In this document: positions 1 through 64,000 of the stretch, in pieces
How the letters are laid out: each line of letters begins with the position of its first letter
Numbering within the stretch: the stretch's first letter is position 1
DNA from: a bacterium
GTDB taxonomy: Bacteria; Patescibacteriota; Minisyncoccia; Phycocordibacterales; Phycocordibacteraceae
Assembly (NCBI GenBank): GCA_023269085.1
Contig: JAHFML010000001.1
Location: 11,966-75,965 of the forward strand
DNA length: 64,000 nucleotides
Direction: 5' to 3'
Notes under the pieces: generated by a model
The model's database searches: none
What the model saw: only the letters and a program-made list of their open reading frames with translations
Told to the model about the DNA's origin: nothing
Translations under genes and position numbers: made by a program

Positions 1-1723
1 CGGGGGAGGAAGAGGTGGTCGTCGCGGCCTTGGGCCAGGCCTTGGCCGCGACGCCGTGCCCGCCGACATAGGGAGAGTCTTCCGCCTTGAGTGAGTCGAA
101 GAGTGCGCGCATCACGTTCACCGACTGCTCCCCCGCCCCTGACGGCCCGCGCTCAAGCACGACCGCGAAGGCGTACTGTGGGTGCTCGTAGGGAAAGAAT
201 CCTTCGACCCAGGAGTTGTCGTACTGATTGTGCACGCCGGTCTGCGCCGTGCCAGTCTTCGCGGCGACGCTCACATACGGCAGACTGATCGCTTGCGAGA
301 GCGCGCTCACGACGCCCCGCCGCATCCCCGCGCGCACCGTCGCGAGTGCCGACGGGGCGACCGGCACCTTCACTCCGATCGGCGTCTCATTCGCGATAAG
401 CGTCGGTGTGAAGAGCGTTCCGCCGTTCGCAATCGCGGCCGTCGCGCAGGCCATCTGGATCGGCGTCACCTGCATCGAATATTGTCCGATGGCGGTGAAG
501 TAGGTATCGCCCAAGTACCACGATTCGTTGAAGACGGCCTTCTTCCACGCGGGCGTCGGGAGGTTCCCTGCCGCTTCACCGGGCAGGTCGATACTGGTCG
601 TCGTGCCAAGACCGAATTGCCGATACCAATAATTGAGCCGGTCGATACCGAGCCCTTTCTGGCCTTGGAATCCGCCACCGACTTGATAGAAAAAGACATC
701 AGATGACCATGCGATCGCCTTCTCGACGTCGACCGGACCGAGGGCTTTCCATCCGCGATAGATAAAGGTCTTCCCTGGATGATACGGGTCAGGGAGTGAA
801 AGCGAGCCCGGATCGTTGATAACCGTCGCGGGCGTGATGATGCCATCAGTAAGCGCGCCCGCCGCGACAAAAGGCTTCACGATCGATCCTGGCGCATACA
901 CGCCCTGTATCGCGTGATCAAGAAACGGATGTCCTGTGTTAGTGTTGTAGGCCGCGATAGTGCCGGCCGGATTACCGCTCGCCATAACGTTCGCGTCATA
1001 GCTCGGATACGAGACGAGTGCGCGCACGGCACCCGTATTGACATCAAGGATGACACCGGCACCCGCGATAAAGCCGTGTCTGTTTGCGGTGTCGGCAATC
1101 GCCTTCGCGAGATTCTTCTGCAGACCAGCATCGATCGAGAGTGCGAGCGTCCCGCCGTTCTTCGCGGGAATGATCGTACCCGATGATCGCACCTTCCCAT
1201 TCACGTCCGTCTCGGTGAGCTGCTTGCCGTTCTCGCCGGTGAGGAGCGCGTTGTAGCGCGCTTCGAGACCGGTAATACCACGTTCGTCCATGTCATAATA
1301 GACACCATGCGCATCTTTCTTCGGATACGAGACATAGCCCGTCACCTGGCTCAATGACGGAATAGTATACTGTCGTTCTATCGAGCCATCTGCTTGTTCG
1401 ACATTCTCAGCAATAACGACACCCCGCATGTCAGTAATCACGCCGCGAGGCGCGAAGAGTGTCGTCACCGCGAGACTGTTGTGCGCGCTCTCGACGGCAT
1501 AGAGCGCACCATCACGCACTTCGATACTCCACGCACGAATGATAAGAATGCTGAACAGACCGATAAGCACGCCACCTACCATGAGATAAGCCTGCCGCGA
1601 GAGCGGCGTCTCGATACGCCCTTCAAACTGTTGCTGATTGAAGTCCGGCGTATTCGACGAATCGAGGAATATCTCGTCAGGAGCGATTTCTGGATCGTAC
1701 CGCCGCTTCTTCCGCCACATCAT
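1..1723 (-). CDS. mrdA: Penicillin-binding protein 2 (peptidoglycan D,D-transpeptidase). The 3' part of the gene runs off the window start.
   Basis: Reverse-strand translation is open from the ATGATG at 1723-1718 to position 1. It shows the SIVKP (SxxK) and KTGT PBP motifs. It lies directly upstream of mreD/mreC/mreB with a start/stop overlap. It is absent from the ORF track, presumably only because no stop falls inside the window. Confidence 0.8.
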   Translation of the reverse strand, partial: MMWRKKRRYDPEIAPDEIFLDSSNTPDFNQQQFEGRIETPLSRQAYLMVGGVLIGLFSILIIRAWSIEVRDGALYAVESAHNSLAVTTLFAPRGVITDMRGVVIAENVEQADGSIERQYTIPSLSQVTGYVSYPKKDAHGVYYDMDERGITGLEARYNALLTGENGKQLTETDVNGKVRSSGTIIPAKNGGTLALSIDAGLQKNLAKAIADTANRHGFIAGAGVILDVNTGAVRALVSYPSYDANVMASGNPAGTIAAYNTNTGHPFLDHAIQGVYAPGSIVKPFVAAGALTDGIITPATVINDPGSLSLPDPYHPGKTFIYRGWKALGPVDVEKAIAWSSDVFFYQVGGGFQGQKGLGIDRLNYWYRQFGLGTTTSIDLPGEAAGNLPTPAWKKAVFNESWYLGDTYFTAIGQYSMQVTPIQMACATAAIANGGTLFTPTLIANETPIGVKVPVAPSALATVRAGMRRGVVSALSQAISLPYVSVAAKTGTAQTGVHNQYDNSWVEGFFPYEHPQYAFAVVLERGPSGAGEQSVNVMRALFDSLKAEDSPYVGGHGVAAKAWPKAATTTSSSP

Positions 1724-1974
1724 CCCCTCATACTACTCGTCTGAAGCCGACTACGCACGAAGAGGACAGCGAGAGCCATCCCGAAACCGTATAGCGACCA
1801 CTGCGGCCAAGAACTCGCGTGAGGAGCGTAGTAGATTATGTCCATACCGACGCCGACGATCATCGGTAAGAACGGTTCGACGAAGGCAACGAACACTACG
1901 AGAAGCGCCGTAAATTGCCACGGGAAGACGACCATCGAAATGAGTGCCGCGGTAACAGAGATCGAACGTATCAT
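1720..1974 (-). CDS. mreD: Rod shape-determining protein MreD-like small membrane protein
   Basis: 84-aa hydrophobic ORF located between mreC and mrdA, with 4-nt overlaps at both ends. Confidence 0.5.
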   Translation of the reverse strand: MIRSISVTAALISMVVFPWQFTALLVVFVAFVEPFLPMIVGVGMDIIYYAPHASSWPQWSLYGFGMALAVLFVRSRLQTSSMRG

Positions 1975-2795
1975 GGGTGCGTTGATGTCGCGAAGGAGAT
2001 CGGCGTGACACCGGTCGCGCGAAGAATGACCACGGTGAGCGCGAAGAGGTTGCTCGCCGGCTCGATGCGAAGTGTATCAGAGGGCGAGAGCGGATCGCTG
2101 TCGACACGTACCACGTTCCCCGCAGCGCGTGCGCCCGGGCCCGGAAGGAATATGGTATCCCCGATCACCACCACCGCCGCCTTCGCCATCGTCGCCTGCC
2201 ACGTGCCGCCGCCAGCCCCGACAAGCGTGACGGCCGTGTTCGCCTTACCGATCCAACCATTCATCGAGATGCCCGGTGCGGTAAAGAGCGTCACTCGGGA
2301 GAAGTCCATAAGCACTTCTGACACTATGCCGATCGGCACGCCCCCATTGCCAAACGCTTCCATACCGAGCGCAACACCGCTTGACGAACCCGCGGCGACC
2401 ACAAGCGTATCGTAGGGGCTCTCGGGCGGGCGCGCGACGACGCCTGCGACAATCCCTGGCTTCTCCTCCGGCGCTTCTCCGATGAGCGCCGTGAGATTCT
2501 CCACCTTAGCGAGCAGTGTCTTATTCTCTTGCACGAGCGTGAGGTTCTGCTCTCTCTGCGAGTCGCGTTCAGCAGAGAGCGCGACCGTATTGCCAAACGA
2601 GTTCAAGAATGAGTGCACCGCGATAACGGAAGCGTCTGCCGTGCGGAATATCGGCGCGGTCGCCTGCCAAAAGAAATTAGGCGTGAGAAATCGCAGGGCA
2701 ACGAACATGACAAAGACGAATCCGGCAAGCACGGCTCGAAAGGCGCTCTTCGATGAGAGCAGCGCGTTACGCTTCGCTAAGAATATCCTCTTCAT
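1971..2795 (-). CDS. mreC: Rod shape-determining protein MreC
   Basis: 274 aa. N-terminal TM segment and coiled coil (LTLVQENKTLLAKVENL), then a beta-rich domain. Sits immediately downstream of mreB. Confidence 0.75.
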   Translation of the reverse strand: MKRIFLAKRNALLSSKSAFRAVLAGFVFVMFVALRFLTPNFFWQATAPIFRTADASVIAVHSFLNSFGNTVALSAERDSQREQNLTLVQENKTLLAKVENLTALIGEAPEEKPGIVAGVVARPPESPYDTLVVAAGSSSGVALGMEAFGNGGVPIGIVSEVLMDFSRVTLFTAPGISMNGWIGKANTAVTLVGAGGGTWQATMAKAAVVVIGDTIFLPGPGARAAGNVVRVDSDPLSPSDTLRIEPASNLFALTVVILRATGVTPISFATSTHP

Positions 2796-3819
2796 CGATG
2801 AAAAATTCTTCGTAGGGCTCGGGGTTCTCGGTCACGATGCCCGCGCCGCGCACAACCGCGGTGAGCGGGTCGGGAGCGACATGCACGGGGACCCCGAGCA
2901 TCTTCGCGAGCATCTCGGGGAGGCCGCGCAAGAGCGCCCCGCCGCCGAAGACCGTCACGCCGTGCTGGAGCACGTCTGAGAGGAGCTCGGGTGGCGTCGC
3001 CTCGATGACCTCTTTCATCGCGTCCATGAGCGCGTCGAGCGAGGGCGTGAGCGCGTCGCGGATATGCGCGTCGGTGAGCACGACCTCGCGCGGGAGACCG
3101 GTCGCGAGATCGCGGCCGCGGATACTCCGAGTGAGCGTCTCGCCAAGCGGCATCACCGAACCGATATCGATCTTGACCTCCTCGGCGGTCCGCTCGCCGA
3201 TGCCGAGCTTAAACTCGCTCCGCACATAGTCGATAATATTTTCATTGAAGCGATCGCCCGCGACCTGCGAGCTCTTCGAGGCGACGACGCCCTTGAGCGC
3301 GATGACGGCGATGTCGGTCGTCCCGCCGCCGATGTCGAGCACCATGGTGCCGACCGCCTCCGCCACCGGCAGCTTCGCGCCGATAGCGCCCGCAACCGGC
3401 TCTTCGAGAATGATAGCCTCTCGCGCACCCGCGTTCTTGGCGGCATCGCGCACCGCGCGGCTCTGCACGTTGGTCACGCCGGTCGGCACGCCGATCACGA
3501 TACGCGGGCCGAAGAGCCGCGTGCGGCCGCCCTGCGCTTTGTTGATGAGATACGAGAGCAACTCCTCGGTCACTTCGAAGTCAGAGATGACGCCGTGAGA
3601 GAGCGGCCGCACGGCGCGGATATGCGCAGGCGTCTTCCCCGACATTATCTTCGCCTCCTTCCCCACCGCGACCACTTGGTGCGTCTTGTCGTTGACCGCG
3701 ACAACCGAAGGTTCGTTGATCACGACGCCCTTCCCGCGCACATAGACGAGCGTATTCGCGGTCCCGAGATCGATCGCGATATCGTTGCTGAAGAAGGTGC
3801 TCTTCGAGAATCGGGCCAT
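2767..3819 (-). CDS. mreB: Rod shape-determining protein MreB (actin homolog)
   Basis: N-terminus IAIDLGTANTLVYV and a DIGGGTTD phosphate-binding motif. 350 aa. Confidence 0.9.
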   Translation of the reverse strand: MARFSKSTFFSNDIAIDLGTANTLVYVRGKGVVINEPSVVAVNDKTHQVVAVGKEAKIMSGKTPAHIRAVRPLSHGVISDFEVTEELLSYLINKAQGGRTRLFGPRIVIGVPTGVTNVQSRAVRDAAKNAGAREAIILEEPVAGAIGAKLPVAEAVGTMVLDIGGGTTDIAVIALKGVVASKSSQVAGDRFNENIIDYVRSEFKLGIGERTAEEVKIDIGSVMPLGETLTRSIRGRDLATGLPREVVLTDAHIRDALTPSLDALMDAMKEVIEATPPELLSDVLQHGVTVFGGGALLRGLPEMLAKMLGVPVHVAPDPLTAVVRGAGIVTENPEPYEEFFIDEEDILSEA

Positions 3820-3830
3820 AAAAATAGGCG

Positions 3831-5075
3831 CTAGGCGCTAGGCGCTAATAACGCCTCACGTGATTTCTTTTCAACTTTTCCCGTCGCCCGATCGACCACC
3901 TCGAAGACGCCACTCGCGACCGCCTCGCGACCGACGATGACGCGCTTCGGGATGCCGAGTAGATCGCTCTCGGCAAATTTCTCGCCCGCGCGCAGGTCGC
4001 GATCATCGTACAAGACCTCGACACCGGCTTTTTGCAAATCGACATACAGCGCCTCAGCGACTTTTGAGATTTCATCATCACCCTTACCGAGGGAGACGAG
4101 ATGCACCGCAAAGGGCGCGACGCTCAGGGACCAGACGAGGCCTTTTTCGTCGCCAAATGTTTCTGCGATGACACCCATGAGGCGCGAGATGCCGATGCCG
4201 AAACAGCCCATGATCGGGAGTTGGTCCTTCCCCTCCCTATCTTTATACGTGAACGAAAAATCTTTGGCATATTTTGTACCAAGATCAAAAATGTTGCCTA
4301 CCTCGGAAGCCTTCGCGCGCGAAAGTTCTCCCGCGTTACAACGGGTGCAAGCGTTGCCTTCTTTCTGATCGCTGATCTCAGCGTTGACGCAATAGGAGCA
4401 GTGATTGCAATACAAAATGTCATCTTCACCCGCGTCGGTGAGCACCATGAATTCATACGAGAGCTTCGTCGTGAACGCGCCTCCTGACGCTTCGGTCGCC
4501 TTCGCAATTAGGCCGAGGCGTGAGTATATTTTCAAATAGGCTTCTTTCACCTCTGCATAGAACCGATCGAAATCTTCTTGTGTCTCGTGGAAGGAGTACA
4601 TGTCCTTCATCGTGAACTCGCGACCGCGCATGATGCCGCTCTTGGCGCGGAGCTCATCGCGGTATTTCTGCCCGATCTGATAGATGGCAACGGGCAGATC
4701 TTTATACGAAGTGAGATATTCGCGCGCGATCGGCGTCACTATTTCTTCTTCGCTCTGGCCGACTGTGTACTCCTTTTCAGTTCGACTCATGAGTTTGAAC
4801 ACGACATCGACTGAATCCCACGCGCCCGTCTGCTTCCACGGCTCGCTCGGGTGCAGAGTCGCCATGCGAATCTCTTGTCCTCCAACCGCATCCATCTCTT
4901 CGCGCACGACACGCTCAATCTTTTCGAGCACGCGGCGACCAAGCGGCAGATACGAATAGACACCCGCCATCTCCTTGTGCACGAAGCCCGCGCGCACGAG
5001 GAGCTGGGCGTTCTTCGAGACTTCGTCGGCGGGTGCCTCCCGCCGCGCCTTGGTGAAGAGCTGTGATTGTCGCAT
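3831..5075 (-). CDS. proS: Prolyl-tRNA synthetase. No INS editing domain; a Cys4 (CxxC...CxxC) insertion sits in its place.
   Basis: Class II aaRS motifs (FTMKDMYSF; GCFGIGISRLMG) and a C-terminal anticodon-binding domain. Start taken at ATG 5075 (MRQSQLF). The part of the ORF upstream of that is Arg/His-rich read-through. Confidence 0.85.
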   Translation of the reverse strand: MRQSQLFTKARREAPADEVSKNAQLLVRAGFVHKEMAGVYSYLPLGRRVLEKIERVVREEMDAVGGQEIRMATLHPSEPWKQTGAWDSVDVVFKLMSRTEKEYTVGQSEEEIVTPIAREYLTSYKDLPVAIYQIGQKYRDELRAKSGIMRGREFTMKDMYSFHETQEDFDRFYAEVKEAYLKIYSRLGLIAKATEASGGAFTTKLSYEFMVLTDAGEDDILYCNHCSYCVNAEISDQKEGNACTRCNAGELSRAKASEVGNIFDLGTKYAKDFSFTYKDREGKDQLPIMGCFGIGISRLMGVIAETFGDEKGLVWSLSVAPFAVHLVSLGKGDDEISKVAEALYVDLQKAGVEVLYDDRDLRAGEKFAESDLLGIPKRVIVGREAVASGVFEVVDRATGKVEKKSREALLAPSA

Positions 5076-5107
5076 GCTCTGTAGTATACGCCCGCTTAGT
5101 GCGCAGA

Positions 5108-5161
5108 GCAAAACAAGGTCGAACCTTAAATCCGAATCCTCAAGGTTCGACCTTGTTTTGC
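5108..5161. repeat. Palindromic hairpin element, family B copy 1: a perfect 20-bp stem (gcaaaacaaggtcgaacctt / aaggttcgaccttgttttgc) with a 14-nt loop
   Basis: Seen directly in the sequence. Lies between the rseP stop (5162) and the proS start. Related copies occur at 10228-10269 and 63732-63774. Confidence 0.8.
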
Positions 5162-6259
5162 TCACCCAACAATCTTGAAAATGTCGTGGGCGGTGATGAC
5201 GAGCATGAGGAGGATGAGGAAGGCGAAACTCACGGCATTTACATTTTGTGCGATGCGCGCTTTGATCGGGCATCGGGTGATACCTTCGATAATCACGAAG
5301 AGGAGACGACCGCCGTCGAGTGCAGGGATAGGGATGAGGTTGATGAGGGCGAGATTAATCGAGATAATAGCCATGATTGAAAGGAGATCGCCGATACCTT
5401 GTGCCGACGCGTTCCCGACGACGCCCGCGATGCCGACCGGCCCCGAGACCTGCGAGAGATCAGCCGAGAAGGTGAAGACGCCGTAGAAGAAATGCGCGAG
5501 CCCGGTCGCGGTGAGCACCGTCGCGCCCCACGTGAGCGACGCGCCTTGCACGAGTGACTCGGTGAAGGAGAGCGGCACGACCCCGATGGTCGCCACCGAG
5601 ACCCCGAGCGCGTAGCGCGAGGGGTCAGCGGGAACGACGCCCGCCGCGGGCGCCGCGACGACACTCTTCTCTTGCCCGTTACGCTTCACCTCAAGCGTGA
5701 CCTCGTGCCCGTCGCTCGCGGCGATGAAGGTCGAGAAGCTCTTCGGGTCGGCGGCATGCCACGCTCCCAGCATGTCCGGCGTGTTCACCACCACTTTAAG
5801 AATCGAGTCGCCCGGGAGAAGCCCAGCGCGCGCGGCGGGAGAACCGGGGAGCACGTCGGCGACCGCGAGCTCTGTGTGCGTCGCGGTCGCGACCTCGCTC
5901 TCGTCGAGCGCGCGCGGCGTGCCCGCGACAAGCGCGCCCGTGATGAGCACATACGCGAAGAGCATGTTCATCGCGATGCCAGCGACCAGCACGACGGCTT
6001 GCAAGATACGCGGCTTTGACGTGAACGAACGTTCGCCCTCTGCGCCGTCTTCGCCATATATCCGCACGAAGCCGCCGAAGGGCAGCCAGTTGAGCGTGTA
6101 CTCGGTCCCGCCCCACTTCCCTATCGTGAGAGCCTTCGGCGGGTAGCCAAGGCCGAACTCGTCGACGCGCATGCCCGAGAGCTTCGCGGCGATGAAGTGC
6201 CCGAGCTCATGCACCACGATGAGCGCAACGATGACAATGACAAAAATGAGGATATGCAT
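5162..6259 (-). CDS. rseP: RIP metalloprotease RseP (site-2 protease, M50 family)
   Basis: HELGHF zinc motif in TM1, a PDZ-like middle region, and a C-terminal LDGG motif. 365 aa. Confidence 0.85.
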   Translation of the reverse strand: MHILIFVIVIVALIVVHELGHFIAAKLSGMRVDEFGLGYPPKALTIGKWGGTEYTLNWLPFGGFVRIYGEDGAEGERSFTSKPRILQAVVLVAGIAMNMLFAYVLITGALVAGTPRALDESEVATATHTELAVADVLPGSPAARAGLLPGDSILKVVVNTPDMLGAWHAADPKSFSTFIAASDGHEVTLEVKRNGQEKSVVAAPAAGVVPADPSRYALGVSVATIGVVPLSFTESLVQGASLTWGATVLTATGLAHFFYGVFTFSADLSQVSGPVGIAGVVGNASAQGIGDLLSIMAIISINLALINLIPIPALDGGRLLFVIIEGITRCPIKARIAQNVNAVSFAFLILLMLVITAHDIFKIVG

Positions 6260-6265
6260 TATTTA

Positions 6266-6817
6266 TTACTGTGCTATTTCGGTCTCCTTTTTCTCCAGAT
6301 GCTTGGCGAAGGAGTCGTTGCCAAGGTCGATGAGCTTCTGCACCTCGGTCTTGAGCCGTGCGACTTCGTCCTTGCCCATGCCGCCCTCCTTCTCGGCGGC
6401 GTCGAGCGCCTTGATAGCGTCGGTGCGATGTCCGCGGAGCGTCACGCGCGCCTGTTCGGTGCGGTCGCCCGCGATCTTCGAGAGCTGGGTGCGTCGTTCG
6501 CTCGTGAGCTCGGGGAATGAGACTCGCAAGCCCTGATCGTCCGTCGAGACACCGACGCCGAGATCTGCTTCGACAATCGCCTTCTCGACTGCTTTGGTAA
6601 GTGACTTGTCCCACGGGACGATGCGGAGCGTGCGGGCGTCTTCGACCGAGATCGCCGCGATATCGCGAAGCGGCGAGCGCGTGCCATAGGCCTCGGCCTT
6701 GACCCCGTCGAGCAGGGTCGGCGTCGCGCGGCCCGTGCGCACGCCCGAGAGCTCGCGCCCGAGCCACTCCTCGGTTTCGCTAATCTGCTCCTTCAATTTT
6801 GAAAAGTCGTATGCCAT
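6266..6817 (-). CDS. frr: Ribosome recycling factor
   Basis: 183 aa with an RRF-typical sequence (VRTGRATPTLLDGV...). Confidence 0.9.
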   Translation of the reverse strand: MAYDFSKLKEQISETEEWLGRELSGVRTGRATPTLLDGVKAEAYGTRSPLRDIAAISVEDARTLRIVPWDKSLTKAVEKAIVEADLGVGVSTDDQGLRVSFPELTSERRTQLSKIAGDRTEQARVTLRGHRTDAIKALDAAEKEGGMGKDEVARLKTEVQKLIDLGNDSFAKHLEKKETEIAQ

Positions 6818-6826
6818 ATGTGTGGA

Positions 6827-7528
6827 TTATAGCAGACCCTGCGGCGTCACGAGCGAGAGGTGTTCGAGAATCATCTTGACCGGCGCCGAACGGTCGTAGA
6901 GATACCCGCGCAGAGTTGCGATGTCGGACAAAAGCGCCGTGTGTCTTTGTATCGAAGTCTGACTTCGATACGCGGCCACCTCGATACCGTTCAGGAGCGC
7001 GATAGCCTCGTCGCGGTGCGCGCGACGCTCATCGTCATCCTTCCCACTCGCAAGCTTCTTCGCGATAGTGGTGCGCTTTTCTTTTGTCGCGGTGATGAAT
7101 TCTCGCGCGATCTCGGGAATAATGTGGGACATCGTAAGTCCCACATTGGATGTAGGACTTACGATGTCCGACATTGAGAGCACCTGCACGCGGGAGCGAA
7201 GCGTCGGCAAGAGCCCGCCGAGTGTCGGGAAGATGAGGAAGAGATGCGTGCCAAAAGGCGGCTCCTCGAAGACTTTGAGGAGCGCATTTTGCGCTTCGTG
7301 ATAGGCACGCGAAGCCGCGATGATAATCACGCGATGCTCACCCGCGAATGCCGCCCCCGCGGCGAGCTCCGTTACTCGCCGCGCATCTGCGACCGAGAAG
7401 AGACCGTACTGCAAAACGACTACATCGGGATTCCCCTCCGCTTTCATGCCCAAGTCGCGCTCGGCAAAGCCGAGCGCGACTGCTATCCCTTCCTCTGCCT
7501 CTCCCTCTATGACAAACGCGTGGTGCAT
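6827..7528 (-). CDS. holB: DNA polymerase III delta-prime subunit-like protein (clamp loader, no P-loop)
   Basis: NALLKVFEEPP box and SRV(Q) motif. No Walker A. 233 aa. Carries an in-frame palindromic insertion at 7131-7179. Confidence 0.65.
   Translation of the reverse strand: MHHAFVIEGEAEEGIAVALGFAERDLGMKAEGNPDVVVLQYGLFSVADARRVTELAAGAAFAGEHRVIIIAASRAYHEAQNALLKVFEEPPFGTHLFLIFPTLGGLLPTLRSRVQVLSMSDIVSPTSNVGLTMSHIIPEIAREFITATKEKRTTIAKKLASGKDDDERRAHRDEAIALLNGIEVAAYRSQTSIQRHTALLSDIATLRGYLYDRSAPVKMILEHLSLVTPQGLL
7131..7179. repeat. Nested palindrome inside the holB coding sequence: 15-bp arms ggacatcgtaagtcc / ggacttacgatgtcc (7137-7151 / 7165-7179) with a 13-nt loop, plus an overlapping aatgtggg / cccacatt pair
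   Basis: Seen directly in the sequence. The holB reading frame stays open through it. Confidence 0.8.
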
Positions 7529-7567
7529 CTGTCGATTATAGCTTGCTTTCCCCCACCCGCGTGGCGC

Positions 7568-7596
7568 TTGACTTTTTGTAGTGAGTGTGGTAGCTT
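7568..7596 (+). promoter_or_regulatory. Candidate sigma70-type promoter: -35 ttgact, 17-nt spacer, extended -10 tgg tagctt
   Basis: Spacing and hexamers read directly. Lies about 35 nt upstream of ATG 7631. Confidence 0.35.
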
Positions 7597-7630
7597 ATCC
7601 TCACGGACTAATGTTGGTCCGTGCAACCGA

Positions 7631-7873
7631 ATGGAGTCAATCATGTTGACCGAAGAGAGAAAAGGCCAAATCGCTCTGTTGTTCCTGAAAGACAAGATCC
7701 GTAACGAGGGTCTCAAGTTAAGTAAGGACAATAAGCGTCAAATCGGTAATACCGCCAAGTCGCTCGGCATCAATCCCGAAGAGGCAACGGAATTCGCCGA
7801 ATTGTTGGTGCGGGAATTCGTGGACGAAGTCTTTCCGCCAAAGGAAATGACTTGCAATAAGGTCCGGACATAA
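7631..7873 (+). CDS. Hypothetical small protein (80 aa)
   Basis: ORF beginning MESIMLTEERKG. Followed by an intrinsic terminator. No recognisable domain. Confidence 0.35.
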   Translation: MESIMLTEERKGQIALLFLKDKIRNEGLKLSKDNKRQIGNTAKSLGINPEEATEFAELLVREFVDEVFPPKEMTCNKVRT

Positions 7874-7973
7874 TCTGTCAGCGACAGGGTGAGCCATGAG
7901 GCTCCTAAACGGGTAATTGTACCTCCTCTCTTTTGAGAGCAAGGACAGAACAAGAACCGCGCCCCTCGCTTTA

Positions 7974-8000
7974 GGCCGCTCGCTTGCGAGCGGCCTTTTT
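7974..8000 (+). terminator. Rho-independent terminator (ggccgctcgc ttg cgagcggcc followed by ttttt)
   Basis: GC-rich 10-bp stem plus T-run, seen directly. Confidence 0.7.
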
Positions 8001-8005
8001 CGTTC

Positions 8006-9031
8006 TTACTGCTTCGCCAAGATGCTTTTTTGATAGGTGTTCAAATGCTTGAGCGCAATGCCGGTACCGCGCGCGACGCAGTAGTAGGGGTCTACAGCAA
8101 GCTTCGCGATGACGCCCGTGCGGCGGAACATGAGCTCGGGCATCTGGCGCAATTGCGACGAGCCGCCCGTGAGGATGATGCCGTTGTCGATGATGTCGGC
8201 CGCGAGCTCGGGCGGCGTATCTTGAAGCACTTTGCGCACCGCGTGCGTCATCTCGCGGAGCTCGCGCGCCATCGCCTGCACGATGTCGTTGCTCGAGATC
8301 TCGACCGTGCGCGGGAGGCCCGAGATCATGTCGCGCCCTTTGACCGCCATCGTGAGCTCTTCGGTCAAGGGCACCGCCGCGCCGATAGTTATCTTCACCT
8401 CCTCGGCCGTCTTGTCGCCGATCGAGAGATTGTGATGCTTCTTCACATGGTCGACGATGGCGCGATCGAGCCTATTCCCCGCACACTTCACGCTGGTCGA
8501 GGCGACGATACCGCCGAGCGAGATCACCGCGACATCGATCGTCCCGCCGCCGATGTCCGCGACCATGCGCCCCATCGGCTCGTGAATAGGGATGCCCGCA
8601 CCGATAGCCGCGAGGATAGGCTCCTTGACCACATACGCATTCTTCGCCCCCGCCTTGAGCGCCGCTTCGATGACCGCCCGCTTCTCGGTCGAGGTGACGC
8701 CTGCCGGCACCGAGACGAGCACCGTCGGCTTGAAAGGATTCATTCCGAGCGCGCGCCGCATGAAGTAGCGCAACATCGCCTCGGTCACGCGATAGTCCGC
8801 GATAACGCCGTCCTTCATCGGGCGATAGGCGATGATGTCCTCGTGCGTGCGGCCGATCATCTTCTTGGCTTCGAGGCCAATGGCGAGGATCTTGTTCTTG
8901 CCGCGGAGCCCGCGCTCGCGCGAGACTGCAACAACCGAGGGCTCGTTGATCACCACCCCCTTGCCGGGGACGAAAACGAGGACATTCGTTGTGCCAAGAT
9001 CGATACCAAGCTTTGGGGAAAACCAACTCAT
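8006..9031 (-). CDS. Second MreB/Mbl-family actin-like protein (paralog)
   Basis: 341 aa: GIDLGTTNVLVFV, DIGGGTIDVAV. Clearly homologous to the MreB at 2767-3819 but diverged. Confidence 0.85.
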   Translation of the reverse strand: MSWFSPKLGIDLGTTNVLVFVPGKGVVINEPSVVAVSRERGLRGKNKILAIGLEAKKMIGRTHEDIIAYRPMKDGVIADYRVTEAMLRYFMRRALGMNPFKPTVLVSVPAGVTSTEKRAVIEAALKAGAKNAYVVKEPILAAIGAGIPIHEPMGRMVADIGGGTIDVAVISLGGIVASTSVKCAGNRLDRAIVDHVKKHHNLSIGDKTAEEVKITIGAAVPLTEELTMAVKGRDMISGLPRTVEISSNDIVQAMARELREMTHAVRKVLQDTPPELAADIIDNGIILTGGSSQLRQMPELMFRRTGVIAKLAVDPYYCVARGTGIALKHLNTYQKSILAKQ

Positions 9032-9174
9032 TGCGGTAATGGTACACTACTCCTCATGCAAGGCGAAATGAACTTCAGCATCGAGGGCGGGTTGTCGCTC
9101 TCCGGTACGATGGCGCTACGGTATGACGCAAAACGAAACCGACTGTCTCCAGCCGGTTTATTTCGTCTTTAGTT

Positions 9175-9396
9175 TCAGTTCCTCCTTCTTGCTTCTTCCC
9201 GGAGGGCTTCTACCCTGTCTTCGGCAATATCGAAATCTTTAGTCGCCTCCGCAAGCTTAGAAACTTCGTGACCGACACCTTCATGGATGAGCCTCGCGAC
9301 CTGTTCTGAGCATCTTTTTGCTTCAGAAACAGCTTGGCCCAAGCGCGTCATGAGATTATCTTCCTTCAGCAACAAGTCTTTCATAATGAACTCCAA
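9175..9396 (-). CDS. Hypothetical small coiled-coil protein (73 aa)
   Basis: ORF only. Charged, helical composition. Confidence 0.3.
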   Translation of the reverse strand: MEFIMKDLLLKEDNLMTRLGQAVSEAKRCSEQVARLIHEGVGHEVSKLAEATKDFDIAEDRVEALREEARRRN

Positions 9397-9619
9397 AGAA
9401 CTAACCGTTTTCAGACTACCCTTCTAGGAAGGGATTCGCAATACGCACAGCGCGAGACTTTGGTAGTTATGTCCTCGCCAAGCAAGTCATCGAAGACCTC
9501 GTTGCCGCTCGAGTGATTGGTCTCGGATCCGCGAGCTGATGCTCGCCCGAATACCGGCGACCCTTCCCAGGGTCGCCGGAGTTGTTTTTATCCTGCGCCG
9601 ATGCGAGTACAATGAGCCT

Positions 9620-9904
9620 ATGAAATCCATCGGCGAGATGATGCCGGAGTTTGAGCGAAGACAGACGGCCGCGCCGAAGGGGCGGAAGCGTCTCACCGAG
9701 CGCGGTGAGCTGATGAAGTTTTTTTTACGCCATGTGAATCACGCCCGAGCGCGCGACGGCCTTGAGCCGATGACCATGGCGCACATGGGCGTCACGCTCG
9801 AGCAGATCCCGACGGCCGATCTCTATTATCTGAAAAGCGTTTGCAGTCAGGCTAAAGATTTCTCCAAGCGCTTCTGGTGGGAGCTCGACCCCGACAAACA
9901 CTAA
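9620..9904 (+). CDS. Hypothetical protein (94 aa, start at MKSIGEMM)
   Basis: ORF. The longer upstream extension of the track ORF is unlikely to be coding. A REP copy follows its stop. Confidence 0.35.
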   Translation: MKSIGEMMPEFERRQTAAPKGRKRLTERGELMKFFLRHVNHARARDGLEPMTMAHMGVTLEQIPTADLYYLKSVCSQAKDFSKRFWWELDPDKH

Positions 9905-9914
9905 CCTTGGCAAC

Positions 9915-9937
9915 GGGTGGACACCTAGTGTCCACCC
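9915..9937. repeat. REP-like palindrome gggtggacac-cta-gtgtccaccc, copy 1
   Basis: 10-bp stem with a 3-nt loop. Core 14-mer gacacctagtgtcc is shared by six sites in the window. Confidence 0.85.
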
Positions 9938-9940
9938 GAG

Positions 9941-9959
9941 TTGGACATCGGATGTCCAA
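9941..9959. repeat. Second palindrome ttggacatc-g-gatgtccaa adjacent to REP copy 1
   Basis: 9-bp arms. Shares ggacatcg/gatgtcc with the holB-internal element. Confidence 0.6.
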
Positions 9960-9999
9960 GTTAGTGCGACCGTGCCGTTTTCTGCTACAATCACGAGAC

Positions 10000-10566
10000 A
10001 TGAAAGAAATCGTGCAAGACGGAGCACCGGTGCTCCGCGATATCGCGAGTCTCGTCCCCGAGGACATGTTCGGCGGCCATGAGCTCGCGCAGATTATCGC
10101 CGACATGAAGACCGCCCTCGACCCCGAGCTCGAGGGCGTCGCTATCGCCGCACCGCAGATAGGCGTCTCGTATCGCATCTTCGTCGTGCGCAAGGATCGT
10201 ACCGTGACCCCTCCGCCGATGGACGACCAAGGTTCGACCTTAGCCCGAGATTCTCAAGGTCGAACCTTGAATGCGCCAAGCTACGAAGTCTACATCAATC
10301 CTGAAATTATAAAGACCTCGCGACGGCGCGCGAGCGTCGACGAAGGATGTCTCTCGGTGCGCGGTATCTACGGCTCGACACGGCGACATGAGCGCGTCAC
10401 CGTTCGCGCGCGGAATAGTGATGGCTCCCGCTTCGAGCGCGGCGGCGGCGGCATCATGGCGCAGATATTCGAACACGAGGTCGACCATTTGAACGGCATC
10501 CTCTTCACCGACCATGCCGAGCGTCTTGTCCACATCGAACATGAACCAAATGAGCGTATCACCTAA
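10000..10566 (+). CDS. def: Peptide deformylase, carrying an in-frame insertion of about 14-16 aa derived from a palindromic element
   Basis: Motifs GVAIAAPQIG, EGCLS and HEVDHLNG in the canonical order. Start taken at MKEIVQDG. Confidence 0.85.
   Translation: MKEIVQDGAPVLRDIASLVPEDMFGGHELAQIIADMKTALDPELEGVAIAAPQIGVSYRIFVVRKDRTVTPPPMDDQGSTLARDSQGRTLNAPSYEVYINPEIIKTSRRRASVDEGCLSVRGIYGSTRRHERVTVRARNSDGSRFERGGGGIMAQIFEHEVDHLNGILFTDHAERLVHIEHEPNERIT
10228..10269. repeat. Palindromic hairpin element, family B copy 2, located inside the def CDS (arms caaggttcgacctt / aaggtcgaaccttg, 14-nt loop)
   Basis: Seen directly. 42 nt. Lies between def motifs 1 and 2, where this Def is about 16-20 aa longer than the E. 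coli spacing (recalled from memory). Confidence 0.8.
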
Positions 10567-11377
10567 GTTTGCCTTCTTCGGCACGCCGGCTGTTGCGGCG
10601 ACAACGCTTGCACATCTTATTGAAAACGATTTTATCCCAACACTCGTCGTCACCTCGCCCGACGCACCGCGCGGGCGTGGCCTTGTCCTAACTCCGTCGC
10701 CGACCAAGGTGCTCGCGCTCGAAAACAGCATCCCCGTCATGACACCGAGCGTGCTCGACGAAAGTGCTATTGCTGATATTAAAAAATATACTTGCGAATA
10801 CGCCGTCGTGGTCGCCTACGGCAAGATATTCCCCGACGCGTTCTTCACTGTGTTTCCTCGAGGCATGTTGAATGTGCACTACTCTCTCTTGCCGAAATAT
10901 CGCGGCGCGACGCCGCTCGAAACCGCACTCTTGCGGGGCGAAAAGGAAACTGGTGTGACAGTACAGAAGGTCGTGTGCGAGGTGGACGCGGGTGATATTC
11001 TCGCACAAGAAGCGATTCAAATTGGTGCGGGAGAAACTGCGCGCACTCTCCGACCGCGACTCATCGAGATGGGCGCTGAGCTCCTCGTCGCGACGCTTCC
11101 GGCATTTGAGCGTGGCGAGGTCCGCGCCGTGCCGCAAGACTCCTCTCGCGCCACGCGCGCCTACAAGATAAAAAAAGAAGACGGCCTCCTCGACCTCGCG
11201 GGAGATGCACGAGAGAATTGGAACAAGTATCGCGCCTACGCCGACTCTATCGGCACATATTTTATGAAAGAGGGGAAACGAGTGAAGATTACGGACGCGG
11301 AATTTGTCCGTCAGCCGACGGACAAATTCCGCGTCCTGCGCATCATCCCCGAGGGCAAGCGCGAGCAAGACTTCTAA
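10550..11377 (+). CDS. fmt: Methionyl-tRNA formyltransferase
   Basis: N-terminal FFGTP formyl-transferase fold, SLLPKYRGA motif and a C-terminal domain. Overlaps the def end by about 17 nt. Confidence 0.85.
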   Translation: MSVSPKFAFFGTPAVAATTLAHLIENDFIPTLVVTSPDAPRGRGLVLTPSPTKVLALENSIPVMTPSVLDESAIADIKKYTCEYAVVVAYGKIFPDAFFTVFPRGMLNVHYSLLPKYRGATPLETALLRGEKETGVTVQKVVCEVDAGDILAQEAIQIGAGETARTLRPRLIEMGAELLVATLPAFERGEVRAVPQDSSRATRAYKIKKEDGLLDLAGDARENWNKYRAYADSIGTYFMKEGKRVKITDAEFVRQPTDKFRVLRIIPEGKREQDF

Positions 11378-11724
11378 CGGCCGAAGCGCAGCATCCGCTT
11401 GAGCGCTGCGCCGCCGCGCCGCACGAAGCCGCGCTTCTTCCCTTGCGAGTTCTGCACCTCGCGCACGAGGTCATCACGCACCCGATCGACCGCACCCTCT
11501 AGGGTCGAGCTCTCGGCCTCGGCACGGAAGAGCTTCCCCTGCAGCGAGAGATTCCCCTCGGCATGATACTTCGCACCCGCGCGCTCGACCGCGATCGACT
11601 GCTCGATCTCACAGGTGAGCGCGCCGTCACCGGCAAACTTCTCAAGCGCTGAAAACTTCTCTTCGATAAGCTCCCGCATCGAGAGCGGCAGTTCGTGATT
11701 CGTTGCTTTGATAGTGATATTCAT
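11374..11724 (-). CDS. hpf: Ribosome hibernation promoting factor / ribosome-associated inhibitor A family
   Basis: 116 aa, MNITIKATNHELP..., a typical YfiA/HPF fold sequence. Confidence 0.75.
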   Translation of the reverse strand: MNITIKATNHELPLSMRELIEEKFSALEKFAGDGALTCEIEQSIAVERAGAKYHAEGNLSLQGKLFRAEAESSTLEGAVDRVRDDLVREVQNSQGKKRGFVRRGGAALKRMLRFGR

Positions 11725-11735
11725 AGTGCAGAATC

Positions 11736-11954
11736 TTAGTTGCTAACCCCTACCATTTTACCTCGAGAACGGTGTCCTGTCAGGATATGCACATCCTCAA
11801 CCCGTGCGCCGAATCGGAGCGCGACGAGCTCGCAGACCCGCCTATTCGCATGGTTCCCGCTCGCCGGCTCTCGCACGGCAATAAGGAGCGTGTCGCCCTT
11901 TTCTTCGACACTCTCCCGCCGCGCCCCCGGCGTCACGAATACTTTGAGGTACAT
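11736..11954 (-). CDS. YggU-like DUF167 protein
   Basis: 72 aa from M(YLKVFVTPGARRESV...GNHANRRVCELVA). The rest of the track ORF is Arg/Ser-rich and unlikely to be coding. Confidence 0.5.
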   Translation of the reverse strand: MYLKVFVTPGARRESVEEKGDTLLIAVREPASGNHANRRVCELVALRFGARVEDVHILTGHRSRGKMVGVSN

Positions 11955-12018
11955 AGGCGCATGATAGCAAACAACAACGCGCGCCGCAGAGCGGCGCGCG
12001 TTGTGCTTTTTGATCTCG

Positions 12019-12228
12019 TTAGATCTTGCTTGCGTTGAGAGCGTTCTTGCCCTTCGGGCTGTCACCGATCTCGAACGAAAGCCTGTCCCCTTCGCGAAGC
12101 TCGTCGAACGAAATGTTCTGGAGCTCGTTGGAGTGGAAGAAGAGGTCCTTGTCACCGGCGGCGGCACCATCAATCTTGATGAAGCCGAAGCCGTTGTCAT
12201 TCTTCTTGACGACTGTTCCTTGTGTCAT
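12019..12228 (-). CDS. Cold-shock protein (CspA family)
   Basis: 69 aa. GFGFI (RNP1-like) and DLFFHSNEL motifs. About 120-nt 5' leader. Confidence 0.85.
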   Translation of the reverse strand: MTQGTVVKKNDNGFGFIKIDGAAAGDKDLFFHSNELQNISFDELREGDRLSFEIGDSPKGKNALNASKI

Positions 12229-12349
12229 GCTGTGAAATGAAATATTCGACTAAAGTATCAATTCAGGCGCCGAAGATAGAAGCTCGATCCCACTTCTCTG
12301 GATCCAACTCTGGTTGATGTATTGAGCCTATCATGCCTCAATTATTTTG

Positions 12350-13342
12350 TCAAATCGCATTCAACGCGGTGCGGGTGCGCGGGCCGACCGAGCCGACCAC
12401 TTCGAGCCCGTGCGCTTTTTGAAAGTTCTTCACCGCGGCGGCCGTGAGCGTGCCATAGTAGCCGGTTATGGGGCCGGCGTAGACACCAAGCGTCGTGAGC
12501 TTGTTCTGGAGCGCCGTCACGGCCGCGCCGCGCGAGCCGAGAGCGAGATAGGTGGTGAAGCGGTAGGCGCTCGTGTTCGCGCTCGGAGTTGCCGGCGCCG
12601 TACTCGGCGCCGGAGTGGTTGGCGCGGGCGCTGTCGTTGCCACCGCGCTCGTGGTCGTCGCGACGTTTGGCGTCGTCGACGCGACAGGATTGATCACCGT
12701 CACCGGCACGATCGTCTGCGCGCTGTGCCCCTGAGAGTCCCACGCGCGCACCGTGAGCGCATGCGTCCCCAAGTCATCGGTGGTCGGCTTCCATGAAAAC
12801 GCACCGTTCGCATCGACATTGCTCTGTACGAGCGTCGTCATCGCCGTCGCATCATAGACGCCATAACTCGGCATGACGAAGCCGGGCGCCACAATACTGA
12901 AGGTGACAGGACTGCGCACCACGACCGTCCCGCTCGTTGGCAACAAATTAGACACGACAACGGTCTTACTCGTGACGATAATCGTCACGGTCGACGATGC
13001 GGCGTGCGTATAGGCATCGCTCACCGAGACCATAATAACGTGCCTCCCTGCGTCCCCCGACGCGGGCGTCCATGTGAAGAACCCGATGTTGTCGATATGC
13101 CCGCCCGGCCCAGCGGCTATCGCGGCAGTCGGCGCGAAGGCGTCGGCGATCTGGTAGACCGGATCGATGAACCCTGACGCGAGCGCTGAAAACGAGACTG
13201 GAGTCCCCGGATCAATCGCACCCATGGGCGACACCCCGGCGATATAGACTGATCCGCCCGCCGCGTGCGCTCGCGCAGTAACGCCGACACAAGAAATAAG
13301 TATACAGAGACTGAAAACAAGCCCGCATGATATATATTTCAT
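12350..13342 (-). CDS. Secreted repeat protein with a C-terminal peptidoglycan-binding (PG_binding_1-like) domain
   Basis: Signal peptide, Ig-like repeats, Thr/Pro/Ala linker, C-terminal YAGPITGYYG...NFQKAHGL. Confidence 0.55.
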   Translation of the reverse strand: MKYISCGLVFSLCILISCVGVTARAHAAGGSVYIAGVSPMGAIDPGTPVSFSALASGFIDPVYQIADAFAPTAAIAAGPGGHIDNIGFFTWTPASGDAGRHVIMVSVSDAYTHAASSTVTIIVTSKTVVVSNLLPTSGTVVVRSPVTFSIVAPGFVMPSYGVYDATAMTTLVQSNVDANGAFSWKPTTDDLGTHALTVRAWDSQGHSAQTIVPVTVINPVASTTPNVATTTSAVATTAPAPTTPAPSTAPATPSANTSAYRFTTYLALGSRGAAVTALQNKLTTLGVYAGPITGYYGTLTAAAVKNFQKAHGLEVVGSVGPRTRTALNAI

Positions 13343-13371
13343 GCTCCTATTCTACAACAAAGAATCCCTGA

Positions 13372-14364
13372 TTAGGACTTCAGCCCGTCAATAACTTCCA
13401 CACTTTCCTTCGCGTCGGTAAGGAACTTCTTAACAATCTCGAGATTCGCATTGTCCTCTTCACTCGGCGTCTCACCGCTCGCGAGCAGATGGCCCTCGTA
13501 TTCGGCGAGATCGTCCGTGAGCCAGAGGTACGCCGCGAATAGCAAGTCTTCGTTCTTCTTGGTCTCGTCGACGATAATCACCATCATCTCGGGCACGGTG
13601 AATGCTTTCTTATACGGTCGGTCGGCAGAAAGCAGAGCTTGTTCTATATCGGCGAGATGCAACATATCTTCAAGGACGCTGATATGAAGCGCGCCTATGG
13701 TCGCAGAATATTTCTCTAGTTTTTTATTGCCGTAATTGTGATGGTGTGCGGCGATATATGCCTCAACGAAAAGCCCCGCTTTCTCAAGAATTTCTCCTGA
13801 AAATCTCTCGTGTTCCTTCATAATTTCCATAAGAGTTTCGTCGCCGGTGAATCCGAGACCTTGCACTCTTGTGAGATCCTCGGGTGAGAGCACTTCACGT
13901 GCCGGGCTACGATACTTTTTGCGATCGGTCTCATGGAGAATCGAAAGCGGCAGCAAGATCTTGCCGAAGTCATGACCAATACATCCATTCTCGAATTCGT
14001 CTTCGGACACTCCCTCATTTTTCGAAAGGCGCCTGAAAGAGGTTCCCGCGATAATCTTATCCATCTTCATCTGTGCGATTCGGTAGGTCTCGCGACTATG
14101 CCGTGCGGTACCGGGATCGTACAGATCCTCAAGCGTGAATATCGCGCGCACCGTCTCATTCTTAAGATTGATCCCGTCGAGATCATACTCTTTGCTCACG
14201 CGCTTTTCTTCTTCTTCGAGCAATCCCTCCTGCTGGAGCATCTCGAGAGCTTTCCCCGGGTAGATTCCCATTCGTGCAATCGCTTCGGCGCGCAGATGAT
14301 GAGCGTTTTCGAGCGACTCCCTTCCCGCAGGGTGCGGCTTCTCGGCGGTCTCTGGGCGGTGCAT
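13372..14364 (-). CDS. HD-domain phosphohydrolase family protein
   Basis: H...HD...H...D pattern (GHDFGK, HETD). 330 aa. Confidence 0.5.
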   Translation of the reverse strand: MHRPETAEKPHPAGRESLENAHHLRAEAIARMGIYPGKALEMLQQEGLLEEEEKRVSKEYDLDGINLKNETVRAIFTLEDLYDPGTARHSRETYRIAQMKMDKIIAGTSFRRLSKNEGVSEDEFENGCIGHDFGKILLPLSILHETDRKKYRSPAREVLSPEDLTRVQGLGFTGDETLMEIMKEHERFSGEILEKAGLFVEAYIAAHHHNYGNKKLEKYSATIGALHISVLEDMLHLADIEQALLSADRPYKKAFTVPEMMVIIVDETKKNEDLLFAAYLWLTDDLAEYEGHLLASGETPSEEDNANLEIVKKFLTDAKESVEVIDGLKS

Positions 14365-14437
14365 AGATCTTTTACGTGTCCTTTAGATTATACATCGGGA
14401 AATGATGTATGGGAAGTTATGCACTCTGTGCTCGAGA

Positions 14438-14908
14438 TTAGTTCCCCGAGAGTTCAGGGACCGAGGTGGCGCTGTCGCCGGTACCGGCGGGTGCCTTACA
14501 GGCGACCGCAGATGTCCGATACTGGTTCCATGCGGCGACCTGTGCGGTCTGCCACGACTTCTTCGCTATCTTCATCGACGCGGTGAAGGTCGACCATGCG
14601 GTCTTGACTGACGACTTCATTGCGGCGAGCGTCGTCTGCGTGTACGCCTGTTTGAGCGCCGCGGCACGAGCGCTATGCGCCGTATTCACTGACTGCGTAT
14701 ACGCCATCATGGCCACCCCGATCGCCGCCTCGCGCGCGTTCACTGCCGCACCGACACATACAATCTTGGCAGCTGCCGATGCTGTCGTCGTTGCTGTCGC
14801 GTTAGCTGTTGCCGAGACTGTCCCAGGTGTCACCATCGCAAAAGCAGGGAGAGCTGCGGCCAATAAGCTGATTGCTACTGTCGCACCCATAAGTATCTTG
14901 CGTGTCAT
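14438..14908 (-). CDS. Hypothetical secreted protein (signal peptide MTRKILMGATVAISLLAAALPAFA)
   Basis: ORF with a clear signal peptide and an Ala/Thr-rich body. An overlapping plus-strand ORF was rejected. Confidence 0.35.
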   Translation of the reverse strand: MTRKILMGATVAISLLAAALPAFAMVTPGTVSATANATATTTASAAAKIVCVGAAVNAREAAIGVAMMAYTQSVNTAHSARAAALKQAYTQTTLAAMKSSVKTAWSTFTASMKIAKKSWQTAQVAAWNQYRTSAVACKAPAGTGDSATSVPELSGN

Positions 14909-15049
14909 AGATTCTTAAATTATTTTGCTACTAAAAAATTGATCCCTACCTTACTAGTGTACCATGACACACTCACTGTCAGTGACTTCCCCGTCACGAG
15001 TAATGAAAGCCCCGCGGAGCGCATGGCTTCCACGGGGTTATAGACTTCT

Positions 15050-15346
15050 TTAATATTTGCTTTCCTGCAGTTTTTTTTCTAGCTGTCTTTTCCGAGACAG
15101 CGCCTCTTTGTTATCGGGATCCAGCGACAGCGCAATCCGATACGCCTCGAGCGCGTCCTCGGGTTTGAGACGAAACTCATCAAGAAGTCCGTTCAGGACA
15201 TACATGTGAGCACGGAACTGCGCTTCCTGTTCGCCGCATTGAATTCGTGCATCGACGTCAACATCAGACCATCGTGACAAATCTTGCGCTACCGTCAACA
15301 ACGAAAACAGACTCAAAAGAACTGCAACGAACGACTTTTTCATCAC
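15050..15346 (-). CDS. Small secreted TPR-like protein
   Basis: Signal peptide plus a helical repeat (AYRIALSLDPDNKEA). 98 aa. Confidence 0.4.
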   Translation of the reverse strand: MMKKSFVAVLLSLFSLLTVAQDLSRWSDVDVDARIQCGEQEAQFRAHMYVLNGLLDEFRLKPEDALEAYRIALSLDPDNKEALSRKRQLEKKLQESKY

Positions 15347-15428
15347 GAATCTCCTTACAGAAGTGATGTATGTGGTTGGACTTCAATCTTTAATATATAA
15401 CTGTAGCTAAGCCGTGTCAACACACTCT

Positions 15429-16421
15429 TTATTTCCCTCGACCGAAATACTTTTTCAAGAGCGCGACATGCTGTCCGTAGGTGTCCGAGCAGTGGAGCGT
15501 CTTCGCGTTATCGTGAAAGTAGAAGAGGCAGGTCGTCTGCTTCGGGTTGAGCGCCGCGAGCACCGCCGCAATACTCGGGCTCGCTATAGGGCCGGGCGGC
15601 AGCCCTTCGTTCACATAGGTATTGTAGGGCGACTTGAGCGACAGATCTCGCGGGCGCACGGAAGGCCACCACCCCGTCTTCCCTTCTCTCGCATCAGCCT
15701 TCGCATACTGAACCGTCGCGTCGAGCTGCAGTCGCATATTGGTAAAGAGCCGGTTCCATATGATCCCCGATACAATCCTCATATCATTTTTGTCGCTCGT
15801 CTCTCGCTCGATCATCGACGCGATGGTGAGTGCGTCGTCGAGCGGGACGACTGCCGCGACCGAGGCGGGATAGTGCGCGATGATGTCATCGTCAAATCGC
15901 TGTCGCAACAGTATCCGCACCTGTGCCGGCGTCGTGCGCGGCGCGACGACATATGCCCCCGGGAGGAATTCACCTTCGGCGAGGGTGGTGCTCTCCGTCG
16001 AAGCGAGGAATGTCTGCTGATCCTCTTTACTCCAGCCAAGCGTGGTGCCGAAGGCAGCGGCTGCCTGCTCTCGGCGATATCCGGGATCAATCACGACAAC
16101 GCGCGAGCTCCCTATCGGTATCGCCGCGGCGAGCGACTCGTACCACGGCGTCTCCATGAGAGCGGCGGCGATGCTCGCGAAGAGATCCCCCGCCCCGCCG
16201 ACTGCCGCCATGAGGAATGGTTTGGCACTCGTCAGCTGTTCATTCACAACAGAACTTTCGGTAATAGTCTTGTCCTTCGGGTGCACCGTGACGGGGAATG
16301 GCTGGATCGTCGTCAGAGCGGGCGGCGCAGGCTGCTCCCACGATACAACGCTCGGCAGGGAGAAGAAAATCGCCGCGGCGCCGATGAGCCCGACACCGAG
16401 ATATGAGAGAACGCGTTGCAT
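15429..16421 (-). CDS. mltG: Endolytic murein transglycosylase MltG (YceG family)
   Basis: N-terminal TM segment, then SMIERET...IWNRL...MRLQLDATVQY, the YceG signature. Start taken at MQRVLSYLG. Confidence 0.75.
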   Translation of the reverse strand: MQRVLSYLGVGLIGAAAIFFSLPSVVSWEQPAPPALTTIQPFPVTVHPKDKTITESSVVNEQLTSAKPFLMAAVGGAGDLFASIAAALMETPWYESLAAAIPIGSSRVVVIDPGYRREQAAAAFGTTLGWSKEDQQTFLASTESTTLAEGEFLPGAYVVAPRTTPAQVRILLRQRFDDDIIAHYPASVAAVVPLDDALTIASMIERETSDKNDMRIVSGIIWNRLFTNMRLQLDATVQYAKADAREGKTGWWPSVRPRDLSLKSPYNTYVNEGLPPGPIASPSIAAVLAALNPKQTTCLFYFHDNAKTLHCSDTYGQHVALLKKYFGRGK

Positions 16422-16461
16422 AGTGCCATAGTAGCACCAAACTTTTTTCTTATCGCGATTC

Positions 16462-16490
16462 TTGACAGATAACACTTTCAGGACGATACT
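16462..16490 (+). promoter_or_regulatory. Candidate sigma70 promoter: -35 ttgaca, 17-nt spacer, -10 gatact
   Basis: Perfect -35 hexamer about 55 nt upstream of ATG 16521, with an aaggag RBS. Confidence 0.4.
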
Positions 16491-16520
16491 GCTGGCGGCG
16501 CATTAGAAAAGGAGATTGCC

Positions 16521-16928
16521 ATGTCAGCGTCAGCAGTGCTTAATGTTGAATTGGGCAACGAGATGGTCCGCACCGACTCTCCTGAATTTGCCCTCGCTCA
16601 ATACGTCGTTCTTTACAGTATGAAGCTCGTCAAGGAGGAGTTTCGGGCAGTGCATCCTGAAGTCCCCGATTATGCCATCGAGTGTCGAGAAGTCGCTTTC
16701 GCTTGGGCTCCCGGGGCACGGATCTTGCCTATCGAGCGATACGGCGTGGTCCCCACGCAAGCAACCGGGCTCTGCGACAAAACGCTTGCCGAGCTTGGGG
16801 TTGAAAAAGGGATGGTGATCATCCTCGACGGCGTGCAGATGGACAACAAGTCGCGCGCGTTCGTCTGCACTATGGTCTTGGTGTCGACCTACAATCGGCA
16901 ACTATCACCCAACGACCTCCCCAATTGA
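16521..16928 (+). CDS. Hypothetical protein (135 aa)
   Basis: Strong RBS (aaaggag N7 atg) and an intrinsic terminator downstream. Confidence 0.45.
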   Translation: MSASAVLNVELGNEMVRTDSPEFALAQYVVLYSMKLVKEEFRAVHPEVPDYAIECREVAFAWAPGARILPIERYGVVPTQATGLCDKTLAELGVEKGMVIILDGVQMDNKSRAFVCTMVLVSTYNRQLSPNDLPN

Positions 16929-16950
16929 AATGGGGAGTCGGGACAAGAAA

Positions 16951-16987
16951 AGAGCGTCTGCGGTATGACCGCGACGCTCTTCTTTTT
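16951..16987 (+). terminator. Rho-independent terminator (agagcgtc...gacgctct followed by tcttttt)
   Basis: 8-bp stem with a structured loop, plus a T-run. Confidence 0.6.
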
Positions 16988-17000
16988 ATCCCCGCTTCAC

Positions 17001-17804
17001 TCAAGCGAAATCCGCGAATCGCTGATAGAAACGGTAGCGCTCCTTCGCTTTGGCGATGCGTGCCATGATCTCCTGCTGGCGTAATGCTGTCGTCCGATCC
17101 AAGACGGACTGCAATACATACTCCCGCAAATCTGCCTGCGCAGTCTTCAGCAAAGTCTCAACGCCTGAACAATATTTACCGCAGACCGCACTCGCCGAAG
17201 AGACTTCGCGCAAGAGATGTTCCATCTTCGACGCTTCGAGGAGCTGAAGCACCGTGTCGACGCCCGAGCTCCACGCAGGAACATCCCCCGAAAGCTCTGT
17301 TGTGAACAACTTATCGAGGAAGACAGTCGCGACCGCTCCGACATACAAGAAACGTCGCCGTGGCTGAGCAGAACCCCAGAGAAGCAGAGCGTCATCAAAC
17401 GAGACAACCTCTTCCTTCCGCTTCGAGGCAATGATATGGCCATGATAATTCCCTTCGTTCTCATCGGGCTTTCGTGCAAACGAAAACATCGAAAGTACGA
17501 CACCGCCATTCGCATCCTCCGTTTCTCCGAAACGACCAATGCCAATTGCCTCGAAGAGGTGTACGAAACGAAGTATGTTGATCGTCCCGACGGAAAAGGG
17601 CTTCCTGTCCCGCGCCACCTTGAGCGACACAAAACACTTCCCTTTCAGGTTCTCTGCCATTTCTGCAATTTCGACTAACTGCTCAGGAACCGGATTGCCA
17701 TCTTCACCAATGCTGCAGGTAAGAAATGTTTCTCCGTTCTTTGATTTCGTCACGGCATAGGTCCCTTCCGGAATCGGTGCCAAGAGATTTCTGATTTCGC
17801 ACAT
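17001..17804 (-). CDS. Hypothetical protein
   Basis: ORF with start taken at MCEIRNLL. No recognisable motif. Confidence 0.35.
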   Translation of the reverse strand: MCEIRNLLAPIPEGTYAVTKSKNGETFLTCSIGEDGNPVPEQLVEIAEMAENLKGKCFVSLKVARDRKPFSVGTINILRFVHLFEAIGIGRFGETEDANGGVVLSMFSFARKPDENEGNYHGHIIASKRKEEVVSFDDALLLWGSAQPRRRFLYVGAVATVFLDKLFTTELSGDVPAWSSGVDTVLQLLEASKMEHLLREVSSASAVCGKYCSGVETLLKTAQADLREYVLQSVLDRTTALRQQEIMARIAKAKERYRFYQRFADFA

Positions 17805-17900
17805 AATTATCCTCCAAAAAATAAATGAACTACTTGGAACATATAACCACAAATATCCTACTCGTACAAGAAACCGCCCGCTCGCTTCGCTGAAGGTCTA

Positions 17901-18215
17901 TTACGCGATGAGCCCAGGATACCGCTTGTCGATATCTGTTTGAATCTCTTTGGCTTCACGAAGAAGCTCGGCGTCTTTTACCGATGCTAAAATCTCGAAT
18001 ACGATATCGAGCTTTGCGATGATCGCGACACCCTCTTCATGAGATTGGATATTCCCATCAAGATCTTGATGCATCTCTGAGACAAGGCGCGTGGCGTGGT
18101 TGCGTGGTGACTCTCGTTCGATACAAGCATCGTGACGCACACCCTGCATGAACGATGCAAACCCCTGGCTCCATTTTTCCATATACTCATATAGTAGCAC
18201 CCAAAGCGAAACCAT
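17901..18215 (-). CDS. Hypothetical protein
   Basis: ORF only. Confidence 0.25.
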   Translation of the reverse strand: MVSLWVLLYEYMEKWSQGFASFMQGVRHDACIERESPRNHATRLVSEMHQDLDGNIQSHEEGVAIIAKLDIVFEILASVKDAELLREAKEIQTDIDKRYPGLIA

Positions 18216-18318
18216 AGGCCCCTCACCGCGACCCTACCACCAACCGAGCCCTGCGCTCGGTTTTTTATTTCATCTGGTGCTTTGTACCAAGAGTAAGAGT
18301 TTGCGTGGGACGATTTGC

Positions 18319-18795
18319 TTAATTAAGCATCCAGATCGAGAAGTTGAGATACGCCGCGAAGCTCACCCAGAGAATATATGGCACCAGAAGCCAAGCGGCT
18401 GGTTTGGAGATTTTAGCGAAAGCGATGATCGTGGCGAGAATGGCAAGCCAGAGGAAAATAATCTCAACAAGCGCACCGCCGGGAGAATGCAGACCGAAAA
18501 AGATAATTGACCAGAGCGTGTTCAACGCCAGCTGGCCGATAAATATGCCGAGAGCTATTTTCACATCTCTGCGCCCTACCCCCTTTCTCCAGACCAAGAA
18601 CGCCGCGATACCCATGAGCGCAAAGAGTGTCGTCCAAACCGGACCGAATACCCATGCTGGAGGATTGAGCGCCGGCCGAGCGAGCGTGGAATACCAGCCG
18701 GCAATGGATGGAGTTGTAAAGACCGAACCGATGATGCCGGCAAGCTCGGAAACGACAATGGCGATAATGAGTTTAAAGGTGTTGTTTATTTTCAT
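18319..18795 (-). CDS. tspO: TspO/MBR (tryptophan-rich sensory protein) family membrane protein
   Basis: GWYSTLARPALNPPAWVFGPVWTTL signature and 5 TM segments. Confidence 0.8.
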   Translation of the reverse strand: MKINNTFKLIIAIVVSELAGIIGSVFTTPSIAGWYSTLARPALNPPAWVFGPVWTTLFALMGIAAFLVWRKGVGRRDVKIALGIFIGQLALNTLWSIIFFGLHSPGGALVEIIFLWLAILATIIAFAKISKPAAWLLVPYILWVSFAAYLNFSIWMLN

Positions 18796-19063
18796 ATTTT
18801 TATTTTACAAACGCATCAGAAAAAATCATCTGCTCTTTGCCCTTTCTTGATTTATAAGCGGGTCTGTCCACTTTCGGAATATCCTTAATTTTTTGTCATG
18901 ATTGTTTTAATAAGTTCATCATAACAAACTGTCGGGCTCTTTTTCTGAAGGTATATTATCAAGCACTCTGCTCCGCATGGTCCGGGCGGTCAGGATAGCT
19001 TCGTGATGGCTATCATTGGAATTAGCAACGAGCTAATTCCAATCGGTTAGAGTTAGGGTAATT

Positions 19064-19810
19064 TCAGGTAGCGCTTCCCGTCGCAAGACTGGATTTGAAA
19101 TCAGTAAACAGCGCGTCGGGGCCGATTCCAAGAACAGATTCATACTGCCACCCGTTCTCGTCTGGCGTCGCGCCACGTTGCAACGCTGTGTAGAATTTGA
19201 AGTATGCTTCTTTGCCAAACCGAGTGATGAGGTAATCGGAAAAGAGCGCGGCGAGCGCGTAGTACTGGCGGGCAAAGTCGTCGGGCGTATCGAGCCACGC
19301 TTGATGCGAGACGAGAAGATCAGGCGAAAAAGTGAAGTGCTGATCGCTCATCGCCTCACGCACCGTACCGGTAAATGAATTGCCAAACCAGTCGTGCCCT
19401 ACCATTCGCTCGGCGAGCCCTTCTTGGATGAAGCCGACGGCTAAGCCGAGCGGCAGCGAGAGGAGATGCATATCTTCGTGCGGACCGATGATGCGATGTT
19501 CTTCGGTATAGAGCGCGTGCACGGCGAAATCGGCATAGACGGATTGCGCGAACCATGGATTCCCCATCAGTCGCTTCTTTGTATCGGCGTCTGGATAGAA
19601 ATAATAGGAAATGCTACGTTCGGGTGCCGGCAGATTGAGAAAGTCGAGAATATCGACACATGCCTTCTCTTGCGTCTCTACGATATAGTCAATCTCTTTC
19701 TCAGCAAGTGAACCGGCAACGTAGTGGGAGCGGTAGTGCGGCGATTCGCGCACGATCCACGGCGCGGTCTTGAACGCTTCGATGTAGCCGGGCAGATGTT
19801 GCTCAAACAT
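19064..19810 (-). CDS. Hypothetical protein with an HExxH motif (GPHEDMHLL), a possible metallohydrolase
   Basis: Start taken at MFEQHLPGYIEAF. The upstream part of the track ORF is unlikely to be coding. Confidence 0.35.
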   Translation of the reverse strand: MFEQHLPGYIEAFKTAPWIVRESPHYRSHYVAGSLAEKEIDYIVETQEKACVDILDFLNLPAPERSISYYFYPDADTKKRLMGNPWFAQSVYADFAVHALYTEEHRIIGPHEDMHLLSLPLGLAVGFIQEGLAERMVGHDWFGNSFTGTVREAMSDQHFTFSPDLLVSHQAWLDTPDDFARQYYALAALFSDYLITRFGKEAYFKFYTALQRGATPDENGWQYESVLGIGPDALFTDFKSSLATGSAT

Positions 19811-20159
19811 GAAAAGACTCTGGCATAGAGAACGGCCGCACCCGTATCGCCAACACGCCCTGCTTCTGCTCATCTTCGCGTGAATAGTATTGGTACATGG
19901 CCGAATACTCTTCTCTGCTCGCGCGTCCATACTGCTCGGGCGGGAATGCCGCATAGAGTTCTTGGAAGGTTGCAAATTGCAGGAGCTCCGATACTTCTGT
20001 CTCAATCTTTTGCTCTGGATCAGTCGCGAGTGAGAATTCTATCTCGTCGCCCACCTTCAGGAGCTGGCGCTTCTCGTCGTTGAGCCGAGCTTCAATCGTC
20101 TTACTCCCCTCTCGCATCTTCTCAAACTGATCGGGCTGTAATTTCATTTGGTGCTTCAT
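19803..20159 (-). CDS. ASCH (PUA-like) domain protein
   Basis: KTIEARLNDEKR...VGDEIEF pattern typical of ASCH. 118 aa. Confidence 0.55.
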   Translation of the reverse strand: MKHQMKLQPDQFEKMREGSKTIEARLNDEKRQLLKVGDEIEFSLATDPEQKIETEVSELLQFATFQELYAAFPPEQYGRASREEYSAMYQYYSREDEQKQGVLAIRVRPFSMPESFHV

Positions 20160-20222
20160 GTTGCGACTATTCTATATCAAAACCTGATCCCCGCCTCACC
20201 AACATAGTGGACGGGGACAAGA

Positions 20223-20789
20223 TTAAATATTCATACTTTGGTTGCGGAGATTCGTTTTAACTTCCTTATAGTTAGGAAGCATCTTGCCAACAAGACTCCA
20301 AAACTTCTTTGAATGATTGAATTCGCGCAGATGGCATAACTCATGGACGATCACATAGTCACGAGCGTCCATGGGCAGAAAGAGTATCTTGTAATTGAAA
20401 TTAAGATTCCCTCTCTTTGAGCAACTTCCCCACCGAGTCTTCTGATTTTTAATGTTGATCTGACTGAAGCTGAACTGGTAGATAGTATTAAAGTAATTTA
20501 CTCGTTCTACTGCGAGCGCATATGCTTCGTCCTTATATTTCAAGTAATCAGCCTTGCTATGACGAGCGACCGCCTTCCCGCTGAACTGTTTGAAGAACGC
20601 AATCTTTTTGAAAAGCCAGTCTGTCTTCTCTCGAATAAACTTTTCGACAACCGTCTCCTTGAGATCAAAGGGCGACGTGACCACAATCGTACCGTCACAA
20701 TATACTGCGAGACGCATCCTGCGAGCGCGATGACTTTTCCGAAGTGTATAGGTGATCTTTTTATCCTGAAGAGCTATTTGTTTCTCCAT
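20223..20789 (-). CDS. DUF45/YgjP-like zinc metallopeptidase (M48-like), the kind often linked to type I R-M loci
   Basis: WGSCS...YVIVHELCHLREFNHSKKFW signature. Lies immediately downstream of hsdR. Confidence 0.75.
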   Translation of the reverse strand: MEKQIALQDKKITYTLRKSHRARRMRLAVYCDGTIVVTSPFDLKETVVEKFIREKTDWLFKKIAFFKQFSGKAVARHSKADYLKYKDEAYALAVERVNYFNTIYQFSFSQINIKNQKTRWGSCSKRGNLNFNYKILFLPMDARDYVIVHELCHLREFNHSKKFWSLVGKMLPNYKEVKTNLRNQSMNI

Positions 20790-20791
20790 GA

Positions 20792-23698
20792 TTAGAATTT
20801 CTTCATTACAATATCGACCAAACGATTGAGATATTTGTGGAAGTCACTGACCTGAATACGATCCCGATACTCCTTAAGAACCAGCTCCTGCACGATGCGC
20901 TTCACCTCTTTCAAGAATTCATCGCGCTTGGATGACTCCTGCCATCCCTCGTCGAGAATATTTTCGAGACGATTGGTCATGTCCTTGATGAATTCACGAA
21001 CAATATCTTTATCTCCCCCAACGAACTCCGTCGAAACGACATAGAGACCGTACTCCTTGAGTGAATACCCGAGCTCTTTAGCTTCATCGCCTTTCTTCTT
21101 TATGTCGGCAAGGAGCTCCTGATACCGCTTGATGCGTTCCGAGAGATCAATCTGGTGCTGCTCGAATTCTTTGCGGATTAATCCCAGACGCTCACTGAAC
21201 TTTTTATACGCCGGATTCGTGTCTATGTTGATTGAGATCTCTTGTTTGAGCATCTTCTCGAGATTGAGTGCTTTCTCTTCGTCATCCATCTTGTTGAGCC
21301 GCTCCATGACATAGAGATCATTCACATTGAGCTCGCGGAAGTTCTTGGTGATACCTTCGTAATCAACGCGTTGCTGTATGAGTAGCTTCACCTTCTCCCC
21401 ATACTCCGCGAGAAGTTCAGCATCTGACATCTTCTCGCTGTACTCCTTTTCGAAGGCGAGATAAACGCTCGTAAGCCACTCGAATGTTCGCACAGACTCT
21501 TTCAAGAAAGGATCCGGCGAAAGAATCTCAAACAGAAGTTTGAGCCGTGCATATTTGCCCCGGAAGAACTTCTGCTTGTCGAGATTCTCTGCAAAGATCT
21601 TGAGACATCGACGCAAGTTATCAATAGACGGATCTTCGATATTAATGCCCGTAAAGATATCCATGGTCTCTCTAAGCACCTCGATAAATTCTTCTTTGAG
21701 TTTATCGATATTGAGCATCGCCGAATCAACGATACTCTCGTCAAAATTGAGTGCTTGATAGAGACTCTTGGTAATGCCGTAATAGTCGATGACCTTCCCT
21801 GCCCCCTTGTTTGGATAGACCCGATTGGTGCGCGCAATCGCTTGGAGCAGATTGTGATCCCAAAGCGGCTTGTCGAGATACATCACTTGTTCAACTGGCG
21901 CGTCAAAACCAGTCAGAAGCATGTCGCAGACGAGCAAGAATTTGAGTGAGCTGGTTGGGTTCTTGAATTCGTTGATTATCTTCTCACGCTTCGCCTTTGT
22001 CGTATTGTACTTACGCAAGTCCTCTGAATCCGTATTCGGGTCACCCGGCGAATAAACCACTTCTGACCATTCCTTCGGTACCAGTTGGTCGAATAACTTT
22101 TTATACTTTGCGACTGCCTCGCGGTCATAACAAACAACCTGCGCTTTGAATCCAGACGGCTCTACATACAGACGGTAATGCTCGACAATGTCCCGAGCCA
22201 CCGCCTCCATACGTCGGTCGAGCTTCACGATTGCTTCTTTCTTTCCATACTTCTTTGCCACCACATCACGCTCCTTATCTGAAAGGTCGGTCGTTAGCTC
22301 TTCGAACTGCTTATCGAGCTTCTCGTCATCAATAAAGAATTTAGAAAGCCGCGCTTCGTAGGTCACAGGGAGCGTTGCGCCATCATCGATAGCTTGTTGG
22401 ATGGAATAGTAATCCAAGTATCGCTCTCCTTCTTCTCCGAAGTTGCGGTGCGTATTGAGAGTAACTCGATCGATCGGAGTACCAGTGAAGCCAAAGAAGA
22501 ACGCATTCTTCATCGCGCTTCGCAGATTGATAGCCGACACGCCCTCGTTGTCGCGATGCGCTTCATCCGAGAGCACGATGACATTCTCATCGAGATTCTC
22601 GATATCCTTACCAAGTTCCGAGAACTTCTGGATAGTCGTGATGAAAACTCCACGCTCCGGTGACTGTATTTTCTTCTCCAAATCAGCTCGCGACTCCACC
22701 CGAACCACATTTTTACCGCCGCAATTGACGAAGGTCTCATATATCTGGTCATCAAGATCAATGCGGTCGACGAGAATGAATACCTTCGGATTCTTGAGCT
22801 CTTTGTTGTAGCGGAGCTTCCATGCGGTGAAGAACATGGTGAGCGACTTCCCCGAGCCTTGGGTATGCCAGATGAGCCCGCGCTTTTTATCTCCTTCAAG
22901 CACCCGCTCGACAATCTTGTTGGTAGCCCGCAATTGCTGATATCGCGCGATCTTCTTGATCGTCTGTTCCTTCTCCTTCTCGAAGAGAATAAAGTTCTGA
23001 ATGATATCCAGAAGTCGCTCCTTCTCAAGAAGCGAGACGAGTGTCGCCTCAAGATTCCCTTCTTCAGATTTCTCAAGTTCATCATCTTTCCATTCCAAGA
23101 AGTACTGCACTGGCGCATAAGTTGCTCCATACACTGTCTTCAATCCGTCAGTCGCTACATTGAAACAGTTTGGCCAAAAGAGTTTAAACGCGTTCCGCTC
23201 GTAACGCTTGATCTGTCCGACTGCGTTTGCATAATCCACATTAGTTGCAGCTGTAGGGCTCTTGGCCTCTATATCGACTACTGGCAAGCCGTTCAGAAAT
23301 ATCATTATGTCCGGGCGGATGTTTTCGGAATTACCCTCAAAATAGAACTGATTAGTGACGACGAAGTGATTATTGGCAGGAGTAGTAAAATCTACGATGA
23401 AGTAGTCGCGCATTTTGCCCGTCTGCGGATCCTTGAGATTTACCCCATTGCGCATGACATTCAAGAACGCCTCATTGTTATCGACCTTCTTCACCTCGCG
23501 CACTACCGAAAGTGCCTCGTCATCTTCAATTCCGTTTATCTTCTTCACCGCTTCGAGCAAAAGCGATGTAATGATGTATTCATTCTCAAACTCGCGCAAT
23601 TTCGCAAATTCCGTAGGCACAACATATTCGTATCCCAAACGCTCCCGAAGAAACTTCAGGATATGATTCTCGACCGTGTATTGTTCGTTGAATTTCAT
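20792..23698 (-). CDS. hsdR: Type I restriction enzyme R subunit (HsdR)
   Basis: 968 aa. Walker A HTQGSGKSLTM and DEAH box (LSDEAHR). N-terminal nuclease region. Helicase motifs. Confidence 0.9.
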   Translation of the reverse strand: MKFNEQYTVENHILKFLRERLGYEYVVPTEFAKLREFENEYIITSLLLEAVKKINGIEDDEALSVVREVKKVDNNEAFLNVMRNGVNLKDPQTGKMRDYFIVDFTTPANNHFVVTNQFYFEGNSENIRPDIMIFLNGLPVVDIEAKSPTAATNVDYANAVGQIKRYERNAFKLFWPNCFNVATDGLKTVYGATYAPVQYFLEWKDDELEKSEEGNLEATLVSLLEKERLLDIIQNFILFEKEKEQTIKKIARYQQLRATNKIVERVLEGDKKRGLIWHTQGSGKSLTMFFTAWKLRYNKELKNPKVFILVDRIDLDDQIYETFVNCGGKNVVRVESRADLEKKIQSPERGVFITTIQKFSELGKDIENLDENVIVLSDEAHRDNEGVSAINLRSAMKNAFFFGFTGTPIDRVTLNTHRNFGEEGERYLDYYSIQQAIDDGATLPVTYEARLSKFFIDDEKLDKQFEELTTDLSDKERDVVAKKYGKKEAIVKLDRRMEAVARDIVEHYRLYVEPSGFKAQVVCYDREAVAKYKKLFDQLVPKEWSEVVYSPGDPNTDSEDLRKYNTTKAKREKIINEFKNPTSSLKFLLVCDMLLTGFDAPVEQVMYLDKPLWDHNLLQAIARTNRVYPNKGAGKVIDYYGITKSLYQALNFDESIVDSAMLNIDKLKEEFIEVLRETMDIFTGINIEDPSIDNLRRCLKIFAENLDKQKFFRGKYARLKLLFEILSPDPFLKESVRTFEWLTSVYLAFEKEYSEKMSDAELLAEYGEKVKLLIQQRVDYEGITKNFRELNVNDLYVMERLNKMDDEEKALNLEKMLKQEISINIDTNPAYKKFSERLGLIRKEFEQHQIDLSERIKRYQELLADIKKKGDEAKELGYSLKEYGLYVVSTEFVGGDKDIVREFIKDMTNRLENILDEGWQESSKRDEFLKEVKRIVQELVLKEYRDRIQVSDFHKYLNRLVDIVMKKF

Positions 23699-23704
23699 AT
23701 TCGT

Positions 23705-24595
23705 TTATTTCTTCTGTCCATTTCTTAAGATGACAAAACGTATTAGCGAGCCGGTCATGCTAACTACCATCTCCGAATCGTCTCTGTTAAATTCTTTGCA
23801 TGTACCGTGCTTTATTTCATCCATCCAGTTGCGTAAGTTTTTGAAAAGTTCTTTTTGATGACCATTCAATCCTAGAGCTTTTGAGTCGGTCTTGTCTGAT
23901 ATATGCTTAAAACCTTTTTCTCTTTTGCCAGATACTGATTTTACCAACTCATCGCAAGCCGTGTACATGTCCTCAATAACATCTTTGTAGTGCGCTTGTG
24001 TCTTCGCTGTCAAAAATTCCTTTAGCCCATTTTCAAAATGAGAAAGAACGTGTTCAAATCTTTCGTCCGTCTCTAGTAATCCAAGGGTATTTTTAATATC
24101 CGTCTCAAATTTCTTTGAAGTAGTTGGCAAGATCTGTGGCGCTTTTCGTTTATAGATCTTTATGGTCACCCCTAGCATAGGAAAATCATTGAGATATTTT
24201 TCTATACGTTTCGCAAGTTGATCTAATTCAGCTCGCACAAAATCATGTTCTGCTACAACATTCAGCAATACTTGTAATCGCAACAAATATTCTTCGAAAG
24301 ATCCTGAGAAACGGTCTGATATCTCACCGTCAATCATTCGCTTCAATCCAGATGAATAATCTGTGCCATACCAATCGTCGATATCAAAAAATAACTGGCG
24401 ACACACTTCATCTAATATAGCCGACTGAAGTTCCCAGAGTTTTGTACTGTCTTGATACACACTAGGAGAGATGATCGGCCCCAATGCATCGATGATTTCA
24501 CCCTTTAAATATTTCTTGCACCCGACTCGAACACTCTCAATATTGAGTTTGAGTCCAAAGCGGGAATATAAATCTTGATTTGTATTATTGTTCAT
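23705..24595 (-). CDS. Hypothetical 296-aa protein embedded between hsdS and hsdR
   Basis: Translationally coupled with hsdS (ATGA overlap). Lys/Glu-rich and helical. No motif recognised by eye. Its position suggests a defence or abortive-infection passenger. Confidence 0.5.
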   Translation of the reverse strand: MNNNTNQDLYSRFGLKLNIESVRVGCKKYLKGEIIDALGPIISPSVYQDSTKLWELQSAILDEVCRQLFFDIDDWYGTDYSSGLKRMIDGEISDRFSGSFEEYLLRLQVLLNVVAEHDFVRAELDQLAKRIEKYLNDFPMLGVTIKIYKRKAPQILPTTSKKFETDIKNTLGLLETDERFEHVLSHFENGLKEFLTAKTQAHYKDVIEDMYTACDELVKSVSGKREKGFKHISDKTDSKALGLNGHQKELFKNLRNWMDEIKHGTCKEFNRDDSEMVVSMTGSLIRFVILRNGQKK

Positions 24596-25809
24596 ACTTT
24601 TACTCTTTGCTTTCCACTCAACAAATCCTGCATCAGACCTTTTTTCAGTCCTGTGAGTTTTTCCTTCAACTCCTGATTGATCGTCATTTTATCGTCAACC
24701 GATGAAAGCACTTCGGAGATTTTCTTAATCTCATCAATGTTTGATGGCTTCGGAATTGGAATGGAGAACAGCCTATCCTTGTTGAGTTTTGGTTGAGCCA
24801 TGCCAGTTAGAAAAGGCTCGAGATTGATCATATTCAGATAGTCTTGTATATACTTCTGAAGAAATCGATCTTCAAACCTTTGAAGGTGTGCATGATTATT
24901 TACCCAATATTTTCCAATAGCAGTAAAAGCAATCGGGTAATTCCTATCTTTTAGATTCGCGCCATCTTCTGAAATCAAGAGCAACTCTTCATCAAATATA
25001 TAGTCGCCAACATAATCCACAATTCCTGTTGCCCCATAATAAGGATAAGATCCTGATTCACGCTTTGATTTGGTAATAGGAATTCGCTTGTTATCTAGAT
25101 TAGATGAAATATCATTTAGGTTCACAATTTCCCAATCTCTTGGAATCTCACCGATCTCAGTTTTCTTATATTTTGTATGGCCAATGCCTTTGGTAAAAAG
25201 TTGCTGTGTCAGTCCGTGCTTGAGCTTTTTGGTCATAGCAATAATCTCGTCAGTTTTCTGAATTTCTTCATCGACAGAGGTGAGAATCTCAGCAATCTTC
25301 TTTTGTTCCTGCTTGGACTCTGGGAAGAGTATGCTTACTCCCAGAAAATCGTGCTTGGATAGATTAAAACGTGTACTACCTTTTGCATGCGCAGCAATTT
25401 CTTTCCTGAAGACAGACCCTCTGAAAAGGTAGCCTCCGAAAGTTGGATCGAGCAGGTCCTTCTCGGGACGGAATATGAAACAGAAACTGTTCAAATACAA
25501 TTCCACTGGGTCCGAGACCACAGCGGAAGACATTCCGACCTCCTCCGGAGTTTCAGAGCTGGTCGTAAAAATATAGTCCCCATACCGTATCTGATTTTGT
25601 CTCTCTCCATCTTTTATCTCCACGAGGTTAGTAAAATCTTTGTCAAGATGAGGATTACGAAAGACATTCATGTATGGAATGAATGGTCTTCCACTACCAA
25701 AATCTTTCTTAGATTTCCCAGTAAGACCTCCTAAGGTATTACCTAGATCCTCAAGCTTTACTCGTTTCCACTGTGGAGGAACGTTGCGTTGTGAAAGTTT
25801 ACTACTCAT
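24592..25809 (-). CDS. hsdS: Type I R-M specificity subunit (HsdS)
   Basis: Two target-recognition domains separated by conserved helical spacers. Start taken at MSSKLSQRN. Confidence 0.8.
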   Translation of the reverse strand: MSSKLSQRNVPPQWKRVKLEDLGNTLGGLTGKSKKDFGSGRPFIPYMNVFRNPHLDKDFTNLVEIKDGERQNQIRYGDYIFTTSSETPEEVGMSSAVVSDPVELYLNSFCFIFRPEKDLLDPTFGGYLFRGSVFRKEIAAHAKGSTRFNLSKHDFLGVSILFPESKQEQKKIAEILTSVDEEIQKTDEIIAMTKKLKHGLTQQLFTKGIGHTKYKKTEIGEIPRDWEIVNLNDISSNLDNKRIPITKSKRESGSYPYYGATGIVDYVGDYIFDEELLLISEDGANLKDRNYPIAFTAIGKYWVNNHAHLQRFEDRFLQKYIQDYLNMINLEPFLTGMAQPKLNKDRLFSIPIPKPSNIDEIKKISEVLSSVDDKMTINQELKEKLTGLKKGLMQDLLSGKQRVKV

Positions 25810-27616
25810 CTTTAAATTCAATCTCGGTGAAGAGCGCCTTGATGTTCGCTTTTGTGCCATCACTCAACGTAACTTCCCCGGCCCTTGCCTTCTGAAGAAA
25901 CTTGCGTGCAAGCAAAACCTTATCGGGCTTCGGGTTCAGATTCTTGATGTATTCAGAATTTGCGGAAGTATAGACCAGAGACTCGTCTTCCATAACATAA
26001 TTCTTAAAATCCTCTGGGCTGAATATGTCCGCAATGGTTGATCCGTCTTTTTTGAGAACCGTCTTGATGGCATCAGGCAGAACTTTCCATGCCTTCAAGT
26101 TTTTGACCCCATCTTTCTTCCCTTGATCATTATCAAAAAGATAATGTACATCTGCGCCCCACCCCTCCAATATTGTTCCCACGATGCCCATGTTTGGAGC
26201 ACCACCACCATTTATAAAGTTGGTTTTAAGATCTTTCTTTTCAAGCTCCTTGAAAGCACGAAGAAAGAATACATCCTCTGGACCTTCTACGACCACGTTG
26301 TCCTTCTGATCGAGATTGGTGATCGAGTCATTAATGCCGAGGCCGATTGCAGTAAGGATAGGAGTGAGTGTTTCCTTATCAGCAGTCGGGTGTGCATGTA
26401 TCTTCCCCAAGATCTTAGTGCCCGTCCCATCTGAAGGCTTCTCGACGAGCCTGATGTTCTCGAGGTTGTCTTCGGTAATAAGGTAAGGGGAATGTGTGGA
26501 GAAGACGACTGGATTTTCATTCGTGTGTGCCAACAAAACCTGAAGAAGGTCTTTCTGTGCTTTTGCATGCAGGTAAAGTCCCGGTTCATCAATTAGTATG
26601 ACGTTGGGTTTATCTTCCTGAAGCCTTGCAACAATCTTCACGTAAAATGACAAGTACCACTGCTGACCCTTACTTCGTTGTGACGGATAGTAAAGTTTGT
26701 TATTTTCAACGATCCAGAAGTTTATGTCGGTGCCGTCTTTCTTCACCTGTAACTTTATCTTGTCTTGAGTCCAATATTTATCGAACTTCTCCGAGAAGTC
26801 GACGTTTACGGAAGTCTCGTGATTTACTTGCTCTTGTTGATTGGTCGAGGCCATCTTTGCGGTCGAGAAATTACTGACATGCTCAAGATCTTGAGCCCAT
26901 TCATTCGATGTAAGTGAGGCGATTGGGATTGATTTCGGGAACTCATCATCAAAAGATGAGAAGAGAACAAAATATGGCAACTGTGATTTTACAAACTCTG
27001 CAACAAAATCTGTCACGAGCTTCTCCTGAGCGTAGTAATCGTCAGACATTTTTTCTATCATGATCACTTCGGCGACTACATCTGTAAGGCCCGCATTCTG
27101 GGACTTAAAAGTTACAACTTCTGTCTTAAAATCACTAAGTTTCTTTTTTTCGAGGTTTGGAAACTTAACACCGGCTCCTGAGGATTTGATCAGAGCATCT
27201 ATCTTCTTGATAGACTCTTGGATCTGTTTCTTGGAGATTTCATAAATATTTGGGAGATTAATTTGCTTACGTGACTCTGGATCAACGATATACGTCGTGA
27301 CTCCGAATTTCTTGGTTAATGTAATTACTGCATCCTTTGTAACGGTTTTATCAGTACCGATAGCCTTAAGAATTTCATTCGTCTCAGAGTCCGGAAGAAC
27401 AAAAGTGATGGATATCTCTGGAACACCTTCGCCATCTATTGGTTTGGCTTCCTGTCTGATAGTTTTATCTTGATGGAAATCCTCCAATGCTTCCAAAACA
27501 GATGTCTTTCCGGATTCATTCTTACCGGCAAGAATGGTCAGTTTCTCGCTGAAATAACAGTCGCCTGAATCAACAATAGACTTATAGTGCTTGATTCTAA
27601 ATTTGGTGAGTTTCAT
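25802..27616 (-). CDS. OLD-family ATP-dependent endonuclease-like protein (N-terminal ABC-type ATPase, C-terminal TOPRIM)
   Basis: Walker A LAGKNESGKTSVLEAL. Walker B/D-loop ILIDEPGLYLH. TOPRIM-like VVVEGPEDVFFL...LFDNDQG. 604 aa, located between hsdM and hsdS. Confidence 0.65.
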   Translation of the reverse strand: MKLTKFRIKHYKSIVDSGDCYFSEKLTILAGKNESGKTSVLEALEDFHQDKTIRQEAKPIDGEGVPEISITFVLPDSETNEILKAIGTDKTVTKDAVITLTKKFGVTTYIVDPESRKQINLPNIYEISKKQIQESIKKIDALIKSSGAGVKFPNLEKKKLSDFKTEVVTFKSQNAGLTDVVAEVIMIEKMSDDYYAQEKLVTDFVAEFVKSQLPYFVLFSSFDDEFPKSIPIASLTSNEWAQDLEHVSNFSTAKMASTNQQEQVNHETSVNVDFSEKFDKYWTQDKIKLQVKKDGTDINFWIVENNKLYYPSQRSKGQQWYLSFYVKIVARLQEDKPNVILIDEPGLYLHAKAQKDLLQVLLAHTNENPVVFSTHSPYLITEDNLENIRLVEKPSDGTGTKILGKIHAHPTADKETLTPILTAIGLGINDSITNLDQKDNVVVEGPEDVFFLRAFKELEKKDLKTNFINGGGAPNMGIVGTILEGWGADVHYLFDNDQGKKDGVKNLKAWKVLPDAIKTVLKKDGSTIADIFSPEDFKNYVMEDESLVYTSANSEYIKNLNPKPDKVLLARKFLQKARAGEVTLSDGTKANIKALFTEIEFKDE

Positions 27617-27623
27617 AGACGCA

Positions 27624-29447
27624 TCAATAATTCAATTCGTTAAGAAAGCCCTCGACCTTTTTATCTATTTCCGCTCGTTCTTTCTCCAGCGCCACGAGCT
27701 CCTTACGCACCGCAGACACATCGATCTCTTCCTCCTTGTCGCCATTCTCGATATAGCGACGAACATTGAGATTGAATTCGTTCTCTTCGATTTCTTTGAG
27801 ATCTATTACGCGAGCATAGTTCTCGACATCAGCGTAGTTGTCGTAGGCGCGGATAATCTTCTGAATGTCTTGCACGCGAAGCGAGTTCTGATTCTTCCCT
27901 TCGGAGAAGTCCTTTTCGGCATCAATGACAAGCACCTTGTCCTTGCGATTCTCTGGTTTGTTCTTGTTGAAAATGAGAATGGCCGCTGGGATGCTGGTGC
28001 CGTAGAAGAGTTTGGACGGGAGTGCGATTACCGCTTCAAGAAGGTCGTTCTTGAGCAGTTGCTCGCGGATACGCCCCTCTGCGCCACCACGGAAGAGGAC
28101 ACCATGCGGGAGCACAATGCCCGCGCGACCATTTGAATTCATCGACTTGATGATGTGGAGGACAAAAGCATAGTCGGCGTTCTTGTCCGGTGGCATATCA
28201 TAGCCATCGACGCGACCGTATTTGTCGAATTTGAAGAGTTCGTATTCCCAATCCTTGATTGAGTAGGGTGGGTTCGCAACCACAATATCAAAAGTCTTGA
28301 GCGAACCGTTTGGATTGAGGAATTGCGGATTCACGAGTGTATCGCCGCGCTGTATGTCAGCACTGTCGAGTCCGTGCAGGAACATGTTGATCTTGGCAAT
28401 GGCGTAGGTCCCGATGTTGAGCTCCTGACCATAGAGATAAAGAGTGCGGGCAACTGACTCACCCTCTTTCTCTTTCAAGTGATGAAAGGCCTCGAGAAGG
28501 AAACCGCCCGATCCGACCGTCGGGTCATAGATATGGTCCTTCTTGTGCGGTTTAAGAATCTGAATGATCACACCTTCTACTTCGCGTGGGGTATAAAATT
28601 CTCCGCCTTTCTTGCCTGCGTCAGCCGCGAATTGCTTAATGAGATATTCATAGGCATCGCCGAGCAGATCGGAATTGATATAGGTATCACCGAAGTTGTA
28701 CTGCGAGAAATGATTGAGAAGACGCTGAAGCGTCTCATTCGGGAAGCGATCCTTATTAGCAAAATCGAGATCGTCAAAAATCTTATCAAGCTTCGGGCTA
28801 TTGGCATTCGCAAGCTTCTCGAAGACCTCGTTGAGCTTCACGCCGATGTTTTCTGCGCGTTCCTCGATAACTGACCAACGACACTCCTTGGGGACCTGGA
28901 AGCGATGATTATAATCGGCGCGGGCGATCGTTTCATCCTTGAATTCATCCATTACCCGCGCGTACTCCTCGTCCCACACGTCGCTGATGCGCTTATAGAA
29001 AAGAAGTCCGAAGATGTATTTCTTGTAATCCGAGCTGTCGATCTTACCACGAAGGATGTCGGCGCTCTTCCAGAGAAATTGTTCGAGCTGTGGCAGAGTA
29101 AGTTTGCTCCCCATCTTGTCGACGATCGTCTGAATGTCCTGTGGGCGATACTTACGATCGCCGCGCTTACCAGCACGAAGAGGCACCAAGATCCCATCTT
29201 TCTCCCAATTGCGAAGAGTATCGGGGTGGATATTAAAAATTTCGGCTACCTGGCCGATAGAGAGCAAATCTGGCATGTCTTTAAGCTTTGCTTGAATATC
29301 TTTTCGCATATCTATACGCCTCATCCTATCGCCGCACAAATATAATGTCAAGCGTTCATAGGTCTTCATAGGTCTGCATCCTAACTTACGGCTTAAAATA
29401 AGGATAATCTGGTTACCAACAGCTCGGATTTGTGCTCTGGACTTCAA
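27624..29447 (-). CDS. hsdM: Type I R-M DNA methyltransferase subunit (HsdM) with an in-frame N-terminal MerR/excisionase-like HTH extension
   Basis: N6-adenine MTase motifs (NPPY, FYTP) and an HsdM N-terminal domain (LEQFLWKSADILRG). Upstream of it, in the same frame, about 70 aa with LSIGQVAEIFNIHPDTLRNWEKDGIL. Candidate starts are 29447, 29324 and 29309. Confidence 0.85.
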   Translation of the reverse strand: MKSRAQIRAVGNQIILILSRKLGCRPMKTYERLTLYLCGDRMRRIDMRKDIQAKLKDMPDLLSIGQVAEIFNIHPDTLRNWEKDGILVPLRAGKRGDRKYRPQDIQTIVDKMGSKLTLPQLEQFLWKSADILRGKIDSSDYKKYIFGLLFYKRISDVWDEEYARVMDEFKDETIARADYNHRFQVPKECRWSVIEERAENIGVKLNEVFEKLANANSPKLDKIFDDLDFANKDRFPNETLQRLLNHFSQYNFGDTYINSDLLGDAYEYLIKQFAADAGKKGGEFYTPREVEGVIIQILKPHKKDHIYDPTVGSGGFLLEAFHHLKEKEGESVARTLYLYGQELNIGTYAIAKINMFLHGLDSADIQRGDTLVNPQFLNPNGSLKTFDIVVANPPYSIKDWEYELFKFDKYGRVDGYDMPPDKNADYAFVLHIIKSMNSNGRAGIVLPHGVLFRGGAEGRIREQLLKNDLLEAVIALPSKLFYGTSIPAAILIFNKNKPENRKDKVLVIDAEKDFSEGKNQNSLRVQDIQKIIRAYDNYADVENYARVIDLKEIEENEFNLNVRRYIENGDKEEEIDVSAVRKELVALEKERAEIDKKVEGFLNELNY

Positions 29448-29502
29448 AGACGGTCTGCGTCATTCATTGGGTTATATGGAAACAGCCGCAATTCGCACCC
29501 CA

Positions 29503-30804
29503 ATGACATTCGAGCAAGCCGTTACAAGCCCCGTTCGATACTGCCTCTATGCCCGCAAGAGCACCGAACAGGACGAGCTTCAAGCCGACTCGCAGATCAA
29601 GGAGATGAGCGAGGCGGCCATCAGAGACGGATTGGAGATAGCTGAAGTCAGAAAAGAATCGCACTCGGCCAAGGAGTCTGGCCAGCGACCGGTCTTCAAG
29701 AAGATGCTCGAAGATATACGCAGAGGTATGTTCAACGGCATCATCGCGTGGGATCCATCCCGTATAAGCCGCAACGCTGGAGACCTCGGATCAGTCGTCG
29801 ATCTAATGGACCAGAAGCTTATCGTCGATATCCGAACGCATGGGCAACGATTTACCAACTCGCCGAATGAGAAATTCCTCTTGATGATTCTCTGTAGCCA
29901 GGCGAAGCTCGAGAATGATCATAAGGGAGAGAACGTGAAGCGCGGTCTCCGAGCGAAGTGCGACATGGGATATCGACCCGGCGTCTCGCCGATCGGTTAC
30001 ATCCATGACAAATATGCTGACAAAGGACAAAAGCGCGTTCTCGTCGATCCTAAGCGTGCGCCGATTGTCAAGCAGATGTTCGAGAAGGTCGCGTACGAAG
30101 ATTGGAGCGGTCGCGACTTGCATGAATGGTTTGTGCAAACCGGCTTCATGACCCGATCTGGCAAACGTGTGGCGCTCTCGGGCATCTACAGGATGCTCAA
30201 GGATACTTTCTATTACGGGGAGTTCGAATATCCTGAAGGGAGCGGAAAAATCTACCGAAGTGCCGTCGAGTCAATTATAACGAAGGAGCTATTCCTCAAG
30301 GCCCAAGCAAATCTGCAGGCTCCCCCACGCAGACATCCCGGCACCAACGAGTTCGGATTCACCCGCCTCTTCATCTGTGGCGCGTGCGGCTCCGGTATCA
30401 CTGCCGAAGAAAAGTTCAAGAACCTCAAGAATGGTGCTCGCAATCGGTATGTTTATTATCACTGCACTCGGTATAACGATAAACGCTGTAAAGAGAAACC
30501 GATTCGTGAAGAAAACCTTGTTGAGCAATTGCTGCGGATTATCGACAAGGTCGATAACAATGAGATTGGTGCCCGTGCGCAGATCGGTAAAGAGGTCGCG
30601 CGATATCGTCAGATTGCTTATGGCGTCCTCGGTTACGAACCAGAGCTTGTTCGAGTACCGCCTGAAGCCGATGTGAGACAGTACACGAAGCACGTACTCA
30701 AGTACGGCACCAAGGAAGAGCGGCGGGAGATAATTGGGTGTCTCGATGGAAGAATTGAACTCAAGAGCAAGAATCTTGGTATACGAATCTTTGCAGAATG
30801 CTAA
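29503..30804 (+). CDS. Large serine recombinase (resolvase/invertase catalytic domain, recombinase domain and zinc ribbon)
   Basis: YARKSTEQDE catalytic Ser region. A C-x2-C...C-x-C zinc ribbon (CGACGSG...YYHCTRYNDKRC). Divergent from hsdM. The longest ORF starts at 29467. Confidence 0.8.
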   Translation: MTFEQAVTSPVRYCLYARKSTEQDELQADSQIKEMSEAAIRDGLEIAEVRKESHSAKESGQRPVFKKMLEDIRRGMFNGIIAWDPSRISRNAGDLGSVVDLMDQKLIVDIRTHGQRFTNSPNEKFLLMILCSQAKLENDHKGENVKRGLRAKCDMGYRPGVSPIGYIHDKYADKGQKRVLVDPKRAPIVKQMFEKVAYEDWSGRDLHEWFVQTGFMTRSGKRVALSGIYRMLKDTFYYGEFEYPEGSGKIYRSAVESIITKELFLKAQANLQAPPRRHPGTNEFGFTRLFICGACGSGITAEEKFKNLKNGARNRYVYYHCTRYNDKRCKEKPIREENLVEQLLRIIDKVDNNEIGARAQIGKEVARYRQIAYGVLGYEPELVRVPPEADVRQYTKHVLKYGTKEERREIIGCLDGRIELKSKNLGIRIFAEC

Positions 30805-30813
30805 GATTCGGTA

Positions 30814-31347
30814 ATGACATACGCTCAAGCCGAAGCTTCATTTGGACGCTTCAAAGAGAGATTGCGCGAGCGTCTTGGTCTTAAAAAAGTCAAGAAACAA
30901 GTGCACGATCAGCGAACCAAAGATACTTTCGCAAAATCAGATCCTGACACCAAGATGAAAGTAATTGGGCCGCAGTTGGAATTCTTCACATCCTCCGTGT
31001 CGCGGAAGTCTGATCTACTCCCGACAATAGCAACACTTGTAGCTACTTTGATAGTTGTTGCTACTTTGAATCATGATTTGGTACCTCTACAGCCAAAAGA
31101 GACGAAAACGATTTTGACTCTATTCCTCATACTTATTCCAAGCACTCTGCATTACTACATAAAGCTTATGGAACGTACTGCCAGACAAGCTGTCGATGTA
31201 ATCGATTCATATCAAGGATTTAACGCCTTTGATAAACTTGGGCCGATTTCTTTCTTGCAATACCTAAGTTCCGATATTCCGATAATTATTGTCTATATTC
31301 TCTATGGGGTCGTCGGGCTTATAATCTTTAGAGTTTGGTTCGGATAG
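30814..31347 (+). CDS. Hypothetical membrane protein
   Basis: ORF with C-terminal TM helices. AT-rich. Confidence 0.35.
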   Translation: MTYAQAEASFGRFKERLRERLGLKKVKKQVHDQRTKDTFAKSDPDTKMKVIGPQLEFFTSSVSRKSDLLPTIATLVATLIVVATLNHDLVPLQPKETKTILTLFLILIPSTLHYYIKLMERTARQAVDVIDSYQGFNAFDKLGPISFLQYLSSDIPIIIVYILYGVVGLIIFRVWFG

Positions 31348-31359
31348 GTGCTTCCATAA

Positions 31360-31395
31360 CGACCCATCCCCGGCCTTTCGGACGGGGATGGGTCG
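31360..31395. terminator. Stable 12-bp hairpin cgacccatcccc...ggggatgggtcg with a weak U-tract on either strand, between the island and the tRNA 3' end
   Basis: Seen directly. Possibly a bidirectional terminator or processing signal. Confidence 0.35.
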
Positions 31396-31452
31396 GTTGC
31401 ACAGGATTCATCTGCTCCGCGGGTAGGATTCGAACCTACGACCAACTCGTTA

Positions 31453-32032
31453 CACGTTGCCTCTTGTTACCAAGAGAGTGGACTATATCATCACCCGTAT
31501 CTGTTCTCACAGATCGAGGGTGCGAGGCGCTTCGTCCTTCGATTATTCTCAGGACTACTCCCTTGCGGGATAGTCTCTACACCTTCCTCTCGACATGCGC
31601 CGAGAGACTTGGCTCGGGATTGCCCACAGCATTTCCTCTGTTAGGGGTTCCCCGAATTCACCTCGTGTTCGACCTGAATCTCTTCAGGAAGCTGCGTAAT
31701 GCCTGCGTGCACTTCACGGTGACAATTCGCACAAACAAGAGCGCATTTATCGATTTCTTCTTTGATTTTTTCCCATGATCTCGTGAGCCCTTTTGTCGAG
31801 AGACCGAAGTCTTTCTTCGTAGGATCTTTATGGTGAAAATCAAGCGCTCCTGAATAACGATCGTAACCGCAAATAATGCACTTCCCGCCTTTGTACTCAC
31901 GCGCCATTTCTCGAAGTTTTTTACGACGTTCAGTAACAGCTTTGCGCAAATACTCTGCACGGTCGGCATAAGTCCTTTTTTCTTTTGGCATACTCAGATA
32001 AGTATACCATTGGGTTTCGGACTTGAACCACA
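31453..32032 (-). other. Intervening sequence inside the tRNA anticodon loop, a candidate ORF-containing group I intron (boundaries +/-2 nt)
   Basis: The 5' exon ends in U and the insert ends in G. The insert contains two GNRA-tetraloop hairpins (cucuug-GUAA-caagag at 31461-31476 and uccc-GCAA-ggga at 31561-31572, both read on the minus strand). The same-strand HNH ORF lies within it. Classic P1/P7 elements were not confidently identified by eye. Confidence 0.45.
31641..31991 (-). CDS. Small HNH endonuclease (116 aa) encoded within the tRNA intervening sequence
   Basis: CIICG...LDFHHKDP...CANCH: a HNH/His-Me finger with two CxxC pairs. Same orientation as the tRNA. Confidence 0.7.
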   Translation of the reverse strand: MPKEKRTYADRAEYLRKAVTERRKKLREMAREYKGGKCIICGYDRYSGALDFHHKDPTKKDFGLSTKGLTRSWEKIKEEIDKCALVCANCHREVHAGITQLPEEIQVEHEVNSGNP

Positions 32033-32150
32033 GCGAGCCGCTCTACCACTGAGCTACCGCGGAATATTTTTAGCACCAGAACACTCACCCACCTCGCTAT
32101 GAGGCGGTGTTCATAGTCTACCTGAAAAATCGCGAGCCGCAACAGCGACA

Positions 32151-32470
32151 CTAGGAAGCGACGGGGAGGCCAGCGGCAACCCAGGCGAGGAGGCCGCCCG
32201 AGACGCTTCGTGCCTGCGGCACGCCGTGCGCGTGGAGAATATCGACCGCGTGCGCGCTCCGTGCGCCCGAGCGGCAGATGACATCGATTGTCTCGTAGGC
32301 ATTCAATTCGCCTACCTTGTCTTCGATCTCATCGAGCGGGATATTGAGCGCGCCCTCGATGCCCTGTTCTCTGACCTCCGCGGGTGTGCGGACATCGAGC
32401 AAGAGGCCGCCCGGCTTCCCGAGGCGTGCGAAAGCCTCAGCGGGAGCGATGCTGGGCGTCGAGGGGAAGA
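32151..32470 (-). CDS. Rhodanese-domain sulfurtransferase
   Basis: LLDVRTPAEV...NIPL...CRSGARSA active-site Cys loop. Likely start at MFGFF/MLSFL. The longer track ORF (to 32603) is doubtful. Confidence 0.65.
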
Positions 32471-32519
32471 ATCCAAACATATGCAGAAAGGATAGCATTC
32501 CGCTATACTGCGAACAATC

Positions 32520-33413
32520 ATGCCGAAGAGCCGCCGCGCACAGAAAATTTTTTATCTCGTCTATGCCGTTATGCTCGTCAGCGGCGTGTTCCTTGTCGCG
32601 CAATCAGCAGTACCAATAAACGGGCGTGAGAAGAACGACGAAACTCGCTATGCTGAGACCCCCGCCACCGCGACTATCCCCGCGAAGGCGGCGAGCGGCT
32701 CGTCGCAGGACGAGGCGCTCGCCGTACCGATCTTGGTTTATCATATCGTGCGGCCATCCTACCCGAGCGATAGTACGGAGGTGAAAAAGCTCGCTCATAC
32801 TCCCGAAATCTTCGACGCGGAGCTCTCCTATCTCGCCGCCGCGGGGTACCACATCGTGCCCCTCGCGGCGCTCGTGAGCCATATCACGCGCGAGACACCG
32901 CTTCCCCCGCACTCCATCGTTATCACCTTCGACGACGGCTGGCGCGACCAGTTTGAATACGCCTTCCCTATTTTGAAAAAATATCACGCCACCGCAACCT
33001 TCTTCATCTTCACCAACGCCATCGGCCGGCACGCGTTCATCTCGTGGGACAATCTGCGCGAGATGCTCGCCGCGGGCATGACGGTCGGTGCGCATTCGCG
33101 CTCGCACCCCTTCCTCACCAAGATCACCGATCCCTCGAAGCTCTGGGACGAGATTAGCGGAAGCAAAGTGATCATTGAGAAGAACCTCGGTGTGCCGGTC
33201 ACCGCCTTCGCCTACCCCTTCGGCCAATACAACGCGAGCTCAACCACGCTCGTCGAGAAAGCCGGCTATACGGCCGCGCGCGGCGATTACGTGAACAAGA
33301 AGATACCGCAGTCGTTCTCAAATAGATACATTCTCAACGCGCTCAACGCACCTGTCACGCTCGATCGCTTCGAATACGCCTTCCCCGCTCCAGCTACGAC
33401 GACGGCTCGATGA
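32520..33413 (+). CDS. Polysaccharide deacetylase (NodB homology domain) with an N-terminal TM segment
   Basis: ITFDDGWRDQ...HS.SHP motif pattern. 297 aa. Confidence 0.8.
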   Translation: MPKSRRAQKIFYLVYAVMLVSGVFLVAQSAVPINGREKNDETRYAETPATATIPAKAASGSSQDEALAVPILVYHIVRPSYPSDSTEVKKLAHTPEIFDAELSYLAAAGYHIVPLAALVSHITRETPLPPHSIVITFDDGWRDQFEYAFPILKKYHATATFFIFTNAIGRHAFISWDNLREMLAAGMTVGAHSRSHPFLTKITDPSKLWDEISGSKVIIEKNLGVPVTAFAYPFGQYNASSTTLVEKAGYTAARGDYVNKKIPQSFSNRYILNALNAPVTLDRFEYAFPAPATTTAR

Positions 33414-34056
33414 GCTTGTAGTCGTGCGGGAAGAGCTTCTTCGAGACGATAAACACGCCATACGCCATGAAGGGCGCCGCGAAGACGTCGATCGAGTAGT
33501 GCACATGCGCGAGCAGGACCGCTGTGCCGAACACCGCCGATACGAGGAGGAACATGAAGCGAGCGCGCTTCTCCCTCCAGAAGACAAGGGCGAGGAGGAA
33601 TGGCAGACCCGTGTGACCGGAGAAGAAGAGTCCTGTTTGGAAATTGAGATATCGATAGATCGTGTCGAAGAGACCAAGATCGAGAATCATATGATCAGGA
33701 TAGATCCCGACATGAGTAAGAGAGGTACAGAGCGCACGCACCGAGACGAAGAGCGCAAGCGCCTTCAACGCGAAGAGGGCGTGCCGTGGCCGTCGCAGGA
33801 CGAAGAGCGTCCCGACGATGATAGCGACGAACGCCATCTCGACGATGATGAAGTTCAGGTCGATAGCAGGAATGTTGTCGAGGATAATGTCGCCGACCGG
33901 GACCGTCGTCGGGCGGAGCATGTAGGTGAAAGCGTAGACATTCGCGAAATGTTCGAGCAGATATGAGACGAAGAGTAGGACACCGGCCGCGATGAGCGAG
34001 TCGCGCCACTTCGCCGTGAAGAGATCCCGTATCCTCATCGGGTGCGTAGATTCCAT
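33394..34056 (-). CDS. PAP2-superfamily membrane phosphatase
   Basis: SGHTG (PSGH) and HVHYSID (SRxxxxxHxxxD-like) motifs. Multi-pass membrane protein. Confidence 0.5.
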   Translation of the reverse strand: MESTHPMRIRDLFTAKWRDSLIAAGVLLFVSYLLEHFANVYAFTYMLRPTTVPVGDIILDNIPAIDLNFIIVEMAFVAIIVGTLFVLRRPRHALFALKALALFVSVRALCTSLTHVGIYPDHMILDLGLFDTIYRYLNFQTGLFFSGHTGLPFLLALVFWREKRARFMFLLVSAVFGTAVLLAHVHYSIDVFAAPFMAYGVFIVSKKLFPHDYKLIEPSS

Positions 34057-34057
34057 A

Positions 34058-34480
34058 TTATTTCACCGCCTTCGCGGCGCAGGTCGCACACTTACAGCCG
34101 AAGGGCTTGATGTGCTCGTTCACATACTCCTCGCCGTAGTCATAGGTGAGCTCGTCGCCCAGCTTGATGCTTTTGATCGCGTCGATCCAGACCTTCCCGC
34201 GCACGACGTTCGGTTCGCAGTTCGGCTTGCAGGCACAATTGATATAGCGGGCGAAGTTGCCGCGCTCTGCCCCATCGATCGTCTTGCGGTTCGACACTTC
34301 AAAAAGATATTTGCTCTTGCTCGAATATTCCTCCTCCTTGGATATCTCGCGGCCGAAGTATTCGATGATGCGCTCGCCCTTCTTGAAGGCGCGCGTCGCG
34401 AAGAGCCCGAGGCCCGCGCTCGACTTCCCCACCCGAAGCCCCGCGGGGCATACCGGCTTCTTTTCTGTTTTCGTTTCCAT
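34058..34480 (-). CDS. SET-domain protein (putative lysine methyltransferase)
   Basis: NFARYINCACKPNCEP (NHSCxPN-like), ELTYDYG (ELxxDY) and a post-SET CKCATC cysteine cluster. 140 aa. Confidence 0.7.
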   Translation of the reverse strand: METKTEKKPVCPAGLRVGKSSAGLGLFATRAFKKGERIIEYFGREISKEEEYSSKSKYLFEVSNRKTIDGAERGNFARYINCACKPNCEPNVVRGKVWIDAIKSIKLGDELTYDYGEEYVNEHIKPFGCKCATCAAKAVK

Positions 34481-34508
34481 ATCGCTCTACTCTACTGTAT
34501 CCCGCGCG

Positions 34509-35171
34509 TCATTCCAAATTTATTGAAGTCGGCCACTCGGGGACAGAGCCGGCAGAGCGCTCCATGGCGTCGGCTCTTCGTACAAAGCGCCAGTTGCCTC
34601 TCGGCACGAGGTCGTAGTGCTGTGCCGATGCGAGCGCATCGGCAATATGCCAGAGATTCTCTCCTGAGGTAATCCAGTCTGTGCCGTAGCGGCGTAGGTC
34701 GAGCGGCCGGCTATAGCACTCAAGCGTCTTCTCGCCCGAGGGGAGGAACCACTCGTTGAAGTAGGAGGCCGCGAGCTCGCGCGGCGAGCGGTAGATCGGG
34801 TCGCGGAAGCGGAGCACCGCGTGATTCGTCTTGCTCACGGCGCCCCACGCACCATTGCGCTCATAGAGCGCGACGACATGGTCAACATCGCCTCGGCCCA
34901 TCCTCGCTGAGAGGTCCATGATGAGCGGCTTCTCGCCTCTGATCCAGAGCGCGGCGGCGGCGAGGAGCGCGCCCTCGATGCAGTGGCACTCCCGCGCGCG
35001 GAGGACCGCGCGCGGCGACCTCTGCGTATCGCCTTCCCTCTCAAAATTCATCGGGAGCGCGTCGATGAAGTCTTGGATCTGTATCGGTGTCTTGAGCGCG
35101 GCGAGCGTCGCAAACTCCTCGCGGGTGAGGCCCGACATCGCGCGCAGGAGGCGCTCAATCTTTTGCATCAT
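34509..35171 (-). CDS. Hypothetical protein, a possible transglutaminase-like Cys-His-Asp fold (CHCIEGALLAAAALW)
   Basis: Weak motif resemblance only. Confidence 0.35.
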   Translation of the reverse strand: MMQKIERLLRAMSGLTREEFATLAALKTPIQIQDFIDALPMNFEREGDTQRSPRAVLRARECHCIEGALLAAAALWIRGEKPLIMDLSARMGRGDVDHVVALYERNGAWGAVSKTNHAVLRFRDPIYRSPRELAASYFNEWFLPSGEKTLECYSRPLDLRRYGTDWITSGENLWHIADALASAQHYDLVPRGNWRFVRRADAMERSAGSVPEWPTSINLE

Positions 35172-35190
35172 GCCCTAAGCATAGCGCATA

Positions 35191-35230
35191 AAAAAGCCGC
35201 CGCCCGGGAGGGCGGCGGCTTCTTCTATTT
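35191..35230. terminator. Bidirectional rho-independent terminator (gccgccgccc-ggga-gggcggcggc flanked by A5 and T-rich runs)
   Basis: 10-bp GC stem. Serves the minus-strand 3D-domain gene (the U-run lies on the minus transcript). Confidence 0.7.
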
Positions 35231-35231
35231 A

Positions 35232-35843
35232 TTATCTGACCGCGAGCGACGTACTCTGCTTCTCTACGAGTGCCGCAAGCTCCTCTTGCGTCTTCGGGAG
35301 ATACTTCATGCCGACATGCCCGACAACGCGATAGGTCACGCCGTGACAATTGCCGAGGACATCCGCGGCATTCCGCGCATGACCGTTCGGGCTCACGAAA
35401 TTCGCGTCGGTCGGCAATAGGACATCGAGCCGGTTGCTGTAGCGCGCGTTCATCGTATCTTCGATGACGCGATACCCGATGAGTGGCACGACGACGCTAT
35501 AGCCGCAGTCATCCTTTGACGACGTGATATTCGCGCCGTCGAGCTCGATAATCGTACCGAAGGGCAATTCGCCGCCGAGGTCCTGCGAGCGCGCCGCGAC
35601 AATCTCTGGATTCGAATACGCGCCCGAGGCGGTCTCGAAGGGGTTGTCGTCGGTCTGCTCGACCACGGCGTTATAGCCCGTGAGGGCAATAGTGCGGCTC
35701 GGGCCGGCCGCGGGAGCGGTAACGGCGACTGGCGCGACCAGAGCGGTCTGCGCATGTGCCGGTGTTGCGGGCGCGTTCACCAAGGGGAACGCGGTTGCAC
35801 CGACCAAAAGCGAAAAGCCCATCAGGGCTCCTAATATTGGCAT
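35232..35843 (-). CDS. 3D-domain (MltA-like / YocH-YuiC family) cell-wall protein
   Basis: Signal peptide, then LTGYNAVVEQTDDNPFETASG. The conserved Asp residues of the 3D domain are present. Confidence 0.65.
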   Translation of the reverse strand: MPILGALMGFSLLVGATAFPLVNAPATPAHAQTALVAPVAVTAPAAGPSRTIALTGYNAVVEQTDDNPFETASGAYSNPEIVAARSQDLGGELPFGTIIELDGANITSSKDDCGYSVVVPLIGYRVIEDTMNARYSNRLDVLLPTDANFVSPNGHARNAADVLGNCHGVTYRVVGHVGMKYLPKTQEELAALVEKQSTSLAVR

Positions 35844-35925
35844 AGGATGTGATTACCGAAATAGTCAATAACTACCTCGTATCCCGAGCTTAGCATATTG
35901 ACATTTTATTGTCAAGGTATTGTGC

Positions 35926-36468
35926 TCAGCTTTTTTGGACGACTTTCACTATGAAAAAACGGTGCGCAAGGTAGTGTGTGCCATAGGCGATGGCGACGCC
36001 GAGGAGCGCGCCGCCGAGGATGTCAGAGGGATAGTGCACGCCGGCGATCACGCGGCTCACGGCCACGATCGTCGCGGCGACGAAGAAGCCGATGCCCCAC
36101 TTCTTATTATAGAGATAGACCGCCATCGCGAGCGCGAAGAAGAAGGTCGCGTGGCCCGAGGGGAATGACCACGACGACTCGCTCAAGAGCTGGTGCGCGT
36201 GGAGCGTGAGGAACGGCCGCGGTCGATGATAGAAGAAGCGGATGATCTCGACTGCGCCGAAGCGCGCGAGGAGGCCGGCGATGCCCGTGACTACCAGCAT
36301 CTCCCATTTCTCTCGTTTCGATTTATCCGAGAAGAATACGAGTACGAGAAGCGCGACGACGATCAGATACGGGAGATACGCGGCGAAGAATACGATACTG
36401 CTGTCAGCGAGGCGCGACTGCCCTGCGAGCAAATTCAATGCAAAGAAAAGTTGGGTGTCGAGAGTCAT
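35926..36468 (-). CDS. PAP2 family undecaprenyl-diphosphatase / PgpB-like phosphatase
   Basis: YHRPRPF (KxxxxxxRP), PSGHA, SRVIAGVHYPSD motifs. 180 aa. Confidence 0.75.
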   Translation of the reverse strand: MTLDTQLFFALNLLAGQSRLADSSIVFFAAYLPYLIVVALLVLVFFSDKSKREKWEMLVVTGIAGLLARFGAVEIIRFFYHRPRPFLTLHAHQLLSESSWSFPSGHATFFFALAMAVYLYNKKWGIGFFVAATIVAVSRVIAGVHYPSDILGGALLGVAIAYGTHYLAHRFFIVKVVQKS

Positions 36469-36498
36469 GCTTCATACTATATACTATCTCTACCCCTC

Positions 36499-38154
36499 AT
36501 GCCGCGCCCTACCCTCTCCTCACTTTTATCATTCGACTATATCGCCTTCCTCGCGATGGCTGTTGCGCTCTTGACCCACGAGTGGCTCGCGGGCGGCGTT
36601 GTCGCACTTATGTATGTGAGCGGCCACACGCTCGAACGCTATGCCTCGCGACGCGCTGAAGCTTCGCTCAAAGGGCTTCTCTCGCGCATACCGAAGACTG
36701 CGCTGGTGAAAGATGCCGCTAACAAGATTGTCGAGACGCCGCTCGCCGAGGTGACTGTCGGCGCGACGATCGTCGTGCGCGACGGCGAGCTCGTGCCGCT
36801 CGACGGCCTGCTCGCCTCGAGCGCCGCCACGCTCGACCTCGCGAACCTCACGGGCGAATCTATCCCTGAGTCGATCACGCAAGGCGCGGTCGTGAAGAGT
36901 GGCTCGGTGAATGTGGGCGAAGCCTTCGATCTCACGGTGTCGGGGACGCTCGCGACCTCGACCTATGCGCGCATCGTCGATCTCGTGCGCGAAGCGAAGA
37001 TGCACGAGCCGCCCTTCGTCCGCCTCGCGGCGAAGGCGAACGCTCCCTTCACCCTCATCACGCTCGTGCTCGCGGGTGGCGTCTATCTCGCGACCGGCGA
37101 CCTCACGCGCCTGCTCGCGGTGCTCGTCATCGCGACGCCCTGCCCGCTCCTCATCAGCGCGCCGGTCGCCTTCATCGGCGGGCTCTCGCGCGCCGCGAGC
37201 CGGAACATCATCGTGAAGACGCCCGCGACGCTCGAGGCGCTCGCGCGTGTCACGACTATCTTCTTCGATAAGACGGGGACGCTCACTATCGGCGCACCGC
37301 GTCTCGTCGATATCACGCTCATGGCCGATGGCGCGACCGAGCTCCAAGCGCTCTCGCACGCCGCGGCGCTCGAGTTCCATTCTATCCACCCGCTCGCACG
37401 CGCAGTGATCATAGCGGCACGCGCGCATCGCCTCACGCCGGCTCCCGCGCGCGAGGTCGTCGAGACGGTCGGCACGGGCATCATCGGTGTCGTCGACGGT
37501 TATCGCCTCTCGATCGAACAAGCACCCGCCGACGCGCGACGCGTCGGCGGTATCTCGCTCTTACTCAAGAAGGATGACACGCCCTTCGCGCTACTCCACT
37601 TCACCGACGAGCTCAAGGACCACGCGAAGGGCTTGCTCGCCCTGCTCGCCCGCCAAGGCTACACGATCGCGATACTCACGGGCGACCGCAAGGAGCACGC
37701 GCTCGCGATATTCGCCGGATCGCGGCTCACTATTCACGCCGGATGCACTCCCGAGGACAAATATCGCTATGTCGAGGAGGCGCGAGCACGCGGCGAAGTG
37801 GTCGCGATGGTCGGCGACGGGTTGAACGATGCGCCCGCACTCGCTTCGGCTGATGTCGGCATCGTCTTCTCGGGCACCGAGAACAGCGCCTCGATCGAGG
37901 CGGCTGATGTCGCGATACTCGGCCATGACGTCAGCACCTTGCACGAGCTCTTCGCGCTCGCACGCCGCTCGGTGCGTGTCGCGAACGAGAGCGTCTACAG
38001 CGGCATCAGCCTCTCGGTCATCGGCATGCTCGCCGCCGCGCTCGGCCATATCCCGCCGGTTACCGGCGCGATCCTGCAAGAAGGCATTGATGTCGTCGCT
38101 ATCACGAACGCACTCCGCGCGGCCTTCCGGCCGCGCGGAGAATCTGCGCTATAA
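36499..38154 (+). CDS. P-type ATPase, P1B-like (heavy-metal) core without an N-terminal metal-binding domain
   Basis: TPCPL (CPx-type), FDKTGTLT, MVGDGLNDAPAL motifs. Start taken at ATG 36499. The upstream ORF extension overlaps the PAP2 gene and was rejected. Confidence 0.75.
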   Translation: MPRPTLSSLLSFDYIAFLAMAVALLTHEWLAGGVVALMYVSGHTLERYASRRAEASLKGLLSRIPKTALVKDAANKIVETPLAEVTVGATIVVRDGELVPLDGLLASSAATLDLANLTGESIPESITQGAVVKSGSVNVGEAFDLTVSGTLATSTYARIVDLVREAKMHEPPFVRLAAKANAPFTLITLVLAGGVYLATGDLTRLLAVLVIATPCPLLISAPVAFIGGLSRAASRNIIVKTPATLEALARVTTIFFDKTGTLTIGAPRLVDITLMADGATELQALSHAAALEFHSIHPLARAVIIAARAHRLTPAPAREVVETVGTGIIGVVDGYRLSIEQAPADARRVGGISLLLKKDDTPFALLHFTDELKDHAKGLLALLARQGYTIAILTGDRKEHALAIFAGSRLTIHAGCTPEDKYRYVEEARARGEVVAMVGDGLNDAPALASADVGIVFSGTENSASIEAADVAILGHDVSTLHELFALARRSVRVANESVYSGISLSVIGMLAAALGHIPPVTGAILQEGIDVVAITNALRAAFRPRGESAL

Positions 38155-38163
38155 TCAGAATAT

Positions 38164-38862
38164 ATGAACGACCTCACCCCGAACGCCGGTAAAAAATTGA
38201 CCATCGAGACCTTGCAGGGAAGCTACGCGCGTCTGCCCGTGAAGACGCACACAATCACCGCCGACGACGACATAATTGCCGTCGCGAAGAAGTACGCCGC
38301 GCCCTATCTGCAAGCCGGTGATCAACTCTTCATGAGCGAGCGCATCGTCGCTATCAGCCAAGGCCGCGCCTATCCGATCAAAGATATTCATCCGTCATGG
38401 CTCGCGAAGCTCCTCGTGCGCTTCGTGCATAAGTCGCCCTACGGCATCGGACTCGGGAGCCCGTGGACCATGGAGCTCGCCCTGTGTGAGGCGGGCGCGC
38501 CGCGCATGCTCCTCGCTGCGGCCGCCTCGGCGCTCACCAAGCCCTTCGGCATGCGCGGCATTTTCTATAAAGTAGTCGGCAACAACATCAACGCCATCGA
38601 CGGCCCGTGCTCGTATACCCTCCCTCCTTACAACGAATATGCGAAACTCGGCCCCGCGAAGCCCGACAAGGTCGCGCGCGAGATCTCGGCGACCATCGGC
38701 TGCCCTGTCGTCATCATCGACGCGAACGATCTCGGCGTGGTCGTGCTCGGCAAGTCTGACGCGAGCATCTCAAGCGCTCTCTGCGGTGAAATATTCAAAG
38801 ATAATCCACTCGGACAATCTACCGAGCAGACGCCGCTGTGTATTGTGCGCAAGACAAGCTGA
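38164..38862 (+). CDS. CofE/F420-0:gamma-glutamyl ligase-like family protein (uncertain)
   Basis: Weak family resemblance. 232 aa. Confidence 0.35.
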   Translation: MNDLTPNAGKKLTIETLQGSYARLPVKTHTITADDDIIAVAKKYAAPYLQAGDQLFMSERIVAISQGRAYPIKDIHPSWLAKLLVRFVHKSPYGIGLGSPWTMELALCEAGAPRMLLAAAASALTKPFGMRGIFYKVVGNNINAIDGPCSYTLPPYNEYAKLGPAKPDKVAREISATIGCPVVIIDANDLGVVVLGKSDASISSALCGEIFKDNPLGQSTEQTPLCIVRKTS

Positions 38863-38894
38863 CCCTGATGCTATTATAAAGGAAATCTCTTGAT

Positions 38895-40322
38895 ATGAGC
38901 TTTCCTTTCATAGCGAATATCACCGCACTGCTCTTTTCGCTCTTTGTCGGCGGACTCTTGCTCGGCACGCTCTTCGCCCATATGAAGGGTCGTGACGTCA
39001 AAGCGAAGTTCTCAATCTCACCCGCGCCAAAGCCGCGATTGCAGAAGCTCCGTCGACGGTTCCGCATGCTCATGTTCGGCTGGGAGTTCCCGCCCTTCAA
39101 TAGCGGTGGGCTCGGCGTCGCCTGTCTCGGCCTCGTGCATGCGCTCGCCGAGAAGGATCTCGATATTACCTTCGTCATGCCGAAGCGGCTGCCCTCGGGC
39201 GTACCCTTCGCGAGAATGGTCTCGGCCGACATCGACGCGATGAAGTCGCTCGCTGGCATTGAGGGTGTCACTATCCACGCTATCAACTCGCCGGTCACGC
39301 CCTATCTCACGAACGAAACCTATCTCTATCAGGCGCAATATGCGGATGGTACGCCGGTCTATGGGAGCGACCTCGTGAGCGAGGCGCGGCGCTACGCCTA
39401 CCTCGGCGGCCGCCTCGCCGCCGAAGAGCCGCACGACATCATCTACGCGCACGACTGGCTCACCTTCGGCGCGGGCCGCGAAGCGAAACGCGTCTCGGGG
39501 AAGCCGCTCGCGGTGCAGGTGCATTCGACCGAATTTGATCGCGCCGGCGGCGAGAATATCGACCAGCGCATCTACGATCTCGAGCGCGCTGGCATGCACG
39601 CCGCTGATAAGATCGTTACGGTCTCTAATCGAACGAGGCAGATCGTCGCCGAGCGCTACGGCGTCGCGATGCACAAGATACACACGGTCTGGAACGGCAT
39701 CGACGACCTCACCGCGCCGACCGCCAGCCCGACAATGACTACAGCGCGTCTCGCCGCGCTCAAAGCGGCTGGCTACAAGATCGTTCTCTTCATGGGCCGC
39801 ATCACGATTCAGAAGGGCCCTGATTATTTCGTCCGCGCCGCGCGACGAGTTCTCGACCGCGATCCGAATGTCCTCTTCATCCTCGCGGGCTCGGGCGATA
39901 TGGAACGCCAGATGATGCATCTCGCCGCATCGCTCGACATCGCCGACAAGATGCTCTTCCCCGGCTTCCTCCGCGGCCACGACCAGTACGAGGCCTACAA
40001 GCTCGCAGACCTCTTCGTGATGCCCTCCGTCTCTGAGCCTTTCGGTCTCACCGCACTCGAGGCGATGCGCCTCGGCACGCCCGTCATCGTCTCGAAGCAG
40101 TCCGGCGTCGCCGAGGCTATCAGCCAAGACCTGCAGGTCGACTTCTGGGACGTCGATCGGATGTCCGAGCTTATGATTTCTATTCTTGAATCTCCCACCA
40201 TTCACGCTGGGGCAGTGAAGCGCGGTCAGAACGAGGCGGCGGCGCTCACGTGGGAGCGTGCGGCCGAGAATATCCGTGAGAACATCGTCGACCTGCTTCT
40301 CCCCGCCCATTCTTTCGCATGA
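38895..40322 (+). CDS. GT4-family glycosyltransferase, glycogen/alpha-glucan synthase-like
   Basis: WEFPPFNSGGLGV N-terminal motif and a C-terminal EPFGLTALEAMRLGTPVIVSKQSGVAE (EX7E). The start may be the internal M at about 39064. Confidence 0.65.
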   Translation: MSFPFIANITALLFSLFVGGLLLGTLFAHMKGRDVKAKFSISPAPKPRLQKLRRRFRMLMFGWEFPPFNSGGLGVACLGLVHALAEKDLDITFVMPKRLPSGVPFARMVSADIDAMKSLAGIEGVTIHAINSPVTPYLTNETYLYQAQYADGTPVYGSDLVSEARRYAYLGGRLAAEEPHDIIYAHDWLTFGAGREAKRVSGKPLAVQVHSTEFDRAGGENIDQRIYDLERAGMHAADKIVTVSNRTRQIVAERYGVAMHKIHTVWNGIDDLTAPTASPTMTTARLAALKAAGYKIVLFMGRITIQKGPDYFVRAARRVLDRDPNVLFILAGSGDMERQMMHLAASLDIADKMLFPGFLRGHDQYEAYKLADLFVMPSVSEPFGLTALEAMRLGTPVIVSKQSGVAEAISQDLQVDFWDVDRMSELMISILESPTIHAGAVKRGQNEAAALTWERAAENIRENIVDLLLPAHSFA

Positions 40323-41512
40323 AATCCATCTGCCTTTATCTCCAGATCCATCAACCCTATCGCGTGAAGCGTTATGGGCTCTTCGACATCGGCCACGATC
40401 ATGACTACTTCAACGACGCAGGCGAGGGCGACTTGAACAACAGCCGCATCCTGCGCAAGGTCGCGGGCAAGTCCTATCGCCCGACCGCTGAGCTCCTGCT
40501 CGCGCTCCTCGAACGCCACCACGAGTTCAAAGTGTCACTCTCCTTCTCCGGCATCGTGCTCGAGCAGCTCGCCCTTGACGCGCCCGAGGTGCTCGACCTC
40601 TTCAAGCGCATGGCCGCGACCGGCCGCGTCGAGATCCTCGCCGAGACGTATTACCACTCGCTCGCATTCTTCTATTCACGCGCCGAGTTCGAACGCCAAG
40701 TCGAGAAGCACGCGGATCTCGTGAAGCGACTCTTCGGCGTAACCCCGCGCGTCTTCCGCAATACCGAGCTCTCCTACCGCAACGATCTCGGCCTCTGGGC
40801 CGACGAGCAGGGCTACGCGGGCATCATCACCGAGGGCTGGGACCCGGTCTTGGGCTGGCGCAGCCCCAACTATGTCTATCGCCCGCGCGGCGCCAAGGGC
40901 GCGCGTCTTCTCCTTAAGAATTATCGCCTCTCCGACGACGTCGCCTTCCGCTTCTCCTCGCGCTCATGGGCCGGCTGGCCACTCACCACCGAGAAGTTCG
41001 GCCAATGGGTCGCCGAGGCCGAGGGTGACACGGTCAACCTCTTCATGGACTACGAGACCTTCGGCGAACATCAGTGGGAGGACACCGGCATCTTCAACTT
41101 CCTCGAGCACTTGCCTGCTGAATTACTCAAGAACCAAGGTCTCGATTTCAAAACCCCATCCGAAGTCATTGCTTCTTACGAGGCACGGGACGAGGTCGAC
41201 GTGCCGCACACCCTCACCTGGGCCGACACCGACCGCGACCTCACCGCATGGGTCGGCAACGATCTCCAGCGTTCGGCTATCGACGCGGTGTATCGGCTCG
41301 AGCCGGCTGTTCTCGCATCGGGAGATGTCGGTATTACTGAAGATTGGCGACGTCTCCAGACCTCTGATCACTTCTATTATATGTGTACCAAGTGGTTCGC
41401 CGACGGCGACGTTCACGCCTACTTCTCGCCCTACGCGTCGCCCTATGACGCCTTCAACGCCTACATGCACGCCTACAAAGATCTCGAATGGCGTCTGCGC
41501 ACGGCGCCCTGA
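40319..41512 (+). CDS. Glycoside hydrolase family 57-like protein (alpha-glucan branching/amylase type)
   Basis: N-terminal LYLQIHQPYR pattern typical of GH57. Co-located with other glucan genes. Confidence 0.5.
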   Translation: MKSICLYLQIHQPYRVKRYGLFDIGHDHDYFNDAGEGDLNNSRILRKVAGKSYRPTAELLLALLERHHEFKVSLSFSGIVLEQLALDAPEVLDLFKRMAATGRVEILAETYYHSLAFFYSRAEFERQVEKHADLVKRLFGVTPRVFRNTELSYRNDLGLWADEQGYAGIITEGWDPVLGWRSPNYVYRPRGAKGARLLLKNYRLSDDVAFRFSSRSWAGWPLTTEKFGQWVAEAEGDTVNLFMDYETFGEHQWEDTGIFNFLEHLPAELLKNQGLDFKTPSEVIASYEARDEVDVPHTLTWADTDRDLTAWVGNDLQRSAIDAVYRLEPAVLASGDVGITEDWRRLQTSDHFYYMCTKWFADGDVHAYFSPYASPYDAFNAYMHAYKDLEWRLRTAP

Positions 41513-41517
41513 TTATC

Positions 41518-43482
41518 ATGCGCTCCCTCGTCCTCGGCAACGGCTCGCTCCTCGTCACGCTCGATTCGAGAGGCGAGGTGCGCGACCTCTACTTCCCCAA
41601 CATCGGTCTTGAGAATCATGTCGGCGGGAGCCTGCGCCACCGCATCGGCGTCTATGTCGACGGCGCGCTCTCCTGGCTCTCAGACGAGCCGCGCTGGGAA
41701 ATCGAGGTTGGCTGTGAAGAAGATTCGCTCGAGAGCCGCATCAGGGCGTCGAATCCGGCGCTCGAGGTTAGCCTCGACTTCAGAGATGTCGTCTACAACG
41801 AGAGCGACATCTTTCTCCGCCACGTTGTCGTCACCAATCTCGCCACGCGCGAGCGCGAGATAAAAATATATTTCGGACACGAATTCGAAATTCATCGCTC
41901 CGTCGGCGGCGACACCGCCTACTTCGACCCTGAGTCGGGCACTATCATTCACTACAAAGGCAAGCGCGTCTTCCTCGTCAATGGGACCTGCGACCAAGAG
42001 CGCTTTTCTGATTATGCGGTCGGCTTCCTCCACTCTGAAGGCCGGCAGGGCACCTACCGCGACGCCGAAGATGGCGCGCTCTCCAAGAATCCTATCGAGC
42101 ATGGCCTCGTCGATTCGGTCATCGGCTTCTATCATCATTACGGCCCGGGCGCCGAGAAAACGATCCACTACTGGCTCGCGGCGAGCGACTCGATCGCGCG
42201 CGCGCACGAGCTCGACGCCTACGTCTTGCGCAAGACGCCGGAGCACTTGCTCAAGACCGCCGGCAACTATTGGCGCGCATGGGTCAACAAATATCCGTGG
42301 AGCTTCTACGGTATGTCGCGAGAGATGATCGTGCTCTTCAAGCGCTCGCTCATGTTCATGCGCGCGCACGTCGACAACGGCGGCGGCATCATCGCCTCTT
42401 CTGACGCCGAGATTCTCCAGTATGGCGAAGACACCTACGCCTATGTCTGGCCGCGCGACGCCTCCTATGCGGCGCTCGCGCTCGATCACGCGGGCGATGT
42501 CAACGTCGCCGAACGCTTCTTCAATTTCTGCAATGCCGTCATCAGCAAAGACGGCTACTTCATGCACAAATATCTGCCCGACCAGTCGCTCGGCTCCTCC
42601 TGGCACCCGTGGATCCGGAACGGCGAGCTCCAGCTCCCTATCCAAGAAGACGAGACCGCGCTCGTCATCTGGTCGCTCGCGAAGCATTATGAGCACAGCC
42701 GCGACCTCGAGTTCATCGAGCGGCTTTATAATTCGCTCATCGAGAAAGGCGCGAATTTCATGGCGGCGTATCGCGACCCGACGACTGGCCTGCCGAAGCC
42801 GTCCTACGATTTGTGGGAGGAGCGGCACGGCGTCTCGACCTATACCGCCGCCGCCGTCTTCGGCGCGCTCTCTGCTGCGGCTGATATCGCGAAGATGCTG
42901 GGCAAAGAGGACCGCGAGCAATTCTATCGTGCGACCGCGGGTGAAGTCCGCGAGGGCATCTTGAAGCATCTCGTCGGCGGCGAGTGCGGCTTCGTGAAGA
43001 TGCTCGAGACGAGCGGCGCGACGGCGGTCTGTAATCAGACCGCCGACATGTCGAGCGCGTACGGGCTCTTCTCCTTCGGAGTACTCGCGCCTGACGATCC
43101 GCGGCTCACGAGCGCCTTCGCCGATACCGTCGCGAAGCTCAGCGTGCAAGGCGGCATCGGGCGCTATGAGCACGATCGCTACTATGCAGTGAGCGATGTC
43201 GGCAATCCATGGTTCATCTGCACGCTCTGGCAGGCGGAATATCTGATTGCCCGCGCGAAGAGCGAGGAGGACCTCGCACCAGTCTTGGCGATATTCGACT
43301 GGGTCACCAAGCGCGCGCTCCCCTCCGGCGTGCTCTCTGAGCAGATCCGTGCGACCGACGGCGCGCCCTGCTCGGTCGCGCCCCTCATGTGGAGCCACGC
43401 GGGCTATGTGAACGCCGTCTTGCAATATCTCGACAAACTCGCCGAGCTCGGCGTCTGCCCGAACTGCAATCCCGCGCCATAA
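41518..43482 (+). CDS. Glycoside hydrolase family 15 (glucoamylase/glucodextranase-like)
   Basis: N-terminal beta-sandwich plus (alpha/alpha)6 catalytic domain with WPRDASY. 655 aa. Confidence 0.75.
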   Translation: MRSLVLGNGSLLVTLDSRGEVRDLYFPNIGLENHVGGSLRHRIGVYVDGALSWLSDEPRWEIEVGCEEDSLESRIRASNPALEVSLDFRDVVYNESDIFLRHVVVTNLATREREIKIYFGHEFEIHRSVGGDTAYFDPESGTIIHYKGKRVFLVNGTCDQERFSDYAVGFLHSEGRQGTYRDAEDGALSKNPIEHGLVDSVIGFYHHYGPGAEKTIHYWLAASDSIARAHELDAYVLRKTPEHLLKTAGNYWRAWVNKYPWSFYGMSREMIVLFKRSLMFMRAHVDNGGGIIASSDAEILQYGEDTYAYVWPRDASYAALALDHAGDVNVAERFFNFCNAVISKDGYFMHKYLPDQSLGSSWHPWIRNGELQLPIQEDETALVIWSLAKHYEHSRDLEFIERLYNSLIEKGANFMAAYRDPTTGLPKPSYDLWEERHGVSTYTAAAVFGALSAAADIAKMLGKEDREQFYRATAGEVREGILKHLVGGECGFVKMLETSGATAVCNQTADMSSAYGLFSFGVLAPDDPRLTSAFADTVAKLSVQGGIGRYEHDRYYAVSDVGNPWFICTLWQAEYLIARAKSEEDLAPVLAIFDWVTKRALPSGVLSEQIRATDGAPCSVAPLMWSHAGYVNAVLQYLDKLAELGVCPNCNPAP

Positions 43483-43499
43483 GCGCTATACTGTTTGAT

Positions 43500-44477
43500 A
43501 TGGAAGACCAGATTCTGAATTTCAATACTCAATTCGCGTGGGAGCCGGAGATAGAGAACGAGGGACGATTGCCCGAGACTTTTTCGCACCTGATCGTCTG
43601 CGGGATGGGCGGCTCGCACCTCGGCGCGCGACTGCTCATGGGCGCTGACTCGACGCTCCCGCTCACCATCCACAGCGACTACGGCCTCCCGCGCGAGCCG
43701 GATGAGCGCTTGCAGAGCGCCCTCATCGTCGCGAGCTCCTATTCGGGCGAGACCGAAGAGACGCTCGATGCGGCGCGCGCCGCCGCGGCGCGCGGTCTCT
43801 CGGTCGCCTGTGTCACGACCGGCGGTGCGCTCGCCGCGCTTGCCCGCGAACAAAACTTGCCGTTCATTCTTATACCGAAAGATGGTATCGAGCCGCGCAT
43901 GGCGGTTGGCGCGTCGATGCTCGCGCTCGCACGGCTCCTGCGTAATGCCGATCTCGAGCGCGCGATTCGCGAGGCTGGTACGCGCGTCGATGTGATGGCC
44001 GGAAAAGAAGTCGGCGCCAATCTCGCGCGGAGCATCGCCGAGCGCATCCCCGTCGTCTATGCCTCGACAGCGAACGCTGGCCTCGCCTACTTCTTGAAGA
44101 TTGCGCTCAACGAGACCGGCAAGCTCCCCGCCTTCTCTAATCTCTTCCCCGAGCTCTGCCACAACGAGCTCTCGGGCTTCGACACCACGCCGCTCGCGCG
44201 CCCGCTCGCCGAACATCTCCACGCTATCATCCTCGCCGACCCGAGCGACCACCCGCGCATAGGGAAGCGCCAACAGATCGTGCGCGCGATGCTCGAAGAG
44301 CGCGGCGTCACCGTGTCGGTCATCGAAATCGCGGGAGCGATGCCACTCGACAAGGCGTTCTCAACTATTCTCACCGGCGTCTGGGCCGCCATCGCGCTCG
44401 CCGCGCGCTATCAGGTGCCCGACGACGCCGCGACGCCGATTATCGCGGACTTCAAAGCGAAGATGCTCGAATCATGA
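43500..44477 (+). CDS. Bifunctional phosphoglucose/phosphomannose isomerase (SIS-domain, PGI/PMI type)
   Basis: VCGMGGSHLGARLL SIS motif. 325 aa from MEDQILNF. Confidence 0.65.
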   Translation: MEDQILNFNTQFAWEPEIENEGRLPETFSHLIVCGMGGSHLGARLLMGADSTLPLTIHSDYGLPREPDERLQSALIVASSYSGETEETLDAARAAAARGLSVACVTTGGALAALAREQNLPFILIPKDGIEPRMAVGASMLALARLLRNADLERAIREAGTRVDVMAGKEVGANLARSIAERIPVVYASTANAGLAYFLKIALNETGKLPAFSNLFPELCHNELSGFDTTPLARPLAEHLHAIILADPSDHPRIGKRQQIVRAMLEERGVTVSVIEIAGAMPLDKAFSTILTGVWAAIALAARYQVPDDAATPIIADFKAKMLES

Positions 44478-45283
44478 TTATCGTTGCTGACATTGGCGGG
44501 ACCCACCTGCGCATCGCGGCGAGCGACACGCCTGACACGTTCGAAGAGCCGGTCGTCGTCGACACGCCGGTCGCCTTCGATGAGGGTGTTGCGGCCTTTG
44601 CCGCAGCCGTACGCACCGCCGCCAAAGATCGCCCCGTTACTGGCGCGGTCGCTGGCATCGCGGGAGTCTTTTCGCGTGATCGTCACATGCTCCTCATCTC
44701 TCCGCACTTGCCCGAATGGTGCGGCCGCGATATTGCAGGCGCCTTCAGCGCGGCTATCAGCGCACCGGTCGAGGTCGAGAACGATGTCGTGCTCGGCGCT
44801 CTTGGCGAAGCGCATCACGGCGCTGGTAGGGGTGCCGCGATTGTCGTCTATGTCGCGGTCGGCACCGGCGTGGGCGGCGCACGCGTCTCTCACGGCGCCG
44901 TTGAGCCTGCGACCTTCGGCTTCGAGATCGGTCACCAGCTCCTCGGCACGGGCGAGGGCGCACCCGAGTGGGAGTCGCTGATCTCGGGCACTGGGATCGA
45001 GAATCGTTATAACGCGCCCGCCGCCGAGATCACCGATCCGGCCGTGTGGGAGCGGTGCGCTGACGATTTCGCCTATGGGCTCTACAACACGCTTCTGCAT
45101 TGGTCGCCCGAGCGTGTCGTCCTCGGTGGGTCGGCCTTCAAAGGCACCGCTGCAATCCCGCTCGAACGCGTCCGCACGACGCTTGGCGCTATCAATCAAT
45201 ACCTGCCCGAGCTGCCCGAGCTCTGTCTTGCCGAGCTCGACTACCCCGGCCTCTACGGCGCCCTCGTCAGGAGCGCCTCCTAA
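44474..45283 (+). CDS. ROK-family glucokinase
   Basis: MIIVADIGGTHLRIA ATP-binding N-terminus. EIGHQ motif. Confidence 0.7.
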   Translation: MIIVADIGGTHLRIAASDTPDTFEEPVVVDTPVAFDEGVAAFAAAVRTAAKDRPVTGAVAGIAGVFSRDRHMLLISPHLPEWCGRDIAGAFSAAISAPVEVENDVVLGALGEAHHGAGRGAAIVVYVAVGTGVGGARVSHGAVEPATFGFEIGHQLLGTGEGAPEWESLISGTGIENRYNAPAAEITDPAVWERCADDFAYGLYNTLLHWSPERVVLGGSAFKGTAAIPLERVRTTLGAINQYLPELPELCLAELDYPGLYGALVRSAS

Positions 45284-45286
45284 GCG

Positions 45287-45311
45287 CGGGTGGACACCTA
45301 GTGTCCACCCG
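45287..45311. repeat. REP-like palindrome, copy 2 (cgggtggacacctagtgtccacccg)
   Basis: Identical core. Lies immediately after the ROK stop and before the terminator hairpin. Confidence 0.85.
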
Positions 45312-45319
45312 TTAGGCAT

Positions 45320-45344
45320 AAAAAAGAGCCACCGAAGTGGCTCT
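45320..45344 (-). terminator. Rho-independent terminator for the minus-strand gene 45369-46010 (agagccac-cgaa-gtggctct, U-run on the minus transcript)
   Basis: Stem-loop flanked by A5 on plus, which is U5 on the minus strand. Confidence 0.6.
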
Positions 45345-45368
45345 TGAAGGCGGCGAGACTTGGTAGCC

Positions 45369-46010
45369 CTAGCTGTCGATACTTTTCTGCGCTTGGGCGA
45401 ACAGGGCGCGTTGTTCAATGGGAAGATCGAGGTCATCCTTTGCCACGCGGAGCGCGGCGTTGAATGCTGCTCGTGCGGTCAGGACATTTCTTGCTGTCCT
45501 GATGACAGCCTCCTCCGATATCGCAATATTCAGACGCTTTTTCAGAAACTCGGCTTCGGCACGCAACACGGCATTGGCGAGACCAACGAGCACCATCTCG
45601 ACGAATGCCACATTGCACAACCAATTTTTGTCGTCTTGGCTGGAATAAAGCACCTCGACCTTCTGGCGGAACTCTTCGAGTTGTCCACTGACAACGGCAA
45701 ATTGATCACTAAACTTCATAGAGCGCAATATCGCGAAGGAAGATATTGCCACTACGACACACCCCATGATTACGAGAAGTATTGGACTTAACTGCTTACA
45801 TTTGGGAGCAATAACCACAGTCAAAACAAAGATATTTAGAAGAAGGAAACCGAAACCAAGGAAATACCAGAATTTCTTTCCTTCTTGCAGAAGATCAAGT
45901 TGTGTAGCCTTCTCCTTCAGCGAACCAACCTCGGGATGCCGGCGTTCGTAGCCGGCGATGAGATCGTCATGGACATGCTCGATGAGAGCACTGATGTCTT
46001 TCGTTTTCAT
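45369..46010 (-). CDS. Hypothetical membrane protein
   Basis: ORF with two TM helices. Confidence 0.4.
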   Translation of the reverse strand: MKTKDISALIEHVHDDLIAGYERRHPEVGSLKEKATQLDLLQEGKKFWYFLGFGFLLLNIFVLTVVIAPKCKQLSPILLVIMGCVVVAISSFAILRSMKFSDQFAVVSGQLEEFRQKVEVLYSSQDDKNWLCNVAFVEMVLVGLANAVLRAEAEFLKKRLNIAISEEAVIRTARNVLTARAAFNAALRVAKDDLDLPIEQRALFAQAQKSIDS

Positions 46011-46173
46011 TTCGAACCCCTTTTCAAGGTGCCTTTGGCGGCCACGGTCTTTCGGACACGCTTGCGAGCTTTCGACCCGCGAGCGTAGGGCCTCTCGGCC
46101 GTCGTGTAGCCCAAAATAGCCCAGGCGACTATTCCGTGCATATTAGAGCACTTACCTACTATTTATGCAAGAG

Positions 46174-46223
46174 CACCCTGCGGGTGGACACCGGGTGGAC
46201 ACCTAGTGTCCACCCGCAGGGTG
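46174..46223. repeat. REP-like element, copy 3: extended 18-bp hairpin caccctgcgggtggacac...gtgtccacccgcagggtg with a duplicated left half-site
   Basis: Seen directly. Lies 8 nt upstream of the transposase-like gene. Confidence 0.85.
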
Positions 46224-46230
46224 TATACTG

Positions 46231-46932
46231 ATGCGTATGGGATATCGAGAATCGGTTACTGACTCCTATGTGCATGTCTATAATCGCGGCGCGAAGAAGC
46301 TTGATATATTTCGTGAACATGCCGACCTCTTTCGTCTTATGTACGGCCTCTACTATTTCAACAACGAAAATCCGATGTCCGCTTCGTGGGTGCGCGATGT
46401 TGAACGCGCAGGAGGCATGCACACTTTCGCATGGCCGGAACATTGGGAACCGCGCGCGCCGCTCGTCTCAATACTCGCATTCACCATCATGCCGAACCAT
46501 TTTCATATCGTCTTGAAGGAGATTGTTGACGGCGGTGTCGGGAAGTTTATGCATCGGGTCAGCATGAGTTATTCAAAATTCATCAACGAAAAATATGCTG
46601 AGAACGGTAGCTTATTCCAGGGCACGTATAAAGCTCGGCGTATTGACGACGAAACAGATCTCCACAATTTATTGGTCTACACGATGATCAAGAACCCTTT
46701 TGAACTATACCCGAGCGGCCTGCGGCACGCGTGCCAGAATTTTGATCAAGCGTACGATCATGCTCTTGCGTATCCTCTCACGAGTCTCGCCGAATACGTA
46801 GAGCATACGAGCCCCGCAATACTTGATCATGGCCTGCTACGCGACATCGGCGAGGACCGGAGTGCTTTCAAAGAATTTGCCCGAGAGAGCATGGCGCATC
46901 ATCTCGATCAGATGAACATATTCGATTTCTAG
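46231..46932 (+). CDS. IS200-like / REP-associated tyrosine transposase (RAYT)-like protein (Y1 HUH family)
   Basis: N-terminal YVHVYNRGAKKLDIF (the YHV.NRG signature of the PF01797-like family). HuH motif MPNHFHIVL. Downstream Tyr candidates. REP copies flank it on both sides. Confidence 0.65.
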   Translation: MRMGYRESVTDSYVHVYNRGAKKLDIFREHADLFRLMYGLYYFNNENPMSASWVRDVERAGGMHTFAWPEHWEPRAPLVSILAFTIMPNHFHIVLKEIVDGGVGKFMHRVSMSYSKFINEKYAENGSLFQGTYKARRIDDETDLHNLLVYTMIKNPFELYPSGLRHACQNFDQAYDHALAYPLTSLAEYVEHTSPAILDHGLLRDIGEDRSAFKEFARESMAHHLDQMNIFDF

Positions 46933-46947
46933 CCGTAGCGAACTCGG

Positions 46948-46973
46948 ACGGGTGGACACCTAGTGTCCACCCG
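46948..46973. repeat. REP-like palindrome, copy 4, between the convergent transposase and helicase genes
   Basis: acgggtggacacctagtgtccacccgt. Confidence 0.85.
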
Positions 46974-46978
46974 TCTGG

Positions 46979-48676
46979 TTATTTCCTGTCGAGGAGCCGC
47001 ACGAGGCGGATGACTTCAAATGAATATTTGCCGCGGAGAGCATGGAAGACGGGCGCGAGCTTGTCGTCCTTCTCTTCTGCGAGCGCGAGCTGTATCTCTT
47101 CGACAATCTCGGGAGCCGGCAAGAGATGACGGAAGTCTTCGGGCGCGAGGCGTTCGAGCTCAGCGAGCTCTTCGAGATGATGCACAATAGTCGAGACGAC
47201 GAAGCCACGCGCCTTGGCGACGGCCGCGAGCCCGGTCGCCTCGCGGGCGGCCTGCAGAGTCTCGGCGAGGCGGCCGGGGAGTGCGTCTGAACGCGCGCCG
47301 CTCTGCAGCGCGCGTTTCCCCTTCCCTTTTTCCCGCATCTTCTTCTCTTCACCCGGTGTGAGCCACGCGCCGCCCATCGCGGTGACGAATTTCTTCTGCA
47401 TTCCCTCGACCTCCTTCTCCGGCATCTCGGTGAACGCCTCGCGCGCCGCATCGCTCGCGGCTCTGAAATCCCCGTCCTTCTTCAAAATCTCTGGGTGGAC
47501 CTCAAGCGCGCGCTCGTTCAAGCCGGTGAGGTAGAGGCCGCTCAAGCGCCGCACACGCGAGAGTGCGACATACCCTTGCCCATATTCAAAGGCGCGAGAG
47601 AGATCGATGATCGCCGCGTCCATGCTCATCCCCTGGCTCTTGTGCACCGTCATCGCATAGGCGAGGCGGAGCGGGATCTGCGCGACGCTCGCCTTCACCT
47701 TCCCCTGCTCCTCGACCTGCCACTCCATCGGCTCGGTGTGCACCCGCACACCCTCCTTCGTCTTCACGACTGGCGTGCCGTCGTCACCCCAACCCGTCAC
47801 GACACCGAGCGTGCCATTCACGAACCTCCCTTGCGGCGAGTTCTTGGTGAACATCACCGCGGCGCCTTCTTTGAGCTCGAGAATCTCGGGCGAGAGACAG
47901 CCGCGCTTCAGCCCTTCGACCAAGCTATCCTTGCCCTTTGAGCTCATATAAAACTTCTTCACGACGCCCGTGATCGCGGCGAGCGCGGCGGTGTTTATTC
48001 TATCGACATCGACATTATGCGAGAAGAGCTGGGGCGTGCCCGCTGGCGCGTCGATCCCCGCGCGCCGCGCGTCGAGGTGTCCGCGATGCTCTTCGATGAC
48101 TTCGCCGCGCCGGATAGCCGAGAGCACGCTGAGGAAGTCGGCGTCATCCTGCCGATACTGCTCGGTCAGGTAGCAGGTGATAAGATTCAAGTCGCGCCAC
48201 ACGCTCGAGGTATAGCAGAAGATCGATTCTTTATTCCGCGATATGGGCGGCAGCTGGAAGAAGTCTCCGACGAGGATCACGGTGAGCCCGCCAAAGGGCA
48301 GGTCGACCCGCCGCACCTCGCGACACACTGCGTCCGCCATCGCGAGGGTCGCGGCCGAGAGCATCGAAACCTCTTCGATAATAAGCACCTTCGCCTTCCC
48401 GATGCGCTTCGCGACATGCTCTTTGGTCGCGATGCGGTCGATGTCGGCCGGAGAGAGCGACTCGCTGATGCCGATGCCGCTCCACGAGTGCAGGGTCATC
48501 CCGCCCACGTGCGTCGCCGCGATGCCGGTCGCCGCCGTGACCGCGGACTCGATACCCGAGGCGCGGAGCCAGTCGACAAAGGCGTTGACTGTGTGCGTCT
48601 TACCGCTCCCCGGCTCGCCCGTGAGGAAGACGTTCGCACCGGTCTTCAATATCTTGAGCGCTTCGCCTTGAGTCAT
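46979..48676 (-). CDS. PIF1/RecD-like 5'-3' DNA helicase with a C-terminal helicase-associated HTH region
   Basis: Walker A GEPGSGKTH, a Pif1-family motif set, and a C-terminal 2B/SH3-like region. Confidence 0.75.
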   Translation of the reverse strand: MTQGEALKILKTGANVFLTGEPGSGKTHTVNAFVDWLRASGIESAVTAATGIAATHVGGMTLHSWSGIGISESLSPADIDRIATKEHVAKRIGKAKVLIIEEVSMLSAATLAMADAVCREVRRVDLPFGGLTVILVGDFFQLPPISRNKESIFCYTSSVWRDLNLITCYLTEQYRQDDADFLSVLSAIRRGEVIEEHRGHLDARRAGIDAPAGTPQLFSHNVDVDRINTAALAAITGVVKKFYMSSKGKDSLVEGLKRGCLSPEILELKEGAAVMFTKNSPQGRFVNGTLGVVTGWGDDGTPVVKTKEGVRVHTEPMEWQVEEQGKVKASVAQIPLRLAYAMTVHKSQGMSMDAAIIDLSRAFEYGQGYVALSRVRRLSGLYLTGLNERALEVHPEILKKDGDFRAASDAAREAFTEMPEKEVEGMQKKFVTAMGGAWLTPGEEKKMREKGKGKRALQSGARSDALPGRLAETLQAAREATGLAAVAKARGFVVSTIVHHLEELAELERLAPEDFRHLLPAPEIVEEIQLALAEEKDDKLAPVFHALRGKYSFEVIRLVRLLDRK

Positions 48677-49158
48677 GAGGGCACAGTCGCACTGGCCTGC
48701 AAGCGGCGCGTCGCGACGAGCGAGGTTATATACGCGAGGATGAAGAAGATCATGCCGGTGAAGCAGGGGCTCGCGAGCGGCGAGAGGCCCGGCGTGCAGG
48801 AGACCGAGATCGCACCCGCGATGACCTTGTAGTAGATCAGCACCTCATACGCGACGACCGTCGCCGCGAAGACAGAACAGCAGAGCAAGAAGATGCTCAA
48901 ACGCTTCTCGCGCAGATACGTCGTCGTCTGATAGACCGAGAGCGACCACACCAAGGCGACGATGAAGCCGAGAGAGCCGTAGAGGCAGGCCGTCTTGAGC
49001 GGATTCGGCACGGTGCACCCGACGAAGTGGAAGAAGGTGTGATAGGTCGCGTAGAAGGTCGTCACTTGCGGCACGAGCTTTGACCACGCGAACATCGAGC
49101 CGACTAAGAGGAACACGGTCTGGAGGGCGACGAGCCCGCGCGCTTGGGTGGTAGGCAT
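48673..49158 (-). CDS. Hypothetical membrane protein
   Basis: ORF with 4 predicted TM segments. Confidence 0.35.
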   Translation of the reverse strand: MPTTQARGLVALQTVFLLVGSMFAWSKLVPQVTTFYATYHTFFHFVGCTVPNPLKTACLYGSLGFIVALVWSLSVYQTTTYLREKRLSIFLLCCSVFAATVVAYEVLIYYKVIAGAISVSCTPGLSPLASPCFTGMIFFILAYITSLVATRRLQASATVPS

Positions 49159-49171
49159 GTGAGATGATGTG

Positions 49172-49354
49172 CTAATTGGTTTCGCGACACTCTTGCACTA
49201 CTCTACGCTGTTCTGCATTCGCTTCACGCAATACCTGACGAATGACCTTTGCTTTGTGACCAGAAGATTTGCTAAAGAAATCCGAAAAATCGCTAGAGGT
49301 TTTCTTCCCTCCGCTCCGGAAAGCACCGAAAAATCCTTTTATTTCATTGGTCAT
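49172..49354 (-). CDS. Small basic protein (60 aa), translationally coupled to the upstream zeta-toxin-like gene
   Basis: ATGA overlap with 49351-50055. Confidence 0.3.
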   Translation of the reverse strand: MTNEIKGFFGAFRSGGKKTSSDFSDFFSKSSGHKAKVIRQVLREANAEQRRVVQECRETN

Positions 49355-50055
49355 ACAAGTATCTCAGTGAGTACATCTACAGAGTAGCGGTCATCTGCCA
49401 GACGGTCAAGCTCATTTGCAGGAACATTCAATCGCACTTCTCCCTCGTTCGCCGCATAATTTTTGATGAGAATGTTCAGTTCAATATTCTTACCAAACAT
49501 ATCCTTTACGATTCGGACATTGGCACGCGACTCAAAGAATGCATTGATGAAGACTTCTTTGGAGATTCGACGCGCTTCGCGTACCTCACGTGCTTTGGTA
49601 AACTCCCAAGCACGTATCGGATCTTGATATATAAACCAAATCTCGATCTTTCGTCCGTGTTTTAACGACCTTTCAATATTCTCAGAAGCTCCCGCATAGA
49701 TAAACGTGCTATCCATAATGCAGTTTATCTCTTTATCGAGAGCATAATCGTACAAGAAGTTAACCCCCTTGTTTGCCGCCTTTTGGAAGAGGTGCGCGTT
49801 ACCCCCAAGATAGCTGGGGCATAAACTTCGTATTTCATCCGCGTCTATGCGTACGGGCGTATCTCTAAATCTTCTGACCAGACCCTTCGACACTTCCGTC
49901 TTACCTGCTCCGGGAGAACCCGCCATAAAGAGCGAGACCGGATTGGTGACGGCATGGCAGAGAGAGGGCGGACAAAACGTGTCGAGAACAAGCTTTTTAT
50001 TATGTTTGATGAATTCGAGTGCCTCATCCTCAATACGCTTTTCTTCTTCAGTCAT
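49351..50055 (-). CDS. Zeta-toxin-family P-loop kinase-like protein
   Basis: Walker A MAGSPGAGKT plus the downstream D..R of zeta/PezT-like kinases. Confidence 0.6.
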   Translation of the reverse strand: MTEEEKRIEDEALEFIKHNKKLVLDTFCPPSLCHAVTNPVSLFMAGSPGAGKTEVSKGLVRRFRDTPVRIDADEIRSLCPSYLGGNAHLFQKAANKGVNFLYDYALDKEINCIMDSTFIYAGASENIERSLKHGRKIEIWFIYQDPIRAWEFTKAREVREARRISKEVFINAFFESRANVRIVKDMFGKNIELNILIKNYAANEGEVRLNVPANELDRLADDRYSVDVLTEILV

Positions 50056-50087
50056 GTCTCCATTCTACCTCGCGCCGGCCGCAGTTT

Positions 50088-51311
50088 CTATGAAAATCCC
50101 TCGTTATACTCCTTCAAGCGTTCGGCAGGATCGCAGAATTCGACACCCACAGGATCGAACTCCTTCGGATCAAATTCTTCTCCCTCCTCGAGCATGAGCC
50201 ACTCGCGCATATCGGCATATTCTCCATGCGTGGGATTCTTAAGAATTCTTTGCAAGTCGTCATATCCGCCAACGCCGCCGCAATCTTCTGGCGGGCAGGC
50301 ATTCTTACCGCCGGTGCATTGCGGGTAGGTTGATCCATTTTCGCGTGAGGCCTCGCCTTCAAAGAGCACGGTGTGATCCCATCCGTCGCCAAAGTCGTAC
50401 TCATAGACGCACTGTTGCATGCGTGATCCGAACCAATTCGCGACGCATTCTTTTCGTTCATCAAAAGTCTCACCCGGTTCTCTCTCTGCTTCTGCATTTG
50501 GGAACTCGATATACAAAGTCTCGCCCCGCGCACCATTTCGCTTCGATTTCGTCTGACTACGCGTGTCAATGCGAAAGGCGTGCAAATGGCTGTCCGTCCA
50601 GCCCATCGCATCTTGAATAGCACAGTGTAGATCAAAAAAGGTGTATGCCGCCGGCACGACTATTCGCCGCCACACCTTGGGCGTGCTGTCATTAAGCGTT
50701 ACCTTGAAGGTCATCACGCGAGAACCATCGGCGCGATGCTTCACTTGTCGTTCAACATTCTGCATAACCTCTTCCGTCTTGAACGCATCCATGAGCTTCT
50801 CGTGATCACCGCCCTCTCCCTTGCGGATAAGATCGCAGACCGCGCAATTATCGCACCCTTCAAACTCGGCTTTGATAGAAACATACGGATTCTCAATGAG
50901 CCAGTGGTGTAGATACTTCCCCGCCTCGTCATCAACATATTGCTCCCACGCGTCGATCCACCCATCGCCATGCTCCTCGAGAAATTCTTCCATTGCTCGC
51001 CATCCGCCCGTAACGAGGATAGGGCGTGCGCGCGACGCCTCGCTTGGCGCCATAACTTCTAGGATAGAATCGATGAAATCACGAGCCATGCTACCACGCT
51101 CCGCATCAGTAAACCGTTCAACCGAAAGATAGCGCTTCGTCGCTCCGATCTCCTTGACCCAGCATTCGAGACTTTTTGCTGAGGAGATCTCGATGAGCGC
51201 TCCTGTCTCGGTATCCAGATACACCCGTGGATATTCGCCGTCAAAAAGCATCGCGTCTGCCAATCGTTCTACATCGACAGGCACGCCGTTCGGCAATAGG
51301 TATTCGTACAT
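50088..51311 (-). CDS. pRiA4b ORF-3-like family protein (C-terminal half) with an unknown N-terminal domain
   Basis: VWRRIVVPAAYTFFDLHCAIQDAMGWTDSHLHAF...YDFGDGWDH signature. Confidence 0.55.
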   Translation of the reverse strand: MYEYLLPNGVPVDVERLADAMLFDGEYPRVYLDTETGALIEISSAKSLECWVKEIGATKRYLSVERFTDAERGSMARDFIDSILEVMAPSEASRARPILVTGGWRAMEEFLEEHGDGWIDAWEQYVDDEAGKYLHHWLIENPYVSIKAEFEGCDNCAVCDLIRKGEGGDHEKLMDAFKTEEVMQNVERQVKHRADGSRVMTFKVTLNDSTPKVWRRIVVPAAYTFFDLHCAIQDAMGWTDSHLHAFRIDTRSQTKSKRNGARGETLYIEFPNAEAEREPGETFDERKECVANWFGSRMQQCVYEYDFGDGWDHTVLFEGEASRENGSTYPQCTGGKNACPPEDCGGVGGYDDLQRILKNPTHGEYADMREWLMLEEGEEFDPKEFDPVGVEFCDPAERLKEYNEGFS

Positions 51312-51395
51312 ACCCTGTCAGAATATGCTTTCCCTACCTTTCTCGCAACTGCGCCATGCGGTGTCTTTCTGTGTTTGTTTTGATATACTGGAGCT

Positions 51396-52433
51396 ATGGA
51401 CAAAAAATCACTCATTTCGGGAATAGAGAGGCAACGCGGCTCGCAGGTTATCACCTATATAACGAGCGACCGCCCGGGGCCAGTCGGTGCGCGCGTCGCG
51501 CCAGACATCATCCCGCTTTTCAGCAAGCAACTGCGCGAGATCGCTCCCGCCGGCAAGGTGCCCAAGATTGATCTCTTCATCTACAGCGCGGGTGGCGACA
51601 CGATGGTCCCCTGGCGGCTCGTCTCGATGATCCGTGAACACTGCGATCAGTTCTCGGTACTCGTCCCCTACAAGGCGCACAGCGCGGCGACGATGATCGC
51701 GCTCGGCGCGGACGAGATAGTGATGAGCGACCTCTCGGAGATCTCGCCCATCGACCCTTCGACCGCGAATGTCTTCAACCCGCCCGAGCCCGGCAATCCG
51801 CAAGGGCGCATCCCCATCTCGGTCGAGGATGTCATCGCCTACTTCGACCTCGCCAAGAATAAGTTCGGCATCAAGAGCGACGAAGATCTGACCAAGATCT
51901 TTGTGCAATTCATCGAGGCGAGCCCCGAGGTGCACCCGCTCGCGCTCGGCAACGTCAACCGCACGCACAATCTCATCCGCCTTATCGCCAAGCGCCTCTT
52001 GAAGAGTCACAACAAGCCGCTTCGCGACGATGAGATCGAGAAGGTCGTCGAATACTTCACCGAGAAGCTCTACAGCCACCAATACTTCATCGGCCGAAAG
52101 GAGGCGCGCGAGGAGCTCGGCGTGAAGTCGGTCATCGATGCTCCCGCTGAGCTCGCTACAGCAATGAACGATCTTTATGAAGTCTATCGCGAAGAGATGG
52201 GCCTCGGCGCGACCGTCTGGAACCCCGAGTTCGAGCTCGGCGCGAACACGAGCCAGAAGCAGGTAACCTATCCAATAGCGATTATTGAGAGCACTACACT
52301 CGCGAACCGCTTCGAGACGACAATCGAATTCAAGCGCCAGCAGGCGATGGTCCAACAACAGACCCCCGCCGGTATGATGCAAGTCCCGCAAGAGCAGGTC
52401 GGCTTCCGCGTCCTCGAGCAGGGGTGGAGGTAA
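51396..52433 (+). CDS. SDH-family ClpP-fold serine protease (S49/SppA-like, soluble)
   Basis: DLFIYSAGGDTMV and HSAATMIALGADE motifs. Confidence 0.6.
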   Translation: MDKKSLISGIERQRGSQVITYITSDRPGPVGARVAPDIIPLFSKQLREIAPAGKVPKIDLFIYSAGGDTMVPWRLVSMIREHCDQFSVLVPYKAHSAATMIALGADEIVMSDLSEISPIDPSTANVFNPPEPGNPQGRIPISVEDVIAYFDLAKNKFGIKSDEDLTKIFVQFIEASPEVHPLALGNVNRTHNLIRLIAKRLLKSHNKPLRDDEIEKVVEYFTEKLYSHQYFIGRKEAREELGVKSVIDAPAELATAMNDLYEVYREEMGLGATVWNPEFELGANTSQKQVTYPIAIIESTTLANRFETTIEFKRQQAMVQQQTPAGMMQVPQEQVGFRVLEQGWR

Positions 52434-52436
52434 TTT

Positions 52437-53168
52437 TTGTTTGTTCACGACATGCTGGTTTTTATCGACGAAACGGGAGATCATGATTTGGTAAAGATCG
52501 ACCCGCAATATCCGCTCTTTGGTCTCGGCGCGCTTTTGATAGATGAAAAAGAATACGCCAGACTCGACGCGAAAATTCGAGCGCTGAAAGAAGAATATTT
52601 CGAGAGCGCCGACTTCATACTCCATTCATCCGAACTTAAGCGCCCTACAGACAAGCGGAGTGATCCACGCAACGCGGTGATGCTCGACGCGACAATCAGA
52701 CGACGATTTTATGAAGCGTTCGATGCGCAAATTATTTCCGCCTTCAATTTCAAGCTTGTCGCCTGCTTCATCCACAAGCCGACAATGGTTGGCACCTACA
52801 AATTCCCCGCCGATCCATATTATTTCTCATTTGAGAATCTGCTCAATCGTATCTTGCGTCATGGCGGAGAGAAAAATCTAATCCGTGCGGAGAAGAGAGG
52901 CGACCGGCTCGACACGGAGCTCATCGCAGAATATGAGCGGCTCTTGAAGGTCGGCCTGCGTTTCTATCCTGCAGACACACTCGCAAAGCGCACGACACTG
53001 GAGCTTGTCGCGAAAAAGGATTGTGTGAATGGTTTGCAGATCATAGACCTCATACTCGCCTCTCTCGCGCGGGACTTTCTCGGGAAGACTGCGAAAATGG
53101 TAGGGAACGATCCGTCCCCCACCTTGCTCAAAAAGAAATACGCCTGCCCGTCGACCGTCTTCCCCTAG
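52437..53168 (+). CDS. DUF3800-family protein
   Basis: N-terminal FIDETGD (DES-like) and QIID (QxxD) motifs. 4-nt gap from the protease gene. Confidence 0.55.
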   Translation: MFVHDMLVFIDETGDHDLVKIDPQYPLFGLGALLIDEKEYARLDAKIRALKEEYFESADFILHSSELKRPTDKRSDPRNAVMLDATIRRRFYEAFDAQIISAFNFKLVACFIHKPTMVGTYKFPADPYYFSFENLLNRILRHGGEKNLIRAEKRGDRLDTELIAEYERLLKVGLRFYPADTLAKRTTLELVAKKDCVNGLQIIDLILASLARDFLGKTAKMVGNDPSPTLLKKKYACPSTVFP

Positions 53169-53399
53169 TTCTATCCCTTGTATGAAAAGGGGCAAGGGAG
53201 CCCCCCGCATACGCAGTGAGCTCCCTCTGCCTTATTCCCAATATAGCACATCTTCTGCGGTCAAGCGAATGTTGTGGAAACCACCGCCCGTCCTCGCATC
53301 TCCAATTTCAACTTGCGTGCCTACTGTGCAGGAGTAGAATGAGCGCATGAGCACCCTACACGCGTTCGCTTTATATATTTTTGAGCAAGATAAAAAATT

Positions 53400-53777
53400 A
53401 TGAGACAGGAATTTGTGATAGTTTGTGAGTCGGCCATTGTCGCAAAAGATACCGGGAATCTTTACATCCTCGGTATTTTCGAAAATGTTTCCGTACCGGG
53501 CGTTCCAGTTCTGCAACCAAAATTAGTTGTAGTTACTCGCTTTAGTGAAGCAACAGGAGAACATAAACATGAGATAGTTATACGTCACGACTCTGGCATA
53601 GAAACAGCCCGTTTGCAGGGAAAAATAAATTTTGGCACAAACAATAAAGCCCAATATATCGGGACTTTTATTGGTCTTACCTTCCCTAAGATAGGGATGT
53701 ACTATATCGAAATCTATGCTGATGGCATACTACAGCCGATGAAAGGAGAGTTTAATGTCAATATCGTCCATCAATAA
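53400..53777 (+). CDS. Hypothetical protein (125 aa)
   Basis: ORF in an AT-rich stretch. Confidence 0.3.
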   Translation: MRQEFVIVCESAIVAKDTGNLYILGIFENVSVPGVPVLQPKLVVVTRFSEATGEHKHEIVIRHDSGIETARLQGKINFGTNNKAQYIGTFIGLTFPKIGMYYIEIYADGILQPMKGEFNVNIVHQ

Positions 53778-54084
53778 AATGCCTGTAACAAATACCAGTC
53801 AAAATGAAGACACTGTAGAGCCGCAGTCAAAATTAGGGTCAGAAACTGGAACAAGCGGTACAGAAGGGGACAGTAAAGACCTAACACGAGACCTCGCTGA
53901 AGTGTTTGCCAAGATTCCACTACCGAGACTGTTCCTATTATTAATGTTTCTTTCCTATATGGTAGTTGCTTTTAGTAAGGGCCAACAAGGTATTGGGTAT
54001 CGAGACTTTTTTCTCTTGATTGGTTTTACACTAATTGCTTCAATATTTCATTTTTTCCTTAAGCGGTGGCTCGGGAGCAGATAA
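53755..54084 (+). CDS. Hypothetical small membrane protein
   Basis: ORF with a C-terminal TM pair. Confidence 0.25.
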   Translation: MSISSINKMPVTNTSQNEDTVEPQSKLGSETGTSGTEGDSKDLTRDLAEVFAKIPLPRLFLLLMFLSYMVVAFSKGQQGIGYRDFFLLIGFTLIASIFHFFLKRWLGSR

Positions 54085-54183
54085 TATCTTGTTGTTATCT
54101 GATCAATCTCCCGCATAACCCGCCCCGTCTCGGCGAGAGCGACGATGATTTGCTGATAATACTCGAGGTCAGCAACAACTTGC

Positions 54184-54594
54184 TTATGAATGGCGGATTC
54201 CGAAATGCTGTAAGAACTCAAGAGTCGTTGTCGAATAGCCACTTGGCACTATGGAAACCGTAAAACCAGACATCTCTAACGCATTCGCCACAGATACGGT
54301 AGCTGTTTGATTTTCTATCAACAAAGAGTCCATTAGGCGGTAGCGAAAGAAATGTCCGTCTTCACCCTGATTCACGTATAGAGGATCAACGGTAAACGAT
54401 GATAGCGGCTTGAAAATATCCTGAAGGATCATCTGTCCGGTGTTTGACTGTTGTATAGCTCGCGCTTCCACATACACTTGCCCGCCTGACATAAATGCCT
54501 CCGCCAAAGTTATTGAGGAAGAAGAATCAGAAACGGAAAACGTCCCGCTTCCAAAGGAACCTTCTGCACCGAGAATTACAACAGACGTTGTCAT
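54184..54594 (-). CDS. Hypothetical protein (136 aa)
   Basis: ORF. Overlaps a 64-aa minus-strand ORF (54048-54242) whose 3' end is partially duplicated at 54638-54692. Confidence 0.3.
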   Translation of the reverse strand: MTTSVVILGAEGSFGSGTFSVSDSSSSITLAEAFMSGGQVYVEARAIQQSNTGQMILQDIFKPLSSFTVDPLYVNQGEDGHFFRYRLMDSLLIENQTATVSVANALEMSGFTVSIVPSGYSTTTLEFLQHFGIRHS

Positions 54595-54699
54595 ATGAAC
54601 AGTATACCATAACGAGATTCTACTGCACGATTTTATTTATTTCCCGCATCACCCGCCCCGTCTCGGCGAGGGCGATGATTATTTTGTCGAATATTTTAC

Positions 54700-54927
54700 T
54701 TATCGTGGCGTAAGCCCAATCTCATATTCACCACCAGCACTATCCCAAGCACTTGAAATCTGATAAATACCAATAATGTGTTCAGTATTTATTTCATATT
54801 GGTAAGTCTTTTTGAAGAATTTCTTAAATGCGTCCACTTGATTTTCTTCATTTGAAATAACTATGACATCTGCGTCATTGCTATTTTCCATTTCATTGAA
54901 ATATTGAGCCAGATAAAGTTCGTGCAT
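54700..54927 (-). CDS. Hypothetical small protein (75 aa)
   Basis: ORF downstream of the Mrr-like gene. Confidence 0.25.
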   Translation of the reverse strand: MHELYLAQYFNEMENSNDADVIVISNEENQVDAFKKFFKKTYQYEINTEHIIGIYQISSAWDSAGGEYEIGLTPR

Positions 54928-54936
54928 ATTAATTCA

Positions 54937-55953
54937 TTATAGAACATATCGTTCAACAGGAAAACTTGTTTCTCCGATAATATGATGGAGTTCATTTATA
55001 CCAATTAGATTAATCGGCGTCTTGTATTCGGAACCTGCCTCTCGAATAGCGCTAGCGGTAAAGTGACTCGTTGAAATAATTACTCCTTGCGTATTCAATC
55101 CCATACTCCCTCGCAAATTAGCGACTTCGTTTCTTCCTACGGAATGCTTCCATCTCTTGACTTGGAACGAGTACTGCAGATTTATTGAGACAGGATTTCT
55201 AAGTGTAGCGTTTACATCAACCCCATCATCTCCACTCTTTTTTGTAACGCGCACATCAGAAAAACCAACATGACTTATGAGATTACTCACAACCACTTCA
55301 AACCTATATGGATCTACCGTCATAAATTTCAGTTTCATCTTTTCAACATCTCTTAGTCTTTCTACCTCATGTGCGTCTATTGTCTCTGTTTCGGCAGCTT
55401 CTTTTGCTATGGAGGTATCACCTTCAAATGTATTCTCTTTAATCTTATTGAAAATGGGAGTGAACGGGTCTGTAAATTCTCCGATTTTAAGAGACGGGAT
55501 TTCTGATATTATTTTGAATTCAAAAACAAGGACTTTTCGCATAGATCCTTCATGATCAAGCTGATAATCCTCGTAGTGTCTCAACAGGTATAGGAATCCT
55601 ATAAATTTATATTTGTTTGTATCTTCTTTTATAAAACCTAGAATTGGTATTGGCTTGTCTATTTGTTCCAAAAGTCTTTTGTTTACACCGGAAATATGCT
55701 GTTCTCCTTTTAGTCCAGCGCCCGTGTATGTAAGAATATCTTCTTCGATACGATCTGCGTATGGATTTCTGATAGCATCTTTGTCTGCTTCTGTAGAAGT
55801 TATGAGAACAACGAAGTCCAATTCTTTTTGGGAGTTTAATTTTGGCCTTATCCCTCCAAGATTGGCAACGTCAAGCGCGTAATGAATTTGGTCATTTGTA
55901 TAATACTTACCGACTTCAAGTATCGTTGGTGTTACGAGTTGTCTCATATACAA
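54937..55953 (-). CDS. Mrr-like type IV restriction endonuclease (C-terminal Mrr_cat PD-(D/E)xK domain, N-terminal putative modified-DNA-binding domain)
   Basis: C-terminus FEVVVSNLISHVGFSDVRVTKKSGDDGVDV...QVKRW...GVIISTSHFTASA matches the Mrr catalytic domain pattern. Confidence 0.65.
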   Translation of the reverse strand: MYMRQLVTPTILEVGKYYTNDQIHYALDVANLGGIRPKLNSQKELDFVVLITSTEADKDAIRNPYADRIEEDILTYTGAGLKGEQHISGVNKRLLEQIDKPIPILGFIKEDTNKYKFIGFLYLLRHYEDYQLDHEGSMRKVLVFEFKIISEIPSLKIGEFTDPFTPIFNKIKENTFEGDTSIAKEAAETETIDAHEVERLRDVEKMKLKFMTVDPYRFEVVVSNLISHVGFSDVRVTKKSGDDGVDVNATLRNPVSINLQYSFQVKRWKHSVGRNEVANLRGSMGLNTQGVIISTSHFTASAIREAGSEYKTPINLIGINELHHIIGETSFPVERYVL

Positions 55954-56120
55954 AAAGAAACTTGCCTTCTGCTTTCAGAGAAGAGACGCGAGAGCGAACC
56001 CACGATCTTGAGCATCTCTTGATAGTAACCAACGCGTTCTGTGTCTTGATTGTTCAGAAACATGATTGAATCATACCAGAAATTCCTTTAAATCGCTTTA
56101 TGAAAAAGGAAGGACTGGTT

Positions 56121-56142
56121 TGTAGACACCTAGTGTCCTACA
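56121..56142. repeat. REP-like variant, copy 5 (tgtagacacctagtgtcctaca)
   Basis: Core 14-mer identical, flanks diverged. Lies 3' of the minus-strand gene 56183-56512. Confidence 0.75.
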
Positions 56143-56182
56143 CTTCGGTGGGAACGGGCGCGGGCGCGGAGGAGCTTGAAGA

Positions 56183-56512
56183 CTATGAGGAGCGCGCTGA
56201 TGACAGAGAAGACTTCGCCCATGAGGCGGGCGGCGTCGTCGCGATATACAGGAAGGCGAGCGGCAGAGCCCACACCACGAACTTGAGCCACGACTTGAAG
56301 ATCTCGCGCGGTACGAAAACGAGGATGATGGTGATGGGGAGGGTGTAGAGGGCGAAGAAATATAAAGGATATGTTATTTCTGGAATAATTTGCTCTATTA
56401 TTGTTCGATAACACATATGGTCAATACTTACACACCACTGACTAAAATTACCGAACCCGACAGCTATCAAAGCAACTACAGCAGGCACAAATTGCATCAT
56501 TCTTGATTTCAT
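56183..56512 (-). CDS. Hypothetical membrane protein
   Basis: ORF with 3 TM segments. Confidence 0.35.
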   Translation of the reverse strand: MKSRMMQFVPAVVALIAVGFGNFSQWCVSIDHMCYRTIIEQIIPEITYPLYFFALYTLPITIILVFVPREIFKSWLKFVVWALPLAFLYIATTPPASWAKSSLSSARSS

Positions 56513-56587
56513 AATTTAGAAAAAGTTTATGAGAGCGGCCCAGAGCCTATGCAGGTTAGTATAAACCCCGCTCGCCAAATTCTAATT

Positions 56588-56609
56588 TGTAGACACCTAG
56601 TGTCCTATA
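56588..56609. repeat. REP-like variant, copy 6 (tgtagacacctagtgtcctata)
   Basis: Core 14-mer identical. Lies 3' of the minus-strand gene 56597-57025. Confidence 0.75.
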
Positions 56610-57025
56610 TTTCTGCGAGCACGGAGGAGGATGACAAGTGTGGTGATGATATAGACGATGCCAAGGAGCTGGGTCATCGCTTCGTAGTCCGGATGGCTCG
56701 ACGAGAGGAGCGAGAGGATGGATGTCGGGGAGAAGAAGATGACGGCAATAAGAGCGATCGGGAGGAACCAGCGGCTCATGCGCCACCACGCACGGAGGCC
56801 CGCCTCATTCGCAAAGAGGAGGATCACACCCGCGACCGCGAGCATCTCTCCCGCGGCGATGAGTGGCCAACCAATACTTACAGCAGCATCGGCTAAACAA
56901 ATATAATTCTGGTCTGCTTGTCTTGTACAGAAACCAAAAACAGTTGGGTCGCTTAAGAATTCACCAACTAAATACATAACCCCCGCAAGAGTCAGAAAAG
57001 ATAATTTCGGTTTCCAATTTTTCAT
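56597..57025 (-). CDS. Hypothetical membrane protein
   Basis: ORF starting MKNWKPKLSF with 4 TM segments. Confidence 0.4.
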   Translation of the reverse strand: MKNWKPKLSFLTLAGVMYLVGEFLSDPTVFGFCTRQADQNYICLADAAVSIGWPLIAAGEMLAVAGVILLFANEAGLRAWWRMSRWFLPIALIAVIFFSPTSILSLLSSSHPDYEAMTQLLGIVYIITTLVILLRARRNIGH

Positions 57026-57687
57026 AAGATATGCGTGAGTGCGCTCCAGAGACGGCTCCACGCGCCCTGCCACCAATGATACACCGGCACGGTCGTTGTC
57101 GCTGAGTGCGAATCTGATAACGCCGCGGCGGCGGTCTGCGAAATAGCCGGCATCGATGACTTTTTGGGTGTGGCGAGAGTCGGGCGCGCTCTCATGATCG
57201 AAGCCGCATTGTGTGTCGAGCTCGCAGTGAGAAGCTGCTTGACTGGGACAACGCTTGCTGATACTGGCGCGCTCGTTGCAACTGGCGCAGAGCTATGAGT
57301 GGTGATAGGTACCGAGATGCTCCCCGGTGAAGAAGCCGCCACGGCGCGAGCCGGAGGAGCGGGTGGCTGATACGCGACGAGCGCCCCCGCCTTGGGCGTC
57401 ATGACACTGTCGGGCGTGCCGTCACCATTCAGATCGAGCGAGAGCGGCGAGAGTGTTTGTGTCGCGTCGAGTGAGAAGGTCGCCTGCGTGTTCGCGGTGA
57501 CGGGAATGTCGGCGAGCGTTGTCTCCCCCGTCACACCGCCGTCTGCATCGAGGCTCTGCACCTGGATATTCGCGAGCCCCGTGCCCGAGCCGCTCACTCG
57601 CACCGAGTAGGGCGCGCCCTGCGGCAGATAGATGAACTTCTCGTCGCCCGAGGTGGGGATAAAATAAAGAAGGTATACTGCGAGCAT
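57022..57687 (-). CDS. Hypothetical secreted/anchored low-complexity (Ser/Thr/Ala/Pro-rich) protein
   Basis: Start taken at MLAVYLLYFIP. Its start codon overlaps the divergent plus-strand gene start by 2 nt. Uncertain. Confidence 0.25.
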   Translation of the reverse strand: MLAVYLLYFIPTSGDEKFIYLPQGAPYSVRVSGSGTGLANIQVQSLDADGGVTGETTLADIPVTANTQATFSLDATQTLSPLSLDLNGDGTPDSVMTPKAGALVAYQPPAPPARAVAASSPGSISVPITTHSSAPVATSAPVSASVVPVKQLLTASSTHNAASIMRARPTLATPKKSSMPAISQTAAAALSDSHSATTTVPVYHWWQGAWSRLWSALTHIL

Positions 57688-59380
57688 GATGACCACCGAT
57701 GCATTGAAAAGCGCGCTGACCAAAGTGATGAAGGGCGAGGTGAGCGATGATGAAGGCGCGCGACGCAGAGCGTCGCGCGACACCTCCCTCTTCACCCGCA
57801 CACCTTCGCTCGTCGTGTACCCCAAGAACGCCGCAGACGTGAGTGCCGCGGTGAAAGAGGTAGCCCGCGCCCGCTCCGCGGGCGCGGAAGTCTCTCTCAC
57901 CGCTCGCGCCGCGGGCACCGACATGTCGGGCGGCCCGCTCACGACCAGCGTCGTGATCTCCTTCACCGAACACATGAATCATATGGGCACTGTTGAACCT
58001 GGGACACGGATGTCCAAGTTGAGTGCCGGCTATGCCGTGTGCGAGCCCGGCGTCCTCTATCGCGACTTCGAGAAAGCGACCCTCGCGAAGAATCTCATCC
58101 TCCCCTCTTACCCCGCATCACGCGAGCTCGCGGCGATGGGCGGCATCGTCGGCAACGACTCGGGCGGCGAACGCACCCTCGCCTACGGCAAGACCGCCCG
58201 CTATGTCGAGGAGCTCGAGGTCGTCCTCTCGGACGGCTCACTCGCGACTTTCAAATCGCTCACGCCAGAAGAGGTCGAGGATAAAAAGAAATTGCAAACG
58301 CTCGAGGGCACTATCTATCGCGATATGGACGCGCTTCTCTCTAAGAACGCCGCGCTCATCGAGGCGCATCGCCCGAAGGTGTCGAAGAATGCCGCCGGCT
58401 ACGCGTTGTGGGACATCCGCGACGAGCGCACCGGCGCGACCAATCTCGCGAAGCTCATCACCGGCTCGCAGGGGACGCTCGCACTCTGGCACCATGCGAG
58501 GCTCGGCCTCGTCACACCGAAGGAGCATCGTGCGATGCTCGTCATCTTCTTGAACGACCTCGCTATCCTCCCCGAGATAGTTGCGCGGGTCCTCAAAGAA
58601 AATCCCGAATCCTTTGAGAGCTATGACGATCACACCTTCTCGCTCGCGGTGAAGTTCATGCCGCAGATGCTCGCGCAGATGGGCTTCACCAAGGCCGCAC
58701 GGCTCGGGGTGAGCTTCATCCCCGAGGCCTTCATGGTCGCGACCGGCGGCGTGCCGAAGCTCATCCTCATGGCCGAGTTCGCTGAAGCGACAATCGAAGA
58801 AGCGGATCGCCGCGCCACTGCCGCCCGCGCCGCGCTTGCCGATCTCAATCTGCAAACGAAAATCGAGAAGAACGAAAAAGAATCGGAGAAGTACTGGATC
58901 GTCCGTCGCGAGAGCTTCAATCTCTTGCGTAAGAACATGCACGGTCTTCACACCGCGCCCTTCATCGACGACTTCGTGGTCCCGCCCGCGAGCTATCCGG
59001 AGTTCTTGCCGAAGCTCGACGCGCTCCTTGCAAAATATTCGACGCACTTCATCTACACCATCGCGGGTCACATCGGCAACGGCAACTTCCACATCATCCC
59101 GCTCATGGATATCAGCAACCCAGAGAATCGTCAGGTCGTCCTCGACCTCGCGCCCGAAGTCTATCGGCTCGTCATATCGGTTGGTGGTACCACGACCGGC
59201 GAGCACAACGACGGCATTGTCCGCACGCCGTATCTCCCGATGCTCTATGGCAACGAGATGATTGCGCTCTTCGCGCAGACGAAAAATATCTTCGACCCGC
59301 AAAATATTTTCAATCCGGGTAAAAAAGTCGGCGGCACCTTCGACGACATCAAGCGCGACATGATCACCGAGAATACATAA
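57686..59380 (+). CDS. FAD-linked oxidase (GlcD / D-lactate dehydrogenase-like, FAD_binding_4 plus C-terminal domain)
   Basis: 564 aa. FAD-binding N-terminal domain pattern and a C-terminal HNDGIV region. Confidence 0.75.
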   Translation: MMTTDALKSALTKVMKGEVSDDEGARRRASRDTSLFTRTPSLVVYPKNAADVSAAVKEVARARSAGAEVSLTARAAGTDMSGGPLTTSVVISFTEHMNHMGTVEPGTRMSKLSAGYAVCEPGVLYRDFEKATLAKNLILPSYPASRELAAMGGIVGNDSGGERTLAYGKTARYVEELEVVLSDGSLATFKSLTPEEVEDKKKLQTLEGTIYRDMDALLSKNAALIEAHRPKVSKNAAGYALWDIRDERTGATNLAKLITGSQGTLALWHHARLGLVTPKEHRAMLVIFLNDLAILPEIVARVLKENPESFESYDDHTFSLAVKFMPQMLAQMGFTKAARLGVSFIPEAFMVATGGVPKLILMAEFAEATIEEADRRATAARAALADLNLQTKIEKNEKESEKYWIVRRESFNLLRKNMHGLHTAPFIDDFVVPPASYPEFLPKLDALLAKYSTHFIYTIAGHIGNGNFHIIPLMDISNPENRQVVLDLAPEVYRLVISVGGTTTGEHNDGIVRTPYLPMLYGNEMIALFAQTKNIFDPQNIFNPGKKVGGTFDDIKRDMITENT

Positions 59381-59402
59381 CAGAGCGCCGCATGAAGCGG
59401 CG

Positions 59403-59717
59403 CTAAGGGATAACTGTGTGGGCTCTTTCTGTTTCAGAAAAGATTCGGAGGATAACCTCCGCGAGTTCGTTATATCTTGCTTCAAGCCGCACCCTGACCC
59501 TTTCGATCTCCTCAAGACACAAGACTTCTTGAGCAAGAAGCTCATTTAGCTCTTCTGTGAGTCCTCTTATCTGATTGTCATTTGCGTTGAACATCTGGCG
59601 AGATCCTTTGCAGTCACGAAGAACAATCGTCGCTAACTTTCTCAGATCCACCATGCCTTCACATATCCCGCCAAGACGACGAGCAATTCTCTTCTTCTGT
59701 TCCCACTCCTTTTCCAT
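59403..59717 (-). CDS. Hypothetical coiled-coil protein
   Basis: ORF from MEKEWEQKK. Confidence 0.25.
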   Translation of the reverse strand: MEKEWEQKKRIARRLGGICEGMVDLRKLATIVLRDCKGSRQMFNANDNQIRGLTEELNELLAQEVLCLEEIERVRVRLEARYNELAEVILRIFSETERAHTVIP

Positions 59718-59873
59718 CACACGACTCCGAAGCTGCTCCTCTCCTACCCTATCACGCGATCGGGGCGACAGTTGGTCATTCAGAATGAAATGTGGGGACA
59801 GGCGCGTAGTAAGCGGTAGCACGCTATACTGATCGGCGTACTCGTTATCTCCTTATTTCTTTACCCTTTTTCC

Positions 59874-61667
59874 ATGATCACGCTTCCCGCTCCTGTTCGC
59901 GTCGTTTGGCAGAAGATACAAGGCTACGCACTCGCGCACAAAGCCATAGCGACTATTATCGCGCTCGTCCTTCTCTATGGCGGTTGGTCGCTCTATGGCC
60001 GACTCACCGCGCCCTCGACCGCGACGCGTTACGTGACCGCCACGGCAGCGACCGGCACCGTCGTCGCGACGATGAGCGAGACCGGCCAAGTCTCGGCGAG
60101 CTCGAACATCGATATTCTCGCGAAGTCTTCGGGCGAGGTGCTCTCACTCCCGGTCGTACCGGGCACCCATGTCGACGCCGGTTCAGCACTCGCGAGCATT
60201 GACCCGACGACCGCCCTCCAGAATGTGACCAGCGCGCGTCAAGCGCTCCAGTCGGCGCAGATCGCGCTCGCGAAGCTCCAAGAACCCGCCGCCACCTCGA
60301 CGCGCACGGGGGCTGAGAATGCGAGCGCGGCCGCAGCGGCCGCGCTCGTCCAGACGCACCAGACCGGCTATAACGACATCTCGACCGCCTTCCTCACTTT
60401 ACCGAACGTCATCACGAGCCTCGACACCGTCCTCCACGGTACGACGGTCCCGGGCCGCACGAGCGAGCAGAACGAGAATGCCTATAGCGACATGGTCGAG
60501 TCGCTTGACCCGAGCGTCGTGCAATATCGAACCGCGGCAGAGAGCGCCTACCAGAAAGCGTATGCCGCCTACACCAAAGCGCTCGCCGACTTCAAAGCGA
60601 CACCGCGCAACGCGAGTGATACGGCAATCGAGTCGCTCTTGACCGAATCCTATGCCGCGGCGGCCGATCTCTCTGATGCGCTCAAGGCTTCGACCAACTT
60701 CCTCAACTTCGTGAACACCACGCTCACGAGCCACACGCTCGCGCTCCCCACAACACTCGCTCCGCATATCGCGACGCTCACGGCGAACACCACGACGACC
60801 AACACCTCCGTCGCCGCGCTCTCGAGTGATGTCGCGAACGTGACCAGCGGCGAGCGTGCGGTCGCCGCAGCCAAGGCGTCGCTCGATGCGACGATCGCCG
60901 GCGCTGACCCGCTCGATGTGCAATCGTCGCAGCTCTCGCTCCAGATGAAGCAGGATGCTCTTGAAATTGCACAGCAGGCGCTCGCCGATACGATCGTGCG
61001 TGCGCCCTTCAGCGGTACCGTCGCCAAAGTGAATGTGCAGAAGTACGCAACGATCGGCTCGGGCACGTCGGTCGCCACGCTCGTGAGCGATAACCAGAGC
61101 GTTGATATCTCGGTCAACGAAGTCGACGCCGCGAAGCTCAAGGTCGGGGAGAAGGCGACGATCACCTTCGACGCGCTCGCGAACATTTCTATCGCGGGCA
61201 CCGTCGCGACAGTGAATACTATCGGCACCGCCTCTTCGGGCGTCGTCTCCTATGCGGCGATGATCACCTTCGATACGCCGAACCAGGACGTGAAGCCCGG
61301 CATGAGCGCGACCGTCAGCATCATCACCGGCACCGCGACGGGTATCACTATCCCGAGCGCCGCCGTGAAGGGTGCGACCGGACAGAGCTATGTCCAAGTC
61401 TTCAATCCACCGCTCGCCAATTCTGCGACGAGCCCCGGAGCGACCTCGACGACACCGCCCGTGCGCACCCCCGTCATTCTCGGGCTCTCGGGCGACACCG
61501 AGGTTATCGTCGAACGCGGTCTCGTCGCCGGCGATCAGGTCGTGACGCAGACCACCGCCGGAGCGACCGCGGCAACCGCCGCCTCTTCTGCCGCACGCAA
61601 CACCTCGGTCTTCGGCGGCGGCAGTACGCGCCCTAGCGGTGGCGGCGCAGTCCTCCGCGGACTCTAA
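59874..61667 (+). CDS. Efflux periplasmic adaptor (HlyD/MacA-like membrane fusion protein) with a long coiled-coil
   Basis: N-terminal TM, a lipoyl/beta-barrel (IVRAPFSGTVAKVNV) and an Ala/Thr-rich coiled-coil. Precedes the ABC ATPase and FtsX permease. Confidence 0.7.
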   Translation: MITLPAPVRVVWQKIQGYALAHKAIATIIALVLLYGGWSLYGRLTAPSTATRYVTATAATGTVVATMSETGQVSASSNIDILAKSSGEVLSLPVVPGTHVDAGSALASIDPTTALQNVTSARQALQSAQIALAKLQEPAATSTRTGAENASAAAAAALVQTHQTGYNDISTAFLTLPNVITSLDTVLHGTTVPGRTSEQNENAYSDMVESLDPSVVQYRTAAESAYQKAYAAYTKALADFKATPRNASDTAIESLLTESYAAAADLSDALKASTNFLNFVNTTLTSHTLALPTTLAPHIATLTANTTTTNTSVAALSSDVANVTSGERAVAAAKASLDATIAGADPLDVQSSQLSLQMKQDALEIAQQALADTIVRAPFSGTVAKVNVQKYATIGSGTSVATLVSDNQSVDISVNEVDAAKLKVGEKATITFDALANISIAGTVATVNTIGTASSGVVSYAAMITFDTPNQDVKPGMSATVSIITGTATGITIPSAAVKGATGQSYVQVFNPPLANSATSPGATSTTPPVRTPVILGLSGDTEVIVERGLVAGDQVVTQTTAGATAATAASSAARNTSVFGGGSTRPSGGGAVLRGL

Positions 61668-61673
61668 CCTGCC

Positions 61674-62411
61674 ATGATCGATCTCCGCAATATCACGAAG
61701 ACCTACGGCTCGGGCCCCGAGGCCTACACCGCCCTCCGCAGCATCACCTTCTCGATCGACGAAGGCGAGTTCGTCGCTATTATGGGCCCCTCGGGCTCGG
61801 GCAAGTCGACCCTCATGCACATTCTCGGCTGTCTCGACACGCCGAGCCAAGGGACCTTCTCGCTTGATGGCCGCGATGTGTCGACGATGACCGACGACGA
61901 ACTCGCCGAGGTGCGCAAGGACAAAATAGGCTTCGTCTTCCAATCCTTCAATCTCCTCCCGCGCACGACCGTCCTGCGCAATGTCCTGCTCCCGCTCGTG
62001 TACGCCGGCATCGACCACGCCGAACGCGAAGATCGCGCCGAGCAGGCGCTTCTCGCCGCCGGGCTCACGCCAGAATATTTCTCGCACCTCTCCAATCAGC
62101 TCTCAGGTGGCCAGATCCAGCGCGTCGCTATCGCCCGCGCGCTCGTGAACGATCCGGCGCTCATCCTCGCCGATGAGCCGACCGGAAACCTCGATTCGCG
62201 TACGAGCCTTATCGTGCTCGGCACGCTCCAAGAGCTGAACCGCGCGCATGGCCGCACGATTATCCTCATCACCCACGAGCCCGACATCGCCGAGCACGCC
62301 GACCGCATCATCCGCCTCCGCGATGGCGAGATTGTCTCTGACGAGAAAAATAAAAAGGTTCGCGACGCAGTCGGCGAGACGCAATTATATGACGATAAAA
62401 ATACGGTATGA
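61674..62411 (+). CDS. ABC transporter ATP-binding protein (MacB/LolD type)
   Basis: GPSGSGKSTL, LSGGQIQRVAIARAL, ILADEPTGNLD. Confidence 0.9.
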   Translation: MIDLRNITKTYGSGPEAYTALRSITFSIDEGEFVAIMGPSGSGKSTLMHILGCLDTPSQGTFSLDGRDVSTMTDDELAEVRKDKIGFVFQSFNLLPRTTVLRNVLLPLVYAGIDHAEREDRAEQALLAAGLTPEYFSHLSNQLSGGQIQRVAIARALVNDPALILADEPTGNLDSRTSLIVLGTLQELNRAHGRTIILITHEPDIAEHADRIIRLRDGEIVSDEKNKKVRDAVGETQLYDDKNTV

Positions 62412-63643
62412 AAAATCGCGACCTCATTGACGAAACCTACGCCGCCCTCTCGGCGAACAAATCGCGCTCGGCGCTCACTATTCTCGGCATCGTGATAGGC
62501 ATCGCCTCGGTCATTGCGCTCACTGCTATCGGCCAGGGCGCGCAGAATTCTATCCAGTCCTCGATCCAATCGATCGGCTCGAACCTTATCGAGGTCTTGC
62601 CGGGCGCGGCGCGACAAATAGGCTTCGGCGCTTCGGGCGGCCGCGGCACCGCACGCTCGCTCACGAATGCGGACAAAACAGCGGTCGCGAATGTTGCAAA
62701 TATCGCGGCGATCTCGGGCGAATATTCGAGCCGCTTCCAGGTCGCCGCGGCAGGAGCGAACACGAACACCTCCGTCGATGGCGTCGACGCGGCGTATGCA
62801 AGCATCCGCAATCTCGTGATCGATCAGGGGACGTTCATCACTGATGTACAATCTTCTTCGCTCGCTCGCGTCGCGGTCGTCGGGCCCACCGTCGTCACCG
62901 ATCTCTTCGGCGCTTCTGCGGTCGCGAGCGACGCTATCGGGGCTCGTATCCGCATCAATAATTTACAATTCACTATTCAAGGCGTCACGAAGACGAAGGG
63001 CGGCTCGGGCTTCGGCAATCAGGACACGATGATCTATATCCCGATCGGCACCGCGCTCCAGTACTTCGCCGGCGCGAGCAACCAGTATCTCTCGACTATC
63101 GACATCCAAGCAGCCGATCAGACCAGCATGACGCAGGTACAAAATGACGTGACAAGCCTGCTCCTCACGCGGCACAATATCACCGACTCGACCAAAGCCG
63201 ACTTCAGCATCTTGAATCAGGCCGACATCGTCTCGACCGCCTCGAGCATCACCTCGACCTTCACCACGCTCCTCGCGGCGGTCGCGGGCATCTCGCTCAT
63301 CGTCGGCGGTATCGGTATCATGAACATGATGCTCACGACCGTCACCGAGCGCATGCGCGAGATCGGGCTCCGCAAGGCTATCGGCGCAACGCGAAGAGAT
63401 ATCAATATGCAATTCCTCGCTGAGGCGGTCGCGCTCACCTTCGTCGGCGGCGCGCTCGGCATCGCGCTCGGCTGGGGCGTCTCGTATCTCGTGTCATCGT
63501 TCGGCATCGTCCAAGCGCAAGTGACGCTCTCCTCCGTCCTGCTCGCCTTCGGCGTCTCGGCCGCGATCGGCATCGTCTTCGGCTGGTATCCGGCCCGCCG
63601 CGCCTCGAACCTGAACCCGATCGACGCGCTACGGTATGAATAA
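62408..63643 (+). CDS. ABC transporter permease (FtsX/MacB-type, 4 TM with a large periplasmic loop)
   Basis: N-terminal TM, periplasmic domain, C-terminal FtsX fold. 4-nt overlap with the ATPase gene. Confidence 0.85.
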   Translation: MKNRDLIDETYAALSANKSRSALTILGIVIGIASVIALTAIGQGAQNSIQSSIQSIGSNLIEVLPGAARQIGFGASGGRGTARSLTNADKTAVANVANIAAISGEYSSRFQVAAAGANTNTSVDGVDAAYASIRNLVIDQGTFITDVQSSSLARVAVVGPTVVTDLFGASAVASDAIGARIRINNLQFTIQGVTKTKGGSGFGNQDTMIYIPIGTALQYFAGASNQYLSTIDIQAADQTSMTQVQNDVTSLLLTRHNITDSTKADFSILNQADIVSTASSITSTFTTLLAAVAGISLIVGGIGIMNMMLTTVTERMREIGLRKAIGATRRDINMQFLAEAVALTFVGGALGIALGWGVSYLVSSFGIVQAQVTLSSVLLAFGVSAAIGIVFGWYPARRASNLNPIDALRYE

Positions 63644-63731
63644 AAAATATTCGAGAGGCGTACTAGACGCAAGTCTCGAAAAGTGTGAGTGGCACGCTTG
63701 ACGATGCCGACACCGACCGCCCAATAACTCG

Positions 63732-63774
63732 CAAGGTTCGACCTTTGGCCCAAAATCTTCAAGGTCGAACCTTG
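63732..63774. repeat. Palindromic hairpin element, family B copy 3 (caaggttcgacctt / aaggtcgaaccttg, 15-nt loop)
   Basis: Seen directly. Intergenic, followed by gaat as in copy 2. Confidence 0.8.
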
Positions 63775-63898
63775 AATACCGTTATCCACAGTTGGCTTGC
63801 GTTTCGCGCACATTTCTGGCATATTATAGGTACTCGCAGAGTATCCGAGCTCCGATAGGTGTTCAGTTTCGGCGAGATTAACCGGTTTAGATCTACAC

Positions 63899-64000
63899 AT
63901 GGATAATCCTCAGGCAGCAGCAGTACAAGGGAACAAGCTTTACGTAGGCGGCATTCCCTATCGCTCAACCGAAGATGATATGAAGAAGGCCTTTAGCGAG
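63899..64000 (+). CDS. RNA-binding protein with RRM domain (5' part only; runs off the window)
   Basis: MDNPQAAAVQGNKLYVGGIPYRSTEDDMKKAF contains RNP2 (LYVGGI). Confidence 0.5.
   Translation, partial: MDNPQAAAVQGNKLYVGGIPYRSTEDDMKKAFSE

Follow-up and report, generated by a model that had tools for sequence, protein, structure and literature searches.

An in-frame palindromic doublet in a Patescibacteria holB gene, probably a DNA-level element of REP/REPIN type

The holB palindrome and the protein loop it encodes

We analyzed a 64-kb stretch of bacterial DNA, referred to throughout as the window, whose features relevant here are collected in Table 1. The gene at the center of the analysis encodes a DNA polymerase III delta-prime-like protein: its open reading frame matches Pfam PF13177 (DNA_pol3_delta2) at 52.8 bits, and its top NCBIfam matches are delta-prime models. 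It is flanked by mreB on one side and by frr-rseP on the other, and those of its protein homologs that carry names come from Patescibacteria (Kaiserbacteria, Paceibacterota, Minisyncoccota). A greedy ORF map of the window, which mis-called some genes (such as the antisense strand of mreB), was kept out of the statistics.

Table 1. Coordinates of the holB element, of related hairpins and of the candidate transposase gene in the window
Feature	Position	Strand	Details
holB, DNA polymerase III delta-prime-like, 233 aa	6827-7528	minus	element at about residues 118-136
Whole doublet, REPIN-like	7121-7175		minus-strand translation (S)MSDIVSPTSNVGLTMSHI
First hairpin unit, AATGTGGGACATCGTAAGTCCCACATT	7121-7147		perfect 10-bp stem, 7-nt loop
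GGAC-N7-GTCC core of first unit	7127-7141		perfect 15-nt arm; partner 7155-7169
Second hairpin unit, GATGTAGGACTTACGATGTCCGACATT	7149-7175		one mismatch in its own stem; GTAG at 7152-7155
GGAC-N7-GTCC core of second unit, GGACTTACGATGTCC	7155-7169		
HolB peptide stretch SMSDIVSPTSNVGLTMSH			runs across the element-encoded loop
REP copy, CGGGTGGACACCTAGTGTCCACCCG	9914-9938		GGAC-N7-GTCC geometry as in the holB arms
Intergenic single hairpin, same family	9937-9963		TTGGACATCGGATGTCCAA at 9941-9959; upstream of def
REP copy, identical 25-mer	45287-45311		
REP structure directly upstream of the Y1 gene	46174-46223		25-mer at 46192-46216 inside a hairpin with 24-nt arms
Y1/IS200-like HUH transposase, RAYT-like, 233 aa	46231-46932	plus	HUH motif NHFHIV; tyrosine motif VYTMIKNP
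REP copy directly downstream of the Y1 gene	46947-46975		13-bp stem

The longest inverted repeat of the whole window lies inside holB, consisting of two 26-nt arms (7121-7146 and 7150-7175) that are complementary at 24 of their 26 positions (92%) and separated by a 3-nt loop (7147-7149). Each arm contains a perfect 15-nt stretch, GGACATCGTAAGTCC pairing with GGACTTACGATGTCC, and a AATGTGGGAC/GTCCCACATT pair nested within the palindrome forms the stem of its first small hairpin. The whole is a doublet of two inverted 27-nt units with the core ATGTnGGAC-N7-GTCCnACAT, placed 28 nt apart; in coding-strand order these are ATGTCGGAC-ATCGTAA-GTCCTACAT, the spacer CCA, and ATGTGGGAC-TTACGAT-GTCCCACAT. 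Because the 7-nt centers of the two units are reverse complements of each other, the doublet can fold as one long hairpin as well as two small ones. On the coding strand the unit at 7149-7175 is the 5' unit and reads M-S-D-I-V-S-P-T, and the unit at 7121-7147 is the 3' unit and reads N-V-G-L-T-M-S-H-I, which is the usual reading phase of the family described below.

This arrangement is far beyond what chance produces. The pattern GGACATCG...CGATGTCC did not occur in any of 100 shuffled sequences, and RNA folding of the coding strand gave -45.3 kcal/mol as against -21.4 +/- 3.0 kcal/mol for shuffled sequences (z = -7.9; 0 of 200 as good), with a similar deviation for DNA folding (z = -7.4). An earlier note on this DNA, made from the sequence alone, had described an in-frame palindrome in holB at 7131-7179 with a nested pair and a symmetric peptide following an SRC-like motif, and had proposed folding the region as a check. 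Inverted-repeat search, shuffles and the HolB Pfam and NCBIfam matches bear out the in-frame palindrome, the nested pair indeed forms a perfect 10-bp stem, and folding returned an exceptionally stable hairpin. The perfect 15-nt arms were also correctly identified, but the limits of the palindrome had to be moved to 7121-7175.

The symmetric peptide is likewise where it had been placed: the element is in frame and encodes SMSDIVSPTSNVGLTMSHI immediately C-terminal to TLRSRVQVL. Every copy examined keeps its reading frame and is free of stop codons, which makes read-through translation a simpler reading than bypassing; the ribosome would then translate through the -45 kcal/mol hairpin. The AlphaFold2 model of HolB has a mean pLDDT of 86.7, dropping below 50 for residues 122-134, and places the element-encoded residues between a strand (115-117) and a helix (139-146), a position that we take to be the domain I/II junction of the delta-prime structure. 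A low-confidence loop between strand and helix at a domain junction suggests that the element encodes what is probably a disordered surface loop. In the ortholog profile, LLPTLRSRVQ aligned to LLATLRSRCR, residues 151-160 of Escherichia coli delta-prime (PDB 1a5t). The predicted structure is consistent with the element being translated, probably, as a 19-residue disordered loop that links domain I, just past the SRC-type motif, to domain II. For the protein, the element is probably a tolerated passenger, and the loop may be neutral.

Two conventional roles for a hairpin at this position were considered and set aside. An intrinsic terminator was rejected on the basis of a terminator and promoter scan of 6700-7700, in which no terminator-like site was found on either strand. 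A dnaX-type frameshift signal or regulatory mRNA hairpin was not indicated either, as inspection by eye of the upstream codons CGC GTG CAG GTG CTC TCA found no slippery heptamer of the form X XXY YYZ, and an Rfam search of 5000-12500 at E values up to 1 found nothing at the holB element. The only Rfam matches in that interval were sub-threshold matches to miRNA models, located on an unrelated hairpin at 5106-5163.

Palindromes at the same codon position in holB orthologs

We retrieved 80 orthologous loci and, in about 70 holB orthologs, searched the 105 nt that follow the SR motif for hairpins. The segment following SRVQ(V/I)L is variable in both length and sequence, and the protein alignment shows some orthologs to be shorter there by about 11-13 residues. 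At the same codon position as in the window, 10 of the roughly 70 orthologs have doublets of 17-26 bp and a further 11 have single hairpins of 8-15 bp, nearly all of them perfect and differing from one another in sequence. The remaining orthologs contain decayed remnants or other palindromes, such as GGTATGATATATCATACC in L016, L029 and L060. Doublet, single and decayed states are scattered over a neighbor-joining tree of HolB.

From one species to the next, the peptides encoded after SRVQ(V/I)L differ completely, and in each case they are what the local palindrome encodes. This bears on an explanation that takes three forms: that delta-prime has a functional loop here and its codons are palindromic by coincidence, that the palindrome itself arose by chance, or that it is an artefact of assembly. 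Such a loop would be well placed directly after the SRC-type arginine-finger motif, in a functionally important region, and some orthologs without a perfect palindrome do keep similar residues, as in the L071 peptide NVGLPMPHI, which resembles that of the window. The L071 peptide is, however, encoded by a unit with two mismatches that by its sequence is a decaying copy, and a conserved functional loop is difficult to reconcile with peptides that change wholly from species to species and with a pLDDT below 50. Shuffling excludes chance, and against an artefact stands the recurrence of the feature, with reading frames intact, in independent NCBI, JGI and ENA assemblies. We regard this explanation as effectively refuted in each of its three forms.

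To describe the unit itself, we used a gapless alignment of 27-nt units from 21 species, which gave the consensus nATGTnGGACnTnCGAnGTCCnACATT. These species were picked for having hairpins and thus carry an ascertainment bias, which inflates the percentage of paired cells (88.5% for the 12-pair stem, compared with 33-42% in slid registers). Both partners vary in nine of the 12 stem pairs (46 cells), and the covariation score was reached by none of 500 shuffles. Only two cells hold G-U pairs, so that the symmetry is Watson-Crick and hence at the level of DNA, which argues against selection on RNA; the alignment points to the unit being a DNA-level element. In many units the stem has GT(A/G)G at its base. 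GTAG occurs in one holB unit of the window (Table 1) and in many orthologous units (ATGTAGGAC and others) and GTGG in the other holB unit and in the window REPs, the variable position being column 6 of the 21-species alignment (A2).

The sequence at this site is replaced even between close relatives. The closest relative, L085 (85% HolB identity), has a different doublet, AACTTGGACATCGGATGTCCAAGTTCTGAACTTGGACATCCGATGTCC, at this first holB site, the unit of which is identical to the 19-mer at 9941-9959 of the window. With whole units replaced in this way, gradual evolution of an inherited sequence through compensatory point changes was rejected as an explanation for the long hairpin. In L086, two different unit types are paired in one holB doublet, so exact inverted duplication was also rejected as a general description of the doublet.

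A more serious alternative is that the holB-frr-rseP transcript contains an RNA structure under selection, which would, for example, stabilize it, mark it for processing or make ribosomes pause at the domain boundary, with the pairing kept and not the sequence. The very stable fold, the conserved position with covariation and the location at a domain boundary are all compatible with such a role, and REPs elsewhere have been proposed as RNA elements (PMC3733652). We nevertheless consider it quite improbable. The near absence of G-U pairs is as for a double-strand-symmetric DNA element, many orthologs either have no structure or have unrelated palindromes, and the same units are found in intergenic DNA and in unrelated genes (see below); in addition, the element has no Rfam match, no terminator-like tail and, as read by eye, no slippery heptamer upstream.

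Dispersed units and a candidate transposase

Relatives of the holB units were sought with a covariance model (R1) trained only on the holB units of the 21 species. The unit at 7121-7147, itself part of the training set, scored 38.3 bits, and the unit at 7149-7175, outside the training set, scored 32.5 bits (E 2e-9). The first match after the holB units themselves was the intergenic hairpin at 9937-9963 (E 1e-4), followed by REP copies with matches beginning at 46948 (E 4e-4), 45286 (E 1e-3) and 46191 (E 2e-3) and, more weakly, at 9916 (E 0.17). With two units in holB, one at 9937-9963 and four REPs, the window contains seven units of a GGAC-N7-GTCC superfamily, and the looser pattern GGAC-N3-11-GTCC occurs 15 times compared with 7.3 expected. 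Nothing nearly identical to the whole holB doublet turned up elsewhere in these 64 kb; what its relatives in the window have in common with it is limited to the GGAC-N7-GTCC frame and some of the stem.

Units also recur in other genomes. The 15-mer GGACTTACGATGTCC of the window is also present in L082, inside a 27-nt hairpin (2486-2512) that lies within a called gene, and in L027 a doublet of about 49 nt is present twice within 4 kb, once in holB and once at the def/fmt junction. Identity extends between two different sites in holB: the 25-mer ATGTAGGACGTAGTACGTCCTACAT is the same at site 1 of L032 and at site 2 of L057, and the 25-nt core ATAGGGGGTTTACGAAACCCCCTAT is found at site 1 of L043 and at site 2 of L032. 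In the window, def and fmt also contain in-frame palindromes.

A scan of metagenomes with the pattern ATGTNGGAC-N7-GTCCNACAT yielded at least 85 matches, in 80 loci. Among the matches listed, 69 of 85 were internally palindromic, where about 4% would be expected with random N positions; 50 of these 69 palindromic units were inside long open reading frames, and 37 of the 50 were read in a single phase, x-V-G-x-x-x-S-x-I/M. Hosts identified by Pfam included TopA, PheT, DnaX, TrmD, a ROK kinase, a SAM methyltransferase, a transketolase fusion and an FAD oxidase. Several host sites recur across metagenome contigs with different units, as at the ...PNVLNLFG site of the methyltransferase. Judged from these sequence matches, the palindrome is not specific to holB and is a member of a dispersed family.

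The window also contains a gene for a Y1 transposase, the only one present, with the identical REP CGGGTGGACACCTAGTGTCCACCCG on both of its sides. Its product matches PF01797 at 29 bits, above the 23-bit cut-off, and has a single NCBIfam match, to the REP-associated tyrosine transposase model NF047646, at 30.5 bits and thus under the 80-bit cut-off; a PDB sequence search with the protein returned no match. We found 259 homologs, of which the named ones belong to Kaiserbacteria, Paceibacterota or Patescibacteria. In all four genomic contexts examined, the homologous genes are flanked on both sides by species-specific xGACAC-N3-GTGTCx hairpins, and in two species (L082 and L083) the homolog has the same neighbors, with pilus genes on either side. 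The holB doublet of L021 is built of GGACACGCCGTGTCC units, which are of exactly this xGACAC-N3-GTGTCx type. By sequence and geometry, the holB units and the REPs flanking the Y1 gene form one superfamily of GGAC-N7-GTCC hairpins, which the candidate Y1 transposase may mobilize.

These results also settle the remaining claims of the earlier note, to which the Y1 gene and its flanking REPs, in the same window as the holB element, are an addition. The note had seen half-sites of the palindrome recur at 9941-9959, and that similarity is real (TTGGACATCGGATGTCCAA, within the R1 match given above). Its search for other copies succeeded, with the GGAC-N7-GTCC unit at 9941-9959 and four REPs in the window, the doublet unit in L085 and units in many genes in metagenomes, and the ortholog alignment that it called for shows peptides tracking the DNA palindromes and not a conserved protein motif. 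Its description of a housekeeping gene tolerating a repeat insertion is right about the repeat, with the refinement that the insertion is not a recent one at this site: palindromes are found at this codon position clade-wide, with turnover.

The main alternative to mobilization dispenses with a transposase: the palindrome would persist and drift at one inherited site, where the codons of the linker fold back on themselves in DNA made single-stranded by replication, and template switching or hairpin-templated repair repeatedly corrects one arm to match its partner, with a unit occasionally duplicated in inverted orientation. This would account for a codon position conserved across a deep clade with arms that are nearly always perfect, and for covariation that is Watson-Crick only. 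It would also suit the 30 perfect hairpins of the window (0-4 in shuffles), many of which are unique in sequence and inside open reading frames, and two further holB hairpins, at 7453-7481 and 7358-7383, whose arms themselves encode conserved residues and therefore look formed in situ rather than inserted. What it leaves unexplained are the identical 19-25-mers at different sites, in different genes and in different species, the two doublet copies of L027 and the abrupt replacement between the window and L085. Nor does it explain why ATGT, GGAC and the 7-nt spacing, which are conserved and unrelated to pairing, are common to the REPs flanking the transposase gene. On balance we think it unlikely, while giving it more weight than the RNA and protein explanations.

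Interpretation and comparison with known systems

The holB palindrome is, in our assessment, probably a DNA-level element of the REP/REPIN type that lies in frame inside a gene. Perfect arms, covariation restricted to Watson-Crick pairs, abrupt replacement, units shared between sites and a preferred reading phase together argue for copy-and-paste or conversion among units at the level of DNA, plausibly with the RAYT-like enzyme as the agent. Hairpins in single-stranded DNA would be acted on either by this enzyme or through recombination among dispersed copies, and units would be copied into, or would overwrite, sites that already hold a palindrome. Only copies without a stop codon that preserve the frame and lie in a permissive loop at the protein surface would survive. 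To find one precise codon position used again and again throughout a deep clade is atypical of REPINs, and simple transposition does not explain it; homing to existing palindromes and hairpin-templated repair are candidate additions that might account for it.

A bolder version, which we offer tentatively and think may well be wrong, is that the holB linker is one of several intragenic 'landing pads' that Paceibacteria-type Patescibacteria have inherited from ancient times, rewritten by a vertically inherited, domesticated Y1 transposase. The second holB site, def, fmt, the SAM methyltransferase, PheT, DnaX and TrmD would be others, and palindromes would be rewritten in place through REP-into-REP homing or hairpin-templated conversion. 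In that case, sequence and encoded loop would turn over at a codon position that itself remains palindromic across divergence at class level, which would amount to transposase-driven evolution of protein loops and to a REP population persisting mostly within genes.

REPs and REPINs are by definition regarded as extragenic, and in-frame palindromic elements are, to our knowledge, textbook material only for Rickettsia. Here, in a candidate-phylum lineage with compact genomes, a REP-like family is found largely inside essential genes (clamp loader, topoisomerase I, tRNA synthetases) and, accompanied by a candidate transposase, returns in many species to the same positions in loops. If confirmed, this would extend RAYT/REP biology to Patescibacteria and supply natural markers for those loops of essential proteins that are permissive. 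It would also be a warning to annotators and phylogeneticists that short variable inserts of this kind are driven by DNA and not by the protein.

Short mobile palindromes inside protein-coding sequences are also known from yeast mitochondria, as GC clusters or 'byp' elements. Ribosomes bypass the byp elements during translation, and these can lie out of frame, whereas read-through is the simpler reading for the holB element; the genetic system differs as well.

The Rickettsia RPEs are closer. They are documented as in-frame elements (Ogata et al., 2000, 2002, cited through PMC10969869 and PMC3733652), and like them the units described here are palindromic repeats in frame in housekeeping genes of a small-genome bacterium (holB, def and fmt; TopA, PheT, DnaX and TrmD in metagenomes). 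According to PMC10969869, RPEs add peptide segments to the proteins of their host genes, presumably tolerated at surface positions, and they are about 100-150 bp long with a conserved peptide module; they are reported to be CGTC-tagged and to have no dedicated transposase identified (PMC3733652, PMC10969869). The holB element differs from RPEs so described in its size (55 nt, 19 residues), its GGAC-N7-GTCC consensus and the presence of a candidate transposase in the same window, and it does not have the RPE size or module.

The REP/REPIN-RAYT system offers the closest match. As in that system, the holB unit is a short hairpin, two inverted units make up a longer one, and an IS200-family Y1 HUH gene is flanked on both sides by hairpins of the family. 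The GT(A/G)G that many units carry at the stem base, in which one position varies, may correspond to the conserved GTAG (or CGTC) at one end of REP units. Di Nocera et al. (2013, PMC3733652) described REPs with GTAG or CGTC tags lying inside genes, many of these genes serving replication or repair, a further resemblance to the copies reported here. With intragenic REPs and in-frame RPEs both on record, the kind of element is a known one. A literature search for REP/RAYT systems or in-frame palindromes in CPR/Patescibacteria found nothing relevant. The differences from REP/REPIN-RAYT are that the holB element is not extragenic and lies in frame within a gene, that the units are smaller (25-27 nt), that 50 of the 69 palindromic units among the metagenome matches listed are in long open reading frames with one preferred phase, that unit subtypes turn over at codon positions which stay occupied throughout a deep clade, that the Y1 protein is divergent and scores below the NCBIfam RAYT cut-off, and that the host belongs to the Patescibacteria. 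What is new relative to known REPs and RPEs is therefore the lineage, the very small unit, the mostly intragenic and phase-biased distribution, the recurrent sites with turnover and the divergent Y1 enzyme.

Palindrome excess and further palindromes in holB

Perfect hairpins with a stem of at least 9 bp and a loop of at most 9 nt number 30 across the whole window, compared with 0-4 in each of 20 composition-preserving shuffles. Long ORFs contain about half of the 30, and most of the hairpins have a GC-rich sequence that occurs only once. The palindrome excess is genome-wide and extends beyond repeat families.

Three further hairpins occur within holB, the clamp-loader delta-prime gene. The second-site hairpin encodes the peptide AYRSQTSIQRH in a second variable loop of HolB; at this site, the orthologous loci L008, L016, L026, L036, and L057 carry GGAC-type units, and L019, L032, and L071 carry other palindromes. 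The sequence TC(A/T)GA was also seen at many hairpin tips. The remaining two hairpins look like the result of palindrome formation in place rather than of insertion. At least six orthologs retain the 9-bp-stem hairpin in their DNA sequence, and the site of the 13-bp-stem hairpin is also palindromic in L021 and L058.

Palindromes in holB, def, fmt, and other loci
Feature	Locus	Position	Description
holB second-site hairpin	window	6949-6971	GTATCGAAGTCTGACTTCGATAC; 11-bp stem, 1-nt loop
holB hairpin, perfect	window	7358-7383	9-bp stem; arms encode conserved residues ARRVTELAA
holB hairpin, perfect	window	7453-7481	13-bp stem; arms encode conserved residues AVALGFAERDL
Second REP-like family	window	5106-5163	just downstream of gene
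Second REP-like family	window	10228-10269	in frame within def (peptide deformylase); DDQGSTLARDSQGRTLNA
Second REP-like family	window	63732-63774	just downstream of gene
def-site palindrome	ortholog L018	6942-6992	
def-site palindrome	ortholog L026	7053-7095	
fmt palindrome, perfect	window	11293-11336	20-nt arms; in frame near C-terminus; TDAEFVRQPTDKFRV
GACAC-TTA-GTGTC doublet	L007	7997-8043	23-bp arms, centre ACATCCGATGT; in frame within 286-aa ORF, CGHLVSTSDVDTKCPQ

Different palindromes at shared sites in def and fmt

The window contains three copies of a second REP-like family, CAAGGTTCGACCTT...AAGGTCGAACCTTG, one of them within def. Orthologs of def have different long palindromes at the same site, immediately before (E)VYINPE. 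The palindrome in fmt (methionyl-tRNA formyltransferase) is built with GGAC-N9-GTCC units, and the same place in fmt orthologs holds different perfect palindromes (L001 4185, L010 4795, L031 4949, L033 6039, L042 7275), including in the distant ortholog L061 (1504).

Low-GC islands and the Y1 transposase

Two islands, at about 20000-31000 and 52000-56000, have a GC content of 0.40-0.50, compared with roughly 0.58-0.63 elsewhere. The second, which is probably horizontally acquired defence DNA, contains an ORF (54937-55953) whose called product has SRA/Mrr-type restriction endonuclease domains and which adjoins DUF3800 and DUF6941 genes.

Directly downstream of the Y1 transposase gene, and separated from it only by a REP hairpin, lies a gene for a PIF1-like helicase whose C-terminus carries an HTH domain (46979-48676, minus strand). 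Homologs of the transposase in two species (L082 10001-10705 and L083 3455-4156) share one position, with a T2SSF/PilC gene on one side and a prepilin gene on the other, which fits a single-copy, domesticated transposase that is vertically inherited. Contigs that carry homologs are in many cases just 1-2 kb long, which would be the outcome if assemblies broke at flanking repeats. The GACAC-TTA-GTGTC units in locus L007 are of the type that flanks the Y1 transposase, and their doublet is a direct example of a RAYT-type REP present as an intragenic doublet.

Follow-up and report, generated by a model that had tools for sequence, protein, structure and literature searches.

We report that the essential peptide deformylase gene (def) in the window, i.e., the whole 64,000-nucleotide stretch of patescibacterial DNA analyzed here, contains an in-frame hairpin that belongs to a widely distributed family of short palindromic elements (henceforth, family B). 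The most probable reading of all of the evidence taken together assigns this hairpin to a miniature REPIN-like element as one of its copies, with copying by a RAYT, translation of the def copy, and its being tolerated by the host all remaining inferences. What the data below show directly are the anatomy of the element, its distribution, its location inside genes, its insertion polymorphism, and its adjacency to RAYT genes in other genomes.

An in-frame hairpin within the def gene

The host gene encodes a peptide deformylase of 188 aa (10000..10566, plus strand; PF01327). Its family B hairpin, a mini-REPIN (10228..10269, plus strand), has a perfect 14-bp stem and a 14-nt loop, with the sequence caaggttcgacctt-agcccgagattctc-aaggtcgaaccttg; a repeat search delimited the arms as 10228-10241 and 10256-10269 (14 nt each, 100% complementary, gap of 14 nt). 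These arms comprise REP arm 1 (10229-10241; AAGGTTCGACCTT) and REP arm 2 (10256-10268; AAGGTCGAACCTT) on either side of the spacer or loop (10242-10255), and the stem is closed by an outer C/G pair. Codon 77 begins at 10228, and thus the hairpin corresponds exactly to codons 77-90, specifying the peptide QGSTLARDSQGRTL within the stretch ...DDQGSTLARDSQGRTLNAP... of the protein. An earlier reading made from the sequence alone (henceforth, the sequence-only reading) had claimed a 42-nt hairpin at this position in frame inside def, and this claim held. The insert lies between motif 1 and motif 2 of the enzyme with the reading frame preserved, and the catalytic motifs GVAIAAPQ, EGCLS, and HEVDH are undamaged despite its presence. 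From the intact frame we infer that this copy is translated; we further infer that the host tolerates it without drawing any use from it.

The placement of the insert on the protein rests on alignment to solved peptide deformylases (PDFs), as the structural mapping suggested by the sequence-only reading yielded a poor model. This AlphaFold2 model (34 close homologs as input; mean pLDDT, 46) was used for secondary structure only and with low confidence places the insert between strands 59-64 and 95-100. In the alignment, the segment lies opposite a 15-residue gap in the Leptospira PDF (PDB code 1szz), where the equivalent region has been described as an enlarged, mobile CD loop, and it is absent from the solved PDFs of unrelated taxa that were aligned. 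Hence, the earlier claim that about 14 residues are added held only in part: it is true relative to the Leptospira enzyme, whereas the difference from the closest element-free orthologs is smaller (see below). As RNA, the hairpin has a predicted fold of −24.7 kcal/mol (z = −5.3 versus shuffled controls). No Rfam family matches the hairpins at the gathering threshold, and permissive scans of the def copy and of the copy between rseP and proS (see below) returned just generic miRNA-type hairpin matches far under the threshold.

Patchy occurrence and conserved arms among Def orthologs

Alignment of 120 Def homologs (64 to 100% identity) revealed a pattern of presence and absence at the loop. Approximately 34 carry GSTL-x4-QGRTL or a recognizable derivative at the insert site, at least 8 have another segment, LNASRSDASGELPAKQEVLAP, in that loop, and the remainder have short proline-rich linkers there. 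The window Def is longer than its closest element-free orthologs by only 7 to 11 residues because those orthologs carry other sequence in the same loop. The insert is thus shared by many relatives rather than being lineage specific. The sequence-only reading had held that finding the same segment in Def proteins of unrelated taxa would refute an insertion; the segment occurs only in related Paceibacteria Defs, and patchily so.

At the DNA level, the same hairpin is present in four other def genes (L120, L123, L134, and L171) with identical arms and diverged loops, in a fifth (L172) with one arm mutated, and in a sixth (L173) with the arms swapped. Some other relatives have an unrelated double hairpin (C type) at the same loop, i.e., a second palindrome; this C-type element was seen in def genes only, with no scan of a genome or metagenome collection having been made for it. 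In a Def tree built with the insert loop excluded, sequences with B, with C, and with neither are interspersed, and the 34 B-type sequences require 23 parsimony changes. This tree is weakly resolved, and the number of independent gains is uncertain. The arms are decayed in about 10 of the 34 B-type Def proteins (e.g., GATL, DSTL, and SPARIV).

Comparison of four def orthologs at the codon level showed identity at 8 of 9 informative columns in the arms, versus 19 of 90 elsewhere in the gene (Fisher P = 9.5e-5). Arm codon identity is high while the loops differ, which implies that the arms are conserved at the level of DNA and not for the protein. Such identity across lineages whose synonymous sites have largely changed is unlike a neutrally decaying selfish insert. 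It might reflect a host function, or possibly repeated conversion or reinsertion. This conservation is the main tension in our interpretation, and it is compatible with ongoing protein recognition or with some use at the level of the host.

Two intergenic copies and evidence for insertion

Two further family B copies, neither assigned to a strand, lie between genes in the window. One (5106..5163) occupies the 87-nt spacer between rseP (stop codon at 5162-5164, minus strand) and proS (start at ~5075) and forms a perfect 22-bp stem with a 14-nt loop, its arms being swapped relative to the def copy; as RNA it reaches −45.1 kcal/mol (z = −8.9 versus shuffled controls). The other (63732..63774), with a 14-bp stem and a 15-nt loop, lies 89 nt downstream of a gene for a MacB/FtsX-type permease (62408-63643). 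The claim of the sequence-only reading that two intergenic copies of the same element exist therefore held, with the spans given here, and the perfect stem after rseP, which it had put at 20 bp, is corrected to 22 bp. The 13-mer AAGGTTCGACCTT has six exact matches in the window, every one of them belonging to the three hairpin pairs; the shuffled window gives a mean of 1.36 matches even with two mismatches permitted.

The rseP-proS copy also provides a direct view of an insertion. Two loci from relatives (L171 and L172) are syntenic with the window over mreB, proS, rseP, frr, holB, mreB, def, and fmt, and their rseP-proS spacers (41 and 45 nt, respectively) are without the hairpin. Because these two syntenic relatives lack it, the copy at 5106-5163 is an insertion. 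When the three spacers are aligned, that of the window has ~45 extra bases directly before a conserved host TTTTGC. In the 22-bp hairpin, this TTTTGC makes up the outer stem on the right, and its left complement, GCAAAA, is unique to the window, from which we infer, on the basis of three sequences, that the stem was extended by an inverted copy of the neighboring host sequence. Across the 40 kb of these two relatives, family B is present only in def.

We considered whether the window copies could be intrinsic terminators and rejected this, as each of the three lacks a T run after it. A terminator scan confined to the rseP-proS copy (4900-5400) returned just subhairpins on the strand antisense to rseP and proS.

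Anatomy and distribution of family B

Family B was delineated by scanning one genome per species with the pattern AAGGTYSRACCTT-N8-24-AAGGTYSRACCTT. The pattern is present in at least 119 stretches, nearly all from metagenome-assembled genomes (MAGs) of Patescibacteria/Parcubacteria. The sequence-only reading would have been undermined had the repeat been limited genome-wide to its three window copies with no coding bias, and the family extends far beyond three copies. The named hosts include Kaiser-, Lloyd-, Nomura-, Taylor-, Zambryski-, Moran-, Yonath-, and Vogelbacteria, many host MAGs carry the label "Saccharibacteria," and the copies are drawn from dozens of independent assemblies. Their density is ~1 per 20 to 60 kb (3 per 64 kb in the window), and one Lloydbacteria MAG (MHLS01) has at least 10 copies on its contigs.

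The family B unit consists of two near-palindromic 13-mers, AAGGT-NNN-ACCTT, inverted around a variable spacer of 8 to 22 nt, for a total length of about 36 to 48 bp. The arm centers are complementary (TCG/CGA, CCG/CGG, or TCA/TGA) in 122 of 133 copies, and with the center relaxed to NNN they are complementary in 131 of 145 pairs, including 5 (CAG/CTG and GGA/TCC) beyond what the search pattern demanded. In 865 kb, there are 317 AAGGTNNNACCTT 13-mers, of which 284 have a partner no more than 45 nt away and 33 are single. Each small palindrome is often lengthened by an outer pair (C at position −1 in 68 of 122 copies and G at +1 in 66 of 122), resulting in a 15-bp unit. The spacers share only a loose GRGAATYC-like motif. 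In the flanks of the copies, we found neither a target-site duplication nor an insertion motif other than this C(−1)/G(+1) pair; the flanks are complementary (C...G or longer) rather than direct repeats.

Family B copies inside genes

Family B is about as frequent within housekeeping genes as in the spacers that separate genes. With coding calls made by a crude open reading frame (ORF) finder, 74 of 133 copies (about 56%) were deep inside ORFs, counting only ORFs of ≥150 codons, versus 83 expected under random placement in the same loci. The tally of coding against intergenic copies proposed in the sequence-only reading thus gives a placement that is about random. Comparison of 30 host ORFs with Pfam (the 10 longest plus 20 others, including 18 random picks) gave matches in every case, 29 of them above the curated cutoff and one (L072) marginally below it. 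The host genes include those for IleRS, UvrA, SecA, TopA, Fmt, PheT, IF-2, GatB, and GatA, as well as ArgRS, a Mur ligase, UDG, Dus, RecJ, and FtsK. LeuRS genes carry copies at five different sites, and a LigA gene has two copies, with a 27-position zinc-finger model being stretched over 39 residues across one of them.

Coding copies use all three reading frames, and all six frames of the 13-mer are devoid of stop codons. The recurring insert peptides are QGSTL/KGRTL and RSDL/RFDL/RSNL and, less often, KVEP/KVRP. Preservation of frame by the length of stem plus loop alone was ruled out: for the majority of coding copies, 26 plus the loop length is not divisible by 3, which implies that the boundaries of the inserted unit lie outside the 13-mers. 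Intergenic copies are typically situated directly after stop codons, and their perfect stems are longer than those of coding copies (3.3 versus 1.4 extra base pairs; P = 3.6e-5).

RAYT-like transposases and their flanking palindromes

The window encodes a RAYT-like Y1 (IS200-like) transposase (233 aa; 46231..46932, plus strand) that is not itself associated with family B. The protein matches PF01797 with 29 bits (cutoff, 23), and its best match in NCBIfam is the REP-associated tyrosine transposase (30.5 bits, below the cutoff of 80); no second homolog of it was found in the window. Directly upstream of this gene is a palindrome of a different family, family A, with the form GGGTGGACAC-CTA-GTGTCCACCC (46174..46223, strand unassigned), nested in a longer palindrome with 24-nt arms, and a family A partner lies downstream (46947-46975). 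Other family A copies are located at 9916-9936, just upstream of def, and at 45289-45309. The presence of family A on both sides of the Y1 gene is the classic layout of a RAYT with its REPs, and together they indicate that this genome carries a REP/RAYT-type system. A RAYT flanked by family B was not found within the 64-kb window; no enzyme for the B copies of this genome was identified there, and it could possibly be absent.

In other genomes, such an association is seen for family B itself. TBLASTN searches with the window transposase recovered Y1 homologs in 9 of the 119 family B loci. In three of these (L039, L019, and L073), the Y1 gene has intact 13-mers or doublets of family B at both ends; those surrounding the RAYT gene of L073 are single 13-mers with AGT...ACT flanks, giving an 8-bp stem and a 3-nt loop. 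In a fourth (L042), 13-mers lie upstream of the Y1 gene and a decayed hairpin lies downstream, and in two more (L090 and L070) a family B hairpin is inside the transposase gene. The chance expectation for such adjacency of hairpin and RAYT is ~0.13 (Poisson P ~7e-9). The proteins of the first four loci all pass Pfam Y1_Tnp and have the REP-associated tyrosine transposase as their best NCBIfam match, with all of the RAYT-like proteins scoring 30 to 47 bits versus the equivalog cutoff of 80.

At E <= 1e-10, 6,695 relatives of the L039 protein were retrieved, of which those with a named source are from Paceibacteria/Parcubacteria. When six loci with homologs of it were chosen regardless of hairpins, lineage-specific palindromes were found on both sides of the gene in five, some of the flanking palindromes at homolog loci being clearly related to family B (AAGGACGGTCCTT, AAAGGACGGTCCTTT, and GGAAGGCAATTCCTTCC). 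This is the pattern expected of transposase-REP pairs that diversify together. Gene tables of the homolog loci (L165 to L170) show no tnpB beside the transposase genes.

Comparison with known systems and implications

We found no paper in the literature searched that describes family B or links RAYTs or REPINs to Patescibacteria. Family B is most similar to the REP/REPIN-RAYT systems of Pseudomonas, Escherichia coli, and Stenotrophomonas. By the published definition, a REPIN comprises two inverted ~14-bp palindromes with conserved REPs and a variable spacer, and family B likewise consists of short inverted palindromes that form a hairpin around a variable spacer, its REP being a 13-mer, often extended to 15 bp. 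Further shared features are (i) an HUH/Y1 IS200-like gene flanked by palindromes of the same family (for family B, in other genomes), (ii) palindromes that vary by lineage and track the relatives of the transposase, and (iii) some intergenic copies that resemble terminators. The known REPINs differ in being ~100 bp long, in numbering hundreds of copies per genome as against what appear to be a few per 100 kb for family B, and in being almost exclusively extragenic, whereas 74 of 133 family B copies are inside ORFs. In addition, the hosts of family B are Patescibacteria, and their transposases are distant from the curated RAYTs.

The sequence-only reading had likened the def hairpin to the Rickettsia palindromic elements (RPEs; reportedly Ogata et al. 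2000; review, PMC10969869), and this resemblance is supported, although the anatomy and the link to RAYTs point to REP/REPIN elements. RPEs and family B are both palindromic repeats found in frame in essential housekeeping genes of reduced-genome bacteria, where they add surface peptides (by inference in the case of family B), and both have further copies between genes. RPEs are ~100 to 150 bp long and are not known outside Rickettsia. They are not known to have a transposase. Family B differs in its size (42 bp in def), its presence in many candidate phyla of Parcubacteria, and its candidate enzyme. We therefore regard it as RPE-like in its effect on proteins but better filed beside the REP/REPIN-RAYT systems.

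Other palindromic elements show more limited likeness. The miniature inverted-repeat elements (MITEs), both classic and IS200/IS605 derived, are also short nonautonomous elements made from the hairpin-forming ends of a Y1-transposase element. Family B, however, has no direct target-site duplications, and the same palindrome is found at both of its ends, with no distinction between left and right; moreover, the transposase genes here are single, hairpin flanked, and without an adjacent tnpB (L165 to L170), unlike the IS200/IS605 situation. The coding palindromes of Nematomorpha mitochondria (PMC6649704) and the GC-cluster or palindromic repeats of organelles likewise place perfect inverted repeats in coding sequence with both arms translated, but they are organellar, much longer, and without a shared core or a transposase. 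The DNA uptake sequence (DUS) pairs and Correia elements of Neisseria are short conserved motifs that can be arranged in inverted pairs downstream of genes and, in some cases, within ORFs. DUSs are mostly single and very dense, whereas family B is mostly paired and sparse. Correia elements are ~100 to 150 bp long with TA duplications, neither of which was seen in family B.

REP/REPIN elements are defined as intergenic, and in-frame palindromes have been nearly unique to Rickettsia, without a known mechanism. Family B combines REPIN anatomy and RAYT-like neighbors with more than half of its copies within ORFs in many lineages of Parcubacteria. If our interpretation is correct, the RPE-type phenomenon would gain an enzymatic mechanism that can be tested, and REPIN-RAYT systems would extend to the Candidate Phyla Radiation (CPR). 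Family B would also be a source of lineage-specific peptide insertions, appearing as "hypervariable loops" in CPR housekeeping proteins, that can mislead alignments, phylogenies, and structure prediction, and it would amount to a natural experiment on which protein loops tolerate an insertion of 12 to 16 residues.

Proposed mechanism and competing explanations

In the interpretation that we favor, the element would be a pair of inverted 13- to 15-bp near-palindromes, (C)AAGGT-NNN-ACCTT(G), around a short variable spacer, and the most likely agent of its copying would be a RAYT-type HUH/Y1 (IS200-like) transposase that recognizes the hairpin in single-stranded DNA. This activity, including binding and cleavage of the hairpin, is inferred, with no enzyme of these bacteria having been assayed. 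Copies inserted in frame into surface loops that tolerate them would survive and be translated, because there is little intergenic space and the 13-mer is free of stops in all six frames; the Def copy would thereby add 14 residues to an exposed loop between motifs 1 and 2. Intergenic copies would tend toward longer stems, at least once by way of an inverted copy of adjacent host sequence.

One alternative is that family B is a selfish palindrome of the RPE type that owes nothing to Y1 enzymes or RAYTs and moves by recombination, gene conversion, or template switching, the hairpins beside RAYT genes being ordinary insertions. In its favor, the window has no RAYT flanked by B, no target duplication is seen, and B copies occur inside RAYT genes as in any other gene. 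The extension of the stem at 5106-5163 by an inverted copy of host sequence points to template switching, and perfect palindromes that look homemade exist in fmt (11293-11336) and holB. We nonetheless consider it unlikely, given that three independent RAYT genes have B 13-mers at each end (L042 showing a half-decayed arrangement), that two-sided flanking by lineage-specific palindromes recurs at five of six homologs chosen independently as well as at the RAYT of the window, and that the adjacency is far beyond chance. Template switching alone would also leave unexplained why one 13-mer is conserved across many genera. A second possibility is a cis-acting hairpin selected by the host even inside genes, e.g., a protein-binding site, an RNase III or mRNA stability element, or a terminator. 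The conservation of the arms at synonymous sites in def orthologs while the loops drift, the covariation of the stems, the longer-stemmed intergenic copies just past stop codons, and the known co-option of REPs as terminators all speak for it. Against it are an almost random placement with respect to genes and frames, with no consistent gene class or position, the decayed arms in about 10 of 34 B-type Defs along with the mutated arm of L172, the many element-free orthologs, the absence of a T-tract after the three window copies, and the lack of a matching Rfam family, so that this too appears improbable. A bolder version, to which we likewise give little weight, would have the REPIN-RAYT system integrated into the host in Parcubacteria and the hairpins kept by selection inside essential genes, either as protein-binding or processing sites, in DNA or in mRNA, through which replication, repair, or expression is tuned or, alternatively, with the hairpins being neutralized after transcription. 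It would account for the identical def arms amid drifted synonymous sites and loop.

Two other readings compare still less favorably with the RAYT-copied element. The 13-mer could be a DNA uptake signal akin to the DUS of Neisseria or the USS of Haemophilus, with inverted pairs doubling as terminators: it is one short motif with "dialects" across a broad taxon, occurring both within genes, in frames that are tolerated, and downstream of genes as inverted pairs, and a reliance on DNA uptake has been proposed for Patescibacteria. We deem this very improbable, as single 13-mers are rare (33 of 317), the six in the window are all paired, and the density is ~1 per 20 to 60 kb rather than ~1 per kb. 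Finally, there might be no element at all, the Def loop being ancestral, selected for its protein, and palindromic by accident, or else an assembly artifact. The occurrence of GSTL...QGRTL at the same place in many Def orthologs is compatible with this view. It is all but excluded by the presence of the same DNA at two intergenic sites in the window and in over 100 genes and spacers that are unrelated, with all three reading frames represented, by an arm codon identity far above that of the rest of def, and by recovery of the family from dozens of independent assemblies.

Palindromic insertion at the Def loop

The loop of the Def protein between motif 1 (GVAIAAPQ) and motif 2 (EGCLS), where the def gene of the window carries its in-frame copy of family B (two inverted near-palindromic 13-mers, AAGGT-NNN-ACCTT, around a variable spacer), is a hot spot of palindromic insertion, as is apparent from def orthologs with differing palindromes. 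In six orthologs from other genomes (L121, L122, L124, L126, L133, and L138), the same loop contains a double hairpin of ~57 nt that is unrelated to family B (e.g., L121, about 270 to 330). Its sequence, acgcgtcgc-gaa-gcgacgcgt followed by gaacttcctgc-ttc-gcaggaagttc, encodes LNASRSDASGELPASQEVLAP. Yet another palindromic pair occupies this position in L140.

Palindromes within holB and fmt

Two inverted palindromes of ~25 nt lie in frame (window 7121 to 7175) inside holB (6827 to 7528, minus strand), the gene for the DNA polymerase III delta' subunit. They read ATGTGGGAC..GTCCCACAT / ATGTAGGAC..GTCCGACAT, with arms of 26 nt and a complementarity of 92%. Of the two loci syntenic with the window from mreB through fmt, one (L171) has a holB ortholog that is shorter by 8 residues in this region, and in the other (L172) the corresponding segment is partly similar.

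Inside fmt (10514 to 11377), window positions 11293 to 11336 form a perfect palindrome of 20 bp, with a loop of 4 nt, that encodes DAEFVRQPTDKFRV close to the Fmt C terminus. Because Fmt orthologs are just 3 residues shorter at this point, the palindrome looks less like a simple insertion than like a native segment that was remodelled. Separately, the fmt gene of L080 contains a family B copy at residue 269 of a 317-codon ORF.

Family B in transposase and reverse transcriptase genes and the centers of its arms

Family B hairpins are also present in frame within the RAYT-like transposase genes of L090 (334 to 369) and L070 (1440 to 1475), two orthologs (68% identical) that share the position of the insert. 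In L102 and L042, this region of the transposase gene carries different inserts. A further copy lies in frame within a reverse transcriptase (RVT_1) gene (L116, 7216 to 7249).

In a few family B pairs (e.g., L054, L073, and L106), the centers of the two arms are identical rather than complementary (CGG/CGG, CCG/CCG, and TGA/TGA), and the arms are commonly found in either order (TCG..CGA or CGA..TCG). Together these suggest that the 3-nt center of each small palindrome can flip, which would explain part of the apparent covariation between the arm centers.

Family A and the RAYT-like gene

The only RAYT-like Y1 transposase gene of the window (46231 to 46932, plus strand) has on either side a palindrome of a different family, family A (GGGTGGACAC-CTA-GTGTCCACCC). 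The loop has the same orientation in all four copies in the window (46174 to 46223, 46947 to 46975, 9916 to 9936, and 45289 to 45309), of which that at 9916 to 9936 is directly 5' of def. Immediately after this copy, upstream of def, is a small palindrome, TTGGACATC-G-GATGTCCAA (9941 to 9960), followed by a TACAAT box ~20 nt 5' of the def start codon.

Low-GC island and domain insertions

A low-GC island (about 41 to 49% GC at 20 to 32 kb versus about 58 to 62% elsewhere), possibly an integrated mobile element, contains a group I intron (window 31460 to 31749, minus strand; 67.5 bits in Rfam), an HNH-type ORF that overlaps it (31641 to 31991, minus strand), and a nearby large serine recombinase-like ORF (29467 to 30804, plus strand). 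Neither an rRNA nor a tRNA host gene was detected.

Whole-domain insertions were observed in aminoacyl-tRNA synthetases, namely, a histidine-phosphatase domain in parcubacterial IleRS genes (L022, residues 516 to 680; L168, 5776 to 9252) and a NUDIX domain in the LeuRS of L061 (residues 407 to 537).

Follow-up and report, generated by a model that had tools for sequence, protein, structure and literature searches.

A horizontally acquired type I restriction-modification island with a swappable OLD-family gene and a fixed accessory gene of predicted death-like and HEPN folds

In the type Ic locus EcoprrI, the genes are arranged in the order prrA-prrB-prrC-prrD, with prrC located between hsdS and hsdR. 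The C-terminal domain of PrrC belongs to the HEPN superfamily, and the protein is proposed to be a latent RNase that is freed when a phage neutralises restriction; links to restriction-modification (R-M) systems have been described for 16 or more HEPN clades, for which release in the manner of PrrC was proposed (PMC3710099). Proteins of the AbiJ family, about 280-300 aa long, combine a variable N-terminal domain (AbiJ-NTD1 to NTD5) with a conserved HEPN-fold C-terminal domain, and some of them have been reported in R-M operons (PMC3710099). The guilt-by-embedding approach to defence gene discovery includes type I R-M systems, and embedded systems were found generally to function alone (Payne et al. 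2024; 10.1101/2024.01.29.577857). TgvAB, from the type I R-M cluster of the Vibrio cholerae island VPI-2, and the Hma/BREX-embedded systems are independent modules nested in multi-gene R-M-type operons that provide complementary protection. OLD-family nucleases are classified by their partners, a UvrD-like helicase in class 2, a retron reverse transcriptase (RT)/ncRNA in class 3 and AriB in class 4, whereas class 1 OLDs were described in a 2023 review as single genes located away from other defence genes (PMC10568477). Defence genes embedded in type I R-M operons are already documented, as are defences of the OLD type (ABC-ATPase/TOPRIM) in general (Payne et al. 2024; TgvAB; PrrC).

The locus described here lies in a 64,000-nt stretch of DNA (hereafter, the window). 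Between positions 20223 and 29447, six co-directional open reading frames (ORFs) on the minus strand follow one another in the order hsdM, OLD (604 aa), hsdS, a gene for a 296-aa protein (X296), hsdR and a YgjP/DUF45 peptidase gene. All six coordinates and gene names proposed in the earlier note were confirmed by the ORF analysis and by family profile matches. The features of the locus and of its right flank are as follows:

27624..29369, minus strand: hsdM, type I methyltransferase (N6_Mtase 3e-109, HsdM_N 3e-27, TIGR00497)
25802..27616, minus strand: single-gene, class-1-like OLD-family nuclease of 604 aa (ABC ATPase and TOPRIM) in the hsdM-hsdS slot
24592..25809, minus strand: hsdS, specificity subunit (Methylase_S 7e-34; many PADLOC Specificity_I models)
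23705..24595, minus strand: X296, 296-aa R-M-linked protein with a predicted death-like N-terminal domain and a predicted HEPN-fold C-terminal domain
20792..23698, minus strand: hsdR, restriction/translocase subunit (HSDR_N, SWI2_SNF2, T1R_D3-like, T1RH-like_C; TIGR00348)
20223..20789, minus strand: YgjP-like (DUF45) zinc metallopeptidase (PF01863 2e-44)
29467..30804, plus strand: large serine recombinase (Resolvase, Recombinase, Zn_ribbon_recom), divergent from hsdM
31414..32063, minus strand: tRNA-Thr(UGU), interrupted by a group I intron of 577 nt with an HNH-type ORF (RF00028, ARAGORN)

Profile scores identify separate HsdM, HsdS and HsdR genes within one locus, as in type I R-M systems, and the OLD and X296 genes are embedded in this operon as additional defence-type genes, in agreement with the initial description. 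HsdM scored 285 bits against TIGR00497 (cut-off, 243 bits) and HsdR 561 bits against TIGR00348 (cut-off, 285 bits). The N-terminus of HsdM carries a MerR/HTH_17-type helix-turn-helix (MerR_1 3e-10). The open frame of hsdM (27624-29447) reaches a TTG at 29447 and contains further in-frame ATGs at 29324 and 29309, but the likely start is the ATG at 29369, which yields 581 aa, the same gene call as in the identical contig L001. Likewise, hsdS likely starts at the ATG at 25809 (405 aa) within an open frame spanning 24592-25863. The 4-8-nt overlaps noted earlier exist at two of the five junctions, namely, between OLD and hsdS (8 nt; the hsdS start lies over the OLD stop) and between hsdS and X296 (4 nt, ATGA; the X296 start lies over the hsdS stop), whereas the other three junctions are gaps of 2-7 nt: 7 nt between hsdM and OLD, 6 nt between X296 and hsdR and 2 nt between hsdR and the DUF45 gene. 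Promoter- and terminator-like sites were no more frequent in the block than in shuffled sequence (motif scans). It is plausible that the six genes are transcribed as a single unit.

The GC content of the block is 0.37-0.50, with the minimum over hsdS and the X296 gene, compared to about 0.60 in the flanks, so that the AT-richness previously attributed to the block is real; GC returns to about 0.6 beyond position 32200. The divergent serine recombinase, which is also the neighbor of the operon in L001 and has a counterpart flanking the type III locus L009, is probably the mobility gene of the island. The tRNA-Thr gene was detected by ARAGORN when long introns were allowed, and its intron scored 67.5 bits against RF00028 (gathering score, 50). 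This tRNA gene, with its 3' end facing the island, probably marks the right-hand boundary or served as the integration site. A search of the rest of the window for a duplicated tRNA fragment was negative, and no direct or inverted repeats were found at the island ends, which is compatible with a serine recombinase. Low in GC, next to a large serine recombinase and abutting the tRNA-Thr gene, the block represents a type I R-M island acquired by horizontal transfer.

The 604-aa protein proved to be an OLD-family ATPase/TOPRIM protein, as originally proposed, based on profile matches and on motifs that are invariant in 21 homologues. Its ATPase domain is recognised by Pfam (AAA_15 2e-20, AAA_21 2e-16), and the protein matches the PADLOC models Old (8e-22 over residues 333-506), GajA and AriA; in a separate profile comparison, GajA aligned over residues 286-538. 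The Pfam OLD-like_TOPRIM model (PF20469) scored 18.9 bits, under its 23.2-bit cut-off; several of the homologues do have a precomputed PF20469 match. The motifs of an ABC-type ATPase, namely Walker A (G31KNESGKT), a signature-like motif (SQRSKGQQ), Walker B (VILIDE344) and the H-loop (STH375S), are invariant in the 21 homologues. The TOPRIM motifs E444GxxD448 and D495xD497 are invariant in the same set. Among solved structures, the family profile was best matched by TsOLD, the class 1 enzyme from Thermus scotoductus (6p74; 2.8e-12, profile positions 344-487); identity to characterised members is low. The only neighbors of the OLD gene are hsdM and hsdS, with no UvrD-like helicase, retron RT/ncRNA or separate AriB, which makes it class 1 by context. 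With the class 1 OLDs of phage P2, T. scotoductus and V. cholerae, it shares intact catalytic motifs and the lack of a partner helicase, retron or AriB, but the genes in the window and in the locus L015 sit inside type I operons. At the four other homologue loci, OLD occurs solo, beside an R-M system or embedded in one. In L015, where the OLD gene is embedded as in the window, the hsdS-hsdR slot holds a 201-aa gene, which hhalign rejected as a relative of X296.

The two closest operons, L047 and L048, share a chassis with the window: MerR-HsdM, a cargo slot, HsdS, X296, HsdR and a YgjP peptidase. Identity to these operons is 81-82% for HsdM, 75-78% for X296, 72-80% for HsdR and 59-64% for YgjP, and just 32-36% for HsdS, as expected for target-recognition domains. 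In the hsdM-hsdS slot, one of the two carries an AbiV-type HEPN gene and the other an unrelated 256-aa gene; OLD is present in neither. This slot serves as an exchange site for stand-alone defence genes and is occupied here by a class-1-like OLD. The earlier note had read the operon as a landing pad for two passengers. This reading holds for OLD, which is variable cargo, replaced by other genes in the sister operons and also found solo, but fails for X296, which belongs to the conserved makeup of this R-M lineage. The YgjP gene directly follows hsdR in L015, L047 and L048 as well and belongs to the conserved operon chassis; it is absent from most X296 loci. DUF45 genes are associated with hsdR, as at the loci described here; the literature searched yielded no statement on a link between DUF45/COG1451 and hsdR. 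The comparison of these sister operons distinguishes a slot with exchangeable cargo from an accessory that stays fixed, which sets the locus apart from TgvAB and the Hma/BREX-embedded systems, and the cargo differs too, a GmrSD-like type IV restriction system in TgvAB as opposed to OLD and a predicted HEPN protein here.

The X296 family is rare (55 clusters among 5.8 billion) and is found mostly in Patescibacteria. At 23 of the 28 informative loci, its members are encoded in or beside an R-M system (18 type I, 4 type III and 1 type ISP/IIG-like). The gene mostly sits immediately downstream of hsdS or mod and ahead of hsdR or res, with overlaps of 4-20 nt; the hsdS-hsdR position seen in the window is shared by most of the 18 type I loci. 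The remaining five (L010/L039, L011/L035, L019, L031 and L034) have no R-M system nearby. We conclude that X296 is a fixed accessory of this R-M lineage, not a passenger. Sequence searches of Pfam, NCBIfam, PHROGs and PDB yielded nothing usable for X296, and tblastn against the PLSDB plasmids gave no match. Co-occurrence also bears on the implicit earlier reading of OLD and X296 as one two-gene defence system inserted into the R-M operon. The two genes do share an operon in the window, and likewise in L001, an identical contig, but hsdS lies between them, no other locus among about 35 X296 loci (type III loci included) has an OLD gene, none of the four further OLD-homologue loci has an X296 gene, and the sister operons carry other genes instead of OLD. 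Because the pair co-occurs in this locus alone, a two-gene system was rejected as very improbable.

Structure prediction divides X296 into an N-terminal death-like six-helix bundle (residues 1-137; nt 24185-24595), a beta-hairpin (residues 143-157) and a C-terminal HEPN-fold domain (residues 161-295; nt 23711-24115), the predicted model of which is a four-helix up-down bundle. No sequence match of X296 to the Pfam HEPN models or to solved structures (PDB) was detected, and the set of X296 and 51 distant relatives had no Pfam or NCBIfam match except for the N-terminal domains of two relatives. The conserved pattern of the family is [D/N]259-x-x-[K/R]262-H263 together with E275 and R286: all 51 close and 52 distant relatives have H263, the residue at 262 is K or R throughout, and E275 and R286 are each conserved in at least 94%. 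The canonical HEPN motif Rx4-6H was not found in X296; the sole basic residue upstream at about motif distance, R/K255, lies 7 residues before H263 and is not conserved in distant relatives. Catalysis by X296 is therefore not assured. HEPN families that retain the H but lack the R are documented (PMC3710099).

Like prrC in EcoprrI, the X296 gene occupies the hsdS-hsdR position, and on this basis, by analogy, we propose that X296 is a PrrC-like latent RNase that backs up restriction, with OLD as an added independent layer; we give this reading about an even chance (roughly 0.5). It is favored by the R-M linkage of the family, the conserved residues and the homology of the C-terminal domain; against it stand the missing canonical motif, the lack of a sequence-level HEPN match and the five loci without R-M genes, where X296 exists independently of such a system. 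The proteins differ in several respects: X296 has the predicted helical bundle in place of the ABC-ATPase N-terminal domain of PrrC, shows no similarity to the PADLOC PrrC models, lacks the canonical Rx4-6H and occurs also in type III operons.

The missing motif allows a different reading, that X296 lacks catalytic activity and serves the restriction subunit as an accessory, a HEPN-like scaffold with an adaptor N-terminal domain that assembles, regulates or alleviates restriction. One form this could take is control over how HsdR is loaded or turned over, perhaps with the YgjP peptidase as a partner. HEPN families without catalysis are known (PMC3710099), death-fold domains are adaptors rather than enzymes, and the gene order hints that X296 and HsdR are made in stoichiometric amounts. 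The invariant basic-His pair and the conserved E275 and R286, maintained at about 20% identity, however, form an active-site-like pattern, and there are relatives without any R-M system and many X296 loci, indeed the majority, that lack YgjP. We consider a non-catalytic role unlikely.

The C-terminal domain is weakly linked to the AbiJ family. Residues 158-296 of X296 align with residues 138-276 of an AbiJ_NTD4 protein from L005 (hhalign probability 76%, E 2.3e-5, with a single-sequence template), the two share an [R/K]HG motif, and one of the profile hits, P0185, is likewise an AbiJ_NTD4 protein. In size and predicted domain layout X296 resembles AbiJ, but Pfam assigns its N-terminal domain to none of the types AbiJ-NTD1 to NTD5, and there was no Abi_C match. 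X296 could accordingly be an autonomous AbiJ-like abortive-infection toxin that senses phage through its N-terminal domain and resides in R-M operons only for co-transfer or co-expression. Such a role would fit the weak homology of the C-terminal domains, the parallel architecture at about 280 aa, the five informative loci devoid of R-M genes, the sensor function proposed for the N-terminal domains of AbiJ (PMC3710099) and the general autonomy of embedded systems reported by Payne et al. (10.1101/2024.01.29.577857). It is harder to reconcile with the fixed position of the gene: in type I and type III systems alike, and over 40-78% sequence divergence, it immediately follows hsdS or mod and precedes hsdR or res, the stop and start codons overlapping, while the contents of the hsdM-hsdS slot in these operons are exchanged freely. 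We regard an autonomous toxin as somewhat unlikely. Among predicted defence families, X296 showed weak similarity, in its C-terminal domain, to the PADLOC models of PDC-S32 (22.2 bits, E 2.9e-5, and 20.4 bits, E 8.6e-5), and the three PDC-S32 models match 18, 5 and 3 of the 52 sequences of X296 and its distant relatives (best 1.7e-93). PDC-S32 (PADLOC, Payne et al. 2024), itself a predicted defence candidate, is likewise embedded in R-M-type systems, but X296 is a remote sister family at 20-22 bits and probably would not be called by PADLOC. The name PDC-S32 was not found in the accessible text and supplements of the preprint.

The predicted N-terminal bundle is all-helical, without a P-loop or ATPase match. 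Its best structural matches are PYD, CARD, DD and DED, but Foldseek against PDB does not support the fold, and no match to the Pfam Death families was found. With the death-like domains of bacteria (bDLD1-3; Kaur et al. 2021), X296 would share a predicted helical bundle fused to an effector domain of a conflict system, in line with the concept of effector-associated domains. The described bDLDs come from multicellular bacteria, in which MoxR-vWA and STAND systems have them in pairs, one domain being present on two proteins (Kaur et al. 2021), whereas hhalign found no second copy of the X296 N-terminal domain on HsdR, HsdM or OLD (probabilities <1%), and the hosts of X296 are mostly Patescibacteria. 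That this domain is a true death-fold member that oligomerises homotypically and so switches on a HEPN RNase once restriction is disabled appears decidedly improbable to us.

For the latent-RNase reading, the following course of events can be envisaged. By analogy with PrrC in EcoprrI, X296 would be held inactive by the restriction complex or produced in step with it, and would be released when a phage blocks or overwhelms restriction. The freed protein might then dimerise or oligomerise, possibly via its N-terminal domain, to form a composite HEPN site, and the activated X296 could cut host or phage RNA and thereby abort the infection. OLD would contribute a separate, DNA-directed layer of defence.

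Comparison of the three sister operons separates a hot-swap slot between hsdM and hsdS from a fixed accessory at the hsdS-hsdR junction, and this picture of two kinds of embedded genes is a testable model of R-M operons that carry second-line defences. The class-1-type OLD genes inside type I operons, in the window and in L015, qualify the published statement that such genes stand apart from other defence genes (PMC10568477). X296 is an unannotated candidate with a very strong linkage to R-M systems of type I, type III and the ISP/IIG-like type, and its predicted combination of death-like and HEPN folds was not encountered in the literature searched. If its N-terminal domain were a true death-fold member, X296 would amount to a suicide switch coupled to R-M systems and reduced to one protein, a "death domain plus effector" in its smallest form, and this switch would be found mainly in tiny-genome Patescibacteria, in contrast to the multicellular bacteria in which bacterial death-like domains were described. 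If X296 is a PrrC-like backup RNase, the PrrC paradigm would extend to a protein without an ATPase sensor and would also reach candidate-phyla bacteria, the immunity of which is poorly known.

Six co-directional ORFs occupy positions 20223-29447, and ORF calls and profile matches agree on the gene order and identities proposed in the earlier note (hsdM, OLD-like, hsdS, a 296-aa gene, hsdR, DUF45). Listed in this order, with two neighboring features, they are as follows:

HsdM, minus strand: N6_Mtase (3e-109), TIGR00497 above cut-off, N-terminal MerR/HTH_17 helix-turn-helix
OLD, minus strand: 604-aa ABC-ATPase protein, AAA_15 (2e-20), PADLOC Old (8e-22), also GajA and AriA matches
HsdS, minus strand: Methylase_S (7e-34)
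X296, minus strand: 296-aa protein, no match in Pfam and NCBIfam profile searches
HsdR, minus strand: TIGR00348 (561 bits)
YgjP, minus strand: YgjP-like/DUF45 metallopeptidase (2e-44)
29467-30804, plus strand: large serine recombinase, divergent from hsdM and followed by a 177-aa ORF
31414-32063, minus strand: tRNA-Thr(UGU) gene, anticodon loop split by a 577-nt group I intron

Junction spacings were computed with gene starts called on the identical public contig. The operon is tightly packed, with overlaps at only two of the five junctions: the 4-8-nt overlaps claimed previously were recovered for OLD-hsdS (8 nt) and hsdS-X296 (4 nt), whereas the remaining junctions are gaps of 7 nt (hsdM-OLD), 6 nt (X296-hsdR), and 2 nt (hsdR-YgjP). 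The block is AT-rich, as first read, with a GC content of 0.37-0.50 (minimum over hsdS and the X296 gene) vs ~0.60 outside. Consensus promoter and terminator matches in the operon scan were at chance level, so that a single transcript is plausible at most. The annotated 5' end of hsdM contains the best promoter-like site (TTGACA-17-TAGGAT, 29351-29323), and the true start may thus be ATG 29324 or 29309.

The flanks consist of genes typical of a chromosome, among them ProS, a P-type ATPase, and glycosyltransferases. The default tRNA scan reported zero tRNAs in the window, overlooking tRNA-Thr(UGU) because the intron (Rfam RF00028 at 31460-31749, 67.5 bits vs the gathering score of 50, E = 6e-15) interrupts its anticodon loop. 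A 116-aa HNH-type ORF (31641-31991; motifs DFHHKDP and CANCHREVH) resides within this intron. Described bacterial tRNA hosts of group I introns are tRNA-Leu, fMet, Ile, and Arg; tRNA-Thr is not known to be among them. The gene borders the low-GC island, with its 3' end oriented toward the block, and is therefore likely the right-hand boundary; a search for flanking repeats or a duplicated tRNA fragment around the island and in the window found none. A second AT-rich patch (53000-56000, GC 0.39-0.45), containing ORFs without NCBIfam matches (for example, 54937-55953) and close to a RecD2/TraA-like helicase ORF (46979-48676, minus strand), may be another mobile or defense island.

Comparison with L047 and L048, the two most similar operons, separates a conserved chassis from a variable slot. 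MerR-HsdM (81%-82% identity to the window protein), X296 (75%-78%), HsdR (72%-80%), and YgjP (59%-64%) are all retained, and HsdS shows the low identity expected of specificity domains (32%-36%). The genes between hsdM and hsdS are unrelated: OLD in the window, a 197-aa HEPN_AbiV protein in L047, and a 256-aa unknown protein in L048, with NYN, DUF2321, AbiJ_NTD4, and other unknown genes in the same slot of more distant X296 loci. Thus, OLD is swappable cargo, as the earlier note proposed, and X296 and YgjP are fixed chassis parts; the view of the 296-aa gene as a second passenger does not hold, given its conservation at the same position. The MerR/HTH_17 domain of HsdM (ORF residues 61-108; 29100-29369, minus strand), which is kept in both sister operons and missing from the HsdM proteins at more distant X296 loci, may give the operon its own transcriptional regulator.

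The assignment of the cargo protein to the OLD family was borne out. Although the Pfam OLD-like_TOPRIM match (18.9 bits) is below the 23.2-bit cut-off, the ATPase motifs (Walker A G31KNESGKT, signature-like SQRSKGQQ, Walker B VILIDE344, H-loop STH375S) and TOPRIM motifs (E444GxxD448, D495xD497) are all present and invariant across 21 homologs with 47%-83% identity. The best solved relative in the homolog profile search was the Thermus scotoductus class 1 OLD (6p74, E = 2.8e-12), with an alignment that extends from Walker B to within the TOPRIM domain; the GajA alignment covers residues 286-538. OLD classes are defined by gene context (PMC10568477), and with no UvrD-like helicase, retron, or AriB near the gene, the window OLD is class 1 under this scheme. 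The homolog family comprises at least 1,411 clusters. Among the five members whose contexts were compared, two are embedded in type I operons, namely, the window OLD and its homolog P0270 (57% identity; L015 8001-16687, hsdM-OLD-DUF4917-hsdS-53 aa-201 aa-hsdR-YgjP); P0205 (82%) adjoins a convergent type I system, and P0253 (72%) and P0315 (46%) are solo. OLD is an autonomous module that occasionally lands in R-M operons. The embedding of class-1-type genes in type I operons at these two loci is new and runs contrary to the published generalization that OLD genes of class 1 are located away from other defense genes (PMC10568477). In L015, the hsdS-hsdR slot holds a 201-aa gene that is unrelated to X296 by hhalign; it contains a stretch, RKFRNRIF, reminiscent of Abi/HEPN RN motifs.

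The X296 family is rare: a set of 5.8 billion proteins contains 55 clusters of it at 90% identity, none of them named or containing a Pfam domain. Searching 1.84 billion representatives with a profile yielded 186 matches at E ≤ 1e-3, of which 33 reached E ≤ 1e-30. Its occurrences in reference genomes were confined to Patescibacteria/CPR-group MAGs (Yanofskybacteria, Saccharibacteria, Parcubacteria, Peribacteria, and Falkowbacteria), and one named protein match comes from Kuenenbacteria. We surveyed ~35 distinct loci, 28 with readable neighbors. Eighteen of the 28 are type I operons, typically hsdM-[variable genes]-hsdS-X296-hsdR, with a 4-nt overlap between the hsdS stop and the X296 start and, often, a further overlap between the X296 stop and the hsdR start. 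Four are type III operons, with X296 either between mod and res or immediately behind them; at one locus, X296 follows a type ISP/IIG-like enzyme and adjoins another HEPN gene; five have no R-M system. A joint system of OLD and X296 appears very improbable, since no second co-occurrence was found among the surveyed loci.

Several other genes were observed around X296. A RadC-like JAB-domain gene seems to accompany these islands repeatedly: it directly precedes hsdM in five type I operons (L002, L003, L006/L023, L024, and L043) and lies directly upstream of X296 at a Schlafen-type helicase locus (L010/L039). Two unannotated genes (about 150-390 aa and 250-360 aa) between X296 and res in type III operons L004 (10884-12391) and L026 (4129-6072) may be further conserved accessories of this version. 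TspO/MBR genes lie a few kb downstream of the window operon (18319-18795, minus strand) and downstream of the type III system on the Kuenenbacteria contig (L004, 16197-16697), which may reflect chance or an island remnant common to both. A Peribacteria-labeled contig (L012/L046) encoding a homolog with 32% identity yields hardly any long ORFs with genetic code 11, suggestive of an alternative code or poor sequence, which made the gene context of this homolog unreadable.

The C-terminal domain of X296 is predicted to adopt a HEPN fold with a conserved His-centered patch. Across 51 close and 52 distant relatives, H263 is invariant and always preceded by K or R, and D/N259, E275, and R286 are nearly invariant, a pattern suggestive of an active site. 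X296 lacks the canonical Rx4-6H motif: R/K255 is seven residues upstream of H263 and lost in distant relatives. HEPN clades retaining H without R are documented (PMC3710099). That X296 is non-catalytic and instead assists or regulates the restriction subunit seems doubtful to us. An hhalign comparison (76%, E = 2e-5) aligned the domain to its C-terminal counterpart in an AbiJ_NTD4 protein, with [R/K]-H-G shared between the two; that X296 is an autonomous AbiJ-like toxin merely traveling with R-M is conceivable, though not probable. The PADLOC candidate PDC-S32 matches X296 weakly (3e-5) and distant relatives strongly (up to 1.7e-93); PDC systems are predicted candidates identified through gene embedding in BREX, DISARM, and type I R-M systems (10.1101/2024.01.29.577857). 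Predicted-fold matches of the N-terminal domain include caspase CARDs, the FADD DD, NLRP PYDs, and the DEDs of MC159 and caspase-8. Foldseek against PDB returned nothing at E ≤ 1, sequence profiles gave no link to death domains, and no second copy was found on HsdR, HsdM, or OLD, so that this domain is described as death-like at the predicted-fold level only.

PrrC is a HEPN-superfamily RNase kept latent by the R-M complex and freed by the T4 anti-restriction peptide Stp, and prrC occupies the same position in the EcoprrI locus as the X296 gene here. At least 16 HEPN clades are linked to R-M systems, and PrrC-like logic was proposed for them (Anantharaman et al., PMC3710099). We consider X296 a candidate PrrC-like backup coupled to R-M (probability about 0.5); all functional statements on X296 are drawn from gene context and predicted structure. 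Under this model, X296 would be made together with HsdR and held inactive, then released when restriction is blocked or overwhelmed; dimers or oligomers, perhaps formed via the N-terminal domain, would assemble a composite HEPN site and cut RNA, aborting infection. OLD would add an independent DNA-directed layer. PARIS and similar OLD-type ABC modules are known to respond to anti-restriction proteins; such a response is conjectural for the window OLD.

The embedding of defense genes in type I R-M operons, as the earlier note held, is established: PrrC, TgvAB, the guilt-by-embedding survey covering type I R-M systems (Payne et al. 2024, 10.1101/2024.01.29.577857), and the R-M-linked HEPN proteins predicted long ago (PMC3710099) make this a known kind of system. 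What is new is a hot-swap cargo slot clearly separable from a fixed accessory within one operon lineage, and, in X296, a rare, unannotated, strongly R-M-bound family, mostly from Patescibacteria, with a predicted architecture that combines death-like and HEPN domains with a non-canonical [K/R]-H motif.

Follow-up and report, generated by a model that had tools for sequence, protein, structure and literature searches.

The 64,000-nucleotide stretch of DNA analysed here (the window) contains a type I restriction-modification (R-M) operon of six tightly packed genes, all on the minus strand: hsdM, a gene for an OLD-like ATPase, hsdS, the target gene, hsdR and a gene for a YgjP-like peptidase. The target gene is thus the fourth of the operon. 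The open reading frame call, on the minus strand and with an ATG start, returned for it the same boundaries and length of 296 aa as the initial annotation. The genes of the operon were assigned as follows.

27624..29447, minus strand: hsdM, with an N-terminal MerR-type HTH (Pfam N6_Mtase, 3e-109; HsdM_N; MerR_1)
25802..27616, minus strand: OLD-family ABC-type ATPase, the second embedded gene (Pfam AAA_15, 2e-20; AAA_21)
24592..25809, minus strand: hsdS, specificity subunit (Pfam Methylase_S, 7.4e-34, two stretches)
23705..24595, minus strand: target gene, 296 aa, ATG start (open reading frame call; stop codon at 23705-23707)
20792..23698, minus strand: hsdR, restriction subunit (Pfam HSDR_N, SWI2_SNF2, ResIII, T1R_D3-like and T1RH-like_C)
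20223..20789, minus strand: YgjP-like (DUF45) metallopeptidase, last gene of the operon (Pfam YgjP-like, 1.8e-44)

The ATPase gene begins 7 nt past hsdM, the ATG of hsdS overlaps the stop of the ATPase gene (overlap of 8 nt), and the YgjP-like gene begins 2 nt past the hsdR stop. At the junction of hsdS and the target gene, which reads ...GTAAAAGTATGAAC..., the ATG of the target and the TGA of hsdS share 4 nt (ATGA). The junction of the target gene and hsdR reads ...AAATAAACGAATATGAAA..., where the target TAA is followed by the 6-nt spacer ACGAAT and the hsdR ATG. The protein had initially been described as translationally coupled between hsdS and hsdR. The overlap with hsdS is evident from the sequence, whereas coupling to hsdR across the spacer is only plausible. 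Gene calls in an identical contig (L001) give 405 aa for HsdS and 581 aa for HsdM, and the true start of hsdM is probably at 29369, which yields the 581-aa protein. The OLD-like ATPase matched AriA (7.6e-25), Old (7.9e-22) and GajA in PADLOC, and its Pfam match to OLD-like_TOPRIM was weak. The R-M island has a GC content of 0.38-0.49 compared with 0.549 for the window, is located directly 3' of a tRNA-Thr gene and adjoins a serine recombinase.

No Pfam family matched the target protein at E<=1, and nothing meaningful was retrieved from NCBIfam, PHROG or the sequences of the PDB (phmmer, and hmmsearch against the PDB), in agreement with its initial description as uncharacterised. Sequence searches detected no P-loop or ABC-type NTPase domain in it. 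Annotation offered one lead, in that PADLOC HMMs for PDC-S32 matched weakly (E 2.9e-5, 22 bits, and E 8.6e-5). The protein has a pI of 6.4, and the Lys/Glu-richness noted earlier is mild (K 9.8%, E 7.8%, D 7.8%). Its homologues form 55 clusters with 42-100% identity, all of them unnamed or "hypothetical" in their source records. Since these clusters share 14 invariant residues, the target is a real, selected gene.

Predicted HEPN domain and its conserved residues

The structure of the target was predicted by AlphaFold2 from an alignment of 33 sequences, hereafter the close subfamily, and the resulting model has a mean pLDDT of 90.8 and a pTM of 0.74. The model is nearly all-helical with one beta-hairpin, and the initial expectation of a helical protein is thereby supported at the level of prediction. 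The domains and motifs are located as follows.

24176..24595, minus strand: N-terminal helical domain, aa 1-140, the AbiJ-NTD4 equivalent, death-fold-like in predicted structure
24116..24175, minus strand: conserved linker and beta-hairpin, aa 141-160, LG..K.YK.K.PQILP..SK (two models)
23708..24115, minus strand: C-terminal HEPN domain, aa 161-296
23939..23953, minus strand: D215-E-L-V-K219, [DE]x3[KR] motif in HEPN helix 2
23807..23833, minus strand: RNWMDEIKH, aa 255-263, at the end of HEPN helix 3, with the predicted catalytic H263 following K262

In the model, the four helices of the C-terminal domain form an up-and-down bundle in which an insert separates helix 2 from helix 3, the arrangement by which HEPN domains are recognized. 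Structural matches of the model include the HEPN toxins 7ae2 and 5yep as well as LsoA, RnlA, Csm6 and Csx1, each aligned over about 110 residues within target residues ~160-296. A Foldseek search against the PDB produced mostly spurious alignments to GPCRs and helical repeats (E>0.5), and 2hsb alone was matched with meaningful probability. Structure prediction with Foldseek had been proposed earlier as a check; the model displays a HEPN fold, while Foldseek was uninformative save for 2hsb. The beta-hairpin between the two domains (residues 141-160) is basic and conserved, and its strands (143-146 and 154-157) are present in both models. L141 is invariant in the close subfamily, where conservation reaches 90% or more at G142, Y148, K149, K151, P153, Q154, P157 and S160.

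Metal-independent endoRNase activity is among the criteria for the HEPN superfamily. [quoted passage not shown] 2013, PMC3710099). We counted residues in a 63-sequence alignment of the wider family, whose members share 16-61% identity with the target. H263, found in 63/63 sequences, is the sole invariant column. Position 262 is basic in every sequence (R in 38, K in 25), position 215 is acidic in every sequence (E in 44, D in 19), and position 219 is basic in 58/63 (K in 48, R in 10). E275, R286 and R12 are shared by 61, 59 and 58 of the 63 sequences, respectively. In the AlphaFold model, K262-H263 lies at the end of helix 245-262 and D215x3K219 within helix 200-222; the latter motif supplies the acidic residue in helix 2, typically within Ex3[KR], that is expected of a HEPN domain.

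The nearest arginine upstream of H263 occupies position -8 (R-N-x6-H) and does not conform to the canonical Rx4-6H spacing. The conserved basic residue of the target clade instead directly precedes the histidine (-1). The close subfamily has an extra R/K-N at -8/-7, with position 255 basic in 31/33 sequences, whereas the wider family has no R at that position and Ile in 30/63. A canonical Rx4-6H motif formed through R255 was rejected, because R255 is not conserved outside the close subfamily. Judged from the alignment and the model, the helix-3 and helix-2 motif positions of HEPN domains are both matched in the target, and the motif itself is non-canonical. An invariant His with a basic -1 neighbour and an always-acidic position 215 has the conservation pattern of an active site rather than of a scaffold. 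The initial statement that the protein has no recognisable catalytic motif was too pessimistic in view of the invariant [RK]-H dyad and the [DE]x3[KR] motif (Anantharaman et al. 2013). The RNWMDEIKH stretch, which had been called at best HEPN-like, lies at the end of the predicted HEPN helix 3 and contains the invariant H263, but its R is conserved in the close subfamily alone.

Remote homologues and their genomic context

Searching 1.84 billion representative proteins with a profile identified only 169 relatives at E<=1e-3, mostly of 260-290 aa. At E<=0.01, 0/63 wider-family sequences matched AbiJ_NTD4 (PF18863) or Abi_C (PF14355), and other Pfam matches in the wider family were few, isolated and weak. 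A bridge from the target to a named family was provided by the locus L008. A second gene of the type I operon at this locus, located between hsdM and hsdS, matches the C-terminal profile of the target (E 2.5e-11) and also Pfam AbiJ_NTD4 at 69 bits, against a gathering score of 34. The family of this second gene comprises at least 1,323 clusters of about 270 aa with PF18863, many of which have PF14355 Abi_C too. In a sample of 35 members (the AbiJ_NTD4/Abi_C sample), PF18863 was found in all and PF14355 also in 14.

Comparison by hhalign of the wider family with the AbiJ_NTD4/Abi_C sample gave a probability of 98.7% (E 3.1e-16) over 254 columns spanning both domains, and 97.3% (E 2.7e-11) with one AbiJ_NTD4 protein. 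The close subfamily aligned with the same sample at 96.8% (E 2.1e-10) over the C-terminal 146 columns, which correspond to the hairpin and the HEPN domain. In these alignments K262-H263 is matched to the invariant R238-H239 ("GGIRHG") of the AbiJ_NTD4/Abi_C family, and D215 to its invariant E193. All 35 sampled AbiJ_NTD4 proteins match PDC-S32, with E values down to 6e-92. In the wider family, 22/63 sequences match PDC-S32 HMMs (best 7e-40), and in the close subfamily 10/33 match any PDC-S32 HMM at E<=1e-3 (7 and 3). PDC-S32 is listed by PADLOC as a "guilt-by-embedding" candidate for phage defence, and a literature search found no publication naming it.

The target is, on profile comparison, a very divergent relative of the AbiJ_NTD4 and Abi_C family, which equals the PADLOC candidate PDC-S32. 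This membership rests on profile-profile comparison and predicted structure because the Pfam models Abi_C and AbiJ_NTD4 miss the target. As the target fails these Pfam models and its subfamily mostly fails the PADLOC HMMs, it is best seen as forming a divergent new branch within a known kind of protein. Both groups of proteins are of similar size (~270-296 aa), have a ~160-aa alpha+beta N-domain followed by a HEPN domain and are embedded in type I R-M operons; L008 has both, in different slots. They differ in that sequence identity between them is only about 15% and in that the target subfamily has the extra conserved basic residue at -8 (RN-x6-H).

Close homologues found in a GTDB scan were all from Patescibacteria MAGs, and so far Patescibacteria genomes and unassigned metagenomic contigs have been the only sources of the divergent branch. 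The fetched loci amount to about 19 that are both distinct and informative; these are not fully independent because they are metagenome-derived and some may share descent. Of these, 16/19 are within or beside type I, type III or ISP-like R-M systems; a look for homologues in other R-M or defence islands had been proposed earlier as a check. The positions of the gene are as follows.

10 loci: between hsdS and hsdR, always directly 5' of hsdR
1 locus: just upstream of a type I operon
3 loci (L011, L027 and L015): between type III mod and res
1 locus (L026): after a type III-like set of mod, res-helicase and endonuclease
1 locus (L033): near a type ISP-like enzyme and a HEPN_Cthe2314 gene
1 locus (L020): beside an Abi_alpha-like gene
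2 loci (L016 and L032): without a visible defence neighbour

At L015, GmrSD is next after the type III set. Distant members of the family are solo genes amid housekeeping genes. Across the 10 type I loci, pairwise identities of the target and of HsdR are uncorrelated (Spearman 0.16, p 0.30). For example, the window and L002 share 61% identity in the target and 34% in HsdR, and L007 and L041 share 51% and 83%, respectively. The lack of correlation indicates that the module is exchanged among different R-M systems and does not co-evolve with them in the manner of a subunit. No conserved antitoxin candidate (MNT or a small adjacent ORF) was found at the fetched loci.

Proposed function and alternative explanations

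We consider it probable that the target is a stand-alone, single-polypeptide Abi-type effector of the AbiJ/Abi_C (PDC-S32) superfamily, acting as an AbiJ/SadR-like RNase. The abortive-infection function suggested in the initial annotation gains support from the remote homology to AbiJ_NTD4/Abi_C. The N-terminal helical domain of ~140 residues, together with the basic beta-hairpin, would likely serve as a regulatory or sensor-oligomerisation module. The C-terminal domain would be a HEPN endoRNase in which H263 acts with K262, D215 and K219, and R255/N256 may also contribute to the active site in the close subfamily. When a phage evades or inhibits restriction, the RNase would be unleashed and would cut cellular and/or phage RNA, so that infection stops and growth is paid as the cost. 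Being co-transcribed with a type I R-M system and linked to it in translation, the target probably constitutes a second defence layer.

Among proteins studied by experiment, the closest precedent is SadR of Staphylococcus aureus, a dimeric Abi_C protein of 266 aa that acts as a specific ssRNA RNase and, as a single gene, protects against phage and plasmids (PMC13590631). Its activity depends on R, N and H in RNEYGDAH (R-N-x5-H), and its gene lies downstream of rlmH or in SCCmec; like SadR, AbiJ acts as a single gene (PMC13590631). The target resembles SadR and lactococcal AbiJ as a putative single-gene HEPN-type effector. Its R-N-x6-H is at a place equivalent to the R-N-x5-H of SadR and falls at the upper end of the Abi_C spacer range (PMC13590631). 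The residue before the His is A in SadR, whereas it is K/R in the target, and the N-terminal domains of the two proteins differ. Unlike the target, SadR is not embedded in an R-M system, and unlike SadR the target has no direct sequence match to the Abi_C Pfam model. The single-gene defence by SadR and the occurrence of distant family members as solo genes favour an autonomous effector. Against an RNase effector, the canonical Rx4-6H spacing is absent and HEPN domains can be non-catalytic RNA binders such as MtlR. The strict slot directly 5' of hsdR, seen in 10/10 type I embeddings, might reflect a functional tie to HsdR instead of autonomy.

That strict placement led us to consider an obligate HsdR-associated subunit, which we down-weighted because the family also occurs in type III, ISP-like and solo contexts and its identities are uncorrelated with those of HsdR. 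A functional tie of another sort would be that of PrrC. Like the target, prrC is located between hsdS and hsdR, in the type Ic R-M system EcoprrI. PrrC is embedded in hsdMSR and masked by the R-M complex (PMC3710099). By analogy, the target could be a HEPN RNase held inactive by HsdM/S/R and freed when a phage anti-restriction protein disables the complex; the trigger would then be that the R-M system has lost its integrity, and not that a phage component is sensed directly. The shared slot, the overlap with hsdS, the position directly 5' of hsdR at all 10 embedded type I instances and the C-terminal HEPN domain, as in PrrC, speak for such a guard. PrrC has an N-terminal ABC-type NTPase, however, which is the regulatory module of PrrC and RloC, whereas the target has a helical bundle in its place and no sequence similarity to PrrC; as it lacks the ABC NTPase domain, the target is not a member of the PrrC family. 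The type III, ISP-like and solo occurrences, and those upstream of operons, make a specific interface with HsdR or HsdS unlikely as a general feature. The uncorrelated divergence of target and HsdR and the single-gene action of the related proteins SadR and AbiJ also count against a guard of this kind. We therefore regard a PrrC-like guard as unlikely, and PrrC instead supplies the concept for a second-line RNase that is coupled with restriction.

Some HEPN families are non-catalytic, namely the RNA binder MtlR and the NT-associated HEPN (PMC3710099), and the target might likewise bind RNA or protein and, without killing the cell, regulate or assist the R-M system, for example by controlling expression, alleviating restriction or helping subunits assemble. 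The lack of a canonical Rx4-6H conserved across the family and the tight translational coupling with hsdS and, plausibly, with hsdR would fit such a role. Nevertheless, the invariant His, the invariant basic residue and the always-acidic [DE]x3[KR] position resemble an active site, the target gene is dispensable for type I R-M generally, and the solo and type III contexts are at odds with a type I-specific accessory role, which leaves this explanation decidedly improbable. HEPN domains are also common among toxins (PMC3710099), and the low GC content of the island and its location 3' of tRNA-Thr beside the serine recombinase would suit an addiction toxin that stabilizes a mobile R-M island by post-segregational killing. 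Given that no conserved cognate antitoxin candidate lies beside the target, that its neighbours are R-M subunits of varied type and that its relatives belong to Abi-type single-gene systems, we think this very improbable. The anti-restriction countermeasure also raised in the initial annotation, in the form of a counter-defence protein of phage or mobile-element origin, has in its favour only the position in the R-M operon and the low GC content. Neither the 50,697 phage records nor the 72,556 plasmid records searched by tblastn contained a match and there was no significant PHROG match, while fold and homology point to HEPN Abi effectors and the target is conserved inside host R-M operons across many Patescibacteria. 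This suggestion thus found no support, and we give it hardly any credence.

Death-fold resemblance of the N-domain and implications

In the model, the N-domain is predicted to be a six-helix bundle of Greek-key topology, which is the defining arrangement of death folds. Its structural matches are caspase CARDs, the PYDs of MNDA, NLRP5 and NLRP6, the DEDs of vFLIP and caspase-8, the CARDs of MAVS and BCL10 and the DD of MyD88. The same PYD and CARD chains were already matched in the search with the full-length model. These matches raise the possibility that the AbiJ-NTD4-type N-domain, unclassified in 2013, is a genuine bacterial death-fold (PYD/CARD-like) domain that drives RNase assembly, an idea that we hold tentatively and consider doubtful. 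A phage cue would then induce homotypic polymerisation of the death-like domain and thereby bring the HEPN domains into active dimers or filaments, and the protein would resemble an inflammasome-style effector in miniature.

Bacterial Death-like (bDLD) and CARD-like domains are established precedents. PYD/CARD-like domains have already been reported in the restriction-linked CoCoNuT systems. The target is connected with death-fold domains only through the structural resemblance of a predicted model. Its N-domain precedes an effector domain, as the "EAD principle" expects. However, bDLD/EAD domains usually occur in matched pairs, whereas the N-domain HMMs find the target alone and no second copy within the 64-kb window. 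The host also departs from the precedents, being a reduced, unicellular Patescibacterium and not a multicellular bacterium. Death, CARD, PYD and DED gave no Pfam match in the target at E<=1, and a literature search found no publication linking AbiJ N-domains with Death-like domains.

The analysis provides a gene that is blank in standard resources with a name and with an active site that can be tested (H263, K262, D215, K219 and R255). It indicates that AbiJ/PDC-S32 HEPN effectors reach further than current HMMs detect, into Patescibacteria, and that PADLOC-type tools would miss most of the target clade. The locus adds one more case of layered defence, in which a small predicted RNase module recurs in the same type I slot and is also found in type III and ISP-like systems. 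The recurrence of the same module in these settings supports "guilt-by-embedding" as a discovery principle. If the death-fold resemblance is true, polymerisation-driven activation would offer a mechanistic handle on a large uncharacterised Abi family. It would also mean that a death-fold-driven RNase resides in the restriction operons of ultra-small unicellular Patescibacteria, and the death-fold/EAD principle would extend to the whole AbiJ-NTD4/PDC-S32 family.

Homologous genes nested in other restriction loci

[quoted passage not shown]

L008 (= L039), metagenomic type I operon: paralogue pair at 3459-4295 and 5457-6299
L002 (= L003, L004, L021): type I operon stretch at 5417-9892
L015 (= L040): type III R-M locus at 6993-16033

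L008 carries two distant paralogues of the superfamily in two different slots of one operon. The slot between hsdM and hsdS holds a bona fide AbiJ_NTD4 protein, and that between hsdS and hsdR a member of the subfamily of the 296-aa protein. In L002, 5 unannotated or DUF2321 genes (111, 252, 198, 400, and 144 aa) are nested between hsdM and hsdR besides the homologue, an "embedded" locus with unusual crowding. In the type III loci L015 (= L040), L011, and L027, the homologue is nested between mod and res and accompanied there by 2 or 3 other small unannotated genes. In L015, res is followed by a gene for a GmrSD-type type IV enzyme, and an AbiEii gene lies just upstream in L011 and L027.

The R-M/defence block and the adjacent tRNA-Thr gene

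The following features of the window lie in or beside the R-M/defence block (~20200-31400):

29467-30804, (+): large serine recombinase, in the block
31414-32063, (-): tRNA-Thr(UGU) with group I intron (ARAGORN, introns allowed)
31641-31991: HNH-type endonuclease ORF inside the intron (motif CANCHREVH)

Default ARAGORN returned zero tRNAs across the whole 64-kb window, and tRNA-Thr(UGU) was detected by this program only with introns permitted. Its anticodon loop is interrupted by a group I intron of 577 nt, which matches Rfam RF00028 at 31460-31749 (67.5 bits). The R-M/defence block lies directly 3' of this gene. Its GC is 0.38-0.49 versus 0.549 for the window, and the gene of the 296-aa protein has the lowest value (0.38). 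Because of the low GC, the serine recombinase, and the position 3' of tRNA-Thr, the block looks like an integrated island.

Other genes of the type I operon

Three further genes of the operon were annotated:

20223-20789, (-): YgjP-like (DUF45, HExxH) metallopeptidase (Pfam, 1.8e-44), 2 nt after hsdR
25802-27616, (-): OLD-family ABC-type ATPase, 604 aa, between hsdM and hsdS (Pfam and PADLOC)
27624-29447, (-): hsdM, with N-terminal MerR-type helix-turn-helix

YgjP-like metallopeptidases are frequent neighbours of type I R-M operons, with no known functional explanation. For hsdM, 29369 is the probable true start, and the protein would then have 581 aa. Residues 63-108 of HsdM match MerR_1 (Pfam, 3e-10), and this predicted helix-turn-helix suggests that HsdM itself includes a regulator of operon transcription. 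The OLD-family ATPase matches AAA_15 (2e-20) and, weakly, an OLD-like TOPRIM domain in Pfam, and AriA (7.6e-25), Old (7.9e-22), and also GajA in PADLOC. It is the second embedded defence-type gene of the operon, beside that of the 296-aa protein, and the type I operon therefore contains two different nested candidate systems.
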